64,000 nucleotides of DNA from Candidatus Vogelbacteria bacterium (GCA_903878275.1 CAIRHC010000010.1:1604-65603), one strand, 5' to 3'. Shown: positions 1 through 64,000, counted from the first letter of the stretch. The notes: generated by a model not told the origin, from the letters alone. A program made the numbers and translations.

Positions 1-2985
1 TTCCGCCAAAAATGGGGTGACTGGTGCCAAGACTTTAGCAATTTCTAATAAAACAAAACGAGTAACCGCTGAAACATTTTTCTTGTCATTTTCGTCGTCA
101 CTTTTAAAACGATCTCGCGAACGACGTAGATACCAAGTGGAGAGGTCATCAATAAACTCATCGATCGGGCGAAGGGCACGGTCTAGTTCATATTTATCAA
201 AAGATTCGGTCACCTGAATAATAGTTTCGCCAAGCCGGACCAAAATCCACTTGTCTAAAATATTGGAAATTTCCGTCGGTTTAAGTTCGAGATTTTTATT
301 TTCAGCTTCCACATAGGTCTGATAGAAAGAACAAACATTTTGCAAACGCATTATAATTTTCCGCTGAATTTCTGCCACGCCCTTTTCGGAAAAATTTAAA
401 TCTTCTGCCCGCACTACCGGTAAAGACATCAAATAAAAGCGGAGAGCGTCAGCCCCATAACGATCGACGACCAGTGAGAGCTCTGGAAAATTCCGCAAGC
501 TCTTTGACATTTTTTGACCATTTTCTGCAAGAAGAAAGCCATTAACAACCACATTTTTAAACGGACTTTCACCAAAAAGCGCGGTGCCCAGAACAATTAG
601 ACTATAAAACCAACCGCGAGTTTGATCCAAACCTTCGGCGATAAAATCTGCCGGCCAACCTTTCTTCTGATCCGGATCAAAATTATCTTTTTTAAACGGA
701 TAATGATCTTGCGCATAAGGCATCGCACCTGATTCAAACCAGCAGTCAAACACATCTGGAATTCTTTTCATTTCACCACCGCAAGCACAAGCAAAAGTAA
801 CCTGATCAATAAACGGTCGATGCACGTCAAGTTCAAAATCCTGATTGCACGGCAATGGTGAAAAAATTAGTTCACGCGATTCGCCGTTTTTTAATTGACC
901 ATCCCAGTGAATAGTTTTTGATAATTCTCGGGCGGTTTTACCAGCCGAGCCAGCAAACATCATCAAGATTGGAAAACCGTGTGCCACAATCAGAATATTT
1001 TTGTTTTGATATTTTTGTTCCAATTCGTACAACAAACTCATCACGCGTTTTTTAACGTTCGCACCGGTTTCACCATTTTCGTACTGACGATAAATTTTAT
1101 CGTAGATCGAATTTTCTTTTTGGTATTCGCGCCATTCTTTGCCGTCATAAGTGCCAACATTTATTTCGCGCAAACGCTCATCAAAAATTACTTGCTCGTC
1201 AGTCAAACCAAGTTTTTCTTTAACAATCTTCACCGTTTCTTTGGTTCGGCGAAAATCGGAAGAAATTATTAAATCAATTTTTTGCTTGGCAAGCTCTTCC
1301 GCTTCCGCCATTACTTCATTTTCGCCCAAGTCGGTCAAACCATCTTTGGCCAAATCAAGACAATTGACCCGACCTTCGACATTGTTGATCGCCTGTCCGT
1401 GACGCATCGCAATATATTTGTTACCAGTTTTTTTAGATAGACGACGAATATCATCGAGAGAGCCAATTACCTCTTTTTTATCGCAACTAGCACATTTCCA
1501 AACCGGAATCGGCGCACCCCAGTAGCGCGTCCGAGAAATCGCCCAGTCACGCGCGCCTTCGAGCCAATTGCCGAAACGTCCTTCTTTGATATTTTCCGGC
1601 ACCCAATTTGTTTTCAAATTATTCGCCACCAACTTATCTTTAAAATCAGTCACTTTCACAAACCAAGAAGAAGCTGCATAATTTAAAAGTGGCGTGGCAC
1701 AACGCCAACAATGTGGGTAAGAGTGAATTATTTTTTCTTTCGCAAACAACGTACCTTTGCCCGCCAAAAATTTAATTATTTCAATGTCGGCTTGTTGCGG
1801 ATTTTCAATCGGCTTTACTTTTTGTCCAGCAAAATCTTTAACCTCTGGTTTAAATTCACCATTCATTGCCACGTGCTGGATAAACGGCAATTTTTCTTTT
1901 ACACCAAGCGCCATATCGACTTCACCAAATGCCGGTGCAATATGCACAATCCCCGTCCCGCTTTCGGTCGTCACAAAATCGGCTGGGTAAATCTGCCAAC
2001 CACGTTCTTTGTTTTCTATTTTTTCATCATTCAAATAATAATCAAAAACTGGTTTGTATTTTTTACCGACTAGCTCTTGCCCGGAAATCTTTTTTTCTTC
2101 TGTAAAATTATTTTGTTCCATTTTGTTTAAAATCCATGGAACCCTTTCTGTCGCTACAATATATTTACCGCTCTTTAAAGATAATTCTCCATCTTTTATT
2201 CCTCTGCCCAAATCTGTATTATTTTGTAGAATTGAATAACTTATTTCAGGATTGACTGCCAATGCCACATTACCGGGCAAAGTCCACGGCGTCGTCGTCC
2301 ACGCCAAAACAAAAGTTCCCGGTTCGTCAACAAGTTCAAATTTTACCGTCACCGAAATATCCGTAATATCTTTGTAGCCTTGAGTTACTTCAAAATTGGA
2401 TAAGGTCGTCTCGCAACGAGGGCAAAGATGCATTGCTTTGTAACCTTCGTAAACTAAACCCTTGTCGGACAAATTCTTAAAAATCCACCAGACCGTTTCC
2501 GAATAGCTCGGATCCATTGTCCGGTAATCGTCTTCCATATCCACAAAACGTCCGAGTCTTGGCACAATTTTTCGCCAGTCATCAGCATAACGTAAGACAC
2601 TATCTTTGGCTTTTTGGTTGAAATTTTCAACACCGTAATCTTCGATATCTTTTTTGGTTTTTAAACCAAGTTCTTTTTCAATTAAATTTTCCACTGGCAG
2701 ACCGTGACAATCCCAACCCCAACGCCGACGGACATAAAAACCCTGCATCGTTTTGTAGCGAGGAATGACGTCTTTGATCGTGCCAGCGGTCAAATGACCA
2801 TAGTGAGGTAGCCCAGTCGCAAAGGGCGGACCATCATAAAAAGTAAAGGAACCTTTTGTTGATCCACTGATTAGTGACTTTTCTAGCGATTGCTCAAAAA
2901 TCTTATTCTCTTGCCAAAATTTTAGAATTTCTTCCTCGCGCTTAGCAATTTCTGATTTTTGCCCTTCATTTTCTTCAAGCGACAT
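1..2985 (-). CDS. ileS: Isoleucyl-tRNA synthetase, type 2. The N-terminal ~995 aa are present; the C-terminus lies beyond the window start. It carries an in-frame inserted PGAM-like domain.
   Basis: Manual minus-strand translation from ATG at 2985 gives MSLEENEGQKSEIAKREEEILKFWQENKIF... Class-I IleRS motifs are present: PPFATGLPHYGH (HIGH), TTTPWTLPGN (editing domain), YPHCWRCATP, DWAISRTRYWGAPIPVW, DVHRPFID, DVFDCWFESG, GQKMSKS. The ORF is open to position 1. It is absent from the ORF track because it is truncated by the window edge. Confidence 0.93.
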   Translation of the reverse strand, partial: MSLEENEGQKSEIAKREEEILKFWQENKIFEQSLEKSLISGSTKGSFTFYDGPPFATGLPHYGHLTAGTIKDVIPRYKTMQGFYVRRRWGWDCHGLPVENLIEKELGLKTKKDIEDYGVENFNQKAKDSVLRYADDWRKIVPRLGRFVDMEDDYRTMDPSYSETVWWIFKNLSDKGLVYEGYKAMHLCPRCETTLSNFEVTQGYKDITDISVTVKFELVDEPGTFVLAWTTTPWTLPGNVALAVNPEISYSILQNNTDLGRGIKDGELSLKSGKYIVATERVPWILNKMEQNNFTEEKKISGQELVGKKYKPVFDYYLNDEKIENKERGWQIYPADFVTTESGTGIVHIAPAFGEVDMALGVKEKLPFIQHVAMNGEFKPEVKDFAGQKVKPIENPQQADIEIIKFLAGKGTLFAKEKIIHSYPHCWRCATPLLNYAASSWFVKVTDFKDKLVANNLKTNWVPENIKEGRFGNWLEGARDWAISRTRYWGAPIPVWKCASCDKKEVIGSLDDIRRLSKKTGNKYIAMRHGQAINNVEGRVNCLDLAKDGLTDLGENEVMAEAEELAKQKIDLIISSDFRRTKETVKIVKEKLGLTDEQVIFDERLREINVGTYDGKEWREYQKENSIYDKIYRQYENGETGANVKKRVMSLLYELEQKYQNKNILIVAHGFPILMMFAGSAGKTARELSKTIHWDGQLKNGESRELIFSPLPCNQDFELDVHRPFIDQVTFACACGGEMKRIPDVFDCWFESGAMPYAQDHYPFKKDNFDPDQKKGWPADFIAEGLDQTRGWFYSLIVLGTALFGESPFKNVVVNGFLLAENGQKMSKSLRNFPELSLVVDRYGADALRFYLMSLPVVRAEDLNFSEKGVAEIQRKIIMRLQNVCSFYQTYVEAENKNLELKPTEISNILDKWILVRLGETIIQVTESFDKYELDRALRPIDEFIDDLSTWYLRRSRDRFKSDDENDKKNVSAVTRFVLLEIAKVLAPVTPFLAE
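846..1425 (-). other. Histidine phosphatase (phosphoglycerate-mutase-like) domain, ~190 aa, inserted inside IleRS between the IGS..L segment and the DxHRPxID motif
   Basis: Translated insert reads NKYIAMRHGQAINNVEGRVNCLDLAKDG...SDFRRTKETV...ERLREINVGTYDGKEW...ILIVAHGFPILM. The RHG and AHG catalytic His motifs and an SxxRRxxET block are typical of the PGAM/histidine-phosphatase superfamily. The insert is flanked by IleRS WKCASCDKKEVIGSLDDI upstream and SPLPCNQDFELDVHRPFIDQVTFACACGG downstream. Confidence 0.75.
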
Positions 2986-3091
2986 TATTATAATTTACCG
3001 TAAAATACGGATATTTACAATATCGCTCGAGTTTGATAATAATACAAATAGAGAGGAAATTGTTCCGATCTCAAAATAAGGAGAAAAAGTA

Positions 3092-3301
3092 ATGATAAAC
3101 AAAGAAGGTTCTGGGTTGTCTTTTGTCGACAGCAATACTGGGCGAATTTTTCTGACTATCTCTCGTTATGATATAAAGGGAACAGCTAATCCGCCGAAGT
3201 ACATAAAAATAACGGATGCTATCGGTCGCCAGCACTACGCAAACGACAACCACGAAGAATATCACGTCTTCGACAAAATCTTAACCAGTAAAGGTTTGTA
3301 A
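3092..3301 (+). CDS. Hypothetical small protein (69 aa)
   Basis: ORF with Shine-Dalgarno AAGGAGAAAAAG ending 5 nt before the ATG. It is immediately followed by a GC-palindrome terminator. No recognisable motif. Confidence 0.5.
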   Translation: MINKEGSGLSFVDSNTGRIFLTISRYDIKGTANPPKYIKITDAIGRQHYANDNHEEYHVFDKILTSKGL

Positions 3302-3318
3302 CAAAACAGCGGTTTCTA

Positions 3319-3356
3319 CCCCGCGAGCGCAAGCGCTCGCGGGGCTTTATTTTTGG
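3319..3356 (+). terminator. Rho-independent terminator: 26-nt palindrome CCCCGCGAGCGCAAGCGCTCGCGGGG followed by CTTTATTTTT
   Basis: Perfect 12-bp GC stem plus U-tract directly after the stop of the 3092..3301 ORF. An identical palindrome recurs at 30064-30089. Confidence 0.8.
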
Positions 3357-3424
3357 CTTTACTAAATAATTTTGGTATGTTAGAAATAAATCGGAAATAT
3401 AAAAATAGAAAGGAGGTGATTTTT

Positions 3425-3619
3425 GTGGAACTAATAGTTACCCGCGAAGGTGACAACGAAATCCATATTTACGAGGATATCGGAACAGAAGCTATCATTC
3501 GTCGGGAAAAAAATAAGATAATCCTAACGATGTGGCCAGCCGATCCTTTGGTAATTAGGAAGAATGAACCACTGTATAAACATTTCAAAGCGATTTTAGA
3601 TGATCCCGAAATCGGCTAA
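3425..3619 (+). CDS. Hypothetical small protein (~64 aa from a GTG start; the track ORF starts earlier at 3353)
   Basis: Strong SD GAAAGGAGGTGA 7 nt upstream of GTG at 3425. A hairpin terminator follows. There is weak C-terminal similarity to the preceding small ORF (HVFDKIL vs KHFKAIL). Confidence 0.45.
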   Translation: MELIVTREGDNEIHIYEDIGTEAIIRREKNKIILTMWPADPLVIRKNEPLYKHFKAILDDPEIG

Positions 3620-3632
3620 ATTGCAATTTCAT

Positions 3633-3672
3633 CCCACACGAGCGCTTGCGCTCGTGTGGGATTTATTTTAAA
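3633..3672 (+). terminator. Rho-independent terminator CCCACACGAGCGC-TT-GCGCTCGTGTGGG plus ATTTATTTT
   Basis: 13-bp perfect stem plus T-run. It sits between convergent genes: the small ORF on + and argS on -. Confidence 0.75.
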
Positions 3673-3674
3673 TT

Positions 3675-5411
3675 TTACATTTTTTCCAAAACCGGAATCG
3701 CCAAGATATTCAAACCGTTTTTCAAAACAATCGCCGTTGCTTTCGCCAGAGTCAAGCGTGAGGCTTCTTCATCACTGCCGATAATTTTATTTTGCGCATA
3801 AAAAGAATTGAAGGCACCAGCGATACTTATTAAATAAGAGACTAGTGTTTGCGGCGAAAGATTGTTGTAAGATTTTTCGATAATCTCTGGTAACAAATAA
3901 AGTTGTCGTGCCAAAATCGAACTGGCTTCTTCTGGCGATATTTCATCCCCAACCTCTTTCCCTTGTTCCGAGGCTTTTAATATTACTGAAAAAATTCTAG
4001 CATAAGTATATTGCAAATAAGGACCGGAATCACCTTCAAAAGATAGCGATTTAGCAAAATCAAAAATAATATCTTGCCCTGGTGATTGTTTTAAGATCGA
4101 ATACTTCAACGCCCCGACCGCCACTTTTTCCGCAATCTGCTTTTTCTCATCAATCGACATTTCTTGCCCAACCATTTTTTCTAAAACTTTTTCGCCCACC
4201 TCGCCGATCAGATTCTTTGCGGTAATCACATCGCCAGTGCGCGAAGACATTTTTCCAGTCGGCAAACGCAACATTCCGTGGGCGATATGTTTAGTTTTTT
4301 CGGCAACTTCTGGCAAAATTTGTTCTAAGGCTTTCAACATCACCCGAAAATATTCTTTTTGTTCTTCAGCAGTAATGGAAATTGATAAATCAAATGGGTA
4401 TTTTTCCAATTTAATTTTTGCCAAACCTAAATCTTTCGCCTCATAAGTCGGCAAACCTTCATTGTTTATAAAAACCCGTGTATGCAAAGACACATCGAAC
4501 AAGTCACCCCTAAAAACCACCGCCCCATCGCTTTTTTCAAACACACCACTCGCCAGACCATCTTCGACAAGCTTCTGCCCGACCGCCCAAGTTTCACTTT
4601 CAAAGAAATAATAATCAAACGCTTTCCCCTCTTTTTCGTTGTGGTTTGTGCCGAGCAGTTTATAAATAGTTTCAAAATAATCCAAACTCCACTCACGACC
4701 TAAGTCGTAAAGCTGGTTGATATGGTCGTCGTTTCGTTTGTAAACCTTTTTATTTAAAATAGTTATGCCTTCTTTGGCTTCTTGATTGTTGTCAAAATCA
4801 TAAGCACCTAGAGCGTAACACTGTCCAAGATAAGCCACTTTTTCTAGCAGATTTGCTTCTCGATCAGGCTGTTCATTTTCTTTGCGCACCATTCCCCATA
4901 AAGTTTTCGCCACATGCATTCCGACATCACCCTGATAACAAGCTCGCTTGACCTCTGCCCCACTGGCTTCAATGATTCGCGAAAGAGTTTCGCCGATTGT
5001 ATTATTCATCAAATGCCCAACATGAAAAAGCTTAAACGGATTTGGATCGGTGTATTCCACCATTACTTTTTGACCAACCAACAAATCATTGTGACCAAAA
5101 CTATCACCCGTCATTAAAATTTCTTTCAAGTTCTCGATAAAAAAGTTTTTTGACAAAGTAAAATTGATAAAACCAGGACCCGCCACATAAACCTCTTCGA
5201 GATTTTCATTTTTGACACTCAAAATTTTGTCCTTAATTTTTTCTGCCAGTTTTACTGCGTCTTCACTATTTTTTTGCGCCAAAACCAACGCGATGTTGGT
5301 CGAAAAATCACCAAAAGTTAATTCGGGATGAAAAAGCTCAATTTTTTCTGCCGACAAACCGATTTCCTCAACTGAACTCGCGATTAAATTAGACAATAGA
5401 TTTTTGATCAT
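3675..5411 (-). CDS. argS: Arginyl-tRNA synthetase
   Basis: The translation has an ArgRS-like N-terminus (MIKNLLSNLIASSVEEIGLSAEKIELFHPE...), HVGH class-I motif, GKMSSRTG and a C-terminal ...LEKM. The first ATG is at 5411. The track ORF uses an upstream TTG at 5450 as an alternative start. Confidence 0.9.
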   Translation of the reverse strand: MIKNLLSNLIASSVEEIGLSAEKIELFHPELTFGDFSTNIALVLAQKNSEDAVKLAEKIKDKILSVKNENLEEVYVAGPGFINFTLSKNFFIENLKEILMTGDSFGHNDLLVGQKVMVEYTDPNPFKLFHVGHLMNNTIGETLSRIIEASGAEVKRACYQGDVGMHVAKTLWGMVRKENEQPDREANLLEKVAYLGQCYALGAYDFDNNQEAKEGITILNKKVYKRNDDHINQLYDLGREWSLDYFETIYKLLGTNHNEKEGKAFDYYFFESETWAVGQKLVEDGLASGVFEKSDGAVVFRGDLFDVSLHTRVFINNEGLPTYEAKDLGLAKIKLEKYPFDLSISITAEEQKEYFRVMLKALEQILPEVAEKTKHIAHGMLRLPTGKMSSRTGDVITAKNLIGEVGEKVLEKMVGQEMSIDEKKQIAEKVAVGALKYSILKQSPGQDIIFDFAKSLSFEGDSGPYLQYTYARIFSVILKASEQGKEVGDEISPEEASSILARQLYLLPEIIEKSYNNLSPQTLVSYLISIAGAFNSFYAQNKIIGSDEEASRLTLAKATAIVLKNGLNILAIPVLEKM

Positions 5412-5455
5412 AGGCAAGGACAGAATACCACAAATCCCCACTTTTTTCAAAAAAA

Positions 5456-5881
5456 TTACCGTTTGCCAGTACTACCAAAACCACCTTCGCCACGCACCGA
5501 ATCAGACAATTCGCTCACCTCTTTAATTTCTGGTTGCTCAATTTTTTGAATCAACATTTGAGCCACCTTGTCATTCTTTTTAATTACATAATCTTCGGAC
5601 GAGAGATTGATAATCACTACCTGCAATTCTCCACGATAACCAGAATCAACGACCCCTGCCATTGTTTTAAGACCGTGATTGGAAGCCAGACCACTTTTAT
5701 CCCACACCAAACCGACAAAACCATCGGGAATCTCAAAAGCCAACCCAGTCTTGATTCGCCCACGTTCACCAGTTTTTATGGTCATTTCCTCAAGAGCAAA
5801 AATATCCATTCCAGCATCGTCAGAATGTGCATAAGCTGGTAATTTAGCCTCGACATCCAATTTTTTAATTTTTATTTCCAT
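5456..5881 (-). CDS. dut: dUTP diphosphatase (dUTPase)
   Basis: 141-aa protein with dUTPase motifs: AGMDIFA, GLVWDKSGLA, RGEGGFGSTG. Confidence 0.9.
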   Translation of the reverse strand: MEIKIKKLDVEAKLPAYAHSDDAGMDIFALEEMTIKTGERGRIKTGLAFEIPDGFVGLVWDKSGLASNHGLKTMAGVVDSGYRGELQVVIINLSSEDYVIKKNDKVAQMLIQKIEQPEIKEVSELSDSVRGEGGFGSTGKR

Positions 5882-5942
5882 CTTGAAATTTTAGCACTTC
5901 TCTGGCAGGATTTAAACAGATGCCCTTAACCAAAGGAGAAAA

Positions 5943-6203
5943 ATGATGCTGAAATCCATTGACGAAGAAATTAAAGTTCGGGAATTGACCGATTTGGCAA
6001 CGAAGTATGACTGTCAAACCTTGATCCATATCCCGAACGAGGAGCGAAATAACTTCTGGCAAAAACTCGAACTACTCAACCCAGAAAAAATCCTGGCAGG
6101 ACCAATCTTTTGCAAGGAGCAGGATGGTGGCTTTATTTGCCACTACACGGCTTACGTTCTCAACGAGAACGGCACGAAGATTTACTTCTTTTTCCGTTTT
6201 TGA
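5943..6203 (+). CDS. Hypothetical small protein (86 aa)
   Basis: SD AAAGGAGAAAAATG. Followed by hairpin GGCGCTCGTC-CACCAGA-CGAGCGCC plus T-rich tail. No known motif. Confidence 0.5.
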   Translation: MMLKSIDEEIKVRELTDLATKYDCQTLIHIPNEERNNFWQKLELLNPEKILAGPIFCKEQDGGFICHYTAYVLNENGTKIYFFFRF

Positions 6204-6220
6204 AACCAGAGCAAACCACC

Positions 6221-6258
6221 GGCGCTCGTCCACCAGACGAGCGCCTATTATTTTCGCA
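6221..6258. terminator. Bidirectional hairpin terminator between the small ORF (+) and glyA (-)
   Basis: Stem GGCGCTCG(TC)/(GA)CGAGCGCC followed by TATTATTTT. It abuts the glyA stop. Confidence 0.65.
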
Positions 6259-7426
6259 AAATCTGATCTATGCTTTGAGCAATTTTTATAAAATCTTTTT
6301 CTTTTTTACCGCGCGTTGTTTCGGCGGCAGTCCCAAGTCGCAAACCCGATGGATCAGCCGGATTGCGAACGTCAAACGGAATCGTATTTTTATTTACAAT
6401 AATTCCCTCTTTTTCCAATCTCGCACTCGCTTCTTTACCAGATAATTTACCGCTAGTTGATTCCACCACATCAATTAAGAGCAAGTGATTATCGGTTCCG
6501 CCAGAAACAATCCGCCAACCAAGTTTTTTTAATTCTTGCGCCAAAGTTTTGGTATTAACGATAATTTGCTTAGAGTATTTTTTAAATTCTGGCGTCATTG
6601 CTTCTTTAAGTGCCACCGCAATTCCAGCAATTTGATTTATGTGTGGTCCACCTTGCAAACCCGGGAAAACAGCTTTGTCGATTTTTTTATTTAATTCTCG
6701 TTTATCAATTCGCGAAAAAATCATTCCCGATCGCGGACCACGCAAAGTTTTATGAGTCGTGGTTGTTACCATGTCAGCATACGGAAATGGTGAAGAATGA
6801 ACCCCGCCTGCCACTAAACCAGCGATATGCGACATATCCACCATCAGATAAGCCCCGCAAGCATCGGCTATTTCGCGAAATTTTTTCCAGTCAATTTTTC
6901 TCGGATAAGCAGTAAAACCAGCCACGATAATATCTGGCTTTTCTTTTAAGGCGATCTTTTTTATTTCATCATAATTTAATTGCTCGGTTTTTTTATCAAC
7001 GCCATAAGAAATTTGTTGCCAGAATTTTCCCGATGCTGATACTTTGTGACCATGAGTTAAGTGCCCACCGTGAGACAACTCCATTCCCATAATTTTACCA
7101 TTAGGCGAAACGAGAGCTAAGTAAACGGCTAAATTTGCCGGCGAACCAGACAAAGGTTGCACATTCACCGCCCATTTTCTCGAAGACAACTTAAATAATT
7201 TTAACGCCCAGTCAATGCAAAGTTTTTCCAATTCATCGACAATTTCATTCCCACCATAATAACGGGCGTCGGCATAACCTTCAGCGTATTTATTAGTAAA
7301 CACCGAACCAAGCGCCTCGAGTACATCTTTCGACACGTAATTTTCCGAGGCAATGAGGTTTATCACCTCTTTTTGCCTTTTCTCTTCAGCTTTTATAAGT
7401 TTTTCAATTTGTTTATCTTTCATCAC
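6248..7426 (-). CDS. glyA: Serine hydroxymethyltransferase
   Basis: 392 aa. SHMT motifs present: LIASENYVS, YAEGYADARYYGG, TTTTHKTLRGPRSG (PLP lysine region). Confidence 0.95.
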   Translation of the reverse strand: MMKDKQIEKLIKAEEKRQKEVINLIASENYVSKDVLEALGSVFTNKYAEGYADARYYGGNEIVDELEKLCIDWALKLFKLSSRKWAVNVQPLSGSPANLAVYLALVSPNGKIMGMELSHGGHLTHGHKVSASGKFWQQISYGVDKKTEQLNYDEIKKIALKEKPDIIVAGFTAYPRKIDWKKFREIADACGAYLMVDMSHIAGLVAGGVHSSPFPYADMVTTTTHKTLRGPRSGMIFSRIDKRELNKKIDKAVFPGLQGGPHINQIAGIAVALKEAMTPEFKKYSKQIIVNTKTLAQELKKLGWRIVSGGTDNHLLLIDVVESTSGKLSGKEASARLEKEGIIVNKNTIPFDVRNPADPSGLRLGTAAETTRGKKEKDFIKIAQSIDQILRK

Positions 7427-7554
7427 TTCTTCATACTAAAACAAAAACTCTGACTTGCCAAACTGTCAAGGTTTGCTAGTATCGAATACAGAGAGTAATT
7501 AGTTCTCCGTCAACCAACTAACCCTGTTTTGTTTACAAAAGAAAGGAGCTACAG

Positions 7555-8457
7555 ATGTTCAAACTAAAACCTTATGAGGAAAGAACGCCGGATCGACAAT
7601 ATCAGGATTTGCTACGATATGTCGTCGATAACGGCAAATGGAAAAAGAATACTAACCAGGGCTTACCGGCTCTAACCGTATTCCGTCCGCCTATTCAGTT
7701 GCGCTACGACCTACAAAACGGTTTTCCACTTATCACCGAACGCCGAATTAGTTTTTGGCGTAAGGCGGTCGGCGAAATATTCGCCTTCGTCAACGGTGCA
7801 ACCACAACCAAAGAACTCGAAGCTTTTGGTTGTGATTGGTGGAGCACTTGGGCGACCAAAGAAAATGCCGAGAATGTCGGTCTCGAAGAAGGACAACTAG
7901 GAAACTTCGCTTCTTATGGAGCAGCGTTCCATCATTTTCCAACACCCAACAAACCCGAGGGTTTTAATCAGTTCGAAGCGTTGGTGCTCGGGCTGAAACA
8001 AAAACCTTGGTCACGAACGAATCTGATTTCGCCGTGGGTGCCGTACTTCGCTTCGGAGTTCGGTAAGCGGCGAGTGTTTTGTGCCCCGTGCCACGGTTGG
8101 ATAAACTGCCACGTCCACGACGGGATTTTAGATCTCGCTATGGACCAACGCTCGGCTGATTTAATTATCGGAGTACCAGCCAACTTGATTCAGTACTCGG
8201 TATTACTTTTAGCCTTGGCGGAAGTGACAGGTTTGATTCCCGGTGAATATATCCACACCTTTGTGGATGCTCACATCTACGCCAACCAGATGGAAGCCGT
8301 AGCAGATATATTAGACCGTGAGCCACTTCGTCTACCGACGGTAAAGATTGTTGATCCAGAAAAAATAAACAGTCTCTTCGATTTTCGAACGCAGCATTTC
8401 GAAGTTTCCGACTATCACCCACACCCACCAATCAGCGATATTCCGGTGGCAGTTTAA
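7555..8457 (+). CDS. thyA: Thymidylate synthase ThyA-family protein, divergent
   Basis: The catalytic core is retained: GFPLITERR, CAPCH (nucleophile Cys), DQRSADLIIGVPANLIQYS (Asn retained), DAHIYANQ. The E. coli R21 and R127 equivalents are not obvious. SD AAAGGAG upstream. Followed by folA after a 10-nt gap. Confidence 0.8.
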   Translation: MFKLKPYEERTPDRQYQDLLRYVVDNGKWKKNTNQGLPALTVFRPPIQLRYDLQNGFPLITERRISFWRKAVGEIFAFVNGATTTKELEAFGCDWWSTWATKENAENVGLEEGQLGNFASYGAAFHHFPTPNKPEGFNQFEALVLGLKQKPWSRTNLISPWVPYFASEFGKRRVFCAPCHGWINCHVHDGILDLAMDQRSADLIIGVPANLIQYSVLLLALAEVTGLIPGEYIHTFVDAHIYANQMEAVADILDREPLRLPTVKIVDPEKINSLFDFRTQHFEVSDYHPHPPISDIPVAV

Positions 8458-8467
8458 GGAGAAAAGA

Positions 8468-8971
8468 ATGCTAAACATTGTCGTAGCCATAAGTCTGAAC
8501 GGCGTCATCGGGCGACAAGGAAAATTACCGTGGAACCTGCCAAGTGATTTACGGCAATTCCGCGATATAACGATCGGTCACGCCGTAATAATGGGTCGCA
8601 AGACTTATGAGTCACTACCTAATCGCTACCGACCCCTACCGAACAGAGAGAACATTGTTCTTTCAAGAAAACGAGACCTGATTGTTCCGAGCGGGATAGT
8701 CTGCCGGACTCTCGACCAAGCTCTAAGTTCGGCTTTGTCGATTCAACGGAAATACATAATCGGCGGTGAAGAAATTTTTCGCCAACTTTTACCGATCACC
8801 GACCAGTTGATCGTGACCGAGGTTCAGATCGTCATCAAAAACGGTGATGCTTTTTTCCCCCAAATTGATAGTGACGACTGGCAAATCGTCGGACAAAAAG
8901 CTCCAAAACAGGAAGAAGGTGATGAATTCCCTTACGCCAAAAAAGTTTATTGGCGTAAACGAAAAACTTAA
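8468..8971 (+). CDS. folA: Dihydrofolate reductase
   Basis: MLNIVVAISLNGVIGRQGKLPWNLPSDLRQFRDITIGHAVIMGRKTYESLP is the DHFR signature. Tightly coupled downstream of thyA. Confidence 0.9.
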   Translation: MLNIVVAISLNGVIGRQGKLPWNLPSDLRQFRDITIGHAVIMGRKTYESLPNRYRPLPNRENIVLSRKRDLIVPSGIVCRTLDQALSSALSIQRKYIIGGEEIFRQLLPITDQLIVTEVQIVIKNGDAFFPQIDSDDWQIVGQKAPKQEEGDEFPYAKKVYWRKRKT

Positions 8972-8977
8972 ATTACC

Positions 8978-9016
8978 GCCCCGACGCGCCCTGCGCGTCG
9001 GGGCGCTTTTCTTTTT
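8978..9016 (+). terminator. Rho-independent terminator GCCCCGACGCGC-CCT-GCGCGTCGGGGC plus GCTTTTCTTTTT
   Basis: Perfect 12-bp stem and U-tract after the folA stop. Confidence 0.8.
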
Positions 9017-9034
9017 AAAAAATAGAATGTTAAA

Positions 9035-9502
9035 ATGAATTTTATGATTAACAAAAAAATGGTAGTTTTGAATAATGCTAGAAAAAAAGAGCAAATAGAT
9101 AAAATGAAAAAAATTATGGCCGAAGACATTTGTCCTTTTTGTCCAAAATATTTAACCAAATACCACGATTTTCCAATCGAACGCACTGGTAAATTTTGGT
9201 CGGTTACAAAAAATGATTATCCTTACGACGGCACTGCGATTCATTATCTTTTTATTTACAAAAAACACATCGAGAATATTTCGCAAATTTCAACCCCAGC
9301 TTTCGGTGAATTACTTACTCACTTAAAATGGTTAATTAAAAAATATAAATTACCAGCTGGCGGTTTCGCGATGCGTTTTGGCGATCCTGATTATACGCAA
9401 GCATCAGTCACCCATCTTCACGCCCACTTAATTGTTGGAGAAAAAATAACAACTAATAATAAAAACAAATATTTAAATTTTCCAATTGGTTATCAAAAAT
9501 AA
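9035..9502 (+). CDS. HIT-family (histidine triad) nucleotide hydrolase/transferase
   Basis: HLHAHLIVG (HxHxHxx histidine triad) near the C-terminus. CPFCP zinc-binding motif near the N-terminus. Confidence 0.8.
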   Translation: MNFMINKKMVVLNNARKKEQIDKMKKIMAEDICPFCPKYLTKYHDFPIERTGKFWSVTKNDYPYDGTAIHYLFIYKKHIENISQISTPAFGELLTHLKWLIKKYKLPAGGFAMRFGDPDYTQASVTHLHAHLIVGEKITTNNKNKYLNFPIGYQK

Positions 9503-9539
9503 AAGCCGAGGCGCACATGGCACCTCGGCTTGATAATAA

Positions 9540-10376
9540 CTAAGAACACATTTCGACTTTGATGACTTCGACTCCTTCGGCGATAAAAATATGCCGGGCG
9601 TCAGCAACAGAATAGCCTTCGGCGTAAAAAACTCGCTTCAAGCCAGACATCGCGATTAGGCGTGCGCACTGCGGGCACGGAAAAGTCGTGCAGTAAAGAT
9701 CAGCCCCTTCGGACGACAAACCTTTCCTGGTGCAAAAAGCAATCACTCCTGCTTCGGCGTGGATCGTGCCACAGATTTCGTGATGTTCACCAAAATCAAA
9801 ACAGACACGCTGGTCACCATCGATAAGTGGCGAAAAACCGGTCGGCAAATACTGATTATAACCGACAGCCAGCACGGTATGATCGCGAACAATCGCCGCT
9901 CCGACTTGTCGCCACCAATCAGTTGACCACGAAGCTGTTTTATAGCAAACACCCATCATCTGTCGAGAAAATTCGTTAACGGTAATTACTTGATCTGGCG
10001 ACACCAGTTCTTCACTGGTGACATTTTTCTTGTACCAGCGAGTGAAGCACGAGTGAAATTCCACGCGATAATTCGCGAGAAATTTTTCGGCGAATTCGCT
10101 CATCACTTCGTCGATCGGTAAAATATAGTTCGTCATATGCGACAAAGCCGTCAAACCCAAACGACCCAAAAGTCCAGCTTGAAAACCAAGGGCTTCGAGC
10201 ATTTGTTTTACCTCTTCCGGACGAACCGCGCGCAAATCGTGTTTGAGTTGAGAAAATCCGACCAGGATGTCCTCATCCAAAATCAAGATTGGCGCTTTCT
10301 CTTTTTGCAAAAATTCCAGCAAAGCTCGATGTACCACTGGCACATGAGCAATTATCAACCGAGATGGATCAAACAT
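9540..10376 (-). CDS. dCMP/cytidine deaminase-family protein with a ~125-aa N-terminal extension of unknown function
   Basis: C-terminal half: VGAAIVRDHTVLAVGYNQ...HAEAGVIAF...TTFPCPQCARLIAMSGLKRVFY (HAE and PCxxC zinc ligands of the CDA fold, most like dCMP deaminase ComEB). The N-terminal domain is unassigned. This segment is GC-rich relative to its neighbours. Confidence 0.75.
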   Translation of the reverse strand: MFDPSRLIIAHVPVVHRALLEFLQKEKAPILILDEDILVGFSQLKHDLRAVRPEEVKQMLEALGFQAGLLGRLGLTALSHMTNYILPIDEVMSEFAEKFLANYRVEFHSCFTRWYKKNVTSEELVSPDQVITVNEFSRQMMGVCYKTASWSTDWWRQVGAAIVRDHTVLAVGYNQYLPTGFSPLIDGDQRVCFDFGEHHEICGTIHAEAGVIAFCTRKGLSSEGADLYCTTFPCPQCARLIAMSGLKRVFYAEGYSVADARHIFIAEGVEVIKVEMCS

Positions 10377-10391
10377 TAGAGATCTCCTTTC

Positions 10392-11018
10392 TTAAAGTTT
10401 TGATTGCTCAATTACTTGACCATTAGCCGCGTCGATCAGATTACCGATCAACCTCTGCACTTCCATCAATTGTTCTATTCCGCCAGCCATCATCATTCGC
10501 TGAATTCGTTTTGTTGTAAAGATTTCCGCTTGCGCCGGCAAGACGACAATTTCTCCACAAAATTCGCGAACCTGCGATAGATATGGCTCTTTGGAATCAG
10601 CCGATGTTTCCGAGACGATAAAAGCGTCTGGCCTCATCACCCGAATAAATTCGATCGGATCTTCCCCTTCGACAAGCGGGTAAATCAGATCAACCGGGCG
10701 AACAAACGAAAGCATTTCGATTCGTTCTGCCAATGGTACCACTGGTCGATGGATATTATCCGGTTTACGCTGGCGTACCACTTCATCCGAATCCACTTCG
10801 ACGATACTGATGTGCCCTTTCGCACGCATCGCGTCAAGATATCGTCCGTGACCAATATGGAATAAATCCCACACGCCAGTCGTCGACGAAATCAAATAAC
10901 CAGATTTCCGTAGATACTCAACCACTTCGGCAAGTTCCGCCAAATTTTGAATTACCCGCTCCGAGGTCGAGACTTTCTCGTCCCGAAGAATTTTACCCAA
11001 ATCAATAAGTGTCATCAC
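10392..11018 (-). CDS. Cytidylyl/adenylyltransferase-like nucleotidyltransferase (RfaE domain II / glycerol-3-P cytidylyltransferase family)
   Basis: GVWDLFHIGHGRYL (HxGH), SIVEVDSDEVVRQRKPDNIHRPVVPLAERIEMLSFVRPVDLIYP and PDAFIVSETS match the RfaE-II / CTP-transferase fold. The gap to the deaminase-like gene is 16 nt, so they are probably co-transcribed. Confidence 0.7.
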   Translation of the reverse strand: MMTLIDLGKILRDEKVSTSERVIQNLAELAEVVEYLRKSGYLISSTTGVWDLFHIGHGRYLDAMRAKGHISIVEVDSDEVVRQRKPDNIHRPVVPLAERIEMLSFVRPVDLIYPLVEGEDPIEFIRVMRPDAFIVSETSADSKEPYLSQVREFCGEIVVLPAQAEIFTTKRIQRMMMAGGIEQLMEVQRLIGNLIDAANGQVIEQSKL

Positions 11019-11094
11019 AACCGTCCTTTCCTGTTAAGCCTAAAGTCAATATTACAAGTTCCAAACTTCCTTCGTCTTTATATCATAAAATAGC

Positions 11095-11128
11095 CAAACT
11101 AAAAGCCTTGACGAATCAAGGCTTTTAG
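11095..11128. terminator. Hairpin AAAAGCCTTGA-CGAAT-CAAGGCTTTT
   Basis: 9-bp perfect stem flanked by A/T runs, downstream of rplK. Confidence 0.6.
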
Positions 11129-11140
11129 TTGAAATAATTA

Positions 11141-11563
11141 TTATTTAACTTCAATCCCCATCGAGCGCGCTGTCCCCTCTACCATTCTCATCGCCGCCTC
11201 GACATCTGTCGTGTTCAAATCAGCCATTTTCTTTTCGGCAATTTCTTTAACTTGAGCTTTGGTCACCTTGCCAGCCCGGCTAACCAAGTTTTTACCAGAA
11301 CCTTTGGCAATACCAGCGGCTTTGATCAAAAGGTTGGACGCAGGTGAAGTTTTCAAAGCAAAATCGTAACTTTTATCACCGTAAACATAAATTTCTACCG
11401 GAATTACATCCCCCATCATTTGCGCCGTGGCAGCATTAAATTTCTGCACAAAATCACCGATATTAATACCAGCTTGTCCCAAAGCTGGACCAACTGGTGG
11501 AGCGGGAGTGGCTTTACCACCGACGATCTGTAATTTAATTTTCTTTTCTATTTTTTTAGCCAT
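11141..11563 (-). CDS. rplK: 50S ribosomal protein L11
   Basis: [35 protein letters not shown]... is the L11 signature. Start placed at ATG 11563 (L11-like N-terminus), shorter than the track ORF. No rplA follows downstream. Confidence 0.9.
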
Positions 11564-11620
11564 AAATTTGTTTAACCTTGCTATCCTATAATATAAAGCA
11601 GTTTTTTTCAACCTTTAAAA

Positions 11621-12166
11621 TCAAATCCTTTTAACCTGCAAAAAGTCCAACTCAACTGGTGTTTCGCGACCAAACATCGAGACCAACACTTTGACCTTGC
11701 CCCGATCTTCGTCGATTTCACTGACTTTGCCTTCAAAATCCTTAAACGGACCGTCAGCAATCTGCACCGACTCGCCAATAACCAATTCAATCTTATGTTT
11801 GACGCTATCACTATCCATTCGGGAAAATAACTCCTCCACTTCTTTGCTGTCTAGTGGCACCGGAATAACACCCGAGCCGATAAAACCAGTTACCCGGGGT
11901 GTATTTCGCACGACATACCAAGAATCATCAGTCACCACCATATCCACCAAAACATAACCAGGATAAATCTTTTCCTCGATGGTGTTTCTTTTACCGCCTT
12001 TAATTTTAACCTTCTTTTCGGTTGGCACAATCACGTTAAAAATCTTATCTTCCATTCCCAAAGACTCAATACGCTGTTTTAAGTTGCGGGCGACCGCATT
12101 TTCGTAGCCTGAATAAGTATGAATTGCATACCAATTTCGGCCCTGTTCTAGTTCTTGTCTAGCCAT
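11621..12166 (-). CDS. nusG: Transcription termination/antitermination factor NusG
   Basis: NGN domain (WYAIHTYSGYENAV) and C-terminal KOW (GESVQIADGPFKDFEGKV). Confidence 0.93.
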   Translation of the reverse strand: MARQELEQGRNWYAIHTYSGYENAVARNLKQRIESLGMEDKIFNVIVPTEKKVKIKGGKRNTIEEKIYPGYVLVDMVVTDDSWYVVRNTPRVTGFIGSGVIPVPLDSKEVEELFSRMDSDSVKHKIELVIGESVQIADGPFKDFEGKVSEIDEDRGKVKVLVSMFGRETPVELDFLQVKRI

Positions 12167-12178
12167 AATTTTTTATAA

Positions 12179-12364
12179 TTATTTTACAATTAAGTTTTCT
12201 AAGCCGAGACGAAAGACGAAATCAAAAACCCCGAGCATCACGCCGACAGTAATCGACAAAGCAATAACCAAGACGGTAAAATTGGTGGTCTCTTTTTTGG
12301 TCGGCCAGCTCACGTGCTTCATCTCGCCCTTTGTTTCTTTTACATAATCAGTTAATTTTGACAT
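12179..12364 (-). CDS. secE: Preprotein translocase subunit SecE
   Basis: 61-aa single-TM protein, KETKGEMKHVSWPTKKET..., in the conserved secE-nusG-rplK order. Confidence 0.85.
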   Translation of the reverse strand: MSKLTDYVKETKGEMKHVSWPTKKETTNFTVLVIALSITVGVMLGVFDFVFRLGLENLIVK

Positions 12365-12387
12365 AGCTTTATTTTATACTATTTTCT

Positions 12388-12412
12388 TGTATTTAAAAAA
12401 GCCCCGCGGGGC
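12388..12412 (-). terminator. Terminator GCCCCGCGGGGC with T-run (on the minus strand) after the rsuA/rluB-like gene
   Basis: 6-bp GC stem with AAAAAA on the plus-strand side, i.e. a U-tract for the minus-strand transcript. Confidence 0.55.
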
Positions 12413-12469
12413 AATCTATCTATACCAGTATTCTACGCTTCAAGTGGAAATAAGTCAAATCCGATCAAT

Positions 12470-13192
12470 TTATACAGACAGCCCAAGTTTTGCCAAAAAT
12501 TCCGCCCTGATTTTACCATCCAAAAACCGGGTATTTCCGACCGGCAAATTGTCGAGATTAATATTTAAAATTCGTACCCGCTTCAGCTCTTTGACTTGGA
12601 AACCGAGGGCGACACACATTCGACGAATTTGATGCTTTTTACCTTCGGTCAAAGTAATACGAAACTTATGATCGTCTATTTTTCTCGTTTGACAACGCTT
12701 GGTTTTATAACCTTCAATCGCCACGCCATTTTCCATAATGCGCAAGAAAAAATCGGTGACTTTTTTATCAACAGTGACTTCGTATTCTTTATCGTGAATA
12801 TTTTTCGGATTAAGTAAACGATCAGTTACTCGACCATCATTGGTTAAAATAAGTAAACCCGACGAATCTTTGTCGAGGCGACCGACCGGAAAAATTCCGA
12901 CAGGAATTTTTCCGGCTTTTGTCACTCCAGTCTCTTCCCCACGCGGTTTATTGTAAGCCAAATAAACCAAATCATCCGTCTCACTTTCATTCTCATTTTT
13001 ATTTTTACTATGCCGAGACGCCACCTCCACCACATCAGTTTCTAAAATTTTTTCACCCAATTTTGCCACTCGCCCATTGATCGTCACTCGTCCTTTTTCA
13101 ATCAAAGCGTCAGCACCAACGCGCGTCGAAAAACCTTTGTGCGCCAGATATTTATTTATCCGCATCGGATATTTTTGGTCTTCGTTATTCAT
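12470..13192 (-). CDS. RsuA/RluB-family pseudouridine synthase (S4 domain plus catalytic domain)
   Basis: N-terminal S4-like region (MRINKYLAHKGFSTRVGADALIEKGRVTING). Catalytic GRLDKDSSGLLILTNDG and TEGKKHQIRRM motifs. Confidence 0.85.
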   Translation of the reverse strand: MNNEDQKYPMRINKYLAHKGFSTRVGADALIEKGRVTINGRVAKLGEKILETDVVEVASRHSKNKNENESETDDLVYLAYNKPRGEETGVTKAGKIPVGIFPVGRLDKDSSGLLILTNDGRVTDRLLNPKNIHDKEYEVTVDKKVTDFFLRIMENGVAIEGYKTKRCQTRKIDDHKFRITLTEGKKHQIRRMCVALGFQVKELKRVRILNINLDNLPVGNTRFLDGKIRAEFLAKLGLSV

Positions 13193-13214
13193 TTTTTAAC
13201 TTTTTTAAGACCGA

Positions 13215-13682
13215 TTAGCGAATCCCCGCCGGCAAATGTTCTTCTTTTAACATTTGAATTTTTTTCAAATGAAGAACCAAGCTCGCCGTAATTAAGAAAA
13301 ATCCAGCAAAAGACATCAGCGGAATAGTAATAAAACCAAACAAAGCAAACTCCTGAATCGTGCAAGGCAATTGTATCGAACAAACCACTAAATCAGCTGG
13401 GGCGATATGCCAGACCAAAAGATTATGATAAGTCGCCACGACCAAACCCAAAATCGAAAACGGCAAAGCATAGTAATGAATCCAGCGATCTTTTTTCCAG
13501 ATGCCAACCGTCAAAATCAGCACCAGCGGATACATCAAGCCACGCTGAATAATACACAACGAGCAGGGCGGTAAATTCATAAACTGGCTAAAATACAAAC
13601 TACCCAAAACTCCAGCCCAAACCACCGCATAAGCCGAGTAGATAAAACATTTGACCGGCACTTTTTGTAAAAAATTTAGCAT
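13215..13682 (-). CDS. DsbB/BdbC-family disulfide bond formation protein
   Basis: Four-TM protein with PCSLCIIQR (CxxC in the first periplasmic loop), similar to Bacillus BdbC. Start moved to ATG 13682 (MLNFLQ...) to avoid overlapping the divergent gene. Confidence 0.7.
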   Translation of the reverse strand: MLNFLQKVPVKCFIYSAYAVVWAGVLGSLYFSQFMNLPPCSLCIIQRGLMYPLVLILTVGIWKKDRWIHYYALPFSILGLVVATYHNLLVWHIAPADLVVCSIQLPCTIQEFALFGFITIPLMSFAGFFLITASLVLHLKKIQMLKEEHLPAGIR

Positions 13683-13709
13683 TAGTCTATTATAGCAATA
13701 AATATTCAT

Positions 13710-14393
13710 ATGAGGAAAGTTGCTATTTTTGATGTTGATGGAACCATCTTTCGCTCAAGTCTTTTGATTGAGCTGGTGGAAGCTTTGATTAAGGCTGAAG
13801 TTTTTCCGAAAAATGCTCGCGCCCACTATGAACTTCCCTATCGCCAGTGGCTCGACCGCGAAGGCAGTTATGAAGATTACATCAATGCGGTCGTTGAAGT
13901 TTTTGTAAAAAATATCAAAGGCGTTTTTTATGGCGACTTCGCCGAAGTCAGCAAAAAATTGATTAAGGAAAAAAAGAAAATGGTTTATCGTTACACGCGA
14001 GACTTGATCATTGATTTAAAAAATAAAGATTATTTTTTGCTCGCCGTCTCACAATCACCAAAAGGCATTTTAGATGGTTTTTGTAATGAGCTCGGCTTCG
14101 ACAAAGTCTATGGTCGTTTTTACGAACTTGGTCCGGGCGATGAATTTACCGGCAAAATTATCGACGAACATCTAATTATGAACAAAGCGAATATTATCAA
14201 GCGAGTTTTGGAAAAAGAAAATTTGTCGCTAAAAAACTCGATTGCCATCGGCGACACCGATAGTGACATTCCAATGCTTGAAATAGTAGAAAAACCAATT
14301 TGTTTTAATCCCAACCAAAAACTCTATAAATACGCCAAACTAAACGGCTGGAAAATTGTCGTCGAAAGGAAGGATGTGATTTATGAAATTTAA
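13710..14393 (+). CDS. HAD-IB family hydrolase, phosphoserine-phosphatase-like
   Basis: FDVDGTIF (motif I) and GDTDSDIPML (motif IV). Confidence 0.8.
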   Translation: MRKVAIFDVDGTIFRSSLLIELVEALIKAEVFPKNARAHYELPYRQWLDREGSYEDYINAVVEVFVKNIKGVFYGDFAEVSKKLIKEKKKMVYRYTRDLIIDLKNKDYFLLAVSQSPKGILDGFCNELGFDKVYGRFYELGPGDEFTGKIIDEHLIMNKANIIKRVLEKENLSLKNSIAIGDTDSDIPMLEIVEKPICFNPNQKLYKYAKLNGWKIVVERKDVIYEI

Positions 14394-14448
14394 ACTTTAA
14401 GTTTCGAGTTTATTCTGCTATTCTGACCATGGAAAGGAGGTGATTTTG

Positions 14449-14853
14449 ATGGAAATCAAACACCGTGCACCCCGAATGGTCGGGGTTAAGAAAAAGAAAA
14501 TTCGAACCTTGCCCGAAAATACGACGACTCTCGCCCTTACCTACCTTAATCGAAAATTAGACGAAAAAGGTAAAAATGGTAAGGTGGTCACGGTTTTGAC
14601 CTACAACGAAGCGAGTCGGCGAATTGCTTGTTATGGTGAAAAAATCGATGATGGTCGGATATTTTCCGTGTTGAATCTCAATACGACAAGACGAATTTCT
14701 CATCCACATTGGCATCGTCTGTGCCACTGGAGTCAGGGTTTCTTTATCCCACTCTCCGCTTTTCTAAAAAAAGAAACGCTTGACTGGGTCGCGCTTGTCG
14801 GTATCGGCATTTCTCATGATACCGACCTTGAGGTGATTCCCTTTCGCCGATGA
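14449..14853 (+). CDS. Hypothetical protein (~134 aa)
   Basis: SD GGAAAGGAGGTGA 6 nt upstream of ATG at 14449. Terminator follows. His/Trp-rich C-terminal half (HPHWHRLCHW). No assignable domain. Confidence 0.5.
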   Translation: MEIKHRAPRMVGVKKKKIRTLPENTTTLALTYLNRKLDEKGKNGKVVTVLTYNEASRRIACYGEKIDDGRIFSVLNLNTTRRISHPHWHRLCHWSQGFFIPLSAFLKKETLDWVALVGIGISHDTDLEVIPFRR

Positions 14854-14869
14854 GGGTATGCCCTCGCTG

Positions 14870-14905
14870 GGGCACGTCTCGCCAACGTGCCCTTTTTTAT
14901 TTTTT
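14870..14905. terminator. Bidirectional terminator GGGCACGT-CTCGCCA-ACGTGCCC plus TTTTTTATTTTTT
   Basis: 8-bp stem and long T-run between convergent genes. Confidence 0.8.
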
Positions 14906-15496
14906 AATTTTATTTTTTCGACTTTGCCAAATTTGAAAAAGTCCCGGCAAAAGTGAGATCACAATAATAAAAATAATAATCGGCAAAAGATATTTATCAA
15001 CATCAGGAATTATTTGTCCCAAAAAATAACCGAGTAAGGTAATGCCGACCGACCAAAGAAAACCACCGACAATATTATAAATAAAAAAAATCGAGTAATT
15101 CATCCGCGCCACGCCAGCCACAATCGGCGTAAACGTCCGCACAAAAGGCACAAAGCGCGCAAGGATTAAACTTTTACCACCGTGTTTTTCAAAAAAAGTA
15201 TGAGCTTCTGCCACATAAGCTTTTTTAAAAAAACGAGAGTCTTCTTTTTTAAAAATCAGCGGACCGGTTTTTTTGCCAAACCAATAACCGACATTGTCCC
15301 CTAGCACCGCGCCAACAAATAAAATCGCACACAAAAAATAAATATTTAAAAAACCTTGTGACGCCAAAAAACCGGCAGTAAAAATCAAACTATCTCCCGG
15401 CAAGAAAAAACCAAAAAATAATCCGGATTCAGCAAAGACAATTCCGAACAAACCGAGATAACCAGCGGTTTTAATTATCCACAGCAAATCAAACAT
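14897..15496 (-). CDS. DedA/SNARE-associated family membrane protein
   Basis: Polytopic membrane protein with GFFLPGDSLIFTAGFLA and GKSLILARFVPFVRTFTP, typical of DedA. Start placed at ATG 15496 (~199 aa) rather than the 15592 start that would overlap the divergent small ORF. Confidence 0.72.
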   Translation of the reverse strand: MFDLLWIIKTAGYLGLFGIVFAESGLFFGFFLPGDSLIFTAGFLASQGFLNIYFLCAILFVGAVLGDNVGYWFGKKTGPLIFKKEDSRFFKKAYVAEAHTFFEKHGGKSLILARFVPFVRTFTPIVAGVARMNYSIFFIYNIVGGFLWSVGITLLGYFLGQIIPDVDKYLLPIIIFIIVISLLPGLFQIWQSRKNKIKK

Positions 15497-15580
15497 CCCT
15501 TTAAATATACCGCAAAAAAGCCATTTGCCCAAATGACCTAATTCCTGTAATAATGAATTACGGAAAGGAGGAACTGGCAA

Positions 15581-15814
15581 ATGGACACTCAACTCGTCGG
15601 TTTCAGCTCGGCAAAATGGTTCCTTGTTTATTATGATCCGATCACCTGTTCAGAGACAACGGTGTCTCTGTCCGTTAAATCAAATGCCGAAAACGATATC
15701 TTGTCGGCGGCTCAAGTCGCCTATCACGACAAATGCGACATCGTCGGCAAAAGGCGGATAACAAATACTCGCCTAATCAGGGAAATCCCCCTTAATGGCG
15801 AACTTACCGGGTGA
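15581..15814 (+). CDS. Hypothetical small protein (77 aa)
   Basis: Strong SD GGAAAGGAGGAA 8 nt upstream. Followed by a 12-bp hairpin terminator. Confidence 0.45.
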   Translation: MDTQLVGFSSAKWFLVYYDPITCSETTVSLSVKSNAENDILSAAQVAYHDKCDIVGKRRITNTRLIREIPLNGELTG

Positions 15815-15829
15815 TGGAACAAGAAACTG

Positions 15830-15868
15830 CCGGAGCAACGACATAGTCGTTGCTCCGGTTATTTTTTT
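15830..15868. terminator. Bidirectional terminator CCGGAGCAACGA-CATAG-TCGTTGCTCCGG plus TTATTTTTTT
   Basis: 12-bp perfect stem. Separates the small ORF (+) from the Pif1-like helicase (-). Confidence 0.85.
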
Positions 15869-15874
15869 AAAAAT

Positions 15875-17485
15875 TTACCAATCTTCTTCGATTAAGCCGA
15901 GTTTAATCAACCGAGCTTTGATGGCACCGTTTTTCCGACCAAAAGTTTTAGCCAAATCATCGACTGGATTGCCATCATTAAATAATTCTTTCAATTTTTC
16001 GTCTTCTTGCTCACTCCACGAGCGATAAGCGTTGGGATAAGTTTCGCGAATTTTGGCGAAACCGTCGCCAGCTTCCCCGCGGGCGCTAGCGCCCGCGGGG
16101 CTTTTTTGGTTTTTTTTCTTTTTTATTTTACTGCCACCACAAATCGTCACAAAATTTTCGTGCATTTTAGCTAATCCTGTTTTGGGAATTTCACCAAAAG
16201 TTTGTTCGGCATCGATCGAATCAGTCCGAAAATCTTGATCTCTCTCCAAAATCACCGGATGAACTTTAAAAGCTTTTTCATTCCAACCAAGCAAATGCAA
16301 ACCGGACAATCTTCTAACTCGCGACAAGGCGACATACCCTTGTCCAAATTCAAACACCGAACCCAAATCAATTATAGCTTCGTCCAAACTTAAACCCTGA
16401 CTTTTGTGAACCGTAATCGCCCAAGCCAACCGCAACGGCAATTGCGAAATCCGTGCCTTAACTTTTCCATTTTCTTCAATCACCCACTCCATCGGTTCAA
16501 CTAAAATTTGTCGCCCATTTCGTGCCCGGACAATAGGCTTTCGTCCAATCTCACCAAAACCCTCCACCACTCCAAGTGTCCCATTAACAAAACCTTCTTT
16601 TTGATTATTTTTGGTAAACATCACAGTTGCTCCAATTTTTAGACTCAATTTTTCTGGCGACAAACAACCTTTTTTAAGTGCCGTAACCAGCGCTTCCGGT
16701 CCATGCTCCATCATAAAAAAATTTTGACTGACTCCGCCCAACTTATTTAAGGTCTCATCGTTCACCGTATCAACATTGAAATTATGAGAAAAAAGTTTTG
16801 GTATATCAGCCGGAATTCTAGCTTTTTCAATTTTTCGAGAAGTTAAATATTCCAAATGTTCTTCGCTAAAATCATTTCGTCGAATCGCCGACAAAACATC
16901 CAAAAAATTTTTATCGTCCTGACGATACTGCTCGGTCAAATAACAAATGATTGGTTGCAACCTTTTCCAAACTGGCGCGTCACAAGCAAACAGAGCTTTC
17001 GGTTCATCCATTAAAGTCGCTTGCATTTCTTCATCCCGATCAATTTTTACAATCGGCGGTAATTGAAAAAAATCACCGACCAAGATAATCTGCATTCCAC
17101 CAAAAGGAGCCGAATCATCTTTGATCTCCCGACAAACAGCATCAACCATCGAAAGAGTGTCAGCGGAAAGCATCGATACCTCATCAATAATTAAAACTTT
17201 TGTTCGACGAATTCTTTTTGACAAATACTCGGTCGTCCCTATTTTATCAAGATCATATTTGGACAGACTTCTTTTTATGCCGATACCACTCCAAGAATGA
17301 ATCGTCATTCCACCAATGTGCGTCGCCGCAATGCCAGTCGAAGCGGTAATGGCAGGTTCGATTCCGCAATCACGCAAATAAGCCACAAACTCGTTGATCG
17401 TATGAGTTTTACCCGAACCAGGCTCACCAGTCAAAAAGACGTTGGCGCCAGTTTTTAAAATATCCAGAGCTTGCTTCTGTGTCAT
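15875..17485 (-). CDS. Pif1/RecD-family SF1B DNA helicase with a C-terminal helix-turn-helix domain
   Basis: Walker A GEPGSGKTH, Walker B LIIDEVSM, QLPPIV, TVHKSQGLSLD, GQGYVALSRV. The C-terminal ~60 aa (YRSWSEQEDEKLKELFNDGNPVDDLAKTFGRKNGAIKARLIKLG) is the HTH tail common in bacterial Pif1. Confidence 0.85.
   Translation of the reverse strand: MTQKQALDILKTGANVFLTGEPGSGKTHTINEFVAYLRDCGIEPAITASTGIAATHIGGMTIHSWSGIGIKRSLSKYDLDKIGTTEYLSKRIRRTKVLIIDEVSMLSADTLSMVDAVCREIKDDSAPFGGMQIILVGDFFQLPPIVKIDRDEEMQATLMDEPKALFACDAPVWKRLQPIICYLTEQYRQDDKNFLDVLSAIRRNDFSEEHLEYLTSRKIEKARIPADIPKLFSHNFNVDTVNDETLNKLGGVSQNFFMMEHGPEALVTALKKGCLSPEKLSLKIGATVMFTKNNQKEGFVNGTLGVVEGFGEIGRKPIVRARNGRQILVEPMEWVIEENGKVKARISQLPLRLAWAITVHKSQGLSLDEAIIDLGSVFEFGQGYVALSRVRRLSGLHLLGWNEKAFKVHPVILERDQDFRTDSIDAEQTFGEIPKTGLAKMHENFVTICGGSKIKKKKNQKSPAGASARGEAGDGFAKIRETYPNAYRSWSEQEDEKLKELFNDGNPVDDLAKTFGRKNGAIKARLIKLGLIEEDW
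16075..16100. repeat. Perfect 26-nt palindrome CCCCGCGGGCGCTAGCGCCCGCGGGG plus T-run, embedded in frame inside the helicase CDS
   Basis: It lies in the linker between the helicase core and the C-terminal HTH, encoding KKNQKSPAGASARGEAGDG. It has the same architecture as the terminator palindromes at 3319 and 30064, with 3 compensatory changes. Confidence 0.8.
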
Positions 17486-17530
17486 TCGGATATTCTAACA
17501 CGCCAAAATTAAATTTGCTCAAAAATTAAA

Positions 17531-19462
17531 TTACAGCTTTGTTCCGTTTAATAGAACTTTAAGCAAAAGACTTTGTTTGACGGTCGCGACACCGATCACT
17601 CGATCACCACCACCATAATAGACATAAAGAAAACCATTTTGCTCTACCCAACCACAAGGAAAAACGACATTGTTCACAATTCCGACTTTTTCATAAACAC
17701 CTTCTGGTTCAAGTAAATGGTCAGTGGTTCTAGCCAAGACAATTGTCGGATCTTTCAAATCTAAAAGCGCTACGCCGACACGATAAGTGTGATCAATAAG
17801 AGAAACTCCATGATAAAGAAAGAGCCAACCTTTATCAGTTTTTATTGGTGGCGCAGAAAGACCAACCTTGTCACTTTCCCAACTGTTTGGTAGTGGGCGC
17901 ATCATCGACTGACATTCATCAACCATTTCAGATTGATAATCTAAAGAATTAACATAATCAGCAGAGATATAGCGATTGATTCGATGAACTATAAAATATT
18001 TCTTCTTAATTTTTTCCGGCCAAACACAAGCGTCTTTGTCATCAAAACCCGCCGGCGTAATCAAAAATGGTTTTGTCCAAATAAATCTCCGATTTAAAAA
18101 ATCACCAACCTTAATCGACGTAATCGCCACGCGCGCCGGGCCAATACCATCAAAAGCGGTATAGAGCATATAGATTTGATCACCAATTTTTGTCAGACGT
18201 GGATCTTCACAACCAGAATTTGCCCCGGGTACTTTTGATTTTTCAAAATCCTCACGAGGCACATAGATTGGCTCTGGCCATTTTTCTTTTATGGTCATCC
18301 CGTCAGAACCAAGCACCGCATAGCCAATTGTCGAGACATTATCTTCGCCTTGCGCCCGATACAGAATATAAGTTTCACCATTAAGACGAATAGCTGCTGG
18401 ATTAAGAGTCGCTTTTGATTCCCAAGGGTGACGTGGGTTAGGTTCAATCAGCGGGTCTCCAAACATTCTTTTGAAGCGATGATTGCCGGCGGTATCAGGA
18501 TGAATAGTCGAAAGAAGATCGGTCAAATTTACTCTGGCACAACCGGTCACAGTATCCGCCGCCCCATAATAAATCTGCAACACATCACCAATTACCAAAG
18601 CACCCGTAGGAAAAACGATATCAGAGACATGGCCGACGAGCTCATATGGTTCTTGCGGAACAAGAATCGGACCACGAGTCCGCCCAATAATTTTTCGGGG
18701 ATTTTTTAAATCTAACAACACCACCTCGATTCCAAAAACACGAGGTTTGCCACTTTCAGGAAAATAATTTTGAATATGTGAATAAACCAACACCCAACCA
18801 TAAGGTGTTTTGATTGGCGGAGCCCCAACTTCAACGTGATCGTATTGGTTTCGACGAAGATCGATTTTGTGTTCATCTAAATTTTCATGCCATTTCTCCC
18901 AAAAATTTTGTGACCACAAATCTTCAATCTTATCGACTTGAGCAATCGCCATTTTGGCTGGTGGCGAATCGGTGTGAGCCGAGAAAATGACCGTTACTTT
19001 ACCATTAATCCTTTCAGGAAAAAGCGTCATCGCTTTGGCATTGAATGGAGTGACCAAATGTCGAGCCTCAACTTTTTTTAAATCTGAAGAAATCGCGACC
19101 GCCACCTTAATCCCCTCGGCATCAAAAGGGTAACGAGACAAAGCCGTGTAGAAAGTATAATATTTTTTTTCAAAATAAGTGACACGCGGATCTTCGCAAC
19201 CATATTTTTCCCATTCTTCTTTTGGTTCGATAAACGGCACTCGATTCGTAAAATGAAAACCATCAAGACTTTCAGCTTTGCCGATAATCGACATCTGGTG
19301 AGGATTTTTTAACTCGTCTGGCGAGGAAATGGCTCGATACAAACCATGATATTTAAAACCTTTTTTAATCGGACATAAATTAAAAGCGGCAAAACTTTCC
19401 CAATAATGAGTATTGTCAGTGGAAAGAACTGGATTATGACGAGATCTTTTTACAACAAACAT
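17531..19462 (-). CDS. Tandem two-domain GH130-family (beta-mannoside phosphorylase-like, DUF377) protein
   Basis: Two repeats, each with GCEDPR and YYG(A/G)(A/G)D motifs (CEDPRVTYF...IYYGAADTV and CEDPRLTKI...VYYGGGDRV), typical of GH130. Confidence 0.8.
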   Translation of the reverse strand: MFVVKRSRHNPVLSTDNTHYWESFAAFNLCPIKKGFKYHGLYRAISSPDELKNPHQMSIIGKAESLDGFHFTNRVPFIEPKEEWEKYGCEDPRVTYFEKKYYTFYTALSRYPFDAEGIKVAVAISSDLKKVEARHLVTPFNAKAMTLFPERINGKVTVIFSAHTDSPPAKMAIAQVDKIEDLWSQNFWEKWHENLDEHKIDLRRNQYDHVEVGAPPIKTPYGWVLVYSHIQNYFPESGKPRVFGIEVVLLDLKNPRKIIGRTRGPILVPQEPYELVGHVSDIVFPTGALVIGDVLQIYYGAADTVTGCARVNLTDLLSTIHPDTAGNHRFKRMFGDPLIEPNPRHPWESKATLNPAAIRLNGETYILYRAQGEDNVSTIGYAVLGSDGMTIKEKWPEPIYVPREDFEKSKVPGANSGCEDPRLTKIGDQIYMLYTAFDGIGPARVAITSIKVGDFLNRRFIWTKPFLITPAGFDDKDACVWPEKIKKKYFIVHRINRYISADYVNSLDYQSEMVDECQSMMRPLPNSWESDKVGLSAPPIKTDKGWLFLYHGVSLIDHTYRVGVALLDLKDPTIVLARTTDHLLEPEGVYEKVGIVNNVVFPCGWVEQNGFLYVYYGGGDRVIGVATVKQSLLLKVLLNGTKL

Positions 19463-19487
19463 ATTGTTATTATAATATTTATTTAAA

Positions 19488-21464
19488 TTAATTAAAAGTT
19501 ATTTTTTTAAGTTTGTACGATGGTTCTTCGTCTTTTTTTAATTGTTTAAGTAAATCAGAAACAGCAATCGTCGCCACGCAAGAAACGCGATCAGCTCCAC
19601 CATAATAAATATACAATAAGCCGTCTCGCTCAATCGCTCCCCCAGCGTAAACAATATGTGGTTTGCCATCATTTTCATACCACTCATCTGGTGACAAAAT
19701 CGGCTCACGCGTCCGTGCCAAAACTTTTTGTGGTTTTTCCAAATCAAGAAGCATTGCTCCGATTTTATAACGCGCCGGATCACGCCGATCAACCGCATTG
19801 TAAATTACCAGCCAACCATCCTTAGTTTTTATTGGCGTTGCCCCAACGCTCAACTTTTGACTATCCCAAAAAGAATGTCGTGGGTAAATAAAACTTTCAT
19901 TTTTAAGCCAGCGTTTACCTTCTCCAAAAGAAAGTTCGGCGACCGTATCCACCACAATCTTCGGCCAGAGTCGATGGAAAATTACATACTGCCCATCAAT
20001 TTTTTCCGGTAAAATAACCACACTCTTACTGCCCACACCCGGTGGTGACATAAGCATTGGTTCGCTCCAATCCCAATTTTGATCCAAAAAATCTTCTTCT
20101 GAAATATAAGTGAGTGCTGTTCGAGTCGGCCACGTGCCATTGTGTGCCACATATGTCATATAAATACGGTGACCAATTTTTGTCACCTTTGGGTCTTCGC
20201 AGCCACCCCAGCTTCCACCAGAAGCAAACAGCCCACCGTCTTTACCATAAGCCGGCACTGATCCTCCTTCAAAACTAGCCCGCGGTCGATAAACGGGATA
20301 AGGAAAACGTTGATCGATTTTTATCCCATCAGGACTTGAGGCATAACCAATGCGCGAGAAATCGTCTCGCCCCACTGCTCGATACAAAAGATGCACTCGC
20401 CCACCAAGATCAAGAGCGGTCGGATTAAAAGCGCCACCAGCTTCCCATTCATATGGTGCGGGTTCGATAATTGGATTATTCGTTGATTTTATTAAATTTG
20501 CCGATGATGGTATTTTATTTTTCGGATCAAAATCTGTTAAAAACTTTTCCGCCACATCCAAAAAAACTATTTGACCATCGCTCTTGGCAAAATAAAAACG
20601 AAATTTTTTAGGTTTTTTTTCTAATGGAACTAAACCAATTATTTTTAACGATCCAGCCACCTCCAGTGGTATTTCCATAATTGGCGTATCGGTCTGCCAC
20701 AAAACTTTTGCCGGATTATCTCGATCAAAAAACGCGGCTCCAATTTTTAAAAAATACTGTTCGCCCACTTTTTGATCGTGTAAATTATTGTCCGCCAAAA
20801 TATCTATTTTTGTTTCAGTCGCATAAAAAACGGCTCGCCCACCAAAACCCGGCAAAGAACCGACGACCTGAAACTCCTTTTCGTCAAAGAAAAACCGCCA
20901 TGGTGTTTCGGGTAAGCTAATCTTTTCCCAATCTTTCGGTTTTTTAAAAATCGCCAGATTTATTTTTTTGCCACCACTATAAACAATTTCGCAATCATTT
21001 AAAACCGATTTTGAAATAAATAGACTGGGCTGATTGATATCAGGAATAGAACCGACAACTTTCCAAGTTTTTAAATTTTTAGCAACAGCATAAGTAAAAA
21101 TATCTTTACCACTATGATGGTGCAAGTAAGTCAAAAATAATTCCCGACCATTATTAATCAAACGAAAATTGTGACATTTCGCGAGATCTTCTTTCTTGCC
21201 AGTTTTGTTCAGTAAAGTAATTTTTTGTCGAGAAGGTTTGAAGTTTTCTCCGGTCAAACTACTGGCTATTAAAAGTTCTTGTTTTTTGTCTTTAATTTGG
21301 CGAGACAACAAAACAAAACTATCTTTATTGAGACCAACAACTAAAGGCTCATTGGTTTCAATGGCTTTTGTTTTTTTTACCCGCTTCGTCGTGGTCTTTT
21401 TGTGGCGACGAAAGGTGACTTGTTTTTTTGTTGTCTTTTTTTTAATAATCCCCTTTTTGATCAT
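19488..21464 (-). CDS. Tandem two-domain GH130-family protein (paralog) with a Lys-rich N-terminus
   Basis: GCEDPKVTKI...IYYGGADRV and a second degenerate GH130 repeat. The N-terminal ~40 aa are highly basic (MIKKGIIKKKTTKKQVTFRRHKK...). Adjacent to and paralogous with the 17531..19462 gene. Confidence 0.78.
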   Translation of the reverse strand: MIKKGIIKKKTTKKQVTFRRHKKTTTKRVKKTKAIETNEPLVVGLNKDSFVLLSRQIKDKKQELLIASSLTGENFKPSRQKITLLNKTGKKEDLAKCHNFRLINNGRELFLTYLHHHSGKDIFTYAVAKNLKTWKVVGSIPDINQPSLFISKSVLNDCEIVYSGGKKINLAIFKKPKDWEKISLPETPWRFFFDEKEFQVVGSLPGFGGRAVFYATETKIDILADNNLHDQKVGEQYFLKIGAAFFDRDNPAKVLWQTDTPIMEIPLEVAGSLKIIGLVPLEKKPKKFRFYFAKSDGQIVFLDVAEKFLTDFDPKNKIPSSANLIKSTNNPIIEPAPYEWEAGGAFNPTALDLGGRVHLLYRAVGRDDFSRIGYASSPDGIKIDQRFPYPVYRPRASFEGGSVPAYGKDGGLFASGGSWGGCEDPKVTKIGHRIYMTYVAHNGTWPTRTALTYISEEDFLDQNWDWSEPMLMSPPGVGSKSVVILPEKIDGQYVIFHRLWPKIVVDTVAELSFGEGKRWLKNESFIYPRHSFWDSQKLSVGATPIKTKDGWLVIYNAVDRRDPARYKIGAMLLDLEKPQKVLARTREPILSPDEWYENDGKPHIVYAGGAIERDGLLYIYYGGADRVSCVATIAVSDLLKQLKKDEEPSYKLKKITFN

Positions 21465-21468
21465 AACC

Positions 21469-21819
21469 TTATTTTCGGCCGTAATAATCAGCTAGCCGAA
21501 CCTCATCGTGCTCGGCAAATTCACCAAATGATACTTCCAAAATTTTCACATCTTCATTTGTCGCTCTGGCTCGATGCTCGACAAACGGTTCGATAACAAC
21601 CTCACTTCCAGAATTTAATTCTTCGATTTTTTCGCCAACAGTTATTTCTGCCCGACCAGATAAAATATGCCAAAATTCCGTCCGCTTAGCGTGTTTTTGC
21701 AAACTCAAACTTTCTCCAGCCTTAAGGTATAAAATTTTTACCGTTGATGGCTCACCCGCAGTAAATTGCCGGAACTCACCCCAAGGTCTTTTTTCAGTAA
21801 AAGGAAAATTTTCTTTCAT
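21469..21819 (-). CDS. Cupin-domain protein (type-II mannose-6-phosphate isomerase-like)
   Basis: 116 aa. SLQKHAKRTEFWHILSGRAEI matches the cupin_2 / PMI type-II motif. Confidence 0.7.
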   Translation of the reverse strand: MKENFPFTEKRPWGEFRQFTAGEPSTVKILYLKAGESLSLQKHAKRTEFWHILSGRAEITVGEKIEELNSGSEVVIEPFVEHRARATNEDVKILEVSFGEFAEHDEVRLADYYGRK

Positions 21820-21824
21820 AAAAA

Positions 21825-22598
21825 TTATTTTTTTATTAAAAATTTTATTAATTCTTTGGTTTCAGAAACACCCGCGACCTGCTGACACATCACACCGCTA
21901 CCTAAAAGTGGTTCGTCGTTGCCGCCAGGAAACAAAGCGTCGCCCACATACAAAACTTTATCTTGGCTCAAATTTAAATGTTCCATCAGCTTTTTGATAC
22001 CATAGGCTTTATCAATACCTTTCTTAGTAATATCAACAGAAGTCGAACCGCCAATTTTAACGGAAAATTCTGGTAACAATTCTCGCAAAGGGGCCGCTAT
22101 TTTTTGGCGTTTTTGCTGATCGGGATCCCAAACAGATTTGGCAGAAATCGGTGCCTCCTGACCCAAAGCTGAAAAAGTAATCTGGCTACCACGATCTTCA
22201 AAAATCTGTCCGTAACTTTTTACTTCCATTGGAAAACCAGTATCAGTTAAAACCTGATAAAAAGCTTTCATAATTTTTTCTTTTTCTTGGTCTGTTAATT
22301 TTTCGTAATAAAGAGATACCCAACCGGTATTTTTATAAGAATATAGACTTGCGCCTGAAGTCGGCAACAAATAAAGATTATTTAAATCAGGCATTGCTCC
22401 CGCCAAATAACCCAAAAATTGTTTTTCAAACTGAAAAAAAGACGCGCCCGACATCACCGCCACATATTTATTTTTTAAAAGCTCGGCTAAAAGTCCTGCC
22501 ATTTCAGCATCGAGTGGTTGTTTGCTTTCTGCCAGAGTATCGTCCAAGTCAAAAGTCACTAAAGACAAAGAATCTGGATTTATATTTTGCAGTTCCAT
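21825..22598 (-). CDS. HAD-IIB hydrolase, eukaryotic-type phosphomannomutase-like
   Basis: FDLDDTL (motif I) and GDALFPGGNDEPL (GDxxxxGGND, as in PMM). Confidence 0.72.
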   Translation of the reverse strand: MELQNINPDSLSLVTFDLDDTLAESKQPLDAEMAGLLAELLKNKYVAVMSGASFFQFEKQFLGYLAGAMPDLNNLYLLPTSGASLYSYKNTGWVSLYYEKLTDQEKEKIMKAFYQVLTDTGFPMEVKSYGQIFEDRGSQITFSALGQEAPISAKSVWDPDQQKRQKIAAPLRELLPEFSVKIGGSTSVDITKKGIDKAYGIKKLMEHLNLSQDKVLYVGDALFPGGNDEPLLGSGVMCQQVAGVSETKELIKFLIKK

Positions 22599-22691
22599 TG
22601 CTCTGAATTATAACGCAAAAAAAATAAATCAACTAGGCACCGGACGAAATTTTGCTAAATAAAATTTCGCCCGGCGCTTTTCCACATTAAC

Positions 22692-23186
22692 CTACTTGTG
22701 TTTCTCTTTATTTTCCTTGTATTTAGCCAAAAGCCAAGAGCTAGATTGGACTTTTCCCCCTTTGCCTACGTTATAAACCATTTTTATTCCAAGTTCTTTG
22801 CAGACAGTTACCTCTGGCACTGGATCACCATCAGGTTTTCGATCACCACCATTCGCAAAAATATGTGGTTTGACCTTGCCCAAGGTCTGACAGACACTCA
22901 TATCTTCGGTGTCAGGTTTGTGACCAGTCAAAACTACTTTATCCACCACACCCAAAGCTTCAAGCAATTCTTTTCTCTCTTTTTCAGGCATAAAAGCATA
23001 ACCTTTTTTCTTGACCAGCCAGTTATCGTTATTTAAAATAACCACCAGTTTATCCCCAAACTTTTTCGCTTTTTCAAACATTCTCACGTGACCGATATGC
23101 ACCGGATCAAATCCCCCACTTACCGCCACCACCACACAATCAGATTTTTTCGAATCAATATTGTTTTTAGTATTTTTTTTATTCAT
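22692..23186 (-). CDS. RfaE domain-II-like sugar-phosphate adenylyl/cytidylyltransferase
   Basis: SGGFDPVHIGHVRMF (HxGH) and VDKVVLTGHKPDTEDM...KPHIFANGGD match the RfaE-II / CTP-transferase family. Confidence 0.7.
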   Translation of the reverse strand: MNKKNTKNNIDSKKSDCVVVAVSGGFDPVHIGHVRMFEKAKKFGDKLVVILNNDNWLVKKKGYAFMPEKERKELLEALGVVDKVVLTGHKPDTEDMSVCQTLGKVKPHIFANGGDRKPDGDPVPEVTVCKELGIKMVYNVGKGGKVQSSSWLLAKYKENKEKHK

Positions 23187-23232
23187 CTATCAAATATACC
23201 AAGCTAAGATTAAAAAGCTAGTCCAACAATTC

Positions 23233-23514
23233 TTAATCAATATCCCAAAAACGTTTAGTCTCTTTGACGTCGGGACCATAAAAGCGCAGTTCTAAAAAGT
23301 CATTCAAATCACTGAAAAAAGCGCCGAGACCACCCGCCACAAAAATCGCCCACCAATAAAAACTCTCAAAATAAATCATCCCAAAAGCCACCATCAAAAA
23401 ACCATAAATCCAGTGGTGAGGCGTATTGGTATGACCACCGTAATAATCGCCGACCCGACCAACAAGGTATCCGCCAAAAGCACAAGAAATAAAAATTATC
23501 GCCTTAATCAACAT
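23233..23514 (-). CDS. Hypothetical small membrane protein (93 aa)
   Basis: Three predicted hydrophobic helices. No motif. Confidence 0.45.
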   Translation of the reverse strand: MLIKAIIFISCAFGGYLVGRVGDYYGGHTNTPHHWIYGFLMVAFGMIYFESFYWWAIFVAGGLGAFFSDLNDFLELRFYGPDVKETKRFWDID

Positions 23515-23567
23515 TAAGAATAATTATAGCAAGAGAAATTGTAATTTTCCAAACCTCAAAAAATTTG

Positions 23568-24194
23568 TTATTTTATGATTTCAGTAATTGGGTGTCCGAC
23601 GTGATAACCGCCAACGAGATTGTGATCGGTTTCAATTATTTTTTCGCCAGCACCACGAACCAGAGCTGTCCCAATTAAATAAAGGAAACCATCTTTTTCT
23701 TCGAATACAATTTGCGAGCCATAGCCATGAATATTTAACTCTAGCGGACAAGCACCTAATTCATAAGTTGTGGTTTTTAATTTTTCTCCGGGATACAAAT
23801 CACCTTTTGTTGCTTTTTCAACCTCGCTCGCTAGTACAAAAAACAAATTATTTAAAATTGGCTGAAATTTGAAATGCTCCCCTTCTCCTTCCGCAAACTC
23901 ATGTTTATCTGGCATCATTTTAGCTCGTAATGTCTCACCGGTTTTAATCTGAAAATAAATTGACCCAGATGAAGTTTTAAAAATCTTGTCAAACCGATCT
24001 TTTTCCAACAAAAGATTTTGGACAAACTCATTTCTTGTCTCGCTAATATCCTTAAAATACTGGCCATTATTCTTTTTTGTTTCAAAAACCTCATATTCCC
24101 GGTCTCCTAGATCACTCATTAGCGAAGAAAGTTCTTCTACGCTGGCTGGCGGTTTTTCGCGATCTTCTAAATAATTTAAGTCTAGGTCTTCCAC
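23568..24194 (-). CDS. Hypothetical protein (208 aa)
   Basis: Acidic N-terminus. No recognisable domain. Confidence 0.5.
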   Translation of the reverse strand: MEDLDLNYLEDREKPPASVEELSSLMSDLGDREYEVFETKKNNGQYFKDISETRNEFVQNLLLEKDRFDKIFKTSSGSIYFQIKTGETLRAKMMPDKHEFAEGEGEHFKFQPILNNLFFVLASEVEKATKGDLYPGEKLKTTTYELGACPLELNIHGYGSQIVFEEKDGFLYLIGTALVRGAGEKIIETDHNLVGGYHVGHPITEIIK

Positions 24195-24220
24195 TCCGAA
24201 ATTTTACCAATTTAAAACTA

Positions 24221-24255
24221 AAAAGTCACCTTGGATTAAGGTGACTTTTAAAAAT
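24221..24255. terminator. Bidirectional terminator AAAAGTCACC-TTGGATTAA-GGTGACTTTT
   Basis: 10-bp stem flanked by A and T runs. Confidence 0.75.
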
Positions 24256-24328
24256 CAGAGTGCACGCTAATGTCTCATTAGTAATAATGTAGCAATTTAC
24301 ATTCTTCCGATATTTAAAAAAATAAACT

Positions 24329-24766
24329 TTATTGTCTTGGAGAACAACGAGTTTCGCTCAAACTCTTCTTTACTAAACTAAACAAATCCATTGTAATATG
24401 CGATTCAATCCCCACCCCTAATCCACCGCCTAAATACTCTTGTCGCTTGGGACAATTTTTATCATTTACCTCTTCTTTTGTGGGTTCCCAAAAAGTCACA
24501 GCCTCATCCTTTATTTCAAATGGTTTGGAATATTGACCTTCGTAAGTTTTATTACATTCATTTAAATCATAAACGATAAGAGTCCTCGGATCAGGAGCTG
24601 TCCCTTGGTCAATAAGCAAAAAGTTTGTCGTTGAAGCAAGAAAATATTGAGCTTCTTGATATTGATAGTTGCAGTCTACCCGCCCATCATTTTTTATTAC
24701 CAATAAATAAACTCCACTCCCGACAAGGGCAACAAGAATTATGGTAATGATTATTATTTTTTTCAT
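24329..24766 (-). CDS. Hypothetical membrane-anchored or secreted protein (145 aa)
   Basis: N-terminal TM/signal anchor MKKIIIITIILVALVGSGVYLLV. Four Cys. Confidence 0.5.
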   Translation of the reverse strand: MKKIIIITIILVALVGSGVYLLVIKNDGRVDCNYQYQEAQYFLASTTNFLLIDQGTAPDPRTLIVYDLNECNKTYEGQYSKPFEIKDEAVTFWEPTKEEVNDKNCPKRQEYLGGGLGVGIESHITMDLFSLVKKSLSETRCSPRQ

Positions 24767-24816
24767 AAATCTTTAATGATACATCTTTCTCTACCTAATA
24801 AGATAAAATTTACGAT

Positions 24817-24890
24817 GGGTGCCTATCGAGAATCGAACTCGAATCGAAGGTTCCACAAACCTCAGTGTTAACCGTTACACCATAGGCACC
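24817..24890 (-). tRNA. tRNA-His (GTG) with genomically encoded G-1
   Basis: Minus-strand cloverleaf GGTGCCTATGGTG...TTGTGGA(anticodon GTG)...GAGTTCGATTCTCGATAGGCACC. The extra 5' G pairs with C73. CCA is not encoded. Confidence 0.85.
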
Positions 24891-24894
24891 ATAT

Positions 24895-25452
24895 TTATTT
24901 ATACTCTGGCTTTTTCTCCTCTACTCCCGCTCGATGATTTGCCAACCTCGCGAAACCATAAAGCAATGAGGATAGACGATTCATAAAAGCTGTCGTATTT
25001 TTTTCAAGTTTCACTTCACCAGCATCTGACACGCGCACCACCATTCTTTCCGCTCGCCTTGCCACCGTCCGCGAAAAATCAAACAAAGCCGAAAGTTCTG
25101 TTCCCCCAGCAACGAGAAAACTTTTTATCGGTGGTAATTCTCCTTCAATCATTTTCAGAATATTTTCCATTTTTACCACCTCTTCCGATGACACTCTTTT
25201 GTCGGCACCAGCCAACTCCGCTTGGACCGAGAACAAGCAGTTCTGCACTTCTTCAATTATTTTTTCAATGGGCATTCCCATTATGTCGAGCGAACCAGTA
25301 AAATCTTTAGCCTTAACCTTGCACAAACCGAGCCAAGAATTTATCTCATCGACCGAGCCAAGCGCTTCCGCCACCAAAGAGCTTTTGGATAACTTTTGAT
25401 CGCAACCAAAAACTTTTGTCGTCCCATCATCTCCCAGTCCCGTATGAAGCAT
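24895..25452 (-). CDS. PduO-type ATP:cob(I)alamin adenosyltransferase family protein
   Basis: TGLGDDGTTKVFG...RVEAYGTVDELNS-like block (LVAEALGSVDEINSWLG), characteristic of the Cob_adeno_trans family. Confidence 0.75.
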   Translation of the reverse strand: MLHTGLGDDGTTKVFGCDQKLSKSSLVAEALGSVDEINSWLGLCKVKAKDFTGSLDIMGMPIEKIIEEVQNCLFSVQAELAGADKRVSSEEVVKMENILKMIEGELPPIKSFLVAGGTELSALFDFSRTVARRAERMVVRVSDAGEVKLEKNTTAFMNRLSSLLYGFARLANHRAGVEEKKPEYK

Positions 25453-25482
25453 TGTTTATTTTTAACACAAAAATAGAAAAAA

Positions 25483-25504
25483 GGAAAGAGGAAAGAGGAA
25501 AGAG
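25483..25504. repeat. Perfect tandem repeat (GGAAAGA)x3
   Basis: Seen directly between the tRNA-Leu 3' end and the start of the adenosyltransferase gene. On the coding (minus) strand it is a CT-rich tract. Confidence 0.7.
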
Positions 25505-25507
25505 TTT

Positions 25508-25592
25508 TGGTGCCCGGGAGAGGACTCGAACCTCCACACCTTACGGCATATCCACCTCAAGGATACGTGTATACCAATTTCACCACCCGGGC
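25508..25592 (-). tRNA. tRNA-Leu (GAG), class II with long variable arm, CCA encoded
   Basis: GCCCGGGTGGTGAAATTGGTATACACGTATCCTTGAGGTGGATA (anticodon GAG), variable arm, GAGGTTCGAGTCCTC T-arm, ...CCCGGGCACCA. Confidence 0.9.
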
Positions 25593-25634
25593 AATGTTTA
25601 AATCATAAGCTAAAAATTGTTTATTTTCAAACAA

Positions 25635-25678
25635 AATACCGCCCGGTCTTTCAGCCGGGCGGTATTTTTTTATTTTAT
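25635..25678. terminator. Bidirectional terminator AATACCGCCCGG-TCTTTCA-GCCGGGCGGTATT plus TTTTTTTATTTT
   Basis: 12-bp stem after rplS. Confidence 0.8.
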
Positions 25679-26152
25679 TTCTTCAGTTCCCTCAATCTTC
25701 TCGTCAATTAATTCTTCGGCTGGTACTGGTTCGATCTCAATCCCTTCCAAAACCTGCTCAATCAATTCATCTTTTTCTTTCTTGCCACCGACCAGCACTT
25801 TTCTCATTCGGCGACGAATTTCCTTGGCAGCCTTGTCGCGAATATAATAAAGCTTGGAACGACGAACCTTCACTTTTTTAATTATTTCGATTTTATCAAT
25901 CATTGGTGCATAAAGCGGAAAGACCTTTTCCATCCCAACGCCACTAGCCACGCGACGAACAGTAAAAGTTGCACCCGGTTCATTACCGTGTTTTCGAGCA
26001 ATTACCAGACCTTCAAAAGCCTGCAAACGAAATTTGCCATCTTTTTCTGGCACTTTCTGCCAAACGCGGACAGTATAACCAGCCCGAAGATCCATTTTCT
26101 TGCGTGCTTCGACTTCGACTGGTGAAATTTTGAAACCTTTTAATTGAATCAT
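25670..26152 (-). CDS. rplS: 50S ribosomal protein L19 with an acidic C-terminal extension
   Basis: [58 protein letters not shown]...[10 protein letters not shown] is the L19 signature. The tail [14 protein letters not shown] is an extension. Confidence 0.85.
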
Positions 26153-26165
26153 AACAAACGGTAGT

Positions 26166-26909
26166 CTAACACGAAGATTTTATATTTTCAAGGGTATTTT
26201 GTAAGTCAGTCGGTACTTCCGCCTCAAATCTCTTTTTACCAATTTTGGGTAAATTTATTTCCAAACTAAAACTATGGAGCGCTTGCCGAGCCAAAGTCAC
26301 GGGGCAAAGTCCTTCAGGATAATACAATTTATCGCAAATAATCGGATGTCCGATCGCCTTAAAATGAGCCCGGAGCTGGTGCGTCCGACCCGTCTGCGGA
26401 TAGGCTTCGATATAAGTAAAATCTTTGCCAAAATTTTCCAGCACTTTGTACACTGTAATCGCCTCTCGCAAATTACTCTCGGCATTGCGACTTGCCACCC
26501 GAATCCGCGCGTCTTTCCGGCTTCGCCCAATCGGCAAATTTATTGTCCGAGACATTTCTTCGGGCGAAAAACTAATCCGCCCAGCTAAAATCGTCCGATA
26601 AGTCTTACGCACGGTGTGATTTTGAAATTGATCTTTCAAAAAAAGAAAAGTTGGCTGATTTTTGGCAACAATCATCACCCCACTGGTGTCTTTATCTAGT
26701 CGATGCACAATTCCTGGCTTTTCGATTTTTTCACCCTTTGGACCAAGCATTGGTTCACCTACATCAGCAATGTCAGGATATTTTTTTAAAAGCCAATCCA
26801 CCAAGGTTTTTTCAGTATTAAAAGAATCCCCGTGCACCGCCAAACCAGCTGGTTTATTGATGACCAGCACGTTTTTATCCTCGTAGATTATTTTTATTTC
26901 ATCAAACAT
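26166..26909 (-). CDS. RluA-family pseudouridine synthase
   Basis: [16 protein letters not shown] catalytic motif, plus the ...QLRAHF... motif. Confidence 0.85.
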
Positions 26910-26950
26910 TGATTCAGACCTTATTTTATAGTATAAATTAATAACAGCAA

Positions 26951-27027
26951 GGACGCTTAGCTCAGTTGGCTAGAGCATCCCGTTTACACCGGGAAGGTCG
27001 GAGGTTCGAGCCCTCCAGCGTCCACCA
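26951..27027 (+). tRNA. tRNA-Val (TAC), CCA encoded
   Basis: GGACGCTTAGCTCAGTTGGCTAGAGCATCCCGTTTACACCGGGA...GGTTCGAGCCCTCCAGCGTCCACCA. Confidence 0.9.
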
Positions 27028-27028
27028 C

Positions 27029-27100
27029 GCCCTCGTAGTTCAATGGATAGAACCGCGGACTTCTAAGCCGCTGATGTTGGTCCGATTCCAACCGAGGGCA
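27029..27100 (+). tRNA. tRNA-Arg (TCT)
   Basis: GCCCTCGTAGTTCAATGGATAGAAC...GGACTTCTAAGCC...GTTGGTCCGATTCCAACCGAGGGCA. One A-G mismatch closes the anticodon stem. CCA is not encoded. Confidence 0.82.
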
Positions 27101-27106
27101 CAATTT

Positions 27107-27439
27107 TTACAAACTTGGGTCAATTAAAATTGGAGTTGACGAAGCGATCTGCTCAAAATTTTGCTGACGGGTTTTGATTTTAGTAATCGCTTGGTTGATT
27201 ATTTTTCTATCAATAATCGAAGTTAATGTATTGCTCGCCGAAGTATCGGTCGGACGATTTCCTGCCGACAAAATAAACCACAGGCAAAAACCGTAAGCGA
27301 TAAGTACGAACATCAACCCAACAAAAAAAGTTATTACCGCTTTACGCCAAAATAGAACTCGATTATCAAGTTGCAAAAAATCACTTCCCTGCTCGGTGGA
27401 ATTATCGGTATTAGTATTTTTTGAAAAAATATTTTTCAT
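27107..27439 (-). CDS. Hypothetical membrane protein at the distal end of the pilM-N-O operon
   Basis: Single TM (ITFFVGLMFVLIAYGFCLWFIL). Operon position only. No motif. Confidence 0.45.
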   Translation of the reverse strand: MKNIFSKNTNTDNSTEQGSDFLQLDNRVLFWRKAVITFFVGLMFVLIAYGFCLWFILSAGNRPTDTSASNTLTSIIDRKIINQAITKIKTRQQNFEQIASSTPILIDPSL

Positions 27440-27444
27440 CTTTT

Positions 27445-27969
27445 TTATTTGCCACTCGGCACAGCCAAATCAAGATCTGCCGACCACGCCAAGATTTTGC
27501 TATCTTTATTGATCACTAAATTAGAATTTTTTTGAAACGCCACTTTATTAAAACTAAATAAAAACGGTAAATTCTCCAACAATTTTAAAGCTTTAAACAC
27601 CGCCAAAAAATCACCGGTAATATTGATTTTCAAATTAATCGTCTTTTTTTGTTCATCAGCTTGACCGATTTTTAGTTCTGCCCCACTTTTTTTACCGGCC
27701 TCTTCGATCGCTTTGACCAAAACAAAAACTGTGGAACTATCAACAAAATAATTATCAAACAGCGACTGATTATTTTTTACCGACAGGGCGATATTTTTTA
27801 ATTCTTGAAAATTACCGGTGGTGGCATCTAAATTATTTTTATAGACACCAAGATTGCTTATTCTAGAAAACGACAAATAAGCCAAAACAAAAATACCCCC
27901 AACCAACAACAAGTTAAGTAACCCTAACCAGATGATTGTTTGATTGATTTTTGGTTTATTGCCAGTCAT
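27445..27969 (-). CDS. pilO: Type IV pilus assembly protein PilO-like
   Basis: Single N-terminal TM then a periplasmic domain, placed after pilN. Start set at ATG 27969, overlapping the pilN stop. Confidence 0.6.
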   Translation of the reverse strand: MTGNKPKINQTIIWLGLLNLLLVGGIFVLAYLSFSRISNLGVYKNNLDATTGNFQELKNIALSVKNNQSLFDNYFVDSSTVFVLVKAIEEAGKKSGAELKIGQADEQKKTINLKINITGDFLAVFKALKLLENLPFLFSFNKVAFQKNSNLVINKDSKILAWSADLDLAVPSGK

Positions 27970-27970
27970 T

Positions 27971-28513
27971 TTATTTTTTAGCCATTTCCAAACTAACATT
28001 AAAACGGTTATCGTTGCCCCCGATAATATTAGAGACCGGATAATCAACCGAAGAAAATGTTTTGTCTTTTTTTAACGCTTCGACAAAATTAACTAGCGAC
28101 TGCCGGTCAGTGGCAAAACCGCTAATGTTGCCGATGGGTAACTTTTTGTTACCAACATAATCAATCGCAAAACTATCAACGATAATTCCCGCCGATTTAG
28201 CTTTAATAATTTTCTCCAATACGTCGGTGTAAACAACCGGTGACGAAGTGGCAATAAGCAAACTTTTGTTATTTAATGTCGTTAAATTTTGTTTGACTTT
28301 GGTGTATTCAGCCAAATCAGCGCCAGTCAAAATTTGATTATTATTTATCGCCACCGTTCCAATTCGAAAACCAGAAACAGCATAGAGAGAAAAAGCTAAC
28401 ATTAAACCGATTGAAAATAAAATGCTGGTCAAAACCAAGACTACAACAATTTTATGCTGGCGACAGTCAGCCTGAATAACATTTTTATATTCGGTTGTTA
28501 AAATATTTAACAT
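27971..28513 (-). CDS. pilN: Type IV pilus assembly protein PilN-like
   Basis: Short cytoplasmic N-terminus, one TM, periplasmic coiled region. Immediately follows pilM with a 1-nt gap. Confidence 0.65.
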   Translation of the reverse strand: MLNILTTEYKNVIQADCRQHKIVVVLVLTSILFSIGLMLAFSLYAVSGFRIGTVAINNNQILTGADLAEYTKVKQNLTTLNNKSLLIATSSPVVYTDVLEKIIKAKSAGIIVDSFAIDYVGNKKLPIGNISGFATDRQSLVNFVEALKKDKTFSSVDYPVSNIIGGNDNRFNVSLEMAKK

Positions 28514-28514
28514 T

Positions 28515-29600
28515 TTATGATTTAAAATTCCGCAATGCCAAACCTAGACAAGTCGCAAACCGCAAACTTTCATTGTATTTTATCGGCATCACACAATCGC
28601 CACTAGTACAAATATTGACCCACGGATTGCCTAGCTCCACCGGGACACGCAAGTGCGTTTCTAAATATTCTTTTAAGCCCAGCAGAGACGCTTGTCCGCC
28701 ACATAAAATTATTTTATCAACGATCTGACACTCACCATTTTGACCATCAGTATTGTGTTCTTGCCAAAAAACTAACCGCTGGTTTATCTCGTCTTTAAGC
28801 GCCGAGACAACGGGAATCAGAGACATAAACAAGTCGTTATTTTCACCCGAACGCAACAAACCTTTCTTTTCTTTTTGAACTATCGCTTCTTCGCGAGAAA
28901 GACCCAAGTTTTTTTGAATAAAACTTGTCACATTTTCACCGCCGACATTAATAATCGAAGTGAAAACAACCGACCCACGACAGACAATCATAAAACCCGT
29001 ATGAATTTTACCGATATCAATAATCATATAAGCTCCATTATCGACGAGGGTGAGAAGTGACCGGGCAATGGCTTGGGCTTCAATCTCGGCACCGAGAAGT
29101 TCGAAACCCGCCATTGTAAAAACCGAAATATAACTATCGACTATTTCTCTTGGTAATGCCGAGACACTGGCACTAATGGAGCCGTCAGGTTTTTGAGTGA
29201 TAATTTCATAATCAAAAACACAGTCGGCAACCGGAATCGGCACATAATCCCCGATCTGCAACTCGATGCTGTTGCGAATTTCTTCGTGTTTCATTTTTGG
29301 TAAAGACAAACGGAAAGTAAAAGCTTTGTCTTCTGGTAAAGAAGCGTAGGCATATTTAAAGCCATTTTGATTTTTAATGCTAGCTAAAATTTTCGCCAAC
29401 TCGGCCGGATTTTTAATCTCGCCATTGACCACAACTTCCGCTGGCAACATTATTTCACCAAAACGCCCGAGTTTTATATTTTCTCGATCGGGTAATAATT
29501 CCAAAAATTTTACCGAGTGGTCAGAAATATCAAAACCCACAGCCACTTTAGATAAATATTTTGGCACCGGAAAAAATTTAAGAAAAAGATCAGACTTCAT
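28515..29600 (-). CDS. pilM: Type IV pilus assembly ATPase-like protein PilM (actin/FtsA fold)
   Basis: VGFDISDHSVKFLEL..., GAYMIIDIGKIHTGFMIV and ILCGGQASLLGL are typical PilM blocks. Confidence 0.85.
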   Translation of the reverse strand: MKSDLFLKFFPVPKYLSKVAVGFDISDHSVKFLELLPDRENIKLGRFGEIMLPAEVVVNGEIKNPAELAKILASIKNQNGFKYAYASLPEDKAFTFRLSLPKMKHEEIRNSIELQIGDYVPIPVADCVFDYEIITQKPDGSISASVSALPREIVDSYISVFTMAGFELLGAEIEAQAIARSLLTLVDNGAYMIIDIGKIHTGFMIVCRGSVVFTSIINVGGENVTSFIQKNLGLSREEAIVQKEKKGLLRSGENNDLFMSLIPVVSALKDEINQRLVFWQEHNTDGQNGECQIVDKIILCGGQASLLGLKEYLETHLRVPVELGNPWVNICTSGDCVMPIKYNESLRFATCLGLALRNFKS

Positions 29601-29629
29601 CTTCTTAATTATAATCTAAAATTAAATTC

Positions 29630-30022
29630 CTAGCTATTATTTTTATCCAAAAAACTTTTCAAAATAAGTGCCGCCGCCCGAGCATCGGTCAATGGATCGG
29701 TTTGTTTTTCATCAATCAGACGCTTCGCTTCACGGCTAGTAAAAAACTCTTTTTCAAAAATCACAGGGAGCCCGCTCGCCTGCCCTAATTTTTCTTTAAA
29801 ATTTAAAATTTCTTTTTGAATCGGATTATCGGCACCAGACAAATCAACGGATTCACCAATTACAATTTTTTCAATTTTTTCTTCGTCACAAATTTTTTTA
29901 ATGTCTTCAGTTAAATTTGCAGTATTTTTTAAAACTTTAAGTGGAAAAGCAAAACTACCGAGCTCGTCGCTAATAGCGAGACCAACTTTCCGATTGCCAT
30001 AATCAATACCTAAATAACGCAT
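29630..30022 (-). CDS. ruvX: Holliday-junction-resolvase-like RNase H-fold protein YqgF/RuvX
   Basis: MRYLGIDYGNRKVGLAISDE... Start placed at ATG 30022. The longer track ORF runs into the upstream terminator. Confidence 0.8.
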   Translation of the reverse strand: MRYLGIDYGNRKVGLAISDELGSFAFPLKVLKNTANLTEDIKKICDEEKIEKIVIGESVDLSGADNPIQKEILNFKEKLGQASGLPVIFEKEFFTSREAKRLIDEKQTDPLTDARAAALILKSFLDKNNS

Positions 30023-30063
30023 CTGAAAATGATAACATTTTTGTCGGATTTTAAAAATAAAGC

Positions 30064-30100
30064 CCCGCGAGCGCAAGCGCTCGCGGGGAAACAAAAAAAA
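30064..30100 (-). terminator. Terminator palindrome CCCCGCGAGCGCAAGCGCTCGCGGGG (identical to the copy at 3319) with U-tract on the minus strand
   Basis: Exact 26-nt repeat of the element at 3319-3344. Located after the dapA stop. The plus-strand flank TAAAAATAA gives a T-run for the minus-strand transcript. Confidence 0.75.
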
Positions 30101-30985
30101 CTACTCATCCCACTCGGGACCAAGAATTTCCATCACCTGATAAGTGAGTTCTTTAGCCCCAATAAAAGACAGCGATGTAAGTGGTAGCCGAAGCTCGTTC
30201 GCACACCGCCCAATACAAAACAATATCGCCTTAGTCGGGATTGGACTCGTTGTCGAAAAAGCAATCTTCGACAGTCGACGAATAAACTCATGGTCATTTT
30301 CTGCACCATCAAAATCAAACCTTGGACCAAGAGCTTTTTGGCACATTCCTGAAATAAGTTTTGGGGCGAAATTTGAAACGACGCTTATCACTCCTTTGGC
30401 ACAAATCTTCATCGCTGGCCAAGCCAAATCGTCATCACCAGACAAGACCGGAATACCGAGCTTGATTAGGTCATTAACCCGCATCAAATTTCCCGAGGCC
30501 TCTTTTATTGCCACAAAACCATCAAGGGCAAAGATCTTGGCAACAGTTTCTGGCGAAAGGTCAACGCCTGTCCGCTTTGGCACATTGTAGGGCAATAAGG
30601 GCAAGCTTGTGCTCTCCCGAATCGCTTTATAGTGCTCATACAAGCCACTCTGTGGTGGTCGATTATAGTACGGCGTGATCAAAAGCGCCGCATCAGCACC
30701 GGCTTTTTCGGCCGACTTGGTCAAGCGGATCGCTTCTTTGGTACAATTCGATCCAGTCCCAGCAATGACCGGCACGCGACCAGCCGTCACTTCGATCGTC
30801 ACCGCGACAACCCGGTCGTGTTCTAAATGAGACAAGCAAGCGCTTTCGCCGGTCGTCCCGCATGGCACGAGGCCATTCACACCGCTTTTAATTTGCCACT
30901 CAATGTGACGCTTAAAAGCCTTCCAATCGACCCGAATATCCTTAAACGGGGTAATCAGAGCCGTAATACATCCACCAAATCTCAT
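30101..30985 (-). CDS. dapA: 4-hydroxy-tetrahydrodipicolinate synthase
   Basis: TALITPF, GLVPCGTTGES, Schiff-base Lys region AIKEASGN. 294 aa. GC-rich relative to its neighbours. Confidence 0.88.
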   Translation of the reverse strand: MRFGGCITALITPFKDIRVDWKAFKRHIEWQIKSGVNGLVPCGTTGESACLSHLEHDRVVAVTIEVTAGRVPVIAGTGSNCTKEAIRLTKSAEKAGADAALLITPYYNRPPQSGLYEHYKAIRESTSLPLLPYNVPKRTGVDLSPETVAKIFALDGFVAIKEASGNLMRVNDLIKLGIPVLSGDDDLAWPAMKICAKGVISVVSNFAPKLISGMCQKALGPRFDFDGAENDHEFIRRLSKIAFSTTSPIPTKAILFCIGRCANELRLPLTSLSFIGAKELTYQVMEILGPEWDE

Positions 30986-31098
30986 TATCTTTACCTCCAG
31001 TTCTTAGTTTAAGTAACTTTGACAAAAACAAACAAACTCCACTTTTTAAGCTATCATTAAAGAGTTAAAAGTCAAAATAAGAAATAGATAATACTTAA

Positions 31099-31707
31099 TT
31101 AACTAATTTCTAAGTTTTTATAATAATCGATTCTCTTTTTGATTAATTTTTCTGCTTCAATTTTGCTAAATTCAGTAATAAATTTAGGTAGTCTTATATT
31201 CAACACTGAATCCATAAGAAGTTTGTTGGATTTTGGATCTAATTTTGGTTTGGTATCTATATCAATACCGCTCAAAATATCGGCTTCCGCCAAAATAAGT
31301 TCATCAGTATCTTTAATCTCTAGTTTTTTATCGTGAACAGCGACTAGATGAACACACCGTTCTTTTTGTTCACCAGTTAAAGATGAAAATATATCATCTT
31401 TTAATAGATTTTTTATTTTTTCAGCGCCTAATTCTTCGTGTCGTCTTTTGGCATTTTCTATCTTATCAAAATTCATCACCTCGTCATCTTTAAATAATTC
31501 AGAATAGCCCCAATCATGCGCATAAGCCGCGACGACCAAAACAGTCTTGTCCAACTTCAGGTCAGGATTGTGGTCAATAATTTTTTTTATCCATTCCACA
31601 ACTTCTAGTGTATGGATTTTATCAAAACCACCTCGACTTTTTTCTAAGTCAAACAATATTTTTTCTTTTAAATATTCCTCAATTTTATCCATATTTTTAT
31701 TTCCCAA
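31099..31707 (-). CDS. HD-domain phosphohydrolase
   Basis: VVAAYAHDWGY and ...VAVHD... give the H...HD...D metal-binding pattern. 202 aa. Confidence 0.7.
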   Translation of the reverse strand: MGNKNMDKIEEYLKEKILFDLEKSRGGFDKIHTLEVVEWIKKIIDHNPDLKLDKTVLVVAAYAHDWGYSELFKDDEVMNFDKIENAKRRHEELGAEKIKNLLKDDIFSSLTGEQKERCVHLVAVHDKKLEIKDTDELILAEADILSGIDIDTKPKLDPKSNKLLMDSVLNIRLPKFITEFSKIEAEKLIKKRIDYYKNLEIS

Positions 31708-31713
31708 TAATAT

Positions 31714-32454
31714 CTAGCCAAAATAATACCCTTTCCAATCATTTATCACACCGGAACAATCATTTTTTATGGCAATTTCTTCAACCATTTTGTGAATTTC
31801 TTTTTGGACTTCAATATCACCTGATTTAATGATTGATTCAATTTTTTTCAAAAAATCTTCGGACGAAATCGACAAATTTTTAAGGGGATATTTTTCCAAC
31901 TCACATTTTAGAAACTTATTGTACGGACGAACTCGTCCTTCAATCGCAAAAAGAAAGATTAGCAACCACGGTAATGATTCGCAAGCATCGAAATGAGAAG
32001 CTAATGCATTTCCATCTCGGTTGTTTTTGATAGACCGATATAAAGAATTGAGATAACCCTCTAAGGCATTTTTCGCCACTTTCAATATTTGATCTTTTGG
32101 AAATATACCTTTTTCATCAATTAACTTTTGAATTTCTCCGGTTTTATCAATTTGAGCTTTTACGTGTGCAAAAGTATATTTATCCCACTCTTCGGTACTT
32201 CCTGCGGTTGCATAATTTTTGAATTCAGATATAGATCTAACCACTATTTCAACCATTTCTTGTTTTGTTTTATATTCATTTTTTACATCCGACACCGATT
32301 CATCTGTTGCGATTATTGCCACATCATAATCTGAATTTTCAGTATACACCCCTTTCCCTCGTCCACCAGCCAAAATTAATCCAATGACTCTTTCATCACT
32401 TTTAGCTTTTTCCAAAACACTTTCAAACTCTTTTGTTTTTATTTCTTCGTTCAT
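31714..32454 (-). CDS. Nucleotidyltransferase of the aminoglycoside-6-adenylyltransferase (ANT(6)/AadK-like) family
   Basis: VIGLILAGGRGKGVYTENSDYDVAII (GG/GS...DxD minimal NTase motif). The remaining ~150 aa are helical. 6-nt gap to the HD gene. Confidence 0.65.
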   Translation of the reverse strand: MNEEIKTKEFESVLEKAKSDERVIGLILAGGRGKGVYTENSDYDVAIIATDESVSDVKNEYKTKQEMVEIVVRSISEFKNYATAGSTEEWDKYTFAHVKAQIDKTGEIQKLIDEKGIFPKDQILKVAKNALEGYLNSLYRSIKNNRDGNALASHFDACESLPWLLIFLFAIEGRVRPYNKFLKCELEKYPLKNLSISSEDFLKKIESIIKSGDIEVQKEIHKMVEEIAIKNDCSGVINDWKGYYFG

Positions 32455-32458
32455 ATTT

Positions 32459-32547
32459 TGGCGGAGGGGGTGGGATTCGGACCCACGGTGCCTTGCGGCA
32501 CTCTTGTTTTCAAGACAAGTGCACTAGACCAACTATGCGACCCCTCC
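32459..32547 (-). tRNA. tRNA-Ser (TGA), class II, CCA encoded
   Basis: GGAGGGGTCGCATAGTTGGTCTAGTGCACTTGTCTTGAAAACAAGAG (anticodon TGA), long variable arm GTGCCGCAAGGCACC, GTGGGTCCGAATCCCAC, CCCCTCCGCCA. Confidence 0.9.
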
Positions 32548-32638
32548 CAATTATCCAACCCTGCCATCTTACCAAAAAACCACTAAAAATCAAAAAAAAC
32601 GGTGCCATAACGGTCACCCTCTTTTTTTTGATACAACA

Positions 32639-34069
32639 TTGTTTGATTTATCAAACAAGAAGTGCCCTTGTGGTATAATCAGAAAAATGACTGACGAAGA
32701 AAAACTTTATACTAAAACTCGGCAGGTTTCGGTCAAGGAAGGAGCTTTTGCTTCTATTGCTTCTGGTGCCGGCGAAGCCTATATCACGCCTTACGCTCTG
32801 GAACTAAAAGCGAGCAACCTTGAGATCGGTTTTCTTTCAAGCCTTGCCAGCTTCCTTGCTCCGCTATCGCAAATTATCGGCAGTCAATTGATTGAAAAAT
32901 ACAATCGCAAGACAATCGTTGTCGTCGGGGTCATATTACAATCTTTGTCTTGGCTTTTATTGATCGCTCTTGGTTTTATTTTTCTTATTTATGGCAAAAC
33001 CGATTTTCTGATTCCCCTTTTTATTTTATCTTATGTTGTTTATAGCACTTTCGGATCAATCGGCGGACCAGCTTGGTTTTCGCTTCTCGGCGATGCCGTG
33101 CCAGAAAATATCCGCGGACAATATTTTTCTCGTCGCAACAAAATCAGCGGTATCGTTTCCACCACCGCCACCATTGTCGCTTCGATTTGGCTATATTATG
33201 CCAAAGAATGGCAAATTTTAATTCCCGCTTTCATTTCCCTTTTTGCCATATCAGCAATCTCGCGCTCGATTTCCGCTTATTATTTAAGTCGGCATTATGT
33301 CAAAAATACTCACCCCGAAACTAATTATTATTTTTCTTTTTGGCAATTTATCAAAAAAGCCCCGACCAATAATTTTGGTCGCTTTTCCCTCTACATCGCG
33401 TTAAGTAATTTCGCGATCAACCTGGCTGGTCCATTTTTTGCCATTTATCTTTGGAAGGAACTCGCTTTCAATCCGATCGTTTTTACGTTGATAAATATTT
33501 CCGCCGGTTTATTTTCTCTGCTCGCTATGCCATTTTGGGGAAAAATCGCCGACGAGTATGGCAATCGCGAACTTTTAAAAATCGGTAGTTTACTGCTCGC
33601 CATCGCCCCGCTATTATGGCTCGTGTCCAAAAATCCTTTTTATCTAGCCCTTATTCCCCAACTCGTCGGCGGGGTCGGTTCGGCAGCTTTCAATCTCGGG
33701 GCTTCAAATTTTATTTACGACGCGGTCACGCCCGATCGCCGAGCCATTTGTGTCGCCTATTACAACACAATAAACGGTGTCGGAGTTTTACTTGGTGCCA
33801 GCCTCGGCGGTCTCGTTGCTCAATATCTTCATTTTTCTTTCATAAATATTTTTCTTCTGATTTTTTTAATTTCTAGCCTCGCCAGATTTTTTGTTTATTT
33901 TTTCGGTTTAGCAAAAATTAAAGAAGTTCGCACAACAAACAAAACGCCGAGAAAAAATCCCCTCCTTTATATCAGCGAGCTAGAACCGCTTGGCAATTTA
34001 CGCGAATGGATTTTTTATCCATTACGAAAATTAAAAAATATCCGCCACAAAAATCCGCCTAAAAGTTGA
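32639..34069 (+). CDS. MFS-family transporter
   Basis: 12 predicted TM helices. MFS-like GxLaDrxGrr equivalent: WGKIADEYGNRELLKIG. The true start may be ATG 32687 (MTDEEKLY...). Confidence 0.78.
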   Translation: MFDLSNKKCPCGIIRKMTDEEKLYTKTRQVSVKEGAFASIASGAGEAYITPYALELKASNLEIGFLSSLASFLAPLSQIIGSQLIEKYNRKTIVVVGVILQSLSWLLLIALGFIFLIYGKTDFLIPLFILSYVVYSTFGSIGGPAWFSLLGDAVPENIRGQYFSRRNKISGIVSTTATIVASIWLYYAKEWQILIPAFISLFAISAISRSISAYYLSRHYVKNTHPETNYYFSFWQFIKKAPTNNFGRFSLYIALSNFAINLAGPFFAIYLWKELAFNPIVFTLINISAGLFSLLAMPFWGKIADEYGNRELLKIGSLLLAIAPLLWLVSKNPFYLALIPQLVGGVGSAAFNLGASNFIYDAVTPDRRAICVAYYNTINGVGVLLGASLGGLVAQYLHFSFINIFLLIFLISSLARFFVYFFGLAKIKEVRTTNKTPRKNPLLYISELEPLGNLREWIFYPLRKLKNIRHKNPPKS

Positions 34070-34123
34070 TAACTGGTGGTTAATTAAATTTCAATTGTAA
34101 TTTAATTTTGCTATAATTATTTT

Positions 34124-34645
34124 ATGGACGAAGACGCTTTTAATAATTTTTTTGAAAAAAGTAAGAAGGTTGTTGACGACAACAAGGAAACTCTTGAATG
34201 GGAAACACCCGAACATGAGCAACAAAGTCGCCACCCGGATTGGTATTGGGGTGCCGGGGCTATTGTAGTATTTATAATTGTTTTAAGTATTATTTTTGGC
34301 AATTTTCTTCTCGCCATAATCTTTCTTATTGCCTCTTTCTCTCTTTATATTTATGAAGTTCGCACGCCCAAGATTATCAAGGTAAAAATCACACCCAAAG
34401 GCGTTATTCTTGGTGGCGAACTCCATACTTACGAAAAAATTAAATCTTTCTGGATTACTGAAAAAGATAACGATCTTCCACCGAAACTTTTAATTTATTA
34501 TGATCGAATTTTAATTCCCACCATCACTATTTATCTCGAAGATATGTCACCAGAAAAAGTTCGCTCTTATCTAAAAAAGTATGGTGAGGAAGAAGAGAAA
34601 CCTCCAACTTTCAGCGAGGCTGTCGCCAACGCCCTTGGTTTTTAA
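34124..34645 (+). CDS. Hypothetical membrane protein (173 aa)
   Basis: Acidic N-terminus then two TM helices. No motif. Confidence 0.5.
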   Translation: MDEDAFNNFFEKSKKVVDDNKETLEWETPEHEQQSRHPDWYWGAGAIVVFIIVLSIIFGNFLLAIIFLIASFSLYIYEVRTPKIIKVKITPKGVILGGELHTYEKIKSFWITEKDNDLPPKLLIYYDRILIPTITIYLEDMSPEKVRSYLKKYGEEEEKPPTFSEAVANALGF

Positions 34646-34770
34646 TAAATTTATGGTAGTGTTTATCTATCCTTTCCTCTCGCCCTAAAATGTTTTGAGG
34701 ACAAAACATCAAGGGTAAATCGTTCAATGGAGGGGTGGTGTACTTTTAAATTTTGATTAGAAATATTAAA

Positions 34771-34842
34771 CCTCTCGTCGTTCAATGGATAGGACGCAAC
34801 TTTGCGGAAGTTGTGATGCAAGTTCGATTCTTGCCGAGAGGA
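34771..34842 (+). tRNA. tRNA-Arg with anticodon read as GCG
   Basis: CCTCTCGTCGTTCAATGGATAGGACG-CAACT-TTGCGGA-AGTTG-TGATG-CAAGTTCGATTCTTGC-CGAGAGGA. The D-loop is shared with the other Arg tRNAs here. U33 and G37 are present. Confidence 0.72.
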
Positions 34843-34845
34843 CAA

Positions 34846-35343
34846 ATGACAAAAAAAAAGATAAAAATCACACTCCTAGTAGCTCTGGTCATCTTATTTA
34901 GTGGAATTACGGTTTTTTATTTTTACATAAAACCCTATCTTGCGATCAGAAACGCCGGTCCCAATTCTAGAACCATATACACTGGCTATGTAAAAATTGA
35001 ATCCATTTCTCTACCAGAACTTAAAATAAAATTAGAAAAACAGTGTCCCGTAACAAAAAATGAACCCGGATTTTGCCAATACAGAGAAACCACACTACCT
35101 TATTACGAAAAAGGTGTCGGTCTTGAGATTTACCCAAACGGTAGTTGGGATTTTGGTCCGAATTCATTTTTTGTTGTTGGAGACAAATTATGGAAAACCG
35201 ACGACATCCCCGGTCCGCCAGACCCAAATAAATTTAAAGAAGGTGTGAGACAAGACATAAACAAAATCGGAAATATTTTACAAATCAAAGAAGATTCTTG
35301 GAAAATAACCAAAATGGAATACCCTGTGGATATCCTCTATTAA
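34846..35343 (+). CDS. Hypothetical membrane-anchored protein (166 aa)
   Basis: ATG 4 nt after the tRNA, with GAGAGGA as SD. N-terminal TM MTKKKIKITLLVALVILFSGITVFYFY. The longer track ORF overlaps the tRNA and was shortened. Confidence 0.55.
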   Translation: MTKKKIKITLLVALVILFSGITVFYFYIKPYLAIRNAGPNSRTIYTGYVKIESISLPELKIKLEKQCPVTKNEPGFCQYRETTLPYYEKGVGLEIYPNGSWDFGPNSFFVVGDKLWKTDDIPGPPDPNKFKEGVRQDINKIGNILQIKEDSWKITKMEYPVDILY

Positions 35344-35347
35344 CAAT

Positions 35348-35419
35348 CTCTCCGTAGTCTAATGGATAAAACACGGGCCTCCGAAGCTCGGATTGCAGGT
35401 TCGATTCCTGCCGGAGGGA
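35348..35419 (+). tRNA. tRNA-Arg (CCG)
   Basis: CTCTCCGTAGTCTAATGGATAAAACA-CGGGC-CTCCGAA-GCTCG-GATT-GCAGGTTCGATTCCTGC-CGGAGGGA. One C-A mismatch in the D-stem and one T-G wobble in the acceptor stem. Confidence 0.72.
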
Positions 35420-35517
35420 CAAAAAAAACCGCTTACTCTCCCTCTTTGGGATACTGGGGGCGGTTTTTTGGAAAAACGGTTATCCCCACAAGTAAACGGT
35501 ATTAAAAAGATACCACA

Positions 35518-35555
35518 CCCAAAAAAATCCGCAACCGCGGATTTTTTTGATTATT
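35518..35555. terminator. Bidirectional terminator AAATCCGC-AACC-GCGGATTT flanked by A7 and T7
   Basis: 8-bp stem with symmetric A/T runs at the 3' end of rpsT. Confidence 0.75.
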
Positions 35556-35814
35556 TAACTTTTTTGAGAAATTTCGCCAGACGAGACTTTTTACGAGAAG
35601 CGGTATTTTTCTTGATAATCCCCCGCTTAGCAGCTTTATCGATGGCTTTGTAGGCTTCCGACAATTTCTTTAAAGCTTCAGCTGGTTTCTTATCGATCGC
35701 AATTTTTTTGGTATCTTTAATAGCCAACTTCATTGTTTTGGCTCGGCGATCATTATAAACTTTTTTAGTCTTCGAACCTCGAAGAGCTTTTTTTGCAGAT
35801 TTGATTATTGGCAT
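35551..35814 (-). CDS. rpsT: 30S ribosomal protein S20
   Basis: MPIIKSAKKALRGSKTKKVYNDRRAK...AIDKAAKRGIIKKNTASRKKSRLAK. Confidence 0.9.
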   Translation of the reverse strand: MPIIKSAKKALRGSKTKKVYNDRRAKTMKLAIKDTKKIAIDKKPAEALKKLSEAYKAIDKAAKRGIIKKNTASRKKSRLAKFLKKVK

Positions 35815-35882
35815 ACGCTATAGACAATACAAGATTTTCTCAATAATTGCAAGGCTTATCCCCTCTGGTGTATGATTAATCA

Positions 35883-36449
35883 ATGATTGGTCAACTAACC
35901 GGAAAAATTAGCCACCTCGGTGAAAAATTCCTTATTTTAGACGTAAGTGGTGTTGGTTATAAAGTTTCCGCCACCACCGAGACTTTGCAAAAATCTAAGC
36001 TTGGCACTGATTTGACGCTCTGGACGCACCTAGTTGTCCGCGAAGATGCTCTTGATTTATACGGCTTTGTCGATAAGACCGAGCTAGATTTTTTCCAGCT
36101 TTTGATTAGTATTTCTGGCGTCGGTCCAAAAGGTGCGTTGTCTATTCTCTCGCTCGCCCCACCCGAAACCCTACGTAAAGCTATTTCATCTGGCAATACC
36201 AGCTATCTCACCCAAGTCTCGGGTATTGGTCGGAAAATTGCTGAAAAGATTGTCTTGGAGCTTCGTGATAAAATCGGTGGAATCGAAACCGAAAATAATT
36301 CTTTAGAAAAAGACACCGAGGTAATAATGGCACTCGAAGCTCTCGGCTATTCTAATCGAGAAGCACGCGAATCTTTACGAAAAATCCCCGATGAAATTAG
36401 CGAGACTGGTGCTAAAATAAAAGAAGCCTTAAAACAATTACACAAATAA
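35883..36449 (+). CDS. ruvA: Holliday junction DNA helicase subunit RuvA
   Basis: MIGQLTGKI...LDVSGVGYKV, FQLLISISGVGPKGALSILS (HhH), C-terminal domain ALEALGYSNREA. Confidence 0.9.
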   Translation: MIGQLTGKISHLGEKFLILDVSGVGYKVSATTETLQKSKLGTDLTLWTHLVVREDALDLYGFVDKTELDFFQLLISISGVGPKGALSILSLAPPETLRKAISSGNTSYLTQVSGIGRKIAEKIVLELRDKIGGIETENNSLEKDTEVIMALEALGYSNREARESLRKIPDEISETGAKIKEALKQLHK

Positions 36450-36453
36450 AAAT

Positions 36454-37764
36454 ATGGAAACAATACTAAAAATTTTAAAAAAAATATTACCAAGCCGTTT
36501 TTTTAATTTACTTCAAGCTCCTTACCACTATCTGCTCGCTTTTTTAGGTGCCATTATTTATCGCTTTCCAAGCCGAAAAATAAAAGTCATTGGCGTGACC
36601 GGCACCAAAGGAAAAACGAGTACCACCGAGATCCTCGCCTCTCTCCTTGAAGCCACACCAAACCCAAACAAAAAAGATGAAAATTTTAAGGTCGCCACTT
36701 CTTCGACTTTGCAATTTAAAATTGGCACCAAAGTTGATCGCAATTTATACAAAATGAGTATGCCCGGGCGATTCTTCTTGCAGAAATTTTTACGCCAAGC
36801 TGTTTCCGCCGGTTGCGATTATGCGGTGATCGAAATGACCTCCGAGGGCGCCAAAACTTATCGACATAAATTTATCGAGCTTGATGGTTTGATTTTTACT
36901 GGCATCTCGCCGGAACACATTGAAGCTCACGGCTCTTATGAAAATTATTTAAATTCTAAATTAGATTTTGCTCGCGCCTTAGAAAAATCACCGAAACTAA
37001 ACAAGATTTTGGTGGTCAATGGTGAAGACGAAAAATCAGCCGAATTTTTAAAAATTGCCACATCTGCCAAACAACTAAAAATAACTCTTTTTGATGGCGA
37101 GCCTTTTACAATCAAAGATGACGGCGGTATCGATTTTACCTACAAACACGAGAAACTTTCCACCCCACTATCTGGAAAATTCAATATTTACAATATTTTG
37201 CACGCCATAAAAATGGCGGAAGCCCAAGGTTCTAAAATCGAAGATATTAGACAAGCCCTTGCCAATCTAACTAAAATTGCCGGTCGTCTGGAAAAAGTAA
37301 TTGTCTTTAATCCCAAATTTGATTTTGAGGTGATTGTTGATTATGCCCACACCGCCGATTCTCTCACCCAAGCCTATGAAGCTTTTGGTCATCGCCGAAA
37401 AATCTGTGTCCTTGGAAGCTGTGGTGGCGGTCGCGACAAATGGAAACGCCCACAGATGGGAAAAGTTGCCGATCTTTATTGTTCGGAAATTATTTTAACC
37501 AATGAAGACCCTTACGATGAAGACCCCGAACAAATTGTCTGCGAATTGATTATGGGCATCACCAAGCACACGCCAAAAACTATTTTAGATCGTCGCCAAG
37601 CCATTCGTGAAGCGATTAAGATGGCAAATTTTGGCGACGTGGTAATTATCACCGGCAAAGGTACCGACCCTTATTTGATGGAAGCAAATGGCAAAAAAAC
37701 CCCTTGGAGCGATTATGGTGTCGCCGAAGAAGAACTGTTGAAAATTCTGAAAAATCGGGAATAA
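36454..37764 (+). CDS. murE: Mur ligase, UDP-MurNAc-tripeptide synthetase MurE-like
   Basis: GVTGTKGKTST (P-loop), DYAHTADSL, LGSCGGGRDKWKRPQMG (MurE-like GCGGDRDxxKRPxMG). Confidence 0.78.
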   Translation: METILKILKKILPSRFFNLLQAPYHYLLAFLGAIIYRFPSRKIKVIGVTGTKGKTSTTEILASLLEATPNPNKKDENFKVATSSTLQFKIGTKVDRNLYKMSMPGRFFLQKFLRQAVSAGCDYAVIEMTSEGAKTYRHKFIELDGLIFTGISPEHIEAHGSYENYLNSKLDFARALEKSPKLNKILVVNGEDEKSAEFLKIATSAKQLKITLFDGEPFTIKDDGGIDFTYKHEKLSTPLSGKFNIYNILHAIKMAEAQGSKIEDIRQALANLTKIAGRLEKVIVFNPKFDFEVIVDYAHTADSLTQAYEAFGHRRKICVLGSCGGGRDKWKRPQMGKVADLYCSEIILTNEDPYDEDPEQIVCELIMGITKHTPKTILDRRQAIREAIKMANFGDVVIITGKGTDPYLMEANGKKTPWSDYGVAEEELLKILKNRE

Positions 37765-37773
37765 TAGTGAGCA

Positions 37774-38694
37774 ATGCCCGAACTACCAGAAGTTGAGACA
37801 ATCAAACGAGAACTAGCGAAAGTTTTAATCAGTAAAAAAATAAAATCAGCTGAAGTTTTTTGGTATAAAACAGTCGCCCCCTTGTCACCGCCCGAATTTT
37901 CGAAACAAACAAAAAATAAGGTGGTCTCGTCTCTCGAACGTCAGGCAAAGATTTTGATTATAAATTTCAGTGGTACAACATCGCTCGCTATTCATCTTAA
38001 AATGACCGGACAGCTAATATACGTTGCAAACAAAAGGCCACTGGCATCGAAACTTAGTTTCGATAAAAACATAATATCAAGGACTCCCCTTGATATTATT
38101 GCTGGTGGTCACCCTAATAGCCAGATGACAGAGAAACAACCGTCAAAATATACAAGACTTATTTTTGAATTTACCGATGGTTCACATTTGTATTTCAATG
38201 ATCTGCGAAAATTCGGCTGGGTCAGGCTCGTCGATGATTCCCAACTTAAAGATTTGACTAGGCACATCGGCGTCGAACCGCTTTCAAAAATTTTTACCGA
38301 CCAAGTGCTAATTGATATTTTTAAAAAATATCCCAATCGCACCGTAAAACAAATCTTAATGGATCAAACCTTGATTGCCGGCATCGGAAATATCTATTGC
38401 GATGAAGCTTGTTTTATTGCCAAAATTTTACCGACCAGAAAATCAAGTGCGACGAAATCAAACCAAATTAAAAAATTAAGAGAATCGATTGTCGCCGTTT
38501 TAAAACTCTCGATTCAGAAAAAAGGAACATCGTCTCGCAATTATCGTCGTTCAAATGGCGAACCCGGCGGTTTTGTCCCCCACCTCAATGTCTATGGTCG
38601 TACCAGTGAACCTTGTAAAATTTGCGGCCAAAAAATTAAAAAAATAAAACACGCCGGACGAGGAACACACTTTTGTGATCGTTGCCAGAAATAA
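37774..38694 (+). CDS. mutM: Formamidopyrimidine-DNA glycosylase
   Basis: MPELPEVE N-terminus (catalytic Pro2/Glu3), LKMTGQL, and a C-terminal zinc finger CKICGQKIKKIKHAGRGTHFCDRCQ. A ~60-aa internal insertion relative to the E. coli enzyme. Confidence 0.9.
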   Translation: MPELPEVETIKRELAKVLISKKIKSAEVFWYKTVAPLSPPEFSKQTKNKVVSSLERQAKILIINFSGTTSLAIHLKMTGQLIYVANKRPLASKLSFDKNIISRTPLDIIAGGHPNSQMTEKQPSKYTRLIFEFTDGSHLYFNDLRKFGWVRLVDDSQLKDLTRHIGVEPLSKIFTDQVLIDIFKKYPNRTVKQILMDQTLIAGIGNIYCDEACFIAKILPTRKSSATKSNQIKKLRESIVAVLKLSIQKKGTSSRNYRRSNGEPGGFVPHLNVYGRTSEPCKICGQKIKKIKHAGRGTHFCDRCQK

Positions 38695-38825
38695 AAAATT
38701 ACGCTAGTCTTTGTTTAGGCCATCACAGCCTGCCAAAAGGTGAAGATGTTTCTGGTGGGAAACATTTTGAGGTTGCCAGAGTAGTGGCGAGCGAAAAAGG
38801 CACCGATTCAGTGATGGCCTTTTTC

Positions 38826-38856
38826 TTTGCAAAAAATTTAAATCTTTGATAGAAAT
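38826..38856 (+). promoter_or_regulatory. Candidate sigma-70-type promoter TTGCAA-N17-TAGAAAT
   Basis: Read directly in an intergenic region. It precedes a strong SD plus a 6-codon ORF (MNAGSQ*). Confidence 0.35.
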
Positions 38857-39115
38857 ATCTTTGGGTAAGGAGAAAATATGAATGCTGGTAGCCAGTAATC
38901 GTACAAGCTACGTAGGTTGGCCACAATATAGGGCACACGTGTCAGGTGGCTCCGCTAACTCTGACAAAAACCTCTTCGAGCAACAAGACAAGTTGGTATT
39001 AGCGACCAACAAAGCTCCGGCCGAACAGGATACCCCTGAAGATCTTTCGGAAGAGATCCTTCATTCTCCCCACCCCGCACCCAAGCGCCGTCTCCCACGG
39101 CGCTTTTTTTTATTT
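38857..39115 (+). ncRNA. Candidate non-coding or leader transcript of unknown class
   Basis: A ~415-nt non-coding gap between mutM and the holin-like gene. Contains a 10-bp long-range stem GGCCATCAC...GTGATGGCC at 38719-38821, a candidate promoter, a perfect SD with a 6-aa ORF, and a strong plus-strand terminator at 39083-39115. The only long ORF (38882..39178) reads through that terminator and into the opposite-strand gene. Confidence 0.3.
39083..39115 (+). terminator. Rho-independent terminator AGCGCCGT-CTCCC-ACGGCGCT plus TTTTTTTTATTT
   Basis: 8-bp GC stem plus U8. Plus strand only. Confidence 0.75.
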
Positions 39116-39457
39116 CTTAGCACTTTTAAATATCCAACCCAGCAGAGCATTAATGATTGCCAAGACAACACTAAATAATAAAGCGGTCCAAAAACTAGCC
39201 ACGGAAAAACCGGGAATAAACCATGCAACAAAAAGGACAAGCCCGGCATTAATAATAAAAGTAAAAAGACCGAGTGTCAGAATAGTTATCGGCAAAGTTA
39301 AAATAATCAAGATCGGTCGAAGGATAGCGTTGACTACACCGAGAGCCAAAGCGACCAGAAGTGCTGTGGTAAAACTAGCGATGTGAACACCGCTGATTAA
39401 ATAAGCGGCACAAAGAATTGCTAAAGTAGAGAGAAGCCAATTGATTAATATTTTCAT
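39110..39457 (-). CDS. Membrane protein of the phage-holin-4 / DUF360 (YvlD-like) family
   Basis: 115 aa with four TM helices. ...RPILIILTLPITILTLGLFTFIINAGLVLFVAWFIPGF... is typical of PF04020. Confidence 0.65.
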   Translation of the reverse strand: MKILINWLLSTLAILCAAYLISGVHIASFTTALLVALALGVVNAILRPILIILTLPITILTLGLFTFIINAGLVLFVAWFIPGFSVASFWTALLFSVVLAIINALLGWIFKSAKK

Positions 39458-39464
39458 AAAATAG

Positions 39465-39947
39465 TTAAATATTTAAAATTCTGAATAATGCGACACCAGC
39501 CGAAACGGAAACATTGAGCGACTCTTTGTCCCCGACCATTGGTATCTCCGCAATTATATCACATTTTTTTAAAATACTTTTTGGCAAACCATCTACTTCG
39601 TTACCAAAAATAAACGCGGTTTTATTTTCCAGTTTTATTTTTTTGTAATCGACAGAATTTTCCGCTTGCTCAACGGCGACAATAAAAAAGTTGTCTTTTT
39701 TTAATTTAGTTAAAAGTTTCGAGACACCTTCGATTTTTTCCCAAGCGATATTCTTCTCCGCGCCGAGTGCCGTCTTAGCAATTTGCTTGTCCACTCGCCC
39801 GAACTTATCCAAAGGTGCTGGCGTATAACCAGTTAAATAAATTTTTGAAATTCCACAAGCATCCGCCGTCCGAAAAATCGAACCGACGTTTAGTGAGCTT
39901 CGAATGTCCGGCAAAACTACAATTATCTCCTTATCCCCTTTTTCCAT
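39465..39947 (-). CDS. SpoU/TrmH-family RNA 2'-O-methyltransferase (SPOUT)
   Basis: LNVGSIFRTADACG, AFIFGNEVDGLP, NVSVSAGVALF motifs. 160 aa. Confidence 0.8.
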   Translation of the reverse strand: MEKGDKEIIVVLPDIRSSLNVGSIFRTADACGISKIYLTGYTPAPLDKFGRVDKQIAKTALGAEKNIAWEKIEGVSKLLTKLKKDNFFIVAVEQAENSVDYKKIKLENKTAFIFGNEVDGLPKSILKKCDIIAEIPMVGDKESLNVSVSAGVALFRILNI

Positions 39948-40009
39948 AGTTTAATAAAAACATAAATACAAATAAATTAAAACCACCCACAAGGGATGGC
40001 TTTATCTTG

Positions 40010-40082
40010 TCCGCTCAGCAGGAATCGGACCTGCGACCGTCTCCTTAAAAGGGAGCTGCTCTACCAGCTGAGCTATGAGCGG
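40010..40082 (-). tRNA. tRNA-Lys (TTT)
   Basis: CCGCTCATAGCTCAGCTGGTAGAGCAG-CTCC-CTTTTAA-GGAG-ACGGTC-GCAGGTCCGATTCCTGC-TGAGCGGA. Confidence 0.88.
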
Positions 40083-40117
40083 ATAACAAAAAAATAATAC
40101 CAGAAATCTAGTTATTT

Positions 40118-40876
40118 TCAAGCTTTAAGAATTATTTTCTCCAGCCCAAACTCAAATTCCTCGCTTCCCAAAAAAGTGGTATGGTATAAATCGAGGAAAC
40201 TCGCCGAAAGTTTTTTTAGTTCTTCGTTTGAAAAACCACGTGCCAAAAGTTTGGTTTTAGTCAAAACAAATGGTTTTAATTTTAAAGTTTTTTCATCTTT
40301 GGTATTTTTCACGACCAGTAAATTATTTACCTGCCAAATTAATTTCCATAAAATTTCTTCTGGTGCCACATTTTTCATCAACGCTTCTTGATACAAAGCC
40401 CAGGCGTGATTTTTATTTCTTGCAAAAAAGGCATCGATTAAAGAATAGACATTAAAGCCATCTGGTGACAATTTTGCCAAAAATTCCTGTGATTTACCTG
40501 CTTTTTTCTTTAATTCTTCAATTTCTTTATGTCTTTTCTCAATTTTTGCCTTGTCATCAAAAGACATCTGCCTGGTCACCTGCTCCTCGGTTTCCAAAAA
40601 AAGAAAAATATTATTGGAAGATTTAATGTCTGCCAGATTTTCCAAGATAAATTCTTTCGCTTCTTTTTCTTTAAGCAAGTTGTCACAAGACACAATAAAT
40701 TTCTGCGCAAAAAGTGTTTGACCAGAAACAAGTTCTCGCAAACTACTTTCAGAAAAATTTTCACCAGAAATTTTAAAAACTGATGAATCGTTATTTTTCG
40801 CCAAAAGTGCTTTGGTTAAACCTTGATGTTTATCGCGACATAAGTTTTTGTCTGTGCCATAAGTAAGAAAAATCAT
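40118..40876 (-). CDS. holA: DNA polymerase III delta subunit (HolA)-like protein
   Basis: 252 aa. N-terminal IFLFLETEE-type region. The C-terminal helical domain SLIDAFFARNKNHAWALYQEALMKNVAPEEILWKLIWQVNNLL resembles delta domain III. Identity by fold-level pattern only. Confidence 0.5.
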   Translation of the reverse strand: MIFLTYGTDKNLCRDKHQGLTKALLAKNNDSSVFKISGENFSESSLRELVSGQTLFAQKFIVSCDNLLKEKEAKEFILENLADIKSSNNIFLFLETEEQVTRQMSFDDKAKIEKRHKEIEELKKKAGKSQEFLAKLSPDGFNVYSLIDAFFARNKNHAWALYQEALMKNVAPEEILWKLIWQVNNLLVVKNTKDEKTLKLKPFVLTKTKLLARGFSNEELKKLSASFLDLYHTTFLGSEEFEFGLEKIILKA

Positions 40877-41679
40877 AATTCTATTTTAATACCAACTGGC
40901 GCATGGTCAGAACCCAAAACAGTGTCGTCAACAAAAGCCTCTTTAATATTTTTTTTCAGACTTTCGCTTACCATAAAATAATCAATCCGCCAACCGATAT
41001 TTCTAGCTCGCGCCATCATCCGATAACTCCACCAAGAATACTGAACCTTATCGCCATTTAACAAGCGAAAAGTATCAATCAAACCGTGTTTGATAAACTT
41101 ATCCATTCCCGCCCGCTCCTCTACCGTAAAACCCGGATTACCAATATTTTCCTTCGGTCGAGCCAAGTCAATTTCATGGTGAGCCACATTAAAATCACCA
41201 CAAGCCACGACTGGTTTTGTTTTTTCTAATTTTTTTATGTAATTAAGCCAAGTTTCATTAAATTCTTCTTTAAAACCAAGGCGAGTTAATTCGTGTCGAG
41301 CGTTTGGAAAATAAGTGTTAACTAAATAAAATTTTTCAAATTCTAAAGTCAAAACTCGACCCTCCTTGTCTTCAGAATACGAGGACAGTCCTCGTAATAT
41401 CTTTGCTTTATCACCAAAACCAAGAGAAACAGAGATTGGCTCAACTTTTGACAGAACCGCCGTACCACTATATCCCGCCTTCTCCGCCGGATGCCAATAT
41501 TCTTTATAGCCAGCAAAATCAAACTCCACTTTAGCTCGCGCTGAATCGTTTATTTTAATCTCTTGCAAACAAACAATATCTGGCTTCTCTTCCTTAAGCC
41601 ATTTAACAAAACCATTCTTTACCCCCGCCCGAATGCCATTTACATTCCAAGATATTATTTTTAAAGTTTTTACAGCCAT
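40873..41679 (-). CDS. xthA: Exodeoxyribonuclease III (AP endonuclease)
   Basis: LKIISWNVNGIRA, IVCLQEIK, GDFNVAHHEIDL, SDHAPV. Confidence 0.9.
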   Translation of the reverse strand: MAVKTLKIISWNVNGIRAGVKNGFVKWLKEEKPDIVCLQEIKINDSARAKVEFDFAGYKEYWHPAEKAGYSGTAVLSKVEPISVSLGFGDKAKILRGLSSYSEDKEGRVLTLEFEKFYLVNTYFPNARHELTRLGFKEEFNETWLNYIKKLEKTKPVVACGDFNVAHHEIDLARPKENIGNPGFTVEERAGMDKFIKHGLIDTFRLLNGDKVQYSWWSYRMMARARNIGWRIDYFMVSESLKKNIKEAFVDDTVLGSDHAPVGIKIEL

Positions 41680-41690
41680 TTTATTGTATA

Positions 41691-42287
41691 TTACCGATAC
41701 TTTTTGAGTATAGCAAAATCTTTTTTTAAAATCTCAATCAAACTTCGGTTATAAATCGCCGCCGCCGGATGATAAAAAGGAATAATCAGGACGGAGCCGT
41801 AACTCGTTTTACCTTCAAAAACTTCGCCATGCAACTCACTAATTGGACGCAAGATATCACTTAAGCCAAATTTCTCCATAATATACCCCATTGAGTAGCG
41901 CCCAAGGGTGGCAATGATTTTGGGCTGAATAATATCGATTTGTCGATCTAAAAATGGTCCATAAACCGCAATTTCTTCTGGTAGTGGGTCACGATTATTT
42001 TGCGGGCGATCTTTAACGATATTTGTGATGTAAACATCGGAGCGATTAATCCCCACTCCAGCAAGCAGATCATCGAGAATCTTACCGGCCGACCCACAAA
42101 AGGGTCGGCCGGTTTTCGCTTCGTTCCGCCCCGGCGCCTCACCAATAAAAACAATTTTAGCTTCGTGACTTCCCTCGCCAATCACCGGAAAATATTTATT
42201 TGTCGTCCGAAATAAATACAAAGGAGATTCTTTTAAAACAAGAACCTCCTCTTTAATTTCTTTTAAGAGCCTATCTCGTTCGGTCAT
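41691..42287 (-). CDS. Uracil-DNA glycosylase, family 4
   Basis: GEAPGRNE and RPFCGSAGKILDDLL (motifs A/B of family-4 UDG), HPAAAIY C-terminal motif. Confidence 0.85.
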   Translation of the reverse strand: MTERDRLLKEIKEEVLVLKESPLYLFRTTNKYFPVIGEGSHEAKIVFIGEAPGRNEAKTGRPFCGSAGKILDDLLAGVGINRSDVYITNIVKDRPQNNRDPLPEEIAVYGPFLDRQIDIIQPKIIATLGRYSMGYIMEKFGLSDILRPISELHGEVFEGKTSYGSVLIIPFYHPAAAIYNRSLIEILKKDFAILKKYR

Positions 42288-42302
42288 TTCGAATATTTAA
42301 AA

Positions 42303-42839
42303 TTATTCCACGTCTTTACTCTCCAGCTCACTTTCGCCACTAACGATTTCTTCTTTCTCTTTAGTTTTTTTAGATCCAACCTTTTTTTCTCCCCAAGCTT
42401 GCAAAAAATCTCGCTCAATTATCCACATAATAGTGAAGACAAAAATTGTTAATCCGGTTACGAAAATCGCTAAAGCGTAAAGCTCAAAACCACAAGCAAT
42501 ACCGATGCCAGCATCAACCCAAATACCAGCGGCGGTCGTAATTCCAAACAAGTGGTTACCTTTAAAAAACACCAACCCAGCACCAAGAAAACCCACTCCA
42601 ACAACCACCTGCGATGCCATCCGCAAGGGATCAAAGTTTGACAAACCGGCATATTGAAAAGCCACTAAACGAGAAATTATAACAAAAAGAGCAGAGCCCA
42701 TACTAACCAGGGCGTAAGTCCGCATCCCAGCAAGCTTACCAGCGATATTTCTTTCTAAGCCCAAGATCAAACCCAAAACCATTGCTAAAATTAAACCCAA
42801 AAAAACCGACGAGTAATCTATTTGTGTAATGAGATTCAT
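42303..42839 (-). CDS. MgtC/SapB-family membrane protein
   Basis: GLERNIAGKLAGMRTYALVSMGSALF matches the MgtC family signature. Acidic C-terminal tail. Confidence 0.8.
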   Translation of the reverse strand: MNLITQIDYSSVFLGLILAMVLGLILGLERNIAGKLAGMRTYALVSMGSALFVIISRLVAFQYAGLSNFDPLRMASQVVVGVGFLGAGLVFFKGNHLFGITTAAGIWVDAGIGIACGFELYALAIFVTGLTIFVFTIMWIIERDFLQAWGEKKVGSKKTKEKEEIVSGESELESKDVE

Positions 42840-42961
42840 AGATAATATATTTTTATTAAATAATAACTTGTCTTACATTATACAGTAAAAAAATAAACCA
42901 AACAAAAATACCTCCAAACTTCGAAAGCAAGAGGTATTTTTTGTTTCAGCAAAATCTAAAA

Positions 42962-43273
42962 TTACTGAACAGTTGGAACAGGAGCAATTGGAGTTCCAAC
43001 AGGAACTGTGTTCCCAGAGACAGGAGGAACTGGGGTTCCAACAGGATTTCCAGAAGCGTCTAGAAGTTGTGTTGTTTCAGGGGCAACTGGAGTTCCAACG
43101 GGATTTCCAGAAGCATCTAATGGAATTGGGGCTGGGGCAACACCACCATCAGTGGTGATAGTGCCTTCTGTAGTTGCGGGAACAGAGACATCAGTTGAAC
43201 TTTTTGAGGTGTACCAAACCACGCCAACAATAATCAAGACTATAATAACTGCAACAATGATATAATTTTTCAT
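42962..43273 (-). CDS. Small membrane-anchored Pro/Thr/Val-rich repeat protein (103 aa)
   Basis: N-terminal TM then the tandem repeat LDASGNPVGTPV(A/P)P x2. The underlying DNA shows a ~51-bp direct repeat at 43000-43140. Confidence 0.55.
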   Translation of the reverse strand: MKNYIIVAVIIVLIIVGVVWYTSKSSTDVSVPATTEGTITTDGGVAPAPIPLDASGNPVGTPVAPETTQLLDASGNPVGTPVPPVSGNTVPVGTPIAPVPTVQ

Positions 43274-43404
43274 AGAAAATCAAAATTTGGGTTAATCTTC
43301 GACCTTTATTTTGGTTGCAAAATCTAATTGCAAACACATAATAACCTTTGGCTATCAATAAATCAAGTTTTATAGATTGTGGACAACTCGCAGATTAATA
43401 TTTA

Positions 43405-44112
43405 TTATTTTTGTCCAGAGATAATAAAAAATGGTGAGTAATTTATTTCATCAACCCAAGGATGTTCCCTCCCGATCGCCAGTATTTCCTTAATTTTTAC
43501 ATTACCAAAACCGGCTTTTTCAAAAAAATGTCGATAGTTGCTTTGTGACCAAAAATAATCGGCAATCCGGATATTATCATCCCATTTTAAAATACTACCC
43601 ACTTTATCCCCAGATTTAAGATCATCCACTTTGTCTAGCTTAAAAGACAAAAATTCATGACCATTACTCTTATCCCAATTGACATTGAGTACAAAAAGTT
43701 GCCCGCCCGGTTTCAGCAAACGAAAAACTTCTTTAAAAATTTGCTCAACAATAGACTTTTCCGAAATCGTACAAATGACAAAATTCATCACTACAAAATC
43801 AAAAGAGTTGTCGCTCAACAATGGTAGTTGGTTATTCTTAACAATGACATAGTTTATTTTGTCGGCAAAATTTTTATCTATTTTCTTTTCCGCTTCTTCA
43901 ATCATACTTTCAGAAATATCCGCGCCGAGGACACTCGCCCCTTTTCCGACAAGCTGTCGAGAAAAATCTCCGCTACCACAGCCGTAATCCAAAACTCTTT
44001 TGCCTTTTATCTCCCCCATCAAATCAATAAGTTTGTCATAGCCAAGAACCTGATCGGTAATCGATTTGTTTTTATAACCTTTAAATTGTTCTGATAGTAA
44101 ATTAAAATCCAT
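43405..44112 (-). CDS. Class I SAM-dependent methyltransferase
   Basis: VLDYGCGSGDFS (motif I), DFVVMNFV, LLKPGGQL. Confidence 0.8.
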   Translation of the reverse strand: MDFNLLSEQFKGYKNKSITDQVLGYDKLIDLMGEIKGKRVLDYGCGSGDFSRQLVGKGASVLGADISESMIEEAEKKIDKNFADKINYVIVKNNQLPLLSDNSFDFVVMNFVICTISEKSIVEQIFKEVFRLLKPGGQLFVLNVNWDKSNGHEFLSFKLDKVDDLKSGDKVGSILKWDDNIRIADYFWSQSNYRHFFEKAGFGNVKIKEILAIGREHPWVDEINYSPFFIISGQK

Positions 44113-44163
44113 CTGTTAATTTTACTATAAAGTAATAGTGATTGGGAAATTTTCCGAAGTGGA

Positions 44164-46557
44164 TTAATCCAAATCGCCCCAACTTTTTCCCTGCTTAAAA
44201 CTCACTCGAATTGGCACGGGAAATTCGACGGCATTTTCCATCGCTTGTTTAATTATTTTTTCCGCTTTTTCCTCCGCACCATCTTTCACTTCGTAAATTA
44301 ATTCATCGTGAACCTGCAAAAGCAACGAAATATCGCTATTCAAACCAGTTTTGTTTAAATCTTGATCCGCCTTAATCATCGCCATTTTAATAATATCAGC
44401 CGCTGTCCCCTGTAGCGGCGCGTTCATCGCCATCCGCTCGGCTCCAGCCCGAATTTGCGGTAAATAAGATTTTAGCGCTTCAATATATCGTCGCCGGCCA
44501 AATAAAGTTTCGGTATATCCGGTTTTTTTCGCTTCAGCCACCACGTCGTCAAAATATTTTTTTATCGTCGGAAACGTAGCAAAATAGTTGTCGTAAAATT
44601 TTTGGGCTTCATCGCGAGTTGTACCAAGATTGGCTTTCAAAGCATTCACACCCATTCCATAAATAATGCCGAAATTGATAACCTTGGCTTTGCGACGCAT
44701 TTCTTTTGTCACTTCTGATTCTGGCACGCCAAACACTCGACTTGCCACCGAACTATGAATATCTTTGTCTTCCTTAAAAATTTTTACCAAATCAGAATCT
44801 TGCGACAGTGCCGCCAAAACCCGTAATTCAATTTGGGAATAATCAAACGCTAAAAATTTAAAACCGGTACGCGACACAAAAGCCTGCCGAATTGCCATTC
44901 CCAGACCTTCACGGGCTGGAATGTTTTGTAAATTGGGATTGCTCGAAGACATTCGCCCGGTCGTCGTCCCCGCCTGATTTAACGTCGAGTGCAAAGCCCC
45001 GTCATCGCCAAGCATCGCCGGCAAATTATCAATATAGGTCGATAAAAGTTTTTGTAATTCCCGATAATCTAAAATCAAATCAATCACCGGATGAGCGCCT
45101 TTAAGTTTTTGTAATTCTGATTCTTTGGTCGAACGAGCGCCACCAGCCGTTTTTTTAAAACCTTTGACGGTCAGTTGTAATTTATCAAAAATTATTTCGC
45201 CGAGCTGTTTCGGCGAGTTAAGATTAAAAGTCTCACCGACCAATTCATAAATCTGATTTTCAATCTTAGTCAATTTTTGGTGATAATCTTTTGATAGTTT
45301 TTTTAGATAAGCAGTGTCAATCAAAATCCCCCGCTCTTTGGCACGCGCCAAAATCGAAATCAAAGGCAATTCAATATTTTCATAAACGCCGCGCAGTCCA
45401 CGCTTATCAAGCTCCGCCATAATTTTCGTTTGAGCTTCATTAAACTTTTCTGTCCCGGCAAAATTTTTAATATCTTCCAAATCGGGTGAAACCTTATCAG
45501 AATTTACGAGCCACAAAGCAATGGCAGTTTTTTGTAATTCAAATTCGTCAATTTTTTCATCTGACACAACTTTATTTTCACTTAACAATTCGCCTTGTTT
45601 CGCCACCGGCACCGAAATCAAATTTTTTGCCCGACCAATTAAACTCCGAAAATCTAGTTCGTTAAATAATTTTTCCACTTTCGCTAAGTCAAAATTGTTT
45701 TGCCAATTATCATCCGGCAAAGAAAATTCCACTGGTGCGTCATGCCGAATCGTGGCTAAAGTTTTAGAAAAATTGGCTTCTTCTTCATTATTTTTTAATA
45801 ATTCAATAATTCTCGGTTTAATCCCTTTTTCAATTAAAACTTTTTCGTTTTTCTTTATTTGTTTGTAAATATTTTCAATCGAACCAAATTCTTGGATCAA
45901 AGTCGTGGCTGTTTTTTCACCTATTCCCGCCACACCCATAATATTATCTGACGGATCACCGCGCAAACCTTTGTAGTCTGCCACGAGCGCCGGGGCGAAG
46001 CCATATCGTTCAAACACGGCTTTTTCATCATAAGTCACCGTGTCATTTAAACCTTTTTTTAGAGTATAGACCACAACCTTATTGTCTTTTACTAATTGCA
46101 AAGTATCCATATCGCCAGAAGCGATAATGATTTGCAAATCTTCCCGCCTCGAGGAGGTCGGGCAAGTCTCTTTTTTTAATTGCTCCACCAAAGTCCCAAT
46201 AATATCATCCGCTTCAAAACCCGCCGAATCAAAAATCGGGATCCCAAAAGCCGTAAAAATATCACGTGAGCGGATAAGTTGGGCAATCAAGACTTCTTCG
46301 GTTTTTGGTCGATTAGCTTTGTAATTTTCATACACCTGTTTACGAAAAGTGGTTTCTGCCCGATCATAACAAGCCACCAGATAGTCCGGTTTCAATTCAC
46401 CAATAATTCGCATTAGCATTGTTGATACACCATACAAACCACCAGTCGGTTCACCTTTGCTCGAAGAAAAATCTGGCATCGCGTGGTACGCCCGATGAAT
46501 TATCGCATGAGCATCAAATAGTACGATTTTTTTTACGGTTTTTACTTTTGCCATCAA
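44164..46557 (-). CDS. polA: DNA polymerase I (5'-3' exonuclease plus polymerase; 3'-5' exonuclease region reduced)
   Basis: 797 aa. N-terminal FEN domain (LFDAHAIIHRAYHA). Polymerase motifs A DYSQIELR, B RRKAKVINFGIIYG, C QVHDELIYE. Confidence 0.93.
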   Translation of the reverse strand: MMAKVKTVKKIVLFDAHAIIHRAYHAMPDFSSSKGEPTGGLYGVSTMLMRIIGELKPDYLVACYDRAETTFRKQVYENYKANRPKTEEVLIAQLIRSRDIFTAFGIPIFDSAGFEADDIIGTLVEQLKKETCPTSSRREDLQIIIASGDMDTLQLVKDNKVVVYTLKKGLNDTVTYDEKAVFERYGFAPALVADYKGLRGDPSDNIMGVAGIGEKTATTLIQEFGSIENIYKQIKKNEKVLIEKGIKPRIIELLKNNEEEANFSKTLATIRHDAPVEFSLPDDNWQNNFDLAKVEKLFNELDFRSLIGRAKNLISVPVAKQGELLSENKVVSDEKIDEFELQKTAIALWLVNSDKVSPDLEDIKNFAGTEKFNEAQTKIMAELDKRGLRGVYENIELPLISILARAKERGILIDTAYLKKLSKDYHQKLTKIENQIYELVGETFNLNSPKQLGEIIFDKLQLTVKGFKKTAGGARSTKESELQKLKGAHPVIDLILDYRELQKLLSTYIDNLPAMLGDDGALHSTLNQAGTTTGRMSSSNPNLQNIPAREGLGMAIRQAFVSRTGFKFLAFDYSQIELRVLAALSQDSDLVKIFKEDKDIHSSVASRVFGVPESEVTKEMRRKAKVINFGIIYGMGVNALKANLGTTRDEAQKFYDNYFATFPTIKKYFDDVVAEAKKTGYTETLFGRRRYIEALKSYLPQIRAGAERMAMNAPLQGTAADIIKMAMIKADQDLNKTGLNSDISLLLQVHDELIYEVKDGAEEKAEKIIKQAMENAVEFPVPIRVSFKQGKSWGDLD

Positions 46558-46624
46558 ATTAAGTATAACTCATTATTAAAAACAGAACAGCTGACACTAA
46601 AATAAGACAGGGATCGTCTTAAAA

Positions 46625-47077
46625 CTAATTAACGATTATTTCTCGAGTTTGTTCGTCAATAAACTTAAACTGCAAAATTTTAAATTCTGGTTGCCAAATA
46701 TCAGCAATAATTTCTGGCCATTCAACCAAAATCAAGTTATTTGGGTCTGCAATAATTTCCACCCAATCAAGACGTAGCAAGTCACTGCCATCTTTTAAAC
46801 GATACGCATCAATATGAATAATTTCGCGGAAATAATCCGCCCCGTCCTTTGGCGGGGCGGTTATTTTATATTTTTTTTCAATCACAAAAGTCGGGCTAGT
46901 TACCGAGATTTTAATCCCTAAATTTTTTACCACCAGTTTAGTAAAAGCAGTTTTACCAGCACCCAAATCACCCTTTAGCCCGACAACAGTCGCTTTATCC
47001 TCTTTTTTCAAGCCAGCCAAAAAATCTTGGGCAACCTTTTCTGTTTCGGCTAAGTTATGACAAGTGTATTTCTTCAT
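46625..47077 (-). CDS. tsaE: tRNA t6A37 biosynthesis ATPase TsaE (YjeE)
   Basis: GDLGAGKTAFTK P-loop, small 150-aa protein typical of TsaE. Confidence 0.85.
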   Translation of the reverse strand: MKKYTCHNLAETEKVAQDFLAGLKKEDKATVVGLKGDLGAGKTAFTKLVVKNLGIKISVTSPTFVIEKKYKITAPPKDGADYFREIIHIDAYRLKDGSDLLRLDWVEIIADPNNLILVEWPEIIADIWQPEFKILQFKFIDEQTREIIVN

Positions 47078-47247
47078 TAACCCTGTTAAATATAAATTTG
47101 ATTATTAATACTCAAATTTAACCACAAAAATTTTGTTTAACAAAATTTTTGTGGTTATTAAACAGGGCAAGTATTAGCATTTTTTTGCAAACTAATAGCC
47201 CAAGGAACGAATCCCTTGGGCTAAGTAAAAAACAAAAGAACAAATTC

Positions 47248-47844
47248 TTATCGGCGATGGTCGCCGTGCCCCTGCCCACCAACTTGGTGGTTTTGGTGGT
47301 TTCCGCCACCTCCACCATTTTGCCGGTGGTTTTGGCTGGAGCGGTTTTGCGCGTCACGCCGGGCTTGGTCAGCCCGGTTTTGTGCGTCGCGCATTTGCTG
47401 GTCTGCGCGATTTTGGGCGTCGCGGACCATTTGGTCAGCCCGGTTTTGTGCGTCGCGCTGGGCTTGTTCACGACGATTTCGCTCGTCGCGATAAGCTTGT
47501 TCGTGACGAAGCTGTTCGTCACGACGCTGCTGTTCGCAACGCAACTGGTAGTCGCGATCAGGCACTTCCGTGTAAACCGGAACCGGTGTTACAACGACTG
47601 GGTCGCTGTAAACAACTTCCCGCCGAACAACAACCGGTGATGACTGCTGAACAATGACAGGTGTCCGTTCAACAATCACCGGCGGATTAATGATCGCCGA
47701 GGTGATTACCGCAGCTCCCAAAACCCCCAATCCCACACCGACCGCGATGTCGCGGTCTTTATGTCCATGACCAGCTTCTGCACTTGTCGCAAAAACCAGC
47801 GCCAACGCAATAAAAACAACAATGAATAAATTACTCTTCATAAC
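47248..47844 (-). CDS. Secreted low-complexity repeat protein
   Basis: Signal peptide MKSNLFIVVFIALALVFATSAEA. Four tandem RDAQNRADQ-type 11-aa repeats. Gln/Arg-rich. His/Gly-rich C-terminus NGGGGGNHQNHQVGGQGHGDHRR. The DNA is GC-rich with visible tandem repeats. Overlapping track ORFs in other frames are judged spurious. Confidence 0.6.
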   Translation of the reverse strand, partial: VMKSNLFIVVFIALALVFATSAEAGHGHKDRDIAVGVGLGVLGAAVITSAIINPPVIVERTPVIVQQSSPVVVRREVVYSDPVVVTPVPVYTEVPDRDYQLRCEQQRRDEQLRHEQAYRDERNRREQAQRDAQNRADQMVRDAQNRADQQMRDAQNRADQARRDAQNRSSQNHRQNGGGGGNHQNHQVGGQGHGDHRR

Positions 47845-48077
47845 GACCTCTTTTCTGAACCCATGGGGTTCTTGCTTTTCAGTGTTCAGGCCCAATGCCT
47901 TTATCCTCTTGTAGTATAGCAAATTATACCACGTTTGTCAATAGCTAAAAAACCTTTATTTTAAGACTTATTTTCTGGTTTTCCACAAAAAAGCCTTGGC
48001 TAATAAAAATTTTATTTTTACTCGCCCCAGCTGATTTACTACTCACTAATTAATTTTAAATTACGAAACTCTAACGA

Positions 48078-48156
48078 GTGTCATTCCCGCGAAGGCGGGA
48101 ATCCAGACTAGTTCGATAAAACCTGGATTCCCGCCTTCGCGAGAATGACAGAGTGA
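48078..48156. repeat. 27-bp inverted repeat GTCATTC(C/T)CGCGAAGGCGGGAATCCAG around a 17-nt spacer; each arm holds a CCCGC-GAAG-GCGGG hairpin
   Basis: Seen directly. One mismatch between the arms. Part of a 500-bp structure-rich intergenic region upstream of pilB. Confidence 0.7.
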
Positions 48157-48446
48157 AAGCAAGAATGACAATAAAGAAAAGTGAAAATGACCGAAAAACA
48201 CAGAGAGCTAAGTTTTTAAATTTAAAATTTTAATCGCCCCAGTGGAATAGCCAAGCTAAATTTGCTTCGGCAAATTTATTCCACCGGGCGAACTGCTCTG
48301 CGGAGCAGTTCGAGTTACCCACAGTTTTAAATTATTTTTGTTGGCGAAAAAATTTTTAAGTGCTAGGAATATTGTTAGCGGAAATGAAATTTAAAAAATT
48401 CTGAATTGTTGAATTTGTTTTTGTTTTTAAAAAAGGTAAAATTAAA

Positions 48447-50138
48447 TTGATGACAACTTCTCCACTAAATAATGATCCGCAAATCAAAGAACTCTGGCAA
48501 AAAGAGGCGGAAGATTTAGCTCTTACTCTGGCAAAAAGATACCAACTTCCCTATTTAGATATTTCAAAAACCTCAATCAATACCGATGCTTTAAGATTGG
48601 TTCCAGAAAAAGACGCGCTAAAAGCTCAAACTGTCCCATTCAACGTTAACGGAAAAAATGTCAGCATCGCCCTCACCTCTCCCAACCGTCCAGAATCACT
48701 AGCGATTATCGAAGATTTAAAAAATAAAAACTTAATTTTAAAGATTTTTGTTGTGTCGGAGCCGGGTTTTGAAAGCGTCGTCGTTCAATATGCCGACATT
48801 AATAAATCAGTTAAGGTTCGTGCCGGTTTAATTGACATTTCCAACGAAAAAATCGTTGAGTACGTTGAAAAATTCAAAAACATCACCGACATTTACGATG
48901 AGCTAAAAAAAGAAATGGAGCTCTTCGACAAAAAAGGTGGTGTGTCGACAATTCTGGAAATCATTTTGGCTGGTGGTTTGGTGACCGAAGCTTCTGACGT
49001 TCATATCGAGCCAGAAAAAGAACAAATCCGCCTACGTTACCGCCTCGATGGTGTGCTCCAAGATATTTTAGATTTTTCACCGAAAATTTTTCTTCAATTA
49101 ATCGCGCGCTTGAAACTAGTATCGGGAATGAAGATAAACATCAAGCAAATGTCCCAGGACGGACGTTTCAGTATTGAGTACGGCAACGAAGAAATTGAAA
49201 TCCGCTCATCGGTAATTCCTAGCGCTTACGGCGAATCAGTCGTGATGCGTATTTTGAATCCCAAGACAATCAATATGACCTTTGGTAAACTTGGTATTGA
49301 AAAAGAATTGTACAAAGTCTTTGATCGAGAAATTCACAAGCCAAACGGCATGATTTTACTTACTGGACCGACCGGTTCCGGTAAAACAACAACACTTTAT
49401 TCTTTCTTGCGTGAAATAAATTCGCCAGAAAGTAAGATTATTACCATCGAAGATCCCATTGAATATCATCTCGAAGGCATCAACCAAACTCAAGTCAACC
49501 GTAAAAAAGGTTACACTTTCTTGTCTGGTCTTCGCAGTGGTTTACGCCAAGACCCAGACATTATTCTAATTGGAGAAATCCGCGATTCCGAAACCGCCAA
49601 AATTGCCACCCAATCTTCTTTGACTGGACACTTGGTTTTTTCTTCGCTTCACACCAACAATGCCCAAGGTGCCATTCCCCGCTTAATCGACCTTGGTGTC
49701 AACGCCAAAATTATCACCTCGGCGTTGACTCTTTCTATCGCCCAACGTCTTCTTCGTAAATTATGTGAGTTTTGTAAAGAACCATATGATCCAGTAGAAA
49801 GTGAGAAAAAAATGATTGAAGATGTTTTAGCCGCTGCTCGCAAAAAAAGACCAGATTTGGTACCTGAAAGTTGGGACAAGGTTTACAAATCTGTCGGTTG
49901 CGACAAGTGCCACAAAACTGGTTACAAAGGACGAGAAGGTGTCTTTGAAGCTATTTATATGGACGACGCCGTAGCGGCCGCTGCCATCAAGAATCCGAGC
50001 GAGAAAGATATCAAGATTGCCGCCCTTCCACAAAACATTATGGATATGCGCCAAGACGGAATAATTAAAGTCGTTAAAGGTATTACCACAATGTATGAGC
50101 TTGGAAGAATTATCGACCTGTACGAAGAAATTATTTGA
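48447..50138 (+). CDS. pilB: Type IV pilus assembly/extension ATPase PilB (GspE family)
   Basis: Walker A LTGPTGSGKTTT, Asp box, His box SLHTNNAQGAIPRL, tetracysteine CEFC...CDKC zinc motif. Confidence 0.93.
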   Translation: MMTTSPLNNDPQIKELWQKEAEDLALTLAKRYQLPYLDISKTSINTDALRLVPEKDALKAQTVPFNVNGKNVSIALTSPNRPESLAIIEDLKNKNLILKIFVVSEPGFESVVVQYADINKSVKVRAGLIDISNEKIVEYVEKFKNITDIYDELKKEMELFDKKGGVSTILEIILAGGLVTEASDVHIEPEKEQIRLRYRLDGVLQDILDFSPKIFLQLIARLKLVSGMKINIKQMSQDGRFSIEYGNEEIEIRSSVIPSAYGESVVMRILNPKTINMTFGKLGIEKELYKVFDREIHKPNGMILLTGPTGSGKTTTLYSFLREINSPESKIITIEDPIEYHLEGINQTQVNRKKGYTFLSGLRSGLRQDPDIILIGEIRDSETAKIATQSSLTGHLVFSSLHTNNAQGAIPRLIDLGVNAKIITSALTLSIAQRLLRKLCEFCKEPYDPVESEKKMIEDVLAAARKKRPDLVPESWDKVYKSVGCDKCHKTGYKGREGVFEAIYMDDAVAAAAIKNPSEKDIKIAALPQNIMDMRQDGIIKVVKGITTMYELGRIIDLYEEII

Positions 50139-50402
50139 TCGCTCTTTTACAACAAAATAAAAAACCAGAGAATTTCTGGTTTCCTAATTAGAAATATCGA
50201 ACACACAAACCTCTAAGCAATCTCTTTAGTCATGCAACATAAAGTTAGGTAATTCTTTAAGGATAATTTCCGTTTGATCCACTGCAAGGTGGGAACCGAA
50301 ACGTCCTCTCAAAAGAACCCGTTAAACGCGTAAACGCGTCTAGATTGCTTGGAGGTTTGTGAGCTTGATAATCTTATTAAAGACTAGCATAAAACATACT
50401 TA

Positions 50403-51434
50403 ATGTCAAGTACCAAACAGACCAATATTATACCAGAACCAAACGCCGATGGCGAGGTTTTTTTGGATAAATCTTTACGACCGGGAGTTTGGGAAGAATA
50501 TATCGGGCAAAAAGCGATTAAAGATAACCTGAAAATCCTCTTGACTGCCGCGCGCGAAAGACAACACCCACCGGAACATTTGCTTTTTTATGGTCCACCA
50601 GGACTAGGCAAAACTACGCTCGCCCATCTGATTGCCAAAGAAATGGGAGCGCAGATAAAAATCACCTCTGGTCCGGCGATTGAGAAAGTCGGTGATCTTG
50701 CCTCGATTCTCACCAACCTCTCCCCGGGCGATATGTTGTTTATCGACGAGATTCATCGTCTTAATAAAATGATTGAGGAAGTGCTTTATCCAGCGATGGA
50801 ATCTGGGGCTTTAAATATTATTATTGGCAAAGGTCCTGGTGCACGAGTCATCCAAATTGACTTGCCGCCTTTTACTTTACTCGCTGCCACCACGCGCGTG
50901 GCTCTCATTTCTTCACCACTTCGTTCACGTTTTTCTGGTGGAACTTTTCGTTTGGAATTTTATACCAATGAAGAAATCGGACAAATTATCGCCCGGTCAG
51001 CAAAAATTCTCGGTATCGAAGCCGACAAAGAATCACTCGAGGAAATCGCCAAACGCAGTCGCTTCACTCCCCGACTTGCTAACCACTTATTAAAACGCTG
51101 TCGCGACTACAGCCAGGTCGGTAAAAAAGACGTCAGTAAAACCACAGTCAAAGAGACTTTAAATTTGCTCGGCATTGACGAGCTAGGTTTAAACGAACCC
51201 GATCGAAAAATTTTAGAAATAATAATTGAAAAATTTAATGGCGGACCAGTCGGACTTGGCACCGTCGCCACCGCCATGTCCGAAGAAGTCGCCACCGTCG
51301 AAGATGTCTATGAGCCATATTTAATTCAGCTTGGTTTCCTAGAACGTACCCCGAGAGGACGCGTTGCCACTCAAAAAGCTTACGAACATTTAGGGTTTGA
51401 GTATCCAAAAGATAAACAGAATAAATTGATTTAA
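50403..51434 (+). CDS. ruvB: Holliday junction branch-migration ATPase RuvB
   Basis: LLFYGPPGLGKTTLA, FIDEIHRL, ATTR sensor, winged-helix C-terminus. Confidence 0.95.
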   Translation: MSSTKQTNIIPEPNADGEVFLDKSLRPGVWEEYIGQKAIKDNLKILLTAARERQHPPEHLLFYGPPGLGKTTLAHLIAKEMGAQIKITSGPAIEKVGDLASILTNLSPGDMLFIDEIHRLNKMIEEVLYPAMESGALNIIIGKGPGARVIQIDLPPFTLLAATTRVALISSPLRSRFSGGTFRLEFYTNEEIGQIIARSAKILGIEADKESLEEIAKRSRFTPRLANHLLKRCRDYSQVGKKDVSKTTVKETLNLLGIDELGLNEPDRKILEIIIEKFNGGPVGLGTVATAMSEEVATVEDVYEPYLIQLGFLERTPRGRVATQKAYEHLGFEYPKDKQNKLI

Positions 51435-51443
51435 AGAAATATT

Positions 51444-52661
51444 TTAAACTTCCTCATCTGGACCAAGTTGGACTTTCTCGTAAAATTCTTCTAGTCTATT
51501 CTCGAGATCATAAAGTTCCGAAAGAGCCTCGTTGTTTTCTATCCATTTTTGAAACTCCTCATTTTGTAAAAACGTAGTCAGAGCTTCTTCGTTTGTTAAG
51601 TGAAAAACTTGTGGCAATGTTTTTAACCAATCTGCTTTTTTCTCAAAAAAATGTTCCGCAGCCGCATATCCAACAATATGATAAAGTTTTGATTCCATCC
51701 CCAGGACAATCGGCAAAAAATCCAAATGGGAGCTTGAGATATTGTATAATTCAAAGTCACTACAATTTCGAACATATTTCAAATCTGAAGTAAATAAATC
51801 ATAAATCTCGATACTTTCTACATAATCTGGATCATTGACATATCTAACTAACCGCTGAAAACCATTTTTGGCTTGGCGAATGACATTAAGTAATGGTGTC
51901 GCAAAAACAGGATATTTACCATCTTCTTCTAAAGAATTTAGGGTTTTAATTAGTTCCATTCTGCCATTGTCACCATTTTCTACTATCGCAAGAACTTCTT
52001 CCAAGACTTGTTGTGGTGGTTTTTTTCTGTCTTTAGCTTTTTTACAGACATCCTCCGCTGTCTCAAGAGCAGAATAAAAACCTTTGATTTTTTTTATTAC
52101 TTCTAATTTTGACCCAAACTGTTTTTCGGTGATACTGATGGCGTTTTCCACGAGCGGTCTTAGTTTGGCAACATCTTCTTTTATTTTTCGATCTAAATCT
52201 TCGTTTTTAAAAAAACTTCTTTCATCTTCTGTAAATAATTTATCGAGTTCGGTGCCAACAGAAACATCTCTAGCAAGATTCTCCGCAATTCTTCCATAAA
52301 ACTCATCTATCGCCGCCTGCAAAGAACTATTTTCTAAATCTTTATCTTCTTTATTTTGACAAATTTTATATCTTAAAAAATGACCAATTTCTTCTCCATA
52401 CGTAATTCCACTTCCCAGACCAGAACCACTAGTATTGTAATCGGGATGAATATAAATAATATTTCTCGTTGAACTATAAGCGGAAGTTTCTAAGCCACCT
52501 GGCGAAAATTCAATTTCAGGGTAATCTTCTTTTGAAATATCAATACCTAGTCGAGAAGACATTAATTGAATTAAATTACCAATCTGCTCTTTGGCTTCTT
52601 TTAATTTAAGCTCATTTGAATCAACTTCAGTCTCACTTTGTTGAAAATTAAATTTTTCCAT
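51444..52661 (-). CDS. Hypothetical protein (405 aa)
   Basis: Long ORF with coiled/helical, acidic character. No assignable motif. Confidence 0.55.
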   Translation of the reverse strand: MEKFNFQQSETEVDSNELKLKEAKEQIGNLIQLMSSRLGIDISKEDYPEIEFSPGGLETSAYSSTRNIIYIHPDYNTSGSGLGSGITYGEEIGHFLRYKICQNKEDKDLENSSLQAAIDEFYGRIAENLARDVSVGTELDKLFTEDERSFFKNEDLDRKIKEDVAKLRPLVENAISITEKQFGSKLEVIKKIKGFYSALETAEDVCKKAKDRKKPPQQVLEEVLAIVENGDNGRMELIKTLNSLEEDGKYPVFATPLLNVIRQAKNGFQRLVRYVNDPDYVESIEIYDLFTSDLKYVRNCSDFELYNISSSHLDFLPIVLGMESKLYHIVGYAAAEHFFEKKADWLKTLPQVFHLTNEEALTTFLQNEEFQKWIENNEALSELYDLENRLEEFYEKVQLGPDEEV

Positions 52662-52724
52662 AACTTGACCTAATTTATTATTTCCATTAAATTTCTAATA
52701 TAAATCTCTTTAAACTATAACACT

Positions 52725-53276
52725 ATGTCCGGTCATAATAAATGGTCACAAATAAAAAATAAAAAAGGAGTGACTGACGCCAAACGCAGTAAGCTTTTTT
52801 CGATGCTCGTACGACAAATCACCGTTGAAGCGAAAAACGCTGGTGGTAATCGTGAATTTTCTAGCTTAAAATCTGCTGTGCAAAGAGCTAAAGATGAAAA
52901 TATGCCGGCTGACAATATCGAGCGAGCCATTCAAAAAGGTTTTGGTGGTGGCGCCAATAATTTTGAAGAAGTAATTTATGAAGCTTATTGTCCAGCCGGT
53001 GTGGCGATGATTATTACTGGTATCACCGATAATAAAAATCGGACGACACCAGAAATTAAACACTTGCTTTCCGAACACAATGGCAACCTTGGCGCTCAAG
53101 GCTCGGTCTTGTGGGCATTTGATAAAAAAGATGATAATTGGGAGCCAAAAAACTTAATGGAACTTTCTCAAGTTGATCAGGAAAAAATTTTAGCTTTGAT
53201 TGACGAACTTGAAGACCACGATGATATTAAAGGAGTTTATCACAACGCTTTCTTAGAAAACGAAGTTGATGAATAA
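52725..53276 (+). CDS. yebC: YebC/PmpR-family DNA-binding regulatory protein (short form)
   Basis: MSGHNKWSQIKNKKGVTDAKRSKLFSMLVRQITVEAK... and ADNIERAIQKG. Conserved pairing with ruvC. Confidence 0.85.
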   Translation: MSGHNKWSQIKNKKGVTDAKRSKLFSMLVRQITVEAKNAGGNREFSSLKSAVQRAKDENMPADNIERAIQKGFGGGANNFEEVIYEAYCPAGVAMIITGITDNKNRTTPEIKHLLSEHNGNLGAQGSVLWAFDKKDDNWEPKNLMELSQVDQEKILALIDELEDHDDIKGVYHNAFLENEVDE

Positions 53277-53763
53277 CAAAACAGAAGTAATTATTTTAGG
53301 TATTGATCCGGGTTACGACCGGCTCGGTGTGGCGGTAATTAAAAAAGCTAATCCCAAAGATGAGGTGCTTTTTTCTACCTGCCTCGAAACTAATTCAAAA
53401 GATGAGTATGCCGATCGTCTTGTTTCTTTGGGAAATGAGTTAGAAAAAATTTTAGACGACTGGCAGCCGACGACTAGCGGTATCGAAAAACTTTATTTTA
53501 CAGTCAATCAAAAAACAGCAATGAAGGTCGCTGGGGCAATTGGGATGATTTCTTATTTAATTAAAAAAAGAAATATCCCACTTGCCGAATACACCCCACT
53601 CCAAATAAAAAGTTGTGTCACTGGTTTCGGTGGTGCCAACAAAAATCAGATGATTAGTTTGATTCCCAAACTAATAAAAATTGAAAAAAATATAAAATAC
53701 GACGACGAATTCGATGCGATTGCGGTGGCGATTACTCATTCGGTTTTGCTAAAAAACTACTAA
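53266..53763 (+). CDS. ruvC: Crossover junction endodeoxyribonuclease RuvC
   Basis: ILGIDPGYDRLGVAVI (catalytic Asp), ...EKLYF..., DEFDAIAVAITH. Confidence 0.85.
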   Translation: MMNNKTEVIILGIDPGYDRLGVAVIKKANPKDEVLFSTCLETNSKDEYADRLVSLGNELEKILDDWQPTTSGIEKLYFTVNQKTAMKVAGAIGMISYLIKKRNIPLAEYTPLQIKSCVTGFGGANKNQMISLIPKLIKIEKNIKYDDEFDAIAVAITHSVLLKNY

Positions 53764-53805
53764 CTCCTAGAATTGTTTTTTAAATTAAAAAATGAAGCGA
53801 GGCAA

Positions 53806-53889
53806 TTCTTGTTTTGGGGGTTTCGAGGCTGTCGAGCCGAGAATTTCAGGATTTTTTAAGCTTCAAAAAATCTGTACCCTAAACAAGAA
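53806..53889 (+). repeat. 84-nt structured repeat element, copy A: 13-bp outer stem TTCTTGTTTTGGG/CCCTAAACAAGAA enclosing a conserved 58-nt core
   Basis: The core GGTTTCGAGGCTGTCGAGCCGAGAATTTCAGGATTTTTTAAGCTTCAAAAAATCTGTA contains hairpins GATTTTTT-AAGCTTC-AAAAAATC and GGCT-GTCG-AGCC. The reverse complement of this element occurs at 61170-61253 with 3 core substitutions and a different but still complementary outer stem. Confidence 0.75.
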
Positions 53890-53940
53890 AGTGGCGAGTG
53901 AACATTTTTTAATTTAAAAATAATTCACCTAACCACCATT

Positions 53941-53949
53941 TTATCCACA
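53941..53949 (+). promoter_or_regulatory. Perfect DnaA box TTATCCACA
   Basis: Exact 9-mer consensus in the AT-rich ruvC-tyrS intergenic region, 52 nt from repeat copy A. Confidence 0.45.
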
Positions 53950-54215
53950 ATTCAATTTTTAATTACTTGCAATTTTTTGGTGATATGTTAAAAATTTAAA
54001 GATTATCAAAATCAATTAAAAAAGGTCGCTCTAATTTTACTTAAATAAGCTTTTTATAAAAAAAATAAAATGGACGATGATGCTGTTCTAAAAGGGACTA
54101 GCCCTGACGATGATTTCAACGAAGAAGATGTTTTAGGCGAAGACGATTTAGATGAAGGATTAGACATAGATTTACCAGAGGGAGAAGGAGAAAGCTGGTA
54201 ATTTTTTTGGCTTTT

Positions 54216-54266
54216 AAAAACAGCCCGGATTTTTGCTAAGCAAAAATCCGGGCTGTTTTTGTTTTC
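54216..54266. terminator. Bidirectional terminator with a 20-bp stem AAAACAGCCCGGATTTTTGC-TAA-GCAAAAATCCGGGCTGTTTT
   Basis: Very long perfect hairpin with flanking A/T runs immediately after the tyrS stop. Confidence 0.85.
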
Positions 54267-54270
54267 CATC

Positions 54271-55461
54271 TTAAACTTCAATCTTTACAAAACGATGCTT
54301 CCCCACCTTAACTAGACAAGTCTTTAAAATTTCAAAAAACGGATCAGTTATTTTTTCTTCGCCGTTTATTTTAATCGAACCACCTTCAACTAAACGACGA
54401 AAATCTGAATTAGAAGAAACCACTTTTTCTCTCACTAAAACATCCATTAATTTTTCTCCAACCACCGCTTTAATTTCTTGTGCTTCGTCAGGGTTTTCTT
54501 TTTTTTGAAAAACCGACACAAAATAATCTCGAGCCTTGTCGGCTTCTTTTTTATTGTGATACATTACCACAATTTCCCAAGCCAATTTCATTTTAATATC
54601 CCGCGGATTCGCACCAGACACTAAATCCTGTTCTATTTTTTTAATTTCTACCAACGAAAGATCAGTACAAAGAGTAAAATATTTAATAATTAATTCATCC
54701 CGCAACGACATAATCTTACCAAACATATCATTTGGTTCGTCAGTAATATTTATCACATTACCCCAACTCGTTGACATTTTTCGCCCGTCAGTCCCTTCGA
54801 GCATTTGATAAGTCAAAACATCTTGCTCTGGTTGACCATAATATTTCTGAATTACTCGCCCAGCTTTAAGATTAAACAATTGATCAAGTCCAGCAATTTC
54901 AATATCCGCCTTGACCATCACCGAATCATAACCCTGCAAAAGCGGGTAAAGAAACTCACGCAAAGAAATCTCCTCGTTTTTTTCATAACGATCTTTAAAA
55001 TTCCGCCGAGCCAGCATTTGCTGAACCGTAAAACTTTCAGCAATGTCAGCAATTTCTCTAAAATTCAATTTAGCCAACCACTTACTATTGTAAACAAATT
55101 TAGTCTTTTTAAGATCAAGGATCTTACCGACATTTTTTTTATAATTTTTTATATTTTCCAAAACATTTTCTTTGGTCAACATCGGTCTTTTTCCAAGTTT
55201 ATCTGATGGATCACCAATTTGAGCGGTAAAATCTCCCAAAATAAAAACGACTTGATGACCCAATCTTTGAAAATCACGGAGCTTTCGTAAAGGAATCGCT
55301 CGTCCGAGATGGATATTGGGACCAGTCGGATCCACGCCAAGCTTCACTATCTGCGGTTTACCAGATAAAAGTTTTTTCTTGAGACTTTCTAAAACAAAAA
55401 CATCTTCCACGCCACGAGTTAAAATCTCATTAATTTTTTCTTCATTATTTAGCTTATTCAT
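54271..55461 (-). CDS. tyrS: Tyrosyl-tRNA synthetase
   Basis: From ATG 55461: MNKLNNEEKINEILTRGVEDVF..., HIGH-type PTGPNIHLG, KMSTS (KMSKS), C-terminal S4 domain. SD AAGGA upstream. The longer track ORF adds a non-homologous basic leader and overlaps the PBP gene. Confidence 0.92.
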   Translation of the reverse strand: MNKLNNEEKINEILTRGVEDVFVLESLKKKLLSGKPQIVKLGVDPTGPNIHLGRAIPLRKLRDFQRLGHQVVFILGDFTAQIGDPSDKLGKRPMLTKENVLENIKNYKKNVGKILDLKKTKFVYNSKWLAKLNFREIADIAESFTVQQMLARRNFKDRYEKNEEISLREFLYPLLQGYDSVMVKADIEIAGLDQLFNLKAGRVIQKYYGQPEQDVLTYQMLEGTDGRKMSTSWGNVINITDEPNDMFGKIMSLRDELIIKYFTLCTDLSLVEIKKIEQDLVSGANPRDIKMKLAWEIVVMYHNKKEADKARDYFVSVFQKKENPDEAQEIKAVVGEKLMDVLVREKVVSSNSDFRRLVEGGSIKINGEEKITDPFFEILKTCLVKVGKHRFVKIEV

Positions 55462-55516
55462 CCTTTTACCATAACACATATTCTCTTTTGTTACCACTTG
55501 TGTTACCATTTGTTTC

Positions 55517-57769
55517 ATGGCAAATAAACATAAAAAAATCAACTTTTTCTTGCGTCTTTTAATCGTTTTTCTTGTTTTTACCTTTGTGGCTGGTGGTTTT
55601 TCCACAATTTGGGCTATTTCACTACCAATCCCCGATTTTGAAGCTTTTTTCCAAAAAGAAGTCGCCAATAAATCCACCAAAATTTACGAGCGGACAGGTA
55701 AAATCCTTCTTTATGATGTGACCGGTATCAGGCGAACCAATGTCCCATTTTCACAAATTCCCGATGTTATTAAAAAATCAACACTCGCCATAGAAGATGC
55801 CACTTTTTACCAACACGGGGGAATTAAATTAAGTTCTATCGCTCGGGCTTTTTTGGTCAACACTTTCGCTGGTGGAGTAAAACAAGGTGGCTCAACTATC
55901 ACCCAGCAAGTAGTAAAAAACTCTCTTTTAAGTAGCGATCAAACCATTGTCAGAAAAGTCAAAGAAGCTATTTTGGCGGTCAAAATGGAAAAAACAATGA
56001 CCAAAGATGATATTTTTAATGTTTATCTAAATCAATCTCCTTATGGTGGAAATATTTATGGTGTCCAAGAAGCCGCCAAAGCTTATTTTCAAAAAGATAT
56101 TCGTGATATCGACTTAGCTGAAGCAGCTTATCTCGCCGCAATACCTAAAGCACCAAATTATTATTCCCCTTACGGTGCAAATAAAGACAAATTAGATGCT
56201 CGAAAAAATCTCGTTTTAACCAGAATGGCTGAAGTTGGTTTTATCACTAAAGACCAAATGCAAAAGGCTCAAGCCGAAAAAGTTACTTTTTATGAAAAAA
56301 TCAACCAAGGCATCAAAGCCCCTCATTTTGCTTATTATATTTTAGATCAACTGGAGAAAAAATATGACAAAGCCACCCTCGAAACGAATAGTTTTAAGGT
56401 TACCACCACTATCGACTGGCCACTCCAACAAAAAGCCGAGGAAATAGCTAAAAAATTCGGTGATTCAAATGAAAAAACCTATCACGCCCAAAACAACGGC
56501 ATTGTCGCAATTGATCCAAAAAATGGTGATATTTTAGCGATGGTTGGTTCTCGTGATTATTTTAATCAAGCGATCCAAGGTAATTTCAATATTACCACCG
56601 CTCACCGCCAACCAGGATCATCTTTTAAGCCCTTCGTTTACGCCACAGCGTTTAATAAAGGTTATACCGACAAAACTATCGTCTTCGACCTAAAGACTGA
56701 ATTTAACACCAATTGTAGCCCAACGGGCAAACCAATAACTCCAGGTGCTGTTTGTTATATGCCAGTAAACTACGATGGTTTATATGTCGGACCAGTCACT
56801 CTTAGAAACGCTCTAGCTCAATCGAGAAACATTCCCGCAATTAAAGTTTTGTATTTAGCCGGCGTTAACGATTCTCTTGATACCGCCGAAGCGATGGGTA
56901 TCACTAGTCTAGGAACCAAAAATCAATACGGTCTGACTTTGGTCCTTGGAGGTGGTGAAGTCTCTCTTCTTGAAATGACTAGTGCTTACGGTGTTTTTGC
57001 TAATGACGGCGTCCGAGTGCCGTTTGAAGGTATTCTAAAGATTGAAGATCCAAACGGTAAAGTAGTCTTCGATAAAACTATCACCCCAACAAAAGTTTTA
57101 CCACCAAATACCGCTCGTTTAATTTCTAATATTTTATCTGATGCACAAGCCCGTGTCCCCGCTTACAGTATCGATTCACCTCTTTCTTTTGGTAGCCGAG
57201 ATGTCGCCGTAAAAACTGGTACCACGAATGATTATAAGGATGCTTGGATTATTGGTTACACACCAAATATTGTCATCGGTGCTTGGGCAGGAAATAACGA
57301 CAATACACCGATGGGTAAAAAAGTGGCTGGTTATATTATTGCTCCGCTTTGGCACGCCGTAATGGCAGAAGCGATCGCCAGTCGCCCCGTAGAAAATTTT
57401 ATTCCACCAGTTGTTAATTATGACGGCTTAAAACCAGTCTTACGTGGTTTTTGGCAAGGTGGCGATATTATTTCCACCAACGCCTTTTCTACAACCACGG
57501 GTCAATCAGCTGGCACCGCTGAATATATTACTAAAAATGTTCATTCTATTCTCTACTGGTTAGACAAAAATAATCCACTCGGTCCCGCTCCAAGCAATCC
57601 CGAGAGTGATGGTCAATTCTCTTTATGGGAATATCCAATTCAAATTTGGGCTAAGAAAAATGACGCAAAAACAGAAAATCTTTTAAGAATTGGCACAAAA
57701 AGTGACATTCAAAACCAAAATGTCACTAATTCTAATTTATTTGGCTCATCAACGACAATAAGTTTTTAA
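55517..57769 (+). CDS. Class A penicillin-binding protein (bifunctional transglycosylase/transpeptidase, PBP1A-like)
   Basis: N-terminal TM. GT51 motifs EDATFYQHGGI and GGSTITQQ. Transpeptidase SSFKP (SxxK) and KTGTT. Confidence 0.9.
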   Translation: MANKHKKINFFLRLLIVFLVFTFVAGGFSTIWAISLPIPDFEAFFQKEVANKSTKIYERTGKILLYDVTGIRRTNVPFSQIPDVIKKSTLAIEDATFYQHGGIKLSSIARAFLVNTFAGGVKQGGSTITQQVVKNSLLSSDQTIVRKVKEAILAVKMEKTMTKDDIFNVYLNQSPYGGNIYGVQEAAKAYFQKDIRDIDLAEAAYLAAIPKAPNYYSPYGANKDKLDARKNLVLTRMAEVGFITKDQMQKAQAEKVTFYEKINQGIKAPHFAYYILDQLEKKYDKATLETNSFKVTTTIDWPLQQKAEEIAKKFGDSNEKTYHAQNNGIVAIDPKNGDILAMVGSRDYFNQAIQGNFNITTAHRQPGSSFKPFVYATAFNKGYTDKTIVFDLKTEFNTNCSPTGKPITPGAVCYMPVNYDGLYVGPVTLRNALAQSRNIPAIKVLYLAGVNDSLDTAEAMGITSLGTKNQYGLTLVLGGGEVSLLEMTSAYGVFANDGVRVPFEGILKIEDPNGKVVFDKTITPTKVLPPNTARLISNILSDAQARVPAYSIDSPLSFGSRDVAVKTGTTNDYKDAWIIGYTPNIVIGAWAGNNDNTPMGKKVAGYIIAPLWHAVMAEAIASRPVENFIPPVVNYDGLKPVLRGFWQGGDIISTNAFSTTTGQSAGTAEYITKNVHSILYWLDKNNPLGPAPSNPESDGQFSLWEYPIQIWAKKNDAKTENLLRIGTKSDIQNQNVTNSNLFGSSTTISF

Positions 57770-57785
57770 AAAACTTATCCTCATA

Positions 57786-57830
57786 AAATAATCCCGACTT
57801 TAATGTAGTAAAGTCGGGATTATTTTATTT
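57786..57830. terminator. Bidirectional terminator AATAATCCCGACTTT-AATGTAGTA-AAGTCGGGATTATT
   Basis: 15-bp stem after the PBP gene. Confidence 0.75.
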
Positions 57831-58077
57831 CTAATACTATTTTTTCATCAAAAATCGCTTCTATCTCTTTTAAGATTTCTTGTTTATTTAAAATAATCGC
57901 CAATTTAATCTTCGGTGAAGTTTTTAAGATTAAATTTTTATTTTTTAATTCAATTTGTTTTGAATTAACCTCTATCCCAATTTTTTGTGAAATTATTTTT
58001 ACAATTTCACTTTTAACTAATTTAGATTTATCAATCTTTTGCGCGTATTTATCTAAAAATTTACCGATTAGATCCAT
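57820..58077 (-). CDS. Hypothetical small protein (85 aa) downstream of dnaN, possibly YaaA-like (S4-like)
   Basis: Position after dnaN matches the dnaA-dnaN-yaaA order. The Lys/Ile-rich sequence has no clear motif. Confidence 0.4.
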   Translation of the reverse strand: MDLIGKFLDKYAQKIDKSKLVKSEIVKIISQKIGIEVNSKQIELKNKNLILKTSPKIKLAIILNKQEILKEIEAIFDEKIVLEIK

Positions 58078-59193
58078 CTATTTATTGATTGGCATAATAA
58101 TATAGCGGAAACTTTGGTCGTGGTTTTTTTGAATCAATAATGGTTTGTTTTTATCGGAAAAATTAAACATAATATCTTCTTTATTTATTACTGCCAAACA
58201 ATCAAGAATATATTTTACATTAAAACTAATATCAATTGGCTCGCCTTTTATTTTTGTAATTAAAGAAATATCATTATCCCCCACATCTTGATTACTAGAT
58301 TTTATTTCCAAAAGATTTTCTGCTGGCACAAGATGTAAATCAATTTGATTAAATTTATCAGAAAAAATATTGGAAAGTTTCAAGACATTCATTATTTCAT
58401 CTTTTCCGATAATTAATTCGGTTTTAAAAGTCGACGGCATAATTTGTTTATAATCAGGATAAACACCGTCAATAATCCGTGAGGTTAGGTGAATTGAATC
58501 AGAAAAAATCGAAATTTGGTTTTTATTGGAGTTTATTTTAAGATTTCCTTCAATATTTTCGAAAATTCGGTTAATTTCAGTGATATTCTTCAAAGGGATA
58601 ATCAAGGAATTTATCTCACTATTTTTTTCTTTGATTGTAATTTTTTTCTCGGCTAAACGAAAAGAATCAGTCGCCACAAAAACCAATTCATTATCTAGCG
58701 CATAAAGATAAACACTAGAAATTTCTGGTTTAATATCAGAGATTGCTCCAGCAAACATTACCGATTTTAAACCAGCAATAAAATCAGTGCCTTTTATATT
58801 AAAACTGTTTTCATTTTCCACTCGCGGAATAATCGGAAAATCTTCAGCTGCAAAACTTTTTATTGTGGTATTAGTCGATGAAGTGGAAATTTTTAAATTA
58901 TTGTTATCGGACGATAAGACAACTTTGTTTTCATTATTTATGTTATTTAAAAAATTTGCCAAAACTTGCGCATTGACCGCTACAATTCCATCTTCTTCCA
59001 CCTTGGCTGGTAATTCTATCTCCAAACCAATTTCTAAATTTGTCGCTTTTATATTTAAAACTTTATTTTTCGCTTCCAATAAGACAGTTGATAAAATCGG
59101 CAAGGTTAGATTTCTACCAGTCACCTTTTCAGCTAAACCAATCGCTTCTTTTAATTTATCTTTTAGGCATTCGATCTTCATAGTAGTATTCAA
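58078..59193 (-). CDS. dnaN: DNA polymerase III beta sliding clamp
   Basis: 371 aa, three-domain clamp pattern. N-terminal MKIECLKDKLKEAIGLAEKV...LPILSTVLLEA. Confidence 0.9.
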   Translation of the reverse strand: MNTTMKIECLKDKLKEAIGLAEKVTGRNLTLPILSTVLLEAKNKVLNIKATNLEIGLEIELPAKVEEDGIVAVNAQVLANFLNNINNENKVVLSSDNNNLKISTSSTNTTIKSFAAEDFPIIPRVENENSFNIKGTDFIAGLKSVMFAGAISDIKPEISSVYLYALDNELVFVATDSFRLAEKKITIKEKNSEINSLIIPLKNITEINRIFENIEGNLKINSNKNQISIFSDSIHLTSRIIDGVYPDYKQIMPSTFKTELIIGKDEIMNVLKLSNIFSDKFNQIDLHLVPAENLLEIKSSNQDVGDNDISLITKIKGEPIDISFNVKYILDCLAVINKEDIMFNFSDKNKPLLIQKNHDQSFRYIIMPINK

Positions 59194-59434
59194 TAATTAG
59201 TTTTTTGTATAAATTAAGACTTTTTATTATTAGTAGTTGTGGATATGTGTATAAATCTATTTTAGCTTTATTTATAAGGTGTTTATTGGTGAATATTTTT
59301 TGATAATTGTGGGTAAAATTGTTTATTATTGATTATTACTTTTTATCTTTAAATATTTTTTAATTTACTTAACATTTTATTAATAGTTTTTACACAGGGT
59401 TATTAAATGGTTGTTAACATATTTATCCACAAAT
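59194..59434. promoter_or_regulatory. Candidate oriC: DnaA-box cluster and AT-rich unwinding region between dnaA and dnaN
   Basis: Boxes TTATCCACA (59423-59431, 9/9), TTGTGGATA (59237-59245, reverse complement, 8/9), TGTGGGTAA (59308-59316, reverse complement TTACCCACA, 8/9), plus the >80% AT stretch CTTTTTTATCTTTAAATATTTTTTAATTTACTTAACATTTTATTAATAG. Confidence 0.6.
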
Positions 59435-60802
59435 TTAAGAGTTATAAATAAGTGAACGAATTTGGTCTATCTCTTGGGTTAATAAATTATCGGTCTTTAT
59501 GTCTTTCTTGATTTTTTCATAAGCGTGGATAACAGTTGTGTGATCTCTTCCGCCGAGCTTTTGACCAATATACGGATAAGAAGTACTAAAATCCTCTCGG
59601 AGAATATACATAATAATTTGTCGTGGTTTGACCACCTCTTTTCGGCGGGTTTTTTCGTAAATAATTTTTTCTTCAATGTTGTAATAATTGGCGACAATAC
59701 TGGCGACATCCTTGATAGAAATAGTCTTCTTTGGCTTCGTACTGTTCTTGATTAAGAGTTTAACCTCTTGGATAGAGAGAACCCGCTTTTTGGTTTGAAT
59801 TTGGCATATAAGCGAATTTAGAGCCCCTTCGAGTTCACGAATACTGTCTTGAATAATCGAGGCTAAATACTCTAAAACCTCTTCATCAATAGTCACACCA
59901 CTTAATTTAATTTTAGTCTTTAGAATCGCTAAGCGTGATTCATAATCAGGCTTAGAAATATCAATAATCATTCCCCCTTCAAAGCGAGACCTCAATCTTT
60001 CCTCTAGGTTTGGGATAAATTTAGGTGATTTGTCTGATGAAAAGATAATTTGCTTGTTGTTTTCGGAAAAATTATTAAATAAATGGAATAATTCCTCTTG
60101 GAATTTTTCTTTATTGGAAAAAAATTGGACGTCATCCATTATTAATAGGTCGTAACGGCGATATTTTTCTTTAAATTGGTTTGGGCGGTTGTTTTGAAGG
60201 GCGTTTAGGTAATCAATGCCGAAATTTTCGGAGGTAACATAAAAAACGTTCTTATTTGGGTAGTTATCTTTAATATAATTGCCTACCGCTTGAATCAAAT
60301 GGGTTTTACCGAGGCCAGTACTACCATAAATAAACAGCGGATTGTAAATCATCCCAGGATTTTTGATAATAGCTTGGGTGGCAGCGTAAGCAACGTCATT
60401 AAATGACCCGACTAGGTAGTTATCGAAGGTATATTTTGGGTTTAAATTGTTTTCTTTGTTGATATAAAGGTCTTTTAAGCCTAAATCATTTGGGTGAGCG
60501 GTCTTTATTGAGGTGTCGTCATCTTTTGGTTTGGAATGATCGTCGATTTTTATGATTACATATTCAATAGACCTTATTTCCGAGTCTAATTCTCGTAAGG
60601 CTTTTATGATAAACTTGTGATATTTGTTTGATAGCCAGTCTTTAACAAAAGCATTGGGCACGCTAATGAACACAACCCCCTCCTCGTTCTTTATTATATG
60701 AGTATGCTTGAACCAAGTACCAAAGCTGGCTTTCGAAATCGTCAATTCTATTTCATTCAGAGCATTGTCCCAAAGTTTTTTGTTATCGATGAGGCTCTCC
60801 AT
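59435..60802 (-). CDS. dnaA: Chromosomal replication initiator protein DnaA
   Basis: Walker A GSTGLGKTHL, LLIMDDVQF, sensor motifs, C-terminal DNA-binding domain KLGGRDHTTVIHA. Confidence 0.95.
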   Translation of the reverse strand: MESLIDNKKLWDNALNEIELTISKASFGTWFKHTHIIKNEEGVVFISVPNAFVKDWLSNKYHKFIIKALRELDSEIRSIEYVIIKIDDHSKPKDDDTSIKTAHPNDLGLKDLYINKENNLNPKYTFDNYLVGSFNDVAYAATQAIIKNPGMIYNPLFIYGSTGLGKTHLIQAVGNYIKDNYPNKNVFYVTSENFGIDYLNALQNNRPNQFKEKYRRYDLLIMDDVQFFSNKEKFQEELFHLFNNFSENNKQIIFSSDKSPKFIPNLEERLRSRFEGGMIIDISKPDYESRLAILKTKIKLSGVTIDEEVLEYLASIIQDSIRELEGALNSLICQIQTKKRVLSIQEVKLLIKNSTKPKKTISIKDVASIVANYYNIEEKIIYEKTRRKEVVKPRQIIMYILREDFSTSYPYIGQKLGGRDHTTVIHAYEKIKKDIKTDNLLTQEIDQIRSLIYNS

Positions 60803-60999
60803 AGTGTTTAATTATTCAGATTATATTAGCTGTGGATAATAATAGCAAACTTTACAAAATTGTTTATAACTAGTGGATTAGTTTAATTAAAAGATTGAAA
60901 TTTGAATTTTAAATAAAATATTTCCACCCAGTATTTTAGGTCTAGATATAAAGTTTTTGGCTCTTGATTAATTTAGAAATTTGGTCTATAATCTCAAAT
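60803..60999. promoter_or_regulatory. dnaA-rpmH divergent control region with a DnaA box and a candidate rpmH promoter
   Basis: TGTGGATAA at 60828-60836 (reverse complement TTATCCACA, 9/9). TTGATT-N17-TATAAT at 60964-60992 places a TSS at about the rpmH ATG. Confidence 0.5.
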
Positions 61000-61140
61000 A
61001 TGTCATTTACCTATAAACCAAAGAATAAAAAGCGAGCCAGAACTCATGGTTTTTTGGCTCGGACCAAGACTACCGCCGGACGCAACGTCATTAAGCGACG
61101 AATGGCTAAAGGTAGAGCTAAACTCACTGTTTCGGTGTAA
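61000..61140 (+). CDS. rpmH: 50S ribosomal protein L34
   Basis: 46 aa [46 protein letters not shown]. Too short for the ORF track. Confidence 0.9.
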
Positions 61141-61169
61141 AGTGAGAATTATAAATTTCTCCTCGTTGC

Positions 61170-61253
61170 CACCTTTTTAGGGTACAGATTTTTTGAAGCT
61201 TAAAAAATCCTGAAGTTTTCGGCTCGACAGCCTCAAAACCCCCTAAAAAGGTG
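61170..61253 (-). repeat. 84-nt structured repeat element, copy B (inverted relative to copy A), in the rpmH-rnpA spacer
   Basis: Plus strand CACCTTTTTAGGG-[core]-CCCTAAAAAGGTG is a perfect 13-bp outer stem. It extends to ~18 bp with GTTGC...GCAAC. The core is the reverse complement of copy A's core with 3 substitutions. Confidence 0.75.
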
Positions 61254-61292
61254 CAACCACGTCAAAATTTATAATTCCCAATTAAAACCAAA

Positions 61293-61649
61293 ATGTTACC
61301 TAAGAATAGACGAATAAATAAACAATATTTTGCTGAAATATTGCCTAAAAGTGCCTTTTTGGGATCTAAAAATTTTAGTTTGCGTGTGTCCCCTATTAAA
61401 ACGTCTCACTCTAGTAACAAAAGCCAATTTGCTTTTGTTGTTTCAGGGAAGATGTTTAAAAAAGCCGTTGATCGTAATATAATAAAGAGACGTTTTAGAT
61501 ATTTAATCGCTAAAAACTTAAAAAATATCAAAGACGGTTATTATTTTATCTTTATTGGCGGAAAGACCGTTTTAGCGGTAAAATACAAAGATCTAGAGCA
61601 AGAGGTGTTGTTTTTATTAGAGAAGCGTAATTTTTTACAAAATGTTTAA
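61293..61649 (+). CDS. rnpA: RNase P protein component
   Basis: MLPKNRRINKQ...FAFVVSGKMFKKAVDRNIIKRRFRY is the RnpA RNR-motif region. Confidence 0.85.
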   Translation: MLPKNRRINKQYFAEILPKSAFLGSKNFSLRVSPIKTSHSSNKSQFAFVVSGKMFKKAVDRNIIKRRFRYLIAKNLKNIKDGYYFIFIGGKTVLAVKYKDLEQEVLFLLEKRNFLQNV

Positions 61650-62382
61650 TACATTCTTATTTAATCCCCTTTATAACTGCCTAATCTTTATTATCAATAT
61701 GGTGCCAGGTGGTGATATTGGTATTGCGATTATTATTTTGACGATTTTGGTGCGACTAGTGATTTTACCTCTCTATATTAAGTCAATTCGGATGCAGATG
61801 AAAATGAAGGAAATTGAGCCGATTATGGCGGAAATTAAGATTAAGTACGAAAAAGACAAGATGGAGCAATCTCGGCAGATTATGGAACTGTACAAGAAGA
61901 GTAAAATCAACCCATTTATCACTTTTGTGGTCTTACTTATTCAGTTGCCGATAATCTTGGCTCTATTTTTTGTTTTTAAAGATAGTTTTGTTATTCACAA
62001 GGACATAATTTACTCATTTATCAATATTCCAACCAATGTTAATCAGCAATTTTTAGGTTTTATTGATATTACGGCTAGTAAAAACTACTTTTTGGCGGTG
62101 ATGACCGGTTTGACTCAATATATTCAAATGCAATTTGCGCTACCGAAACCAGCCAAGAAAGATCCAAACAGTAAAAATCCATCTTTTAAAGATGATTTGG
62201 CTCGCAGTATGGATATTCAGATGCGCTATGTGATGCCTATTATGATTATTTTTATCTCGATTGGTTTGCCAGCAGCCATTTCTATCTATTGGGTGACTAG
62301 TAATGTTATCGCGACGGTTTTTGAGATAATTATCAAACGGAATATCAAAAATAAGAAAGAAGATGTTGTCTCGGTTGTTTAA
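61642..62382 (+). CDS. yidC: Membrane protein insertase YidC/Oxa1 (short form)
   Basis: 246 aa. Conserved TM2 region ILTILVRLVILPLYIKSIRMQMKMKEIEP. 8-nt overlap with rnpA. Confidence 0.85.
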   Translation: MFNTFLFNPLYNCLIFIINMVPGGDIGIAIIILTILVRLVILPLYIKSIRMQMKMKEIEPIMAEIKIKYEKDKMEQSRQIMELYKKSKINPFITFVVLLIQLPIILALFFVFKDSFVIHKDIIYSFINIPTNVNQQFLGFIDITASKNYFLAVMTGLTQYIQMQFALPKPAKKDPNSKNPSFKDDLARSMDIQMRYVMPIMIIFISIGLPAAISIYWVTSNVIATVFEIIIKRNIKNKKEDVVSVV

Positions 62383-62390
62383 TTGATTAA

Positions 62391-62445
62391 AAAATACCGG
62401 TCGGATTTCACACTTGTGAAATCCGACCGGTATTTTTTTTTGATT
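62391..62445. terminator. Bidirectional terminator with a 23-bp stem AAAAATACCGGTCGGATTTCACA-CTTG-TGAAATCCGACCGGTATTTTT
   Basis: Long perfect hairpin plus T9 after yidC. Confidence 0.85.
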
Positions 62446-62451
62446 ATTACT

Positions 62452-63693
62452 TTAAATCACCACTGGAAGCAAGAAAGATTGAAGAGAATTGTCTTTTTTG
62501 TTAATTCCATAAAGAGTATCCCCGTTTGGGGTCGTATTTAATTCAACCAAATCGTACTCCCCTTTTATCGGTGCCACTAGCTTCACGTTTTTGTTTAAAG
62601 CATCGACTAGCCAAATATCATCATTGAAGCCAATTTGTCCTTGATACCAAAGATCAGGAAAATTTCCAATCGGAATAGTTCTTGGCACGGCGCAATAAGC
62701 GTAGTTGGTATTTATCCAAACACATTTTTCGGGTAATGTCGCAATGCTTAATTTATCGGCTGATTCCTTTGTGACATCATAAAGATATAGCTCTAATTTA
62801 CCAAGATTGGTTTTGGAATAAAGAATTTTTTTGGCATCAGGGCTGGTGAGAGTGGTCAAGCCGCTGATATTACCGAGAATTTTATTGGAAACCAAACTTT
62901 TGGTGTTAAAAAAGTGTAAATAACCAGGCACGGTCGCTGACGGTTTTGTTTGAAGAGTAACCGTCTCTTTTTCTGGCCAGCTGGCGTCCCAATCACTAAA
63001 AGGTGTGCTTAAAATCGCTTTGGGAGTTCCTAGGTCTGGTGTATCTAAATATCCAACCGCTAGATTATTTTCTATTTTTAGATAGAAAACACTATCTTGC
63101 GTCGGATTGGTAGTAAAACTGTAAATACTGTTGCTTAGTGATTGTAAATTAATTTCATTTTCGCTAAATAAATTGGTCGAGGTGGCTTGAGAGAAAAAAC
63201 CTAATTCGTTGTCGATCTGACCATTTTTTAGCATTTGGAGAAATAAATAACGATTACCTTTGTTTTTACCAATAAAAGCTTTTTTGATGCCAGTGATGGT
63301 AGTATTGGTCAATCTTTTGTTTTTTGACTGATTTATTTGATAAAGATTACCTTTTGATTTACTGATAAAAAACACGTCAGAAGAGGAGCTGTTTTTTAGA
63401 CTAAAAATACTGGCAACATTACTTAAAAGCACATCGCTATTTATTTGATTGTCGGTAACTACTGGTGTGGTGTCTGGGTTGCCGGTACTTGTCCCGGTAT
63501 TATTGCTGGTTGTGGCGGTGATTACTGGTGTTTTATTTTCTGCTACGGGAAAAAAATTGCCAACTAGCGGAGCTGGTTTGGTGATGATTGCACTAGCTGG
63601 ACCTTTGTATTGAAGATAAAAAATATAACCAAGGACTCCCACCGTCGAGGTGAAAATAAGAATGGCGAATGTAGCTATTATTTTTTTCCACAT
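62452..63693 (-). CDS. Hypothetical membrane-anchored extracellular protein (413 aa)
   Basis: N-terminal TM MWKKIIATFAILIFTSTVGVLGYIF. Ser/Thr/Asn-rich linker. The C-terminal domain has beta-rich character. No motif assigned. Confidence 0.55.
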   Translation of the reverse strand: MWKKIIATFAILIFTSTVGVLGYIFYLQYKGPASAIITKPAPLVGNFFPVAENKTPVITATTSNNTGTSTGNPDTTPVVTDNQINSDVLLSNVASIFSLKNSSSSDVFFISKSKGNLYQINQSKNKRLTNTTITGIKKAFIGKNKGNRYLFLQMLKNGQIDNELGFFSQATSTNLFSENEINLQSLSNSIYSFTTNPTQDSVFYLKIENNLAVGYLDTPDLGTPKAILSTPFSDWDASWPEKETVTLQTKPSATVPGYLHFFNTKSLVSNKILGNISGLTTLTSPDAKKILYSKTNLGKLELYLYDVTKESADKLSIATLPEKCVWINTNYAYCAVPRTIPIGNFPDLWYQGQIGFNDDIWLVDALNKNVKLVAPIKGEYDLVELNTTPNGDTLYGINKKDNSLQSFLLPVVI

Positions 63694-63699
63694 AGTTTT

Positions 63700-63975
63700 T
63701 TAAATTGCCGATAAAAGAAGACTAAAATTTAACAAATGAGGGTTAATTATATTTAAAATAAGCCAAGAAACCGCCACAATAAACAAGCCGAGCAGGGCGT
63801 GGATTATTTTGTCTTTGCCGTCTCCTTTGGCACTCGGCAAGTCGGATACGACATAAAGTAATCCGCCCCAGACGAACATTCCAACGGCTGACATAACCAC
63901 AATAACCAAGAAAACAAAATAGATATTGGATAAATATTTCTCTAGGTTTGGAGCTGTTTCTTCTGTTTGTAACAT
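63700..63975 (-). CDS. Hypothetical small two-TM membrane protein (91 aa)
   Basis: Two hydrophobic helices separated by SDLPSAKGDGKDK. A TrbC/VirB2 pilin-like topology is possible but unsupported. Confidence 0.45.
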   Translation of the reverse strand: MLQTEETAPNLEKYLSNIYFVFLVIVVMSAVGMFVWGGLLYVVSDLPSAKGDGKDKIIHALLGLFIVAVSWLILNIINPHLLNFSLLLSAI

Positions 63976-64000
63976 AACACTGGGTTCAAGTAGTTGGTAT

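Follow-up and report, generated by a model that had tools for sequence, protein, structure and literature searches.

Two inverted repeats around dnaA

Two inverted copies of a structured repeat lie on either side of dnaA in a genome of Candidatus Vogelbacteria, which raises the question of whether they serve the replication origin or came to be there by other means. Within the window (the whole stretch of DNA analysed, 64,000 nt), copy A is found at 53806–53889 on the + strand, between ruvC and tyrS, and copy B, its reverse complement, at 61170–61253, between rpmH and rnpA, as given in a preliminary description of the locus. Both were recovered by blastn within the window, as a 68-nt match of 95.6% identity (E = 2.4e-27) with no third copy in the 64 kb, and by a covariance model, which scored copy B at 102.9 bits and copy A at 101.6 bits, against 15.8 bits for the next match. 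Pfam bore out the gene labels across the region (ruvC, tyrS, PBP, dnaN, dnaA, rpmH, rnpA and yidC), and the GC-skew minimum falls at ≈59–60 kb, so that the pair does flank the dnaA/origin region, as had been proposed.

The 58-nt cores of A and B are alike at 55 of 58 positions and contain two internal hairpins. All three differences fall in the lower stem of hairpin 1, where two of them represent a compensatory change from C-G to U-A. The 13-nt closing stems are unlike in sequence, yet both are paired, with one bulge in copy A and perfectly in copy B. The preliminary description, which already gave the 55 of 58 identity and the unlike but paired stems, overlooked that both copies sit inside much longer hairpins, of about 132–157 nt. 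The 84-nt folds of both copies gave z-scores of −3.2 to −5.7, and the 148-nt folds reached −39 to −60 kcal/mol (z −5.6 to −8.7). Copy A lies between the ruvC stop codon (53761–53763) and the promoter of a small acidic ORF, and copy B between the rpmH stop codon (61138–61140) and the rnpA ATG (61293). The better-folding strand, here called the plus strand, is the + strand of the window in copy A and the − strand in copy B. The features of the two elements are as follows.

53760..53766, + strand: copy A, candidate left target-site duplication CTAACTC, includes the ruvC stop codon; suggestive only
53770..53926, + strand: copy A, full element, GAATTG...TAATTC, ≈157 nt; long hairpin of −46.4 kcal/mol, z −5.6; covariance model 101.6 bits
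53777..53794, + strand: copy A, outer stem 5′ arm, 18 perfect bp with 53903–53920
53806..53818, + strand: copy A, inner closing stem 5′ arm, TTCTTGTTTTGGG
53819..53876, + strand: copy A, conserved 58-nt core, three-way junction
53822–53843, + strand: copy A, hairpin 1, UUC-GA-GGCU-GUCG-AGCC-GA-GAA
53849–53873, + strand: copy A, hairpin 2, 9-bp stem with AAGCUUC loop
53877..53889, + strand: copy A, inner closing stem 3′ arm, CCCTAAACAAGAA
53903..53920, + strand: copy A, outer stem 3′ arm, partner of 53777–53794
53929..53935, + strand: copy A, candidate right target-site duplication CTAACCA; suggestive only
61136..61142, + strand: copy B, candidate degenerate target-site duplication TGTAAAG, includes the rpmH stop codon; suggestive only
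61146..61277, − strand: copy B, full element, GAATTA...TAATTC, ≈132 nt; −60.0 kcal/mol, z −8.7 (− strand); covariance model 102.9 bits
61146..61158, − strand: copy B, outer stem arm, GAATTATAAATTT, 13 perfect bp with 61265–61277
61170..61182, − strand: copy B, inner closing stem arm, CACCTTTTTAGGG on the + strand
61183..61240, − strand: copy B, conserved 58-nt core
61186–61210, − strand: copy B, hairpin 2
61216–61237, − strand: copy B, hairpin 1
61241..61253, − strand: copy B, inner closing stem arm, CCCTAAAAAGGTG on the + strand
61265..61277, − strand: copy B, outer stem arm, AAATTTATAATTC, partner of 61146–61158
61281..61287, + strand: copy B, candidate right target-site duplication ATTAAAA; suggestive only

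Both sites are empty in the closest relatives

The three closest relatives (L001, L003 and L005; DnaA 77–79% identical) share the synteny yidC-rnpA-rpmH / dnaA-dnaN-85aa-PBP-tyrS-ruvC, and their ori segment is oriented as it is in the window. The core is absent from both sites in all three. The rpmH-rnpA spacer, 152 nt long in the window, measures 5–14 nt in these relatives, and in the alignment ≈150 nt are missing between ruvC and a conserved DnaA box. Since gene order is the same and the sites are empty, both window copies are insertions. The idea of an attenuator in the rpmH-rnpA operon, raised earlier, fails because the relatives have no spacer there.

A dispersed family of MITE-like elements

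A 21-nt core pattern was searched against species-representative genomes and metagenomes. Of the 60 genome stretches that it matched, 58 proved to be true copies, which lie in 31 Patescibacteria genomes. The metagenomes yielded more than 120 matching stretches, and the covariance model added further divergent copies. At least 17 loci were found in one Nomurabacteria genome (MFTH01). In genomes other than that of the window, the core is thus the multi-copy, genome-wide repeat that the preliminary description had named as telling against its own proposal.

Perfect 7-bp direct repeats stand at a fixed offset from 11 of 14 near-identical full-length copies in MFTH01, the one genome from which clear target-site duplications come; the candidates in the window are degenerate, matching at 4–5 of 7 positions. 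Those of copy A (5 of 7) lie at offsets that do not fit the model exactly and are proposed by analogy with the 7-bp Nomurabacteria duplications, while those of copy B (4 of 7) stand where the Nomurabacteria copies lead one to expect them (7 bp + 3 nt + GAATT). Elements measure 132–157 nt in the window and 105–195 nt elsewhere, with no ORF inside. The arms, 25–55 nt long, are ≈80% complementary in all copies, and a degenerate terminal inverted repeat, consensus TGAATTACGAAACTC, is common to copies in several genomes; it also bounds other small elements with different interiors. Neither a transposase nor an orphan terminal-repeat pair around an ORF was found in ≈1 Mb of loci near copies, and no protein family recurred near the copies in the loci examined.

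Across the family, copies neighbour ftsZ, rplJ/L, ssb, secY and other genes, and some spacers are reused across genomes, namely that after ftsZ (8 loci) and those near rplJ/rplL, ssb and secY-adk. Eight genomes have a copy in the ftsZ-trxB spacer; their flanks and outer arms can be aligned, but two of the eight carry the interior in the opposite orientation. A single genome, too, has the interior both ways round with respect to the terminal triplets. The canonical copies, the two in the window among them, lie between genes. Divergent sister copies occur in frame inside genes, one in mnmA, where it separates the PRC-barrel domain from the C domain (L015, 1614–1700), and one in dus (L059, 5202–5287).

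The family combines small size (below about 400 bp) without a transposase gene, terminal inverted repeats, a fixed-length duplication (in MFTH01), and dispersed copies with empty sites, all features by which MITEs are recognized. We consider it likely that copies A and B were inserted separately, as members of a MITE-like family of palindromic elements, mobile but non-autonomous, that is widespread and multi-copy in the Patescibacteria. The element consists of three parts: degenerate terminal inverted repeats, fast-evolving arms that pair, and a nearly invariant 58-nt centre that forms a three-way junction. Recombination between the arms, or template switching from one arm to the other, can invert the interior without moving the element. 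Apparently, the repeats represent an undescribed MITE-like (ERIC/RPE-like) family in these ultra-small bacteria.

Conservation and strand asymmetry of the core

An alignment of 110 distinct copies, which had been fitted to the model, has two-sided changes at 28 of 30 base pairs. Of its cells, 90.4% are paired, compared with 78% in shuffles, and it gives a covariation score of 0.305 (versus 0.097). Covariation is strong in all four helices. The apical stem of hairpin 1 alternates between GGCU/AGCC, GCGC/GCGC and GGCC/GGCC, with the flanking GA..GA retained, and the purine-purine internal loops are conserved and fit one strand only; that of hairpin 1 is GA/GA, and the one beside the junction is GNA/GRA. 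Around this centre the arms vary widely, with 80 distinct arm types in which pairing is kept. At shared sites, the core is 91–100% identical, compared to 70–84% for the flanks, in 5 of 6 pairs. The earlier suggestion that the secondary structure is selected was borne out by these pairing and covariation figures. Selfish mobility alone does not account for the near-invariance of the core across Patescibacteria classes, nor for its conservation at shared sites.

In searches of the window and six loci with Rfam 15, only tRNAs reached the gathering threshold; we could therefore dismiss all of its families as candidates, self-cleaving ribozymes included. At E values up to 10, only generic long-hairpin microRNA models appeared, the best being mir-5014 with 28.5 bits against a threshold of 101. 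An intrinsic terminator was also discarded, as the terminator scan was blank at both copies and there is no U tract; the 3′ arms are A-rich beside the core.

The two strands are not equivalent. The core helices contain 28 G:U and 5 A:C pairs, and the inner arms 218 purine-purine and 34 pyrimidine-pyrimidine mismatches. In 96 of 104 copies the plus strand forms the more stable fold, the median advantage being 5.7 kcal/mol. Between co-directional genes it is antisense in 51 cases and sense in 18 (p = 9e-5), and it lies on the C-rich strand in 59 cases versus 21 (p = 2.5e-5), mostly as the leading-strand template rather than the exposed lagging-strand template. Both window copies share the majority orientation. 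Spacing to the neighbouring genes is alike in both orientations, and the arms show no strand-specific promoter.

Alternative explanations

The inverted placement around dnaA and dnaN had suggested that the pair is functionally tied to the origin, as a protein-binding or structural bracket of oriC or as a device that inverts the ori segment. In line with this, four of the 58 genome loci have dnaA within their 8 kb (≈0.7 expected), the tyrS-ruvC spacer is occupied in L062 as well, and in L125 the element is located just beyond the tyrS 3′ end; the four other genomes with a copy within 8 kb hint at a weak regional preference near dnaA. However, both copies are missing from three relatives with the same origin-region synteny, the family is dispersed over 31 genomes, and not one of 79 independent metagenome loci contains dnaA. 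Copies near dnaA elsewhere use different spacers and orientations, and most copies adjoin unrelated housekeeping genes. The inverted orientation of the pair is already predicted by the ≈3:1 strand bias acting on opposite replichores. The ori segment retains the ancestral orientation, without sign of inversion, and the longest unbroken identity between A and B is only ≈39 nt, a poor substrate for homologous recombination. The search of relatives and other genomes thus upheld the structural conservation of the core but not its positional link to the origin; a functional tie is most improbable, and the position beside dnaA is coincidental. Inversion on a smaller scale, by a recombinase that flips the interior and so changes the expression of neighbouring genes (an inverton), would account for the two interior orientations seen at the same site between species and, relative to the terminal triplets, within one genome. 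We give it very little credence, since no invertase is linked to the copies in the loci examined, the interior has no evident promoter, and flips at a site were observed between species, not within one population. Moreover, a segment of ≈60–70 bp between arms of 30–50 bp has the size expected of passive hairpin-loop inversion. Minute inversions of this kind occur in chloroplast non-coding DNA, where a short segment between inverted arms likewise flips in place between related lineages; those are ordinary hairpins, whereas here a mobile family carries a conserved, structured loop.

A functional structured RNA, spread by the hairpin and retained by the host, either as a small RNA or as an mRNA element that acts in cis on processing, stability or termination, is a possible but rather doubtful reading of the core, and one that overlaps with the mobile-element explanation without excluding it. 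The covariation of all four helices, the one-stranded purine-purine loops, the excess of G:U over A:C, the greater conservation of the core than of the flanking genes at shared sites, and the occupation of identical spacers in many genomes all argue for it. Against it, the better-folding strand is antisense to the flanking genes in 51 of 69 cases, so that read-through transcripts would mostly carry the weaker form; the arms lack a visible strand-specific promoter, no Rfam family or U-tract terminator was matched, gene spacing is indifferent to orientation, and the closest relatives lack the element at both window sites. G-T pairs and sheared G-A pairs also stabilize DNA hairpins (DNA parameters), and the strand asymmetry is therefore no proof of RNA. 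Transport as single-stranded DNA by an HUH/Y1 enzyme (REP/REPIN with RAYT, or an IS200/IS605-derived system), with the core hairpins as the recognition structure, would also suit an architecture conserved on one strand and an orientation biased relative to the replication strand, as is known for IS608-type elements. REPINs, too, are hairpin-forming, vertically inherited and long-persisting. Yet they have two conserved REPs, with a 5′ GTAG-type motif, as stem and a variable loop, the opposite of the hypervariable stems and conserved centre seen here, and come with a RAYT gene; no recurring RAYT or TnpA-like gene was found near the copies in the loci examined. IS200/IS605-derived elements have sub-terminal hairpins and a TnpA(Y1) or TnpB partner, and the loci examined held no such partner gene close to the copies. 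To our knowledge, neither REPINs nor IS200/IS605 elements make target-site duplications, and 7-bp duplications exist in MFTH01. The better-folding strand is, furthermore, mostly the leading-strand template. We rejected both the REP/REPIN and the IS200/IS605 candidates on these grounds, and consider HUH/Y1 transport improbable.

Comparison with known elements and a possible mechanism

MITEs are small, non-coding, multi-copy and intergenic, with terminal inverted repeats, target-site duplications and a long stem-loop (PMC3184786). The bacterial examples (Correia/CREE of Neisseria, RUP, Nezha) resemble the present element in being small non-coding hairpins with terminal repeats, duplications and intergenic copies. 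Ordinary MITEs conserve the termini, not the centre, whereas here it is the termini and arms that vary, around a centre that hardly changes between classes of a phylum; the duplication has a length of 7 bp and is not TA. ERIC is an imperfect palindrome of transcribed intergenic regions, conserved across genera above the selfish-DNA expectation, with a copy number that differs greatly among genomes and reported orientation-dependent effects on mRNA (PMC3184786). At ≈127 bp, it is conserved over its whole length and flanked by TA, while only the branched core is conserved in the present element, which belongs to a different phylum and has no sequence similarity to it. The Rickettsia palindromic elements (RPE, ≈105–146 bp) are known for in-frame sites inside protein-coding genes. 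They share with the present family the occurrence of palindromic repeats in small, reduced genomes, and the divergent sister copies in mnmA and dus are comparable; the canonical copies, however, are intergenic, and there is no sequence relation.

In the mobile-element explanation, a DDE-type transposase acting in trans would move the element by staggered cuts 7 bp apart, and in compact genomes perhaps only insertions at stop codons or in tiny spacers survive. The core may be a cis-acting folded single-strand module, either RNA or DNA, kept for the propagation of the element itself or for an acquired host role. Selection may disfavour the stable fold where it would form in the sense strand of an mRNA or in the template of the lagging strand.

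A second element in the window

The window also contains a different MITE-like element:

48052..48229, + strand: second MITE-like element, terminal repeat AATTTTAAATTACGAAACT / AGTTTTTAAATTTAAAATT, resembling the TGAATTACGAAACTC of the family

Its interior is a 28-bp GC-rich hairpin (48079–48150) in place of the core, and its kinship with the core family lies in the terminal repeat only. Separately, the terminator scan revealed a classical bidirectional terminator at 54215–54261.

Sequence and Fold of the Two Window Copies

The inverted pair reported in the preliminary description was recovered at the same coordinates, with copy B as the reverse complement of copy A. A blastn comparison within the window gave a 68-nt match between them at 95.6% identity (E = 2.4e-27), and no third copy was detected by blastn in the 64-kb window. 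The 58-nt interiors are near-identical, as had been described: all three differing positions lie in the lower stem of hairpin 1, and two of them make up an exchange of C-G to U-A. The 13-nt closing stems are indeed unlike in sequence between the copies, with pairing kept in both. What had been overlooked is that copies A and B are the tips of far longer hairpins, with perfect outer stems of 18 bp in copy A and 13 bp in copy B. The 148-nt folds of the copies have energies of -39 to -60 kcal/mol and z-scores of -5.6 to -8.7.

Elements and associated features in the window
53806-53889, + strand: copy A, between ruvC and tyrS
approximately 53770-53926: full element, copy A
61170-61253, - strand: copy B, between rpmH and rnpA
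approximately 61146-61277: full element, copy B
48052-48229: second MITE-like element, in the spacer separating divergent genes for a repeat protein and a PilB/T2SSE-like ATPase
53942-53950 and 54070-54201: DnaA box/small-ORF region between ruvC and tyrS, with equivalents in three relatives

Family Size and Distribution

Scanning a species-representative genome collection with a 21-nt core pattern gave 60 stretches, 58 of which were true copies, from 31 genomes labelled Nomurabacteria, Paceibacterota, Saccharibacteria and Taylorbacteria, plus a few bins labelled otherwise. The Saccharibacteria MAGs with the element include L016, L020, L044, L049 and L052. Metagenome contigs contained at least 120 stretches with the core pattern, and the matches listed included 80 further unique copies. 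The core had no match in viral contigs (IMG/VR, two patterns) or plasmids (PLSDB), and a phage or plasmid origin of the element was rejected on these grounds. Neither Rfam 15 nor the literature open to searching, with the core sequence itself included as a query, yielded a description of the element, and the family is apparently undescribed so far.

The canonical copies are all intergenic. The median distance from the core is approximately 31–35 nt to the upstream stop codon and approximately 50 nt to the downstream start, so that the arms take up the whole spacer. Recurrent neighbours are ftsZ, rplJ/rplL, ssb, secY-adk and tyrS. Patescibacteria have tiny, compact genomes that are generally thought to be poor in mobile elements; a phylum-wide mobile hairpin taking up entire spacers at ftsZ, ribosomal-protein genes, ssb, secY and rpmH-rnpA would have consequences for operon structure and genome assembly. 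One Nomurabacteria genome (RIFCSPHIGHO2_01_FULL_37_25, MFTH01), which has undergone a recent burst, carries the element at no fewer than 17 loci. On one of its contigs (L017, 5794-6410), two copies lie 426 nt apart, either side of a tRNA gene (6087-6158). A metagenome contig (L135, compared with L057 and L009) fuses, across the repeat, the left flank of one MFTH01 copy with the right flank of a different one, representing either an assembly chimera or real recombination between copies.

Evidence for Mobility of the Element

Fourteen full-length copies in MFTH01 are near-identical across the entire element, and 11 of them are bordered, at a constant offset, by perfect 7-bp direct repeats, giving the layout: target-site duplication (TSD) - 3 nt - TGAATTACGAAACTC ... 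GAGTTTCGTAATTCA - 3 nt - TSD. Such repeats are a signature of transposition with staggered cuts. Read after these copies, the degenerate 7-bp repeats at the window copies (CTAACTC/CTAACCA at copy A, which includes the ruvC stop codon, and TGTAAAG/ATTAAAA at copy B, which includes the rpmH stop codon) are no more than suggestive as candidate TSDs. The possibility that the arms are inverted copies of target DNA was rejected, because the burst copies have common arms but different duplications; it is also contradicted by the degenerate arm consensus of the family.

Clustering of the ORFs near copies revealed no protein family recurring beside them, suggesting that the element is non-autonomous. 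Apart from housekeeping neighbours, the clustering produced one artefactual group, made up of ORFs reading through the element, and a linked transposase was discarded as a candidate. A multi-copy family of 160–200-aa ORFs of the wHTH + Cas2-like (PaaX_M) type occurs 0.45–6 kb from repeats (L006, L026, L039, L065 (MFTH01), L022, L030 and L032), and is not consistently linked to them.

The terminal motif of the family also borders other small interiors, including that of the 48052-48229 element of the window, in which the terminal repeats resemble the motif (TAAATTACGAAACTC) and a 28-bp GC-rich hairpin (48079-48150) takes the place of the three-way-junction core. One terminal motif around several interiors fits a single type of transposase moving several types of cargo. 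Mobilisation of the element may be of the DDE type, which we propose with less assurance than the independent insertion of copies A and B discussed below. Other short GC-rich palindromes (e.g., CTTCGGCTCTGAGGGCCTCAGGCTCGAAG and CCTGCCTGCCGGCAGGCAGG) are nested in some copies, within hairpin 2 or at the junction (L010, L017 at 6220-6410, L058 at 1838-1952, L064, L071/L149 and L110), which points to several mini-hairpin repeat families in these genomes, inserting into one another.

Strand Asymmetry and Flipping in Place

The plus strand of the element, defined by the + strand of copy A (and hence the - strand at copy B), has 28 G:U against 5 A:C pairs in the core helices, and 218 purine–purine against 34 pyrimidine–pyrimidine mismatches in the inner arm, as scored in a model-fitted alignment. 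With RNA parameters it is the more stable strand in 96 of the 104 distinct copies, by a median of 5.7 kcal/mol, and with DNA parameters in 90 of them. Clear asymmetry is confined to the core helices, the inner arm (in that alignment) and the folding energies; in the long arms, symmetric scoring gave 36 G:T against 24 A:C, which was not significant.

Relative to co-directional flanking genes, the plus strand was antisense in 51 cases and sense in 18 (p = 9e-5), and it was on the C-rich strand in 59 cases versus 21 (p = 2.5e-5). Since the flanking genes are nearly all on the leading strand (48 of 50 informative cases), transcription and replication are inseparable as causes of this bias. Gene spacing did not differ between the element orientations. 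A plus-strand-specific promoter in the arms was dismissed (38 versus 35 TATAAT-like hexamers), as was a preference for the sense orientation where transcription units end, for which an apparent 12:4 ratio at convergent sites was an artefact of using an off-centre pattern as the origin for distances.

The orientation is not fixed at a given site. The terminal triplets of MFTH01 copies read, relative to the interior, either TCG..AAG or the swapped CTT..CGA. The ftsZ-trxB spacer carries the element at one and the same position in eight genomes (L065/L067/L112/L028 and four more loci), where it makes up the whole stretch from the ftsZ stop to the trxB promoter (TAGTGTATAAT). The flanks and outer arms align and are orthologous, but two of these genomes have an inverted interior, which evidently flipped by way of its own arms. 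Because the interior flips in place, orientation is labile over evolution, and selection or some biased mechanism must therefore uphold the 3:1 bias.

The Origin Region

Pfam confirmed the gene labels ruvC, tyrS, PBP, dnaN, dnaA, rpmH, rnpA and yidC, and the GC skew changes sign near 59–60 kb of the window; copies A and B thus do flank the dnaA/origin region. The best matches to DnaA, at 79% identity or less, were from Patescibacteria (Paceibacteria, 'Vogelbacteria'). In the three closest relatives (L001, L003 and L005), gene order and orientation are the same as in the window on both sides of dnaA, and neither blastn nor the covariance model detected a copy of the core in their contigs. The distance from the rpmH stop to the rnpA start is 152 nt in the window versus 5–14 nt in the relatives, and the relatives lack the approximately 150 nt of copy A, which in the window are situated in the interval separating the ruvC stop from a conserved DnaA box and promoter (alignment A3). 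With both sites empty in relatives, the copies are lineage-specific insertions, and we consider it probable that they represent two independent insertions of a MITE-like family.

The preliminary description had offered several explanations in which the position of the copies was itself functional. A device bracketing the origin would agree with an excess of copies near dnaA, and dnaA was indeed present in 4 of the 58 genome loci versus approximately 0.7 expected, in differing spacers (rnpA-yidC, two genes past yidC, and tyrS-ruvC). However, it was present in none of the 79 independent metagenome loci among the matches listed, against a similar expectation of approximately 0.7, so that the enrichment, suggestive in the genome set, is taken as unconfirmed. 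Relatives with the same synteny lack the copies and the family is dispersed, and the device, an attractive but wrong notion for this window, is not supported. Inversion of the origin segment by the two repeats fares no better, since the segment between them is in the ancestral orientation, and an attenuator in the rpmH-rnpA operon is unsupported, given the short spacer in the relatives. The inverted arrangement of A and B is sufficiently explained by the family-wide strand bias, since each copy has the orientation that prevails on its replichore.

In the ruvC-tyrS interval, the window and all three relatives retain a perfect DnaA box (TTATCCACA) together with a promoter-like TTGCAA...TATG box, upstream of a very acidic 43-aa ORF (MDDDAVLK...). 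This ORF may be a small gene under DnaA control, approximately 5.5 kb from dnaA. In the relatives (positions 1-8600), a type IV secretion/conjugation-like cluster adjoins yidC, comprising PrgI, TraC-like, VirB4/TraG P-loop ATPase and pilin-like genes. Beside it is a 413-aa ORF without a Pfam match, whose putative counterpart at the right end of the window (62452-63693) agrees with it in size and position.

Structure and Conservation of the Core

The proposed structure, a closing stem and two hairpins, was 87.8% paired in 43 distinct copies versus 80.7% in shuffles, with changes on both sides in 16 pairs. In a larger set of 110 distinct copies, which was gathered with a covariance model and aligned by fitting to that model, 28 of 30 pairs had changed on both sides, and 90.4% of cells were paired versus 78% in shuffles. 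The covariation score in this set was 0.305 versus 0.097 in shuffles, none of the 500 shuffles reaching the observed score, and pairing dropped to 38–65% when the 3' partners were slid by one to three columns. These both-side changes and the covariation, obtained from the model-fitted alignment, bear out the earlier claim that the secondary structure is selected.

Hairpin 1 of the core contains a GA/GA tandem, the junction bases GGU / UUCA / GUA are invariant, and a GNA/GRA loop is situated beneath the junction. In divergent copies, the apical stem of hairpin 1 is GGCU/AGCC, GCGC/GCGC or GGCC/GGCC, with GA..GA retained on either side of it, as is a G-N-C-G loop. Hypervariability marks the arms, of which there are 80 distinct types, but these have a degenerate consensus in common and always keep their pairing. 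At shared, vertically inherited sites, core identity was 91–100% versus 70–84% for the flanking genes and 70–93% for the arms, a pattern present in five of six pairs. The core is therefore either under constraint once inserted or kept uniform by homogenisation between copies.

Because it evolves more slowly than neighbouring genes, the core stands as a concrete candidate, either as a new structured RNA/DNA motif or as the site recognised by a transposition system, in organisms with almost no known non-coding biology, and its role is the interesting part of the finding. Searches of both copies and six loci against Rfam yielded only tRNAs at the gathering score, and only sub-threshold microRNA-like hairpins at E up to 10. 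A hammerhead-like junction was checked by eye and dropped, since the core motifs do not fit. Conceivably, the core is an unrecognised functional nucleic-acid module (a structured RNA, a protein-bound folded ssDNA or a small ribozyme), with the mobile hairpin as its carrier through the phylum, purifying selection at fixed sites such as ftsZ-trxB, and orientation reset by flipping; we regard this combined reading as rather doubtful. For the ssDNA version, the binding partner could be a conserved host or element protein.

Comparison with Known Systems

MITEs are small and have terminal inverted repeats, target duplications, no transposase and a long stem-loop (PMC3184786). The element shares all of these hallmarks; the one further MITE feature, a parent insertion sequence, was not found in the approximately 1 Mb of loci covered. 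It is unlike ordinary MITEs in that its centre, rather than its termini, is near-invariant across classes of the phylum, and in that this centre forms a three-way junction that covaries and has purine loops specific to one strand. It works in a like manner to ERIC and Correia repeats. The REPIN/RAYT system, an IS200/IS605 derivative, an intrinsic terminator and a known Rfam family were also considered, and the element matched none of them.

Divergent sister copies were found in frame within genes, in mnmA (L015, 1614-1700) and dus (L059, 5202-5287). These have a GC-richer core (GA-GCGC-GACG-GCGC-GA) and add approximately 29–30 residues; in MnmA, the insertion falls precisely at the boundary of the PRC-barrel and C-terminal domains. 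The sister copies recall the RPEs of Rickettsia, which are inserted in frame inside protein-coding genes.

Other Repeats in the Window

A near-identical GC-rich palindrome, CCCCGCGAGCGCAAGCGCTCGCGGGG, followed by a T-run, is found at 3319-3354 and 30053-30088, with a variant, CCCACACGAGCGCTTGCGCTCGTGTGGG, at a third site (3627-3672); these look like reused intrinsic terminators. Four tandem 33-nt repeats at 47341-47491, within a 224-aa ORF (47248-47922, - strand), encode 11-residue Q/R/D-rich units (QRDAQNRADQ...).
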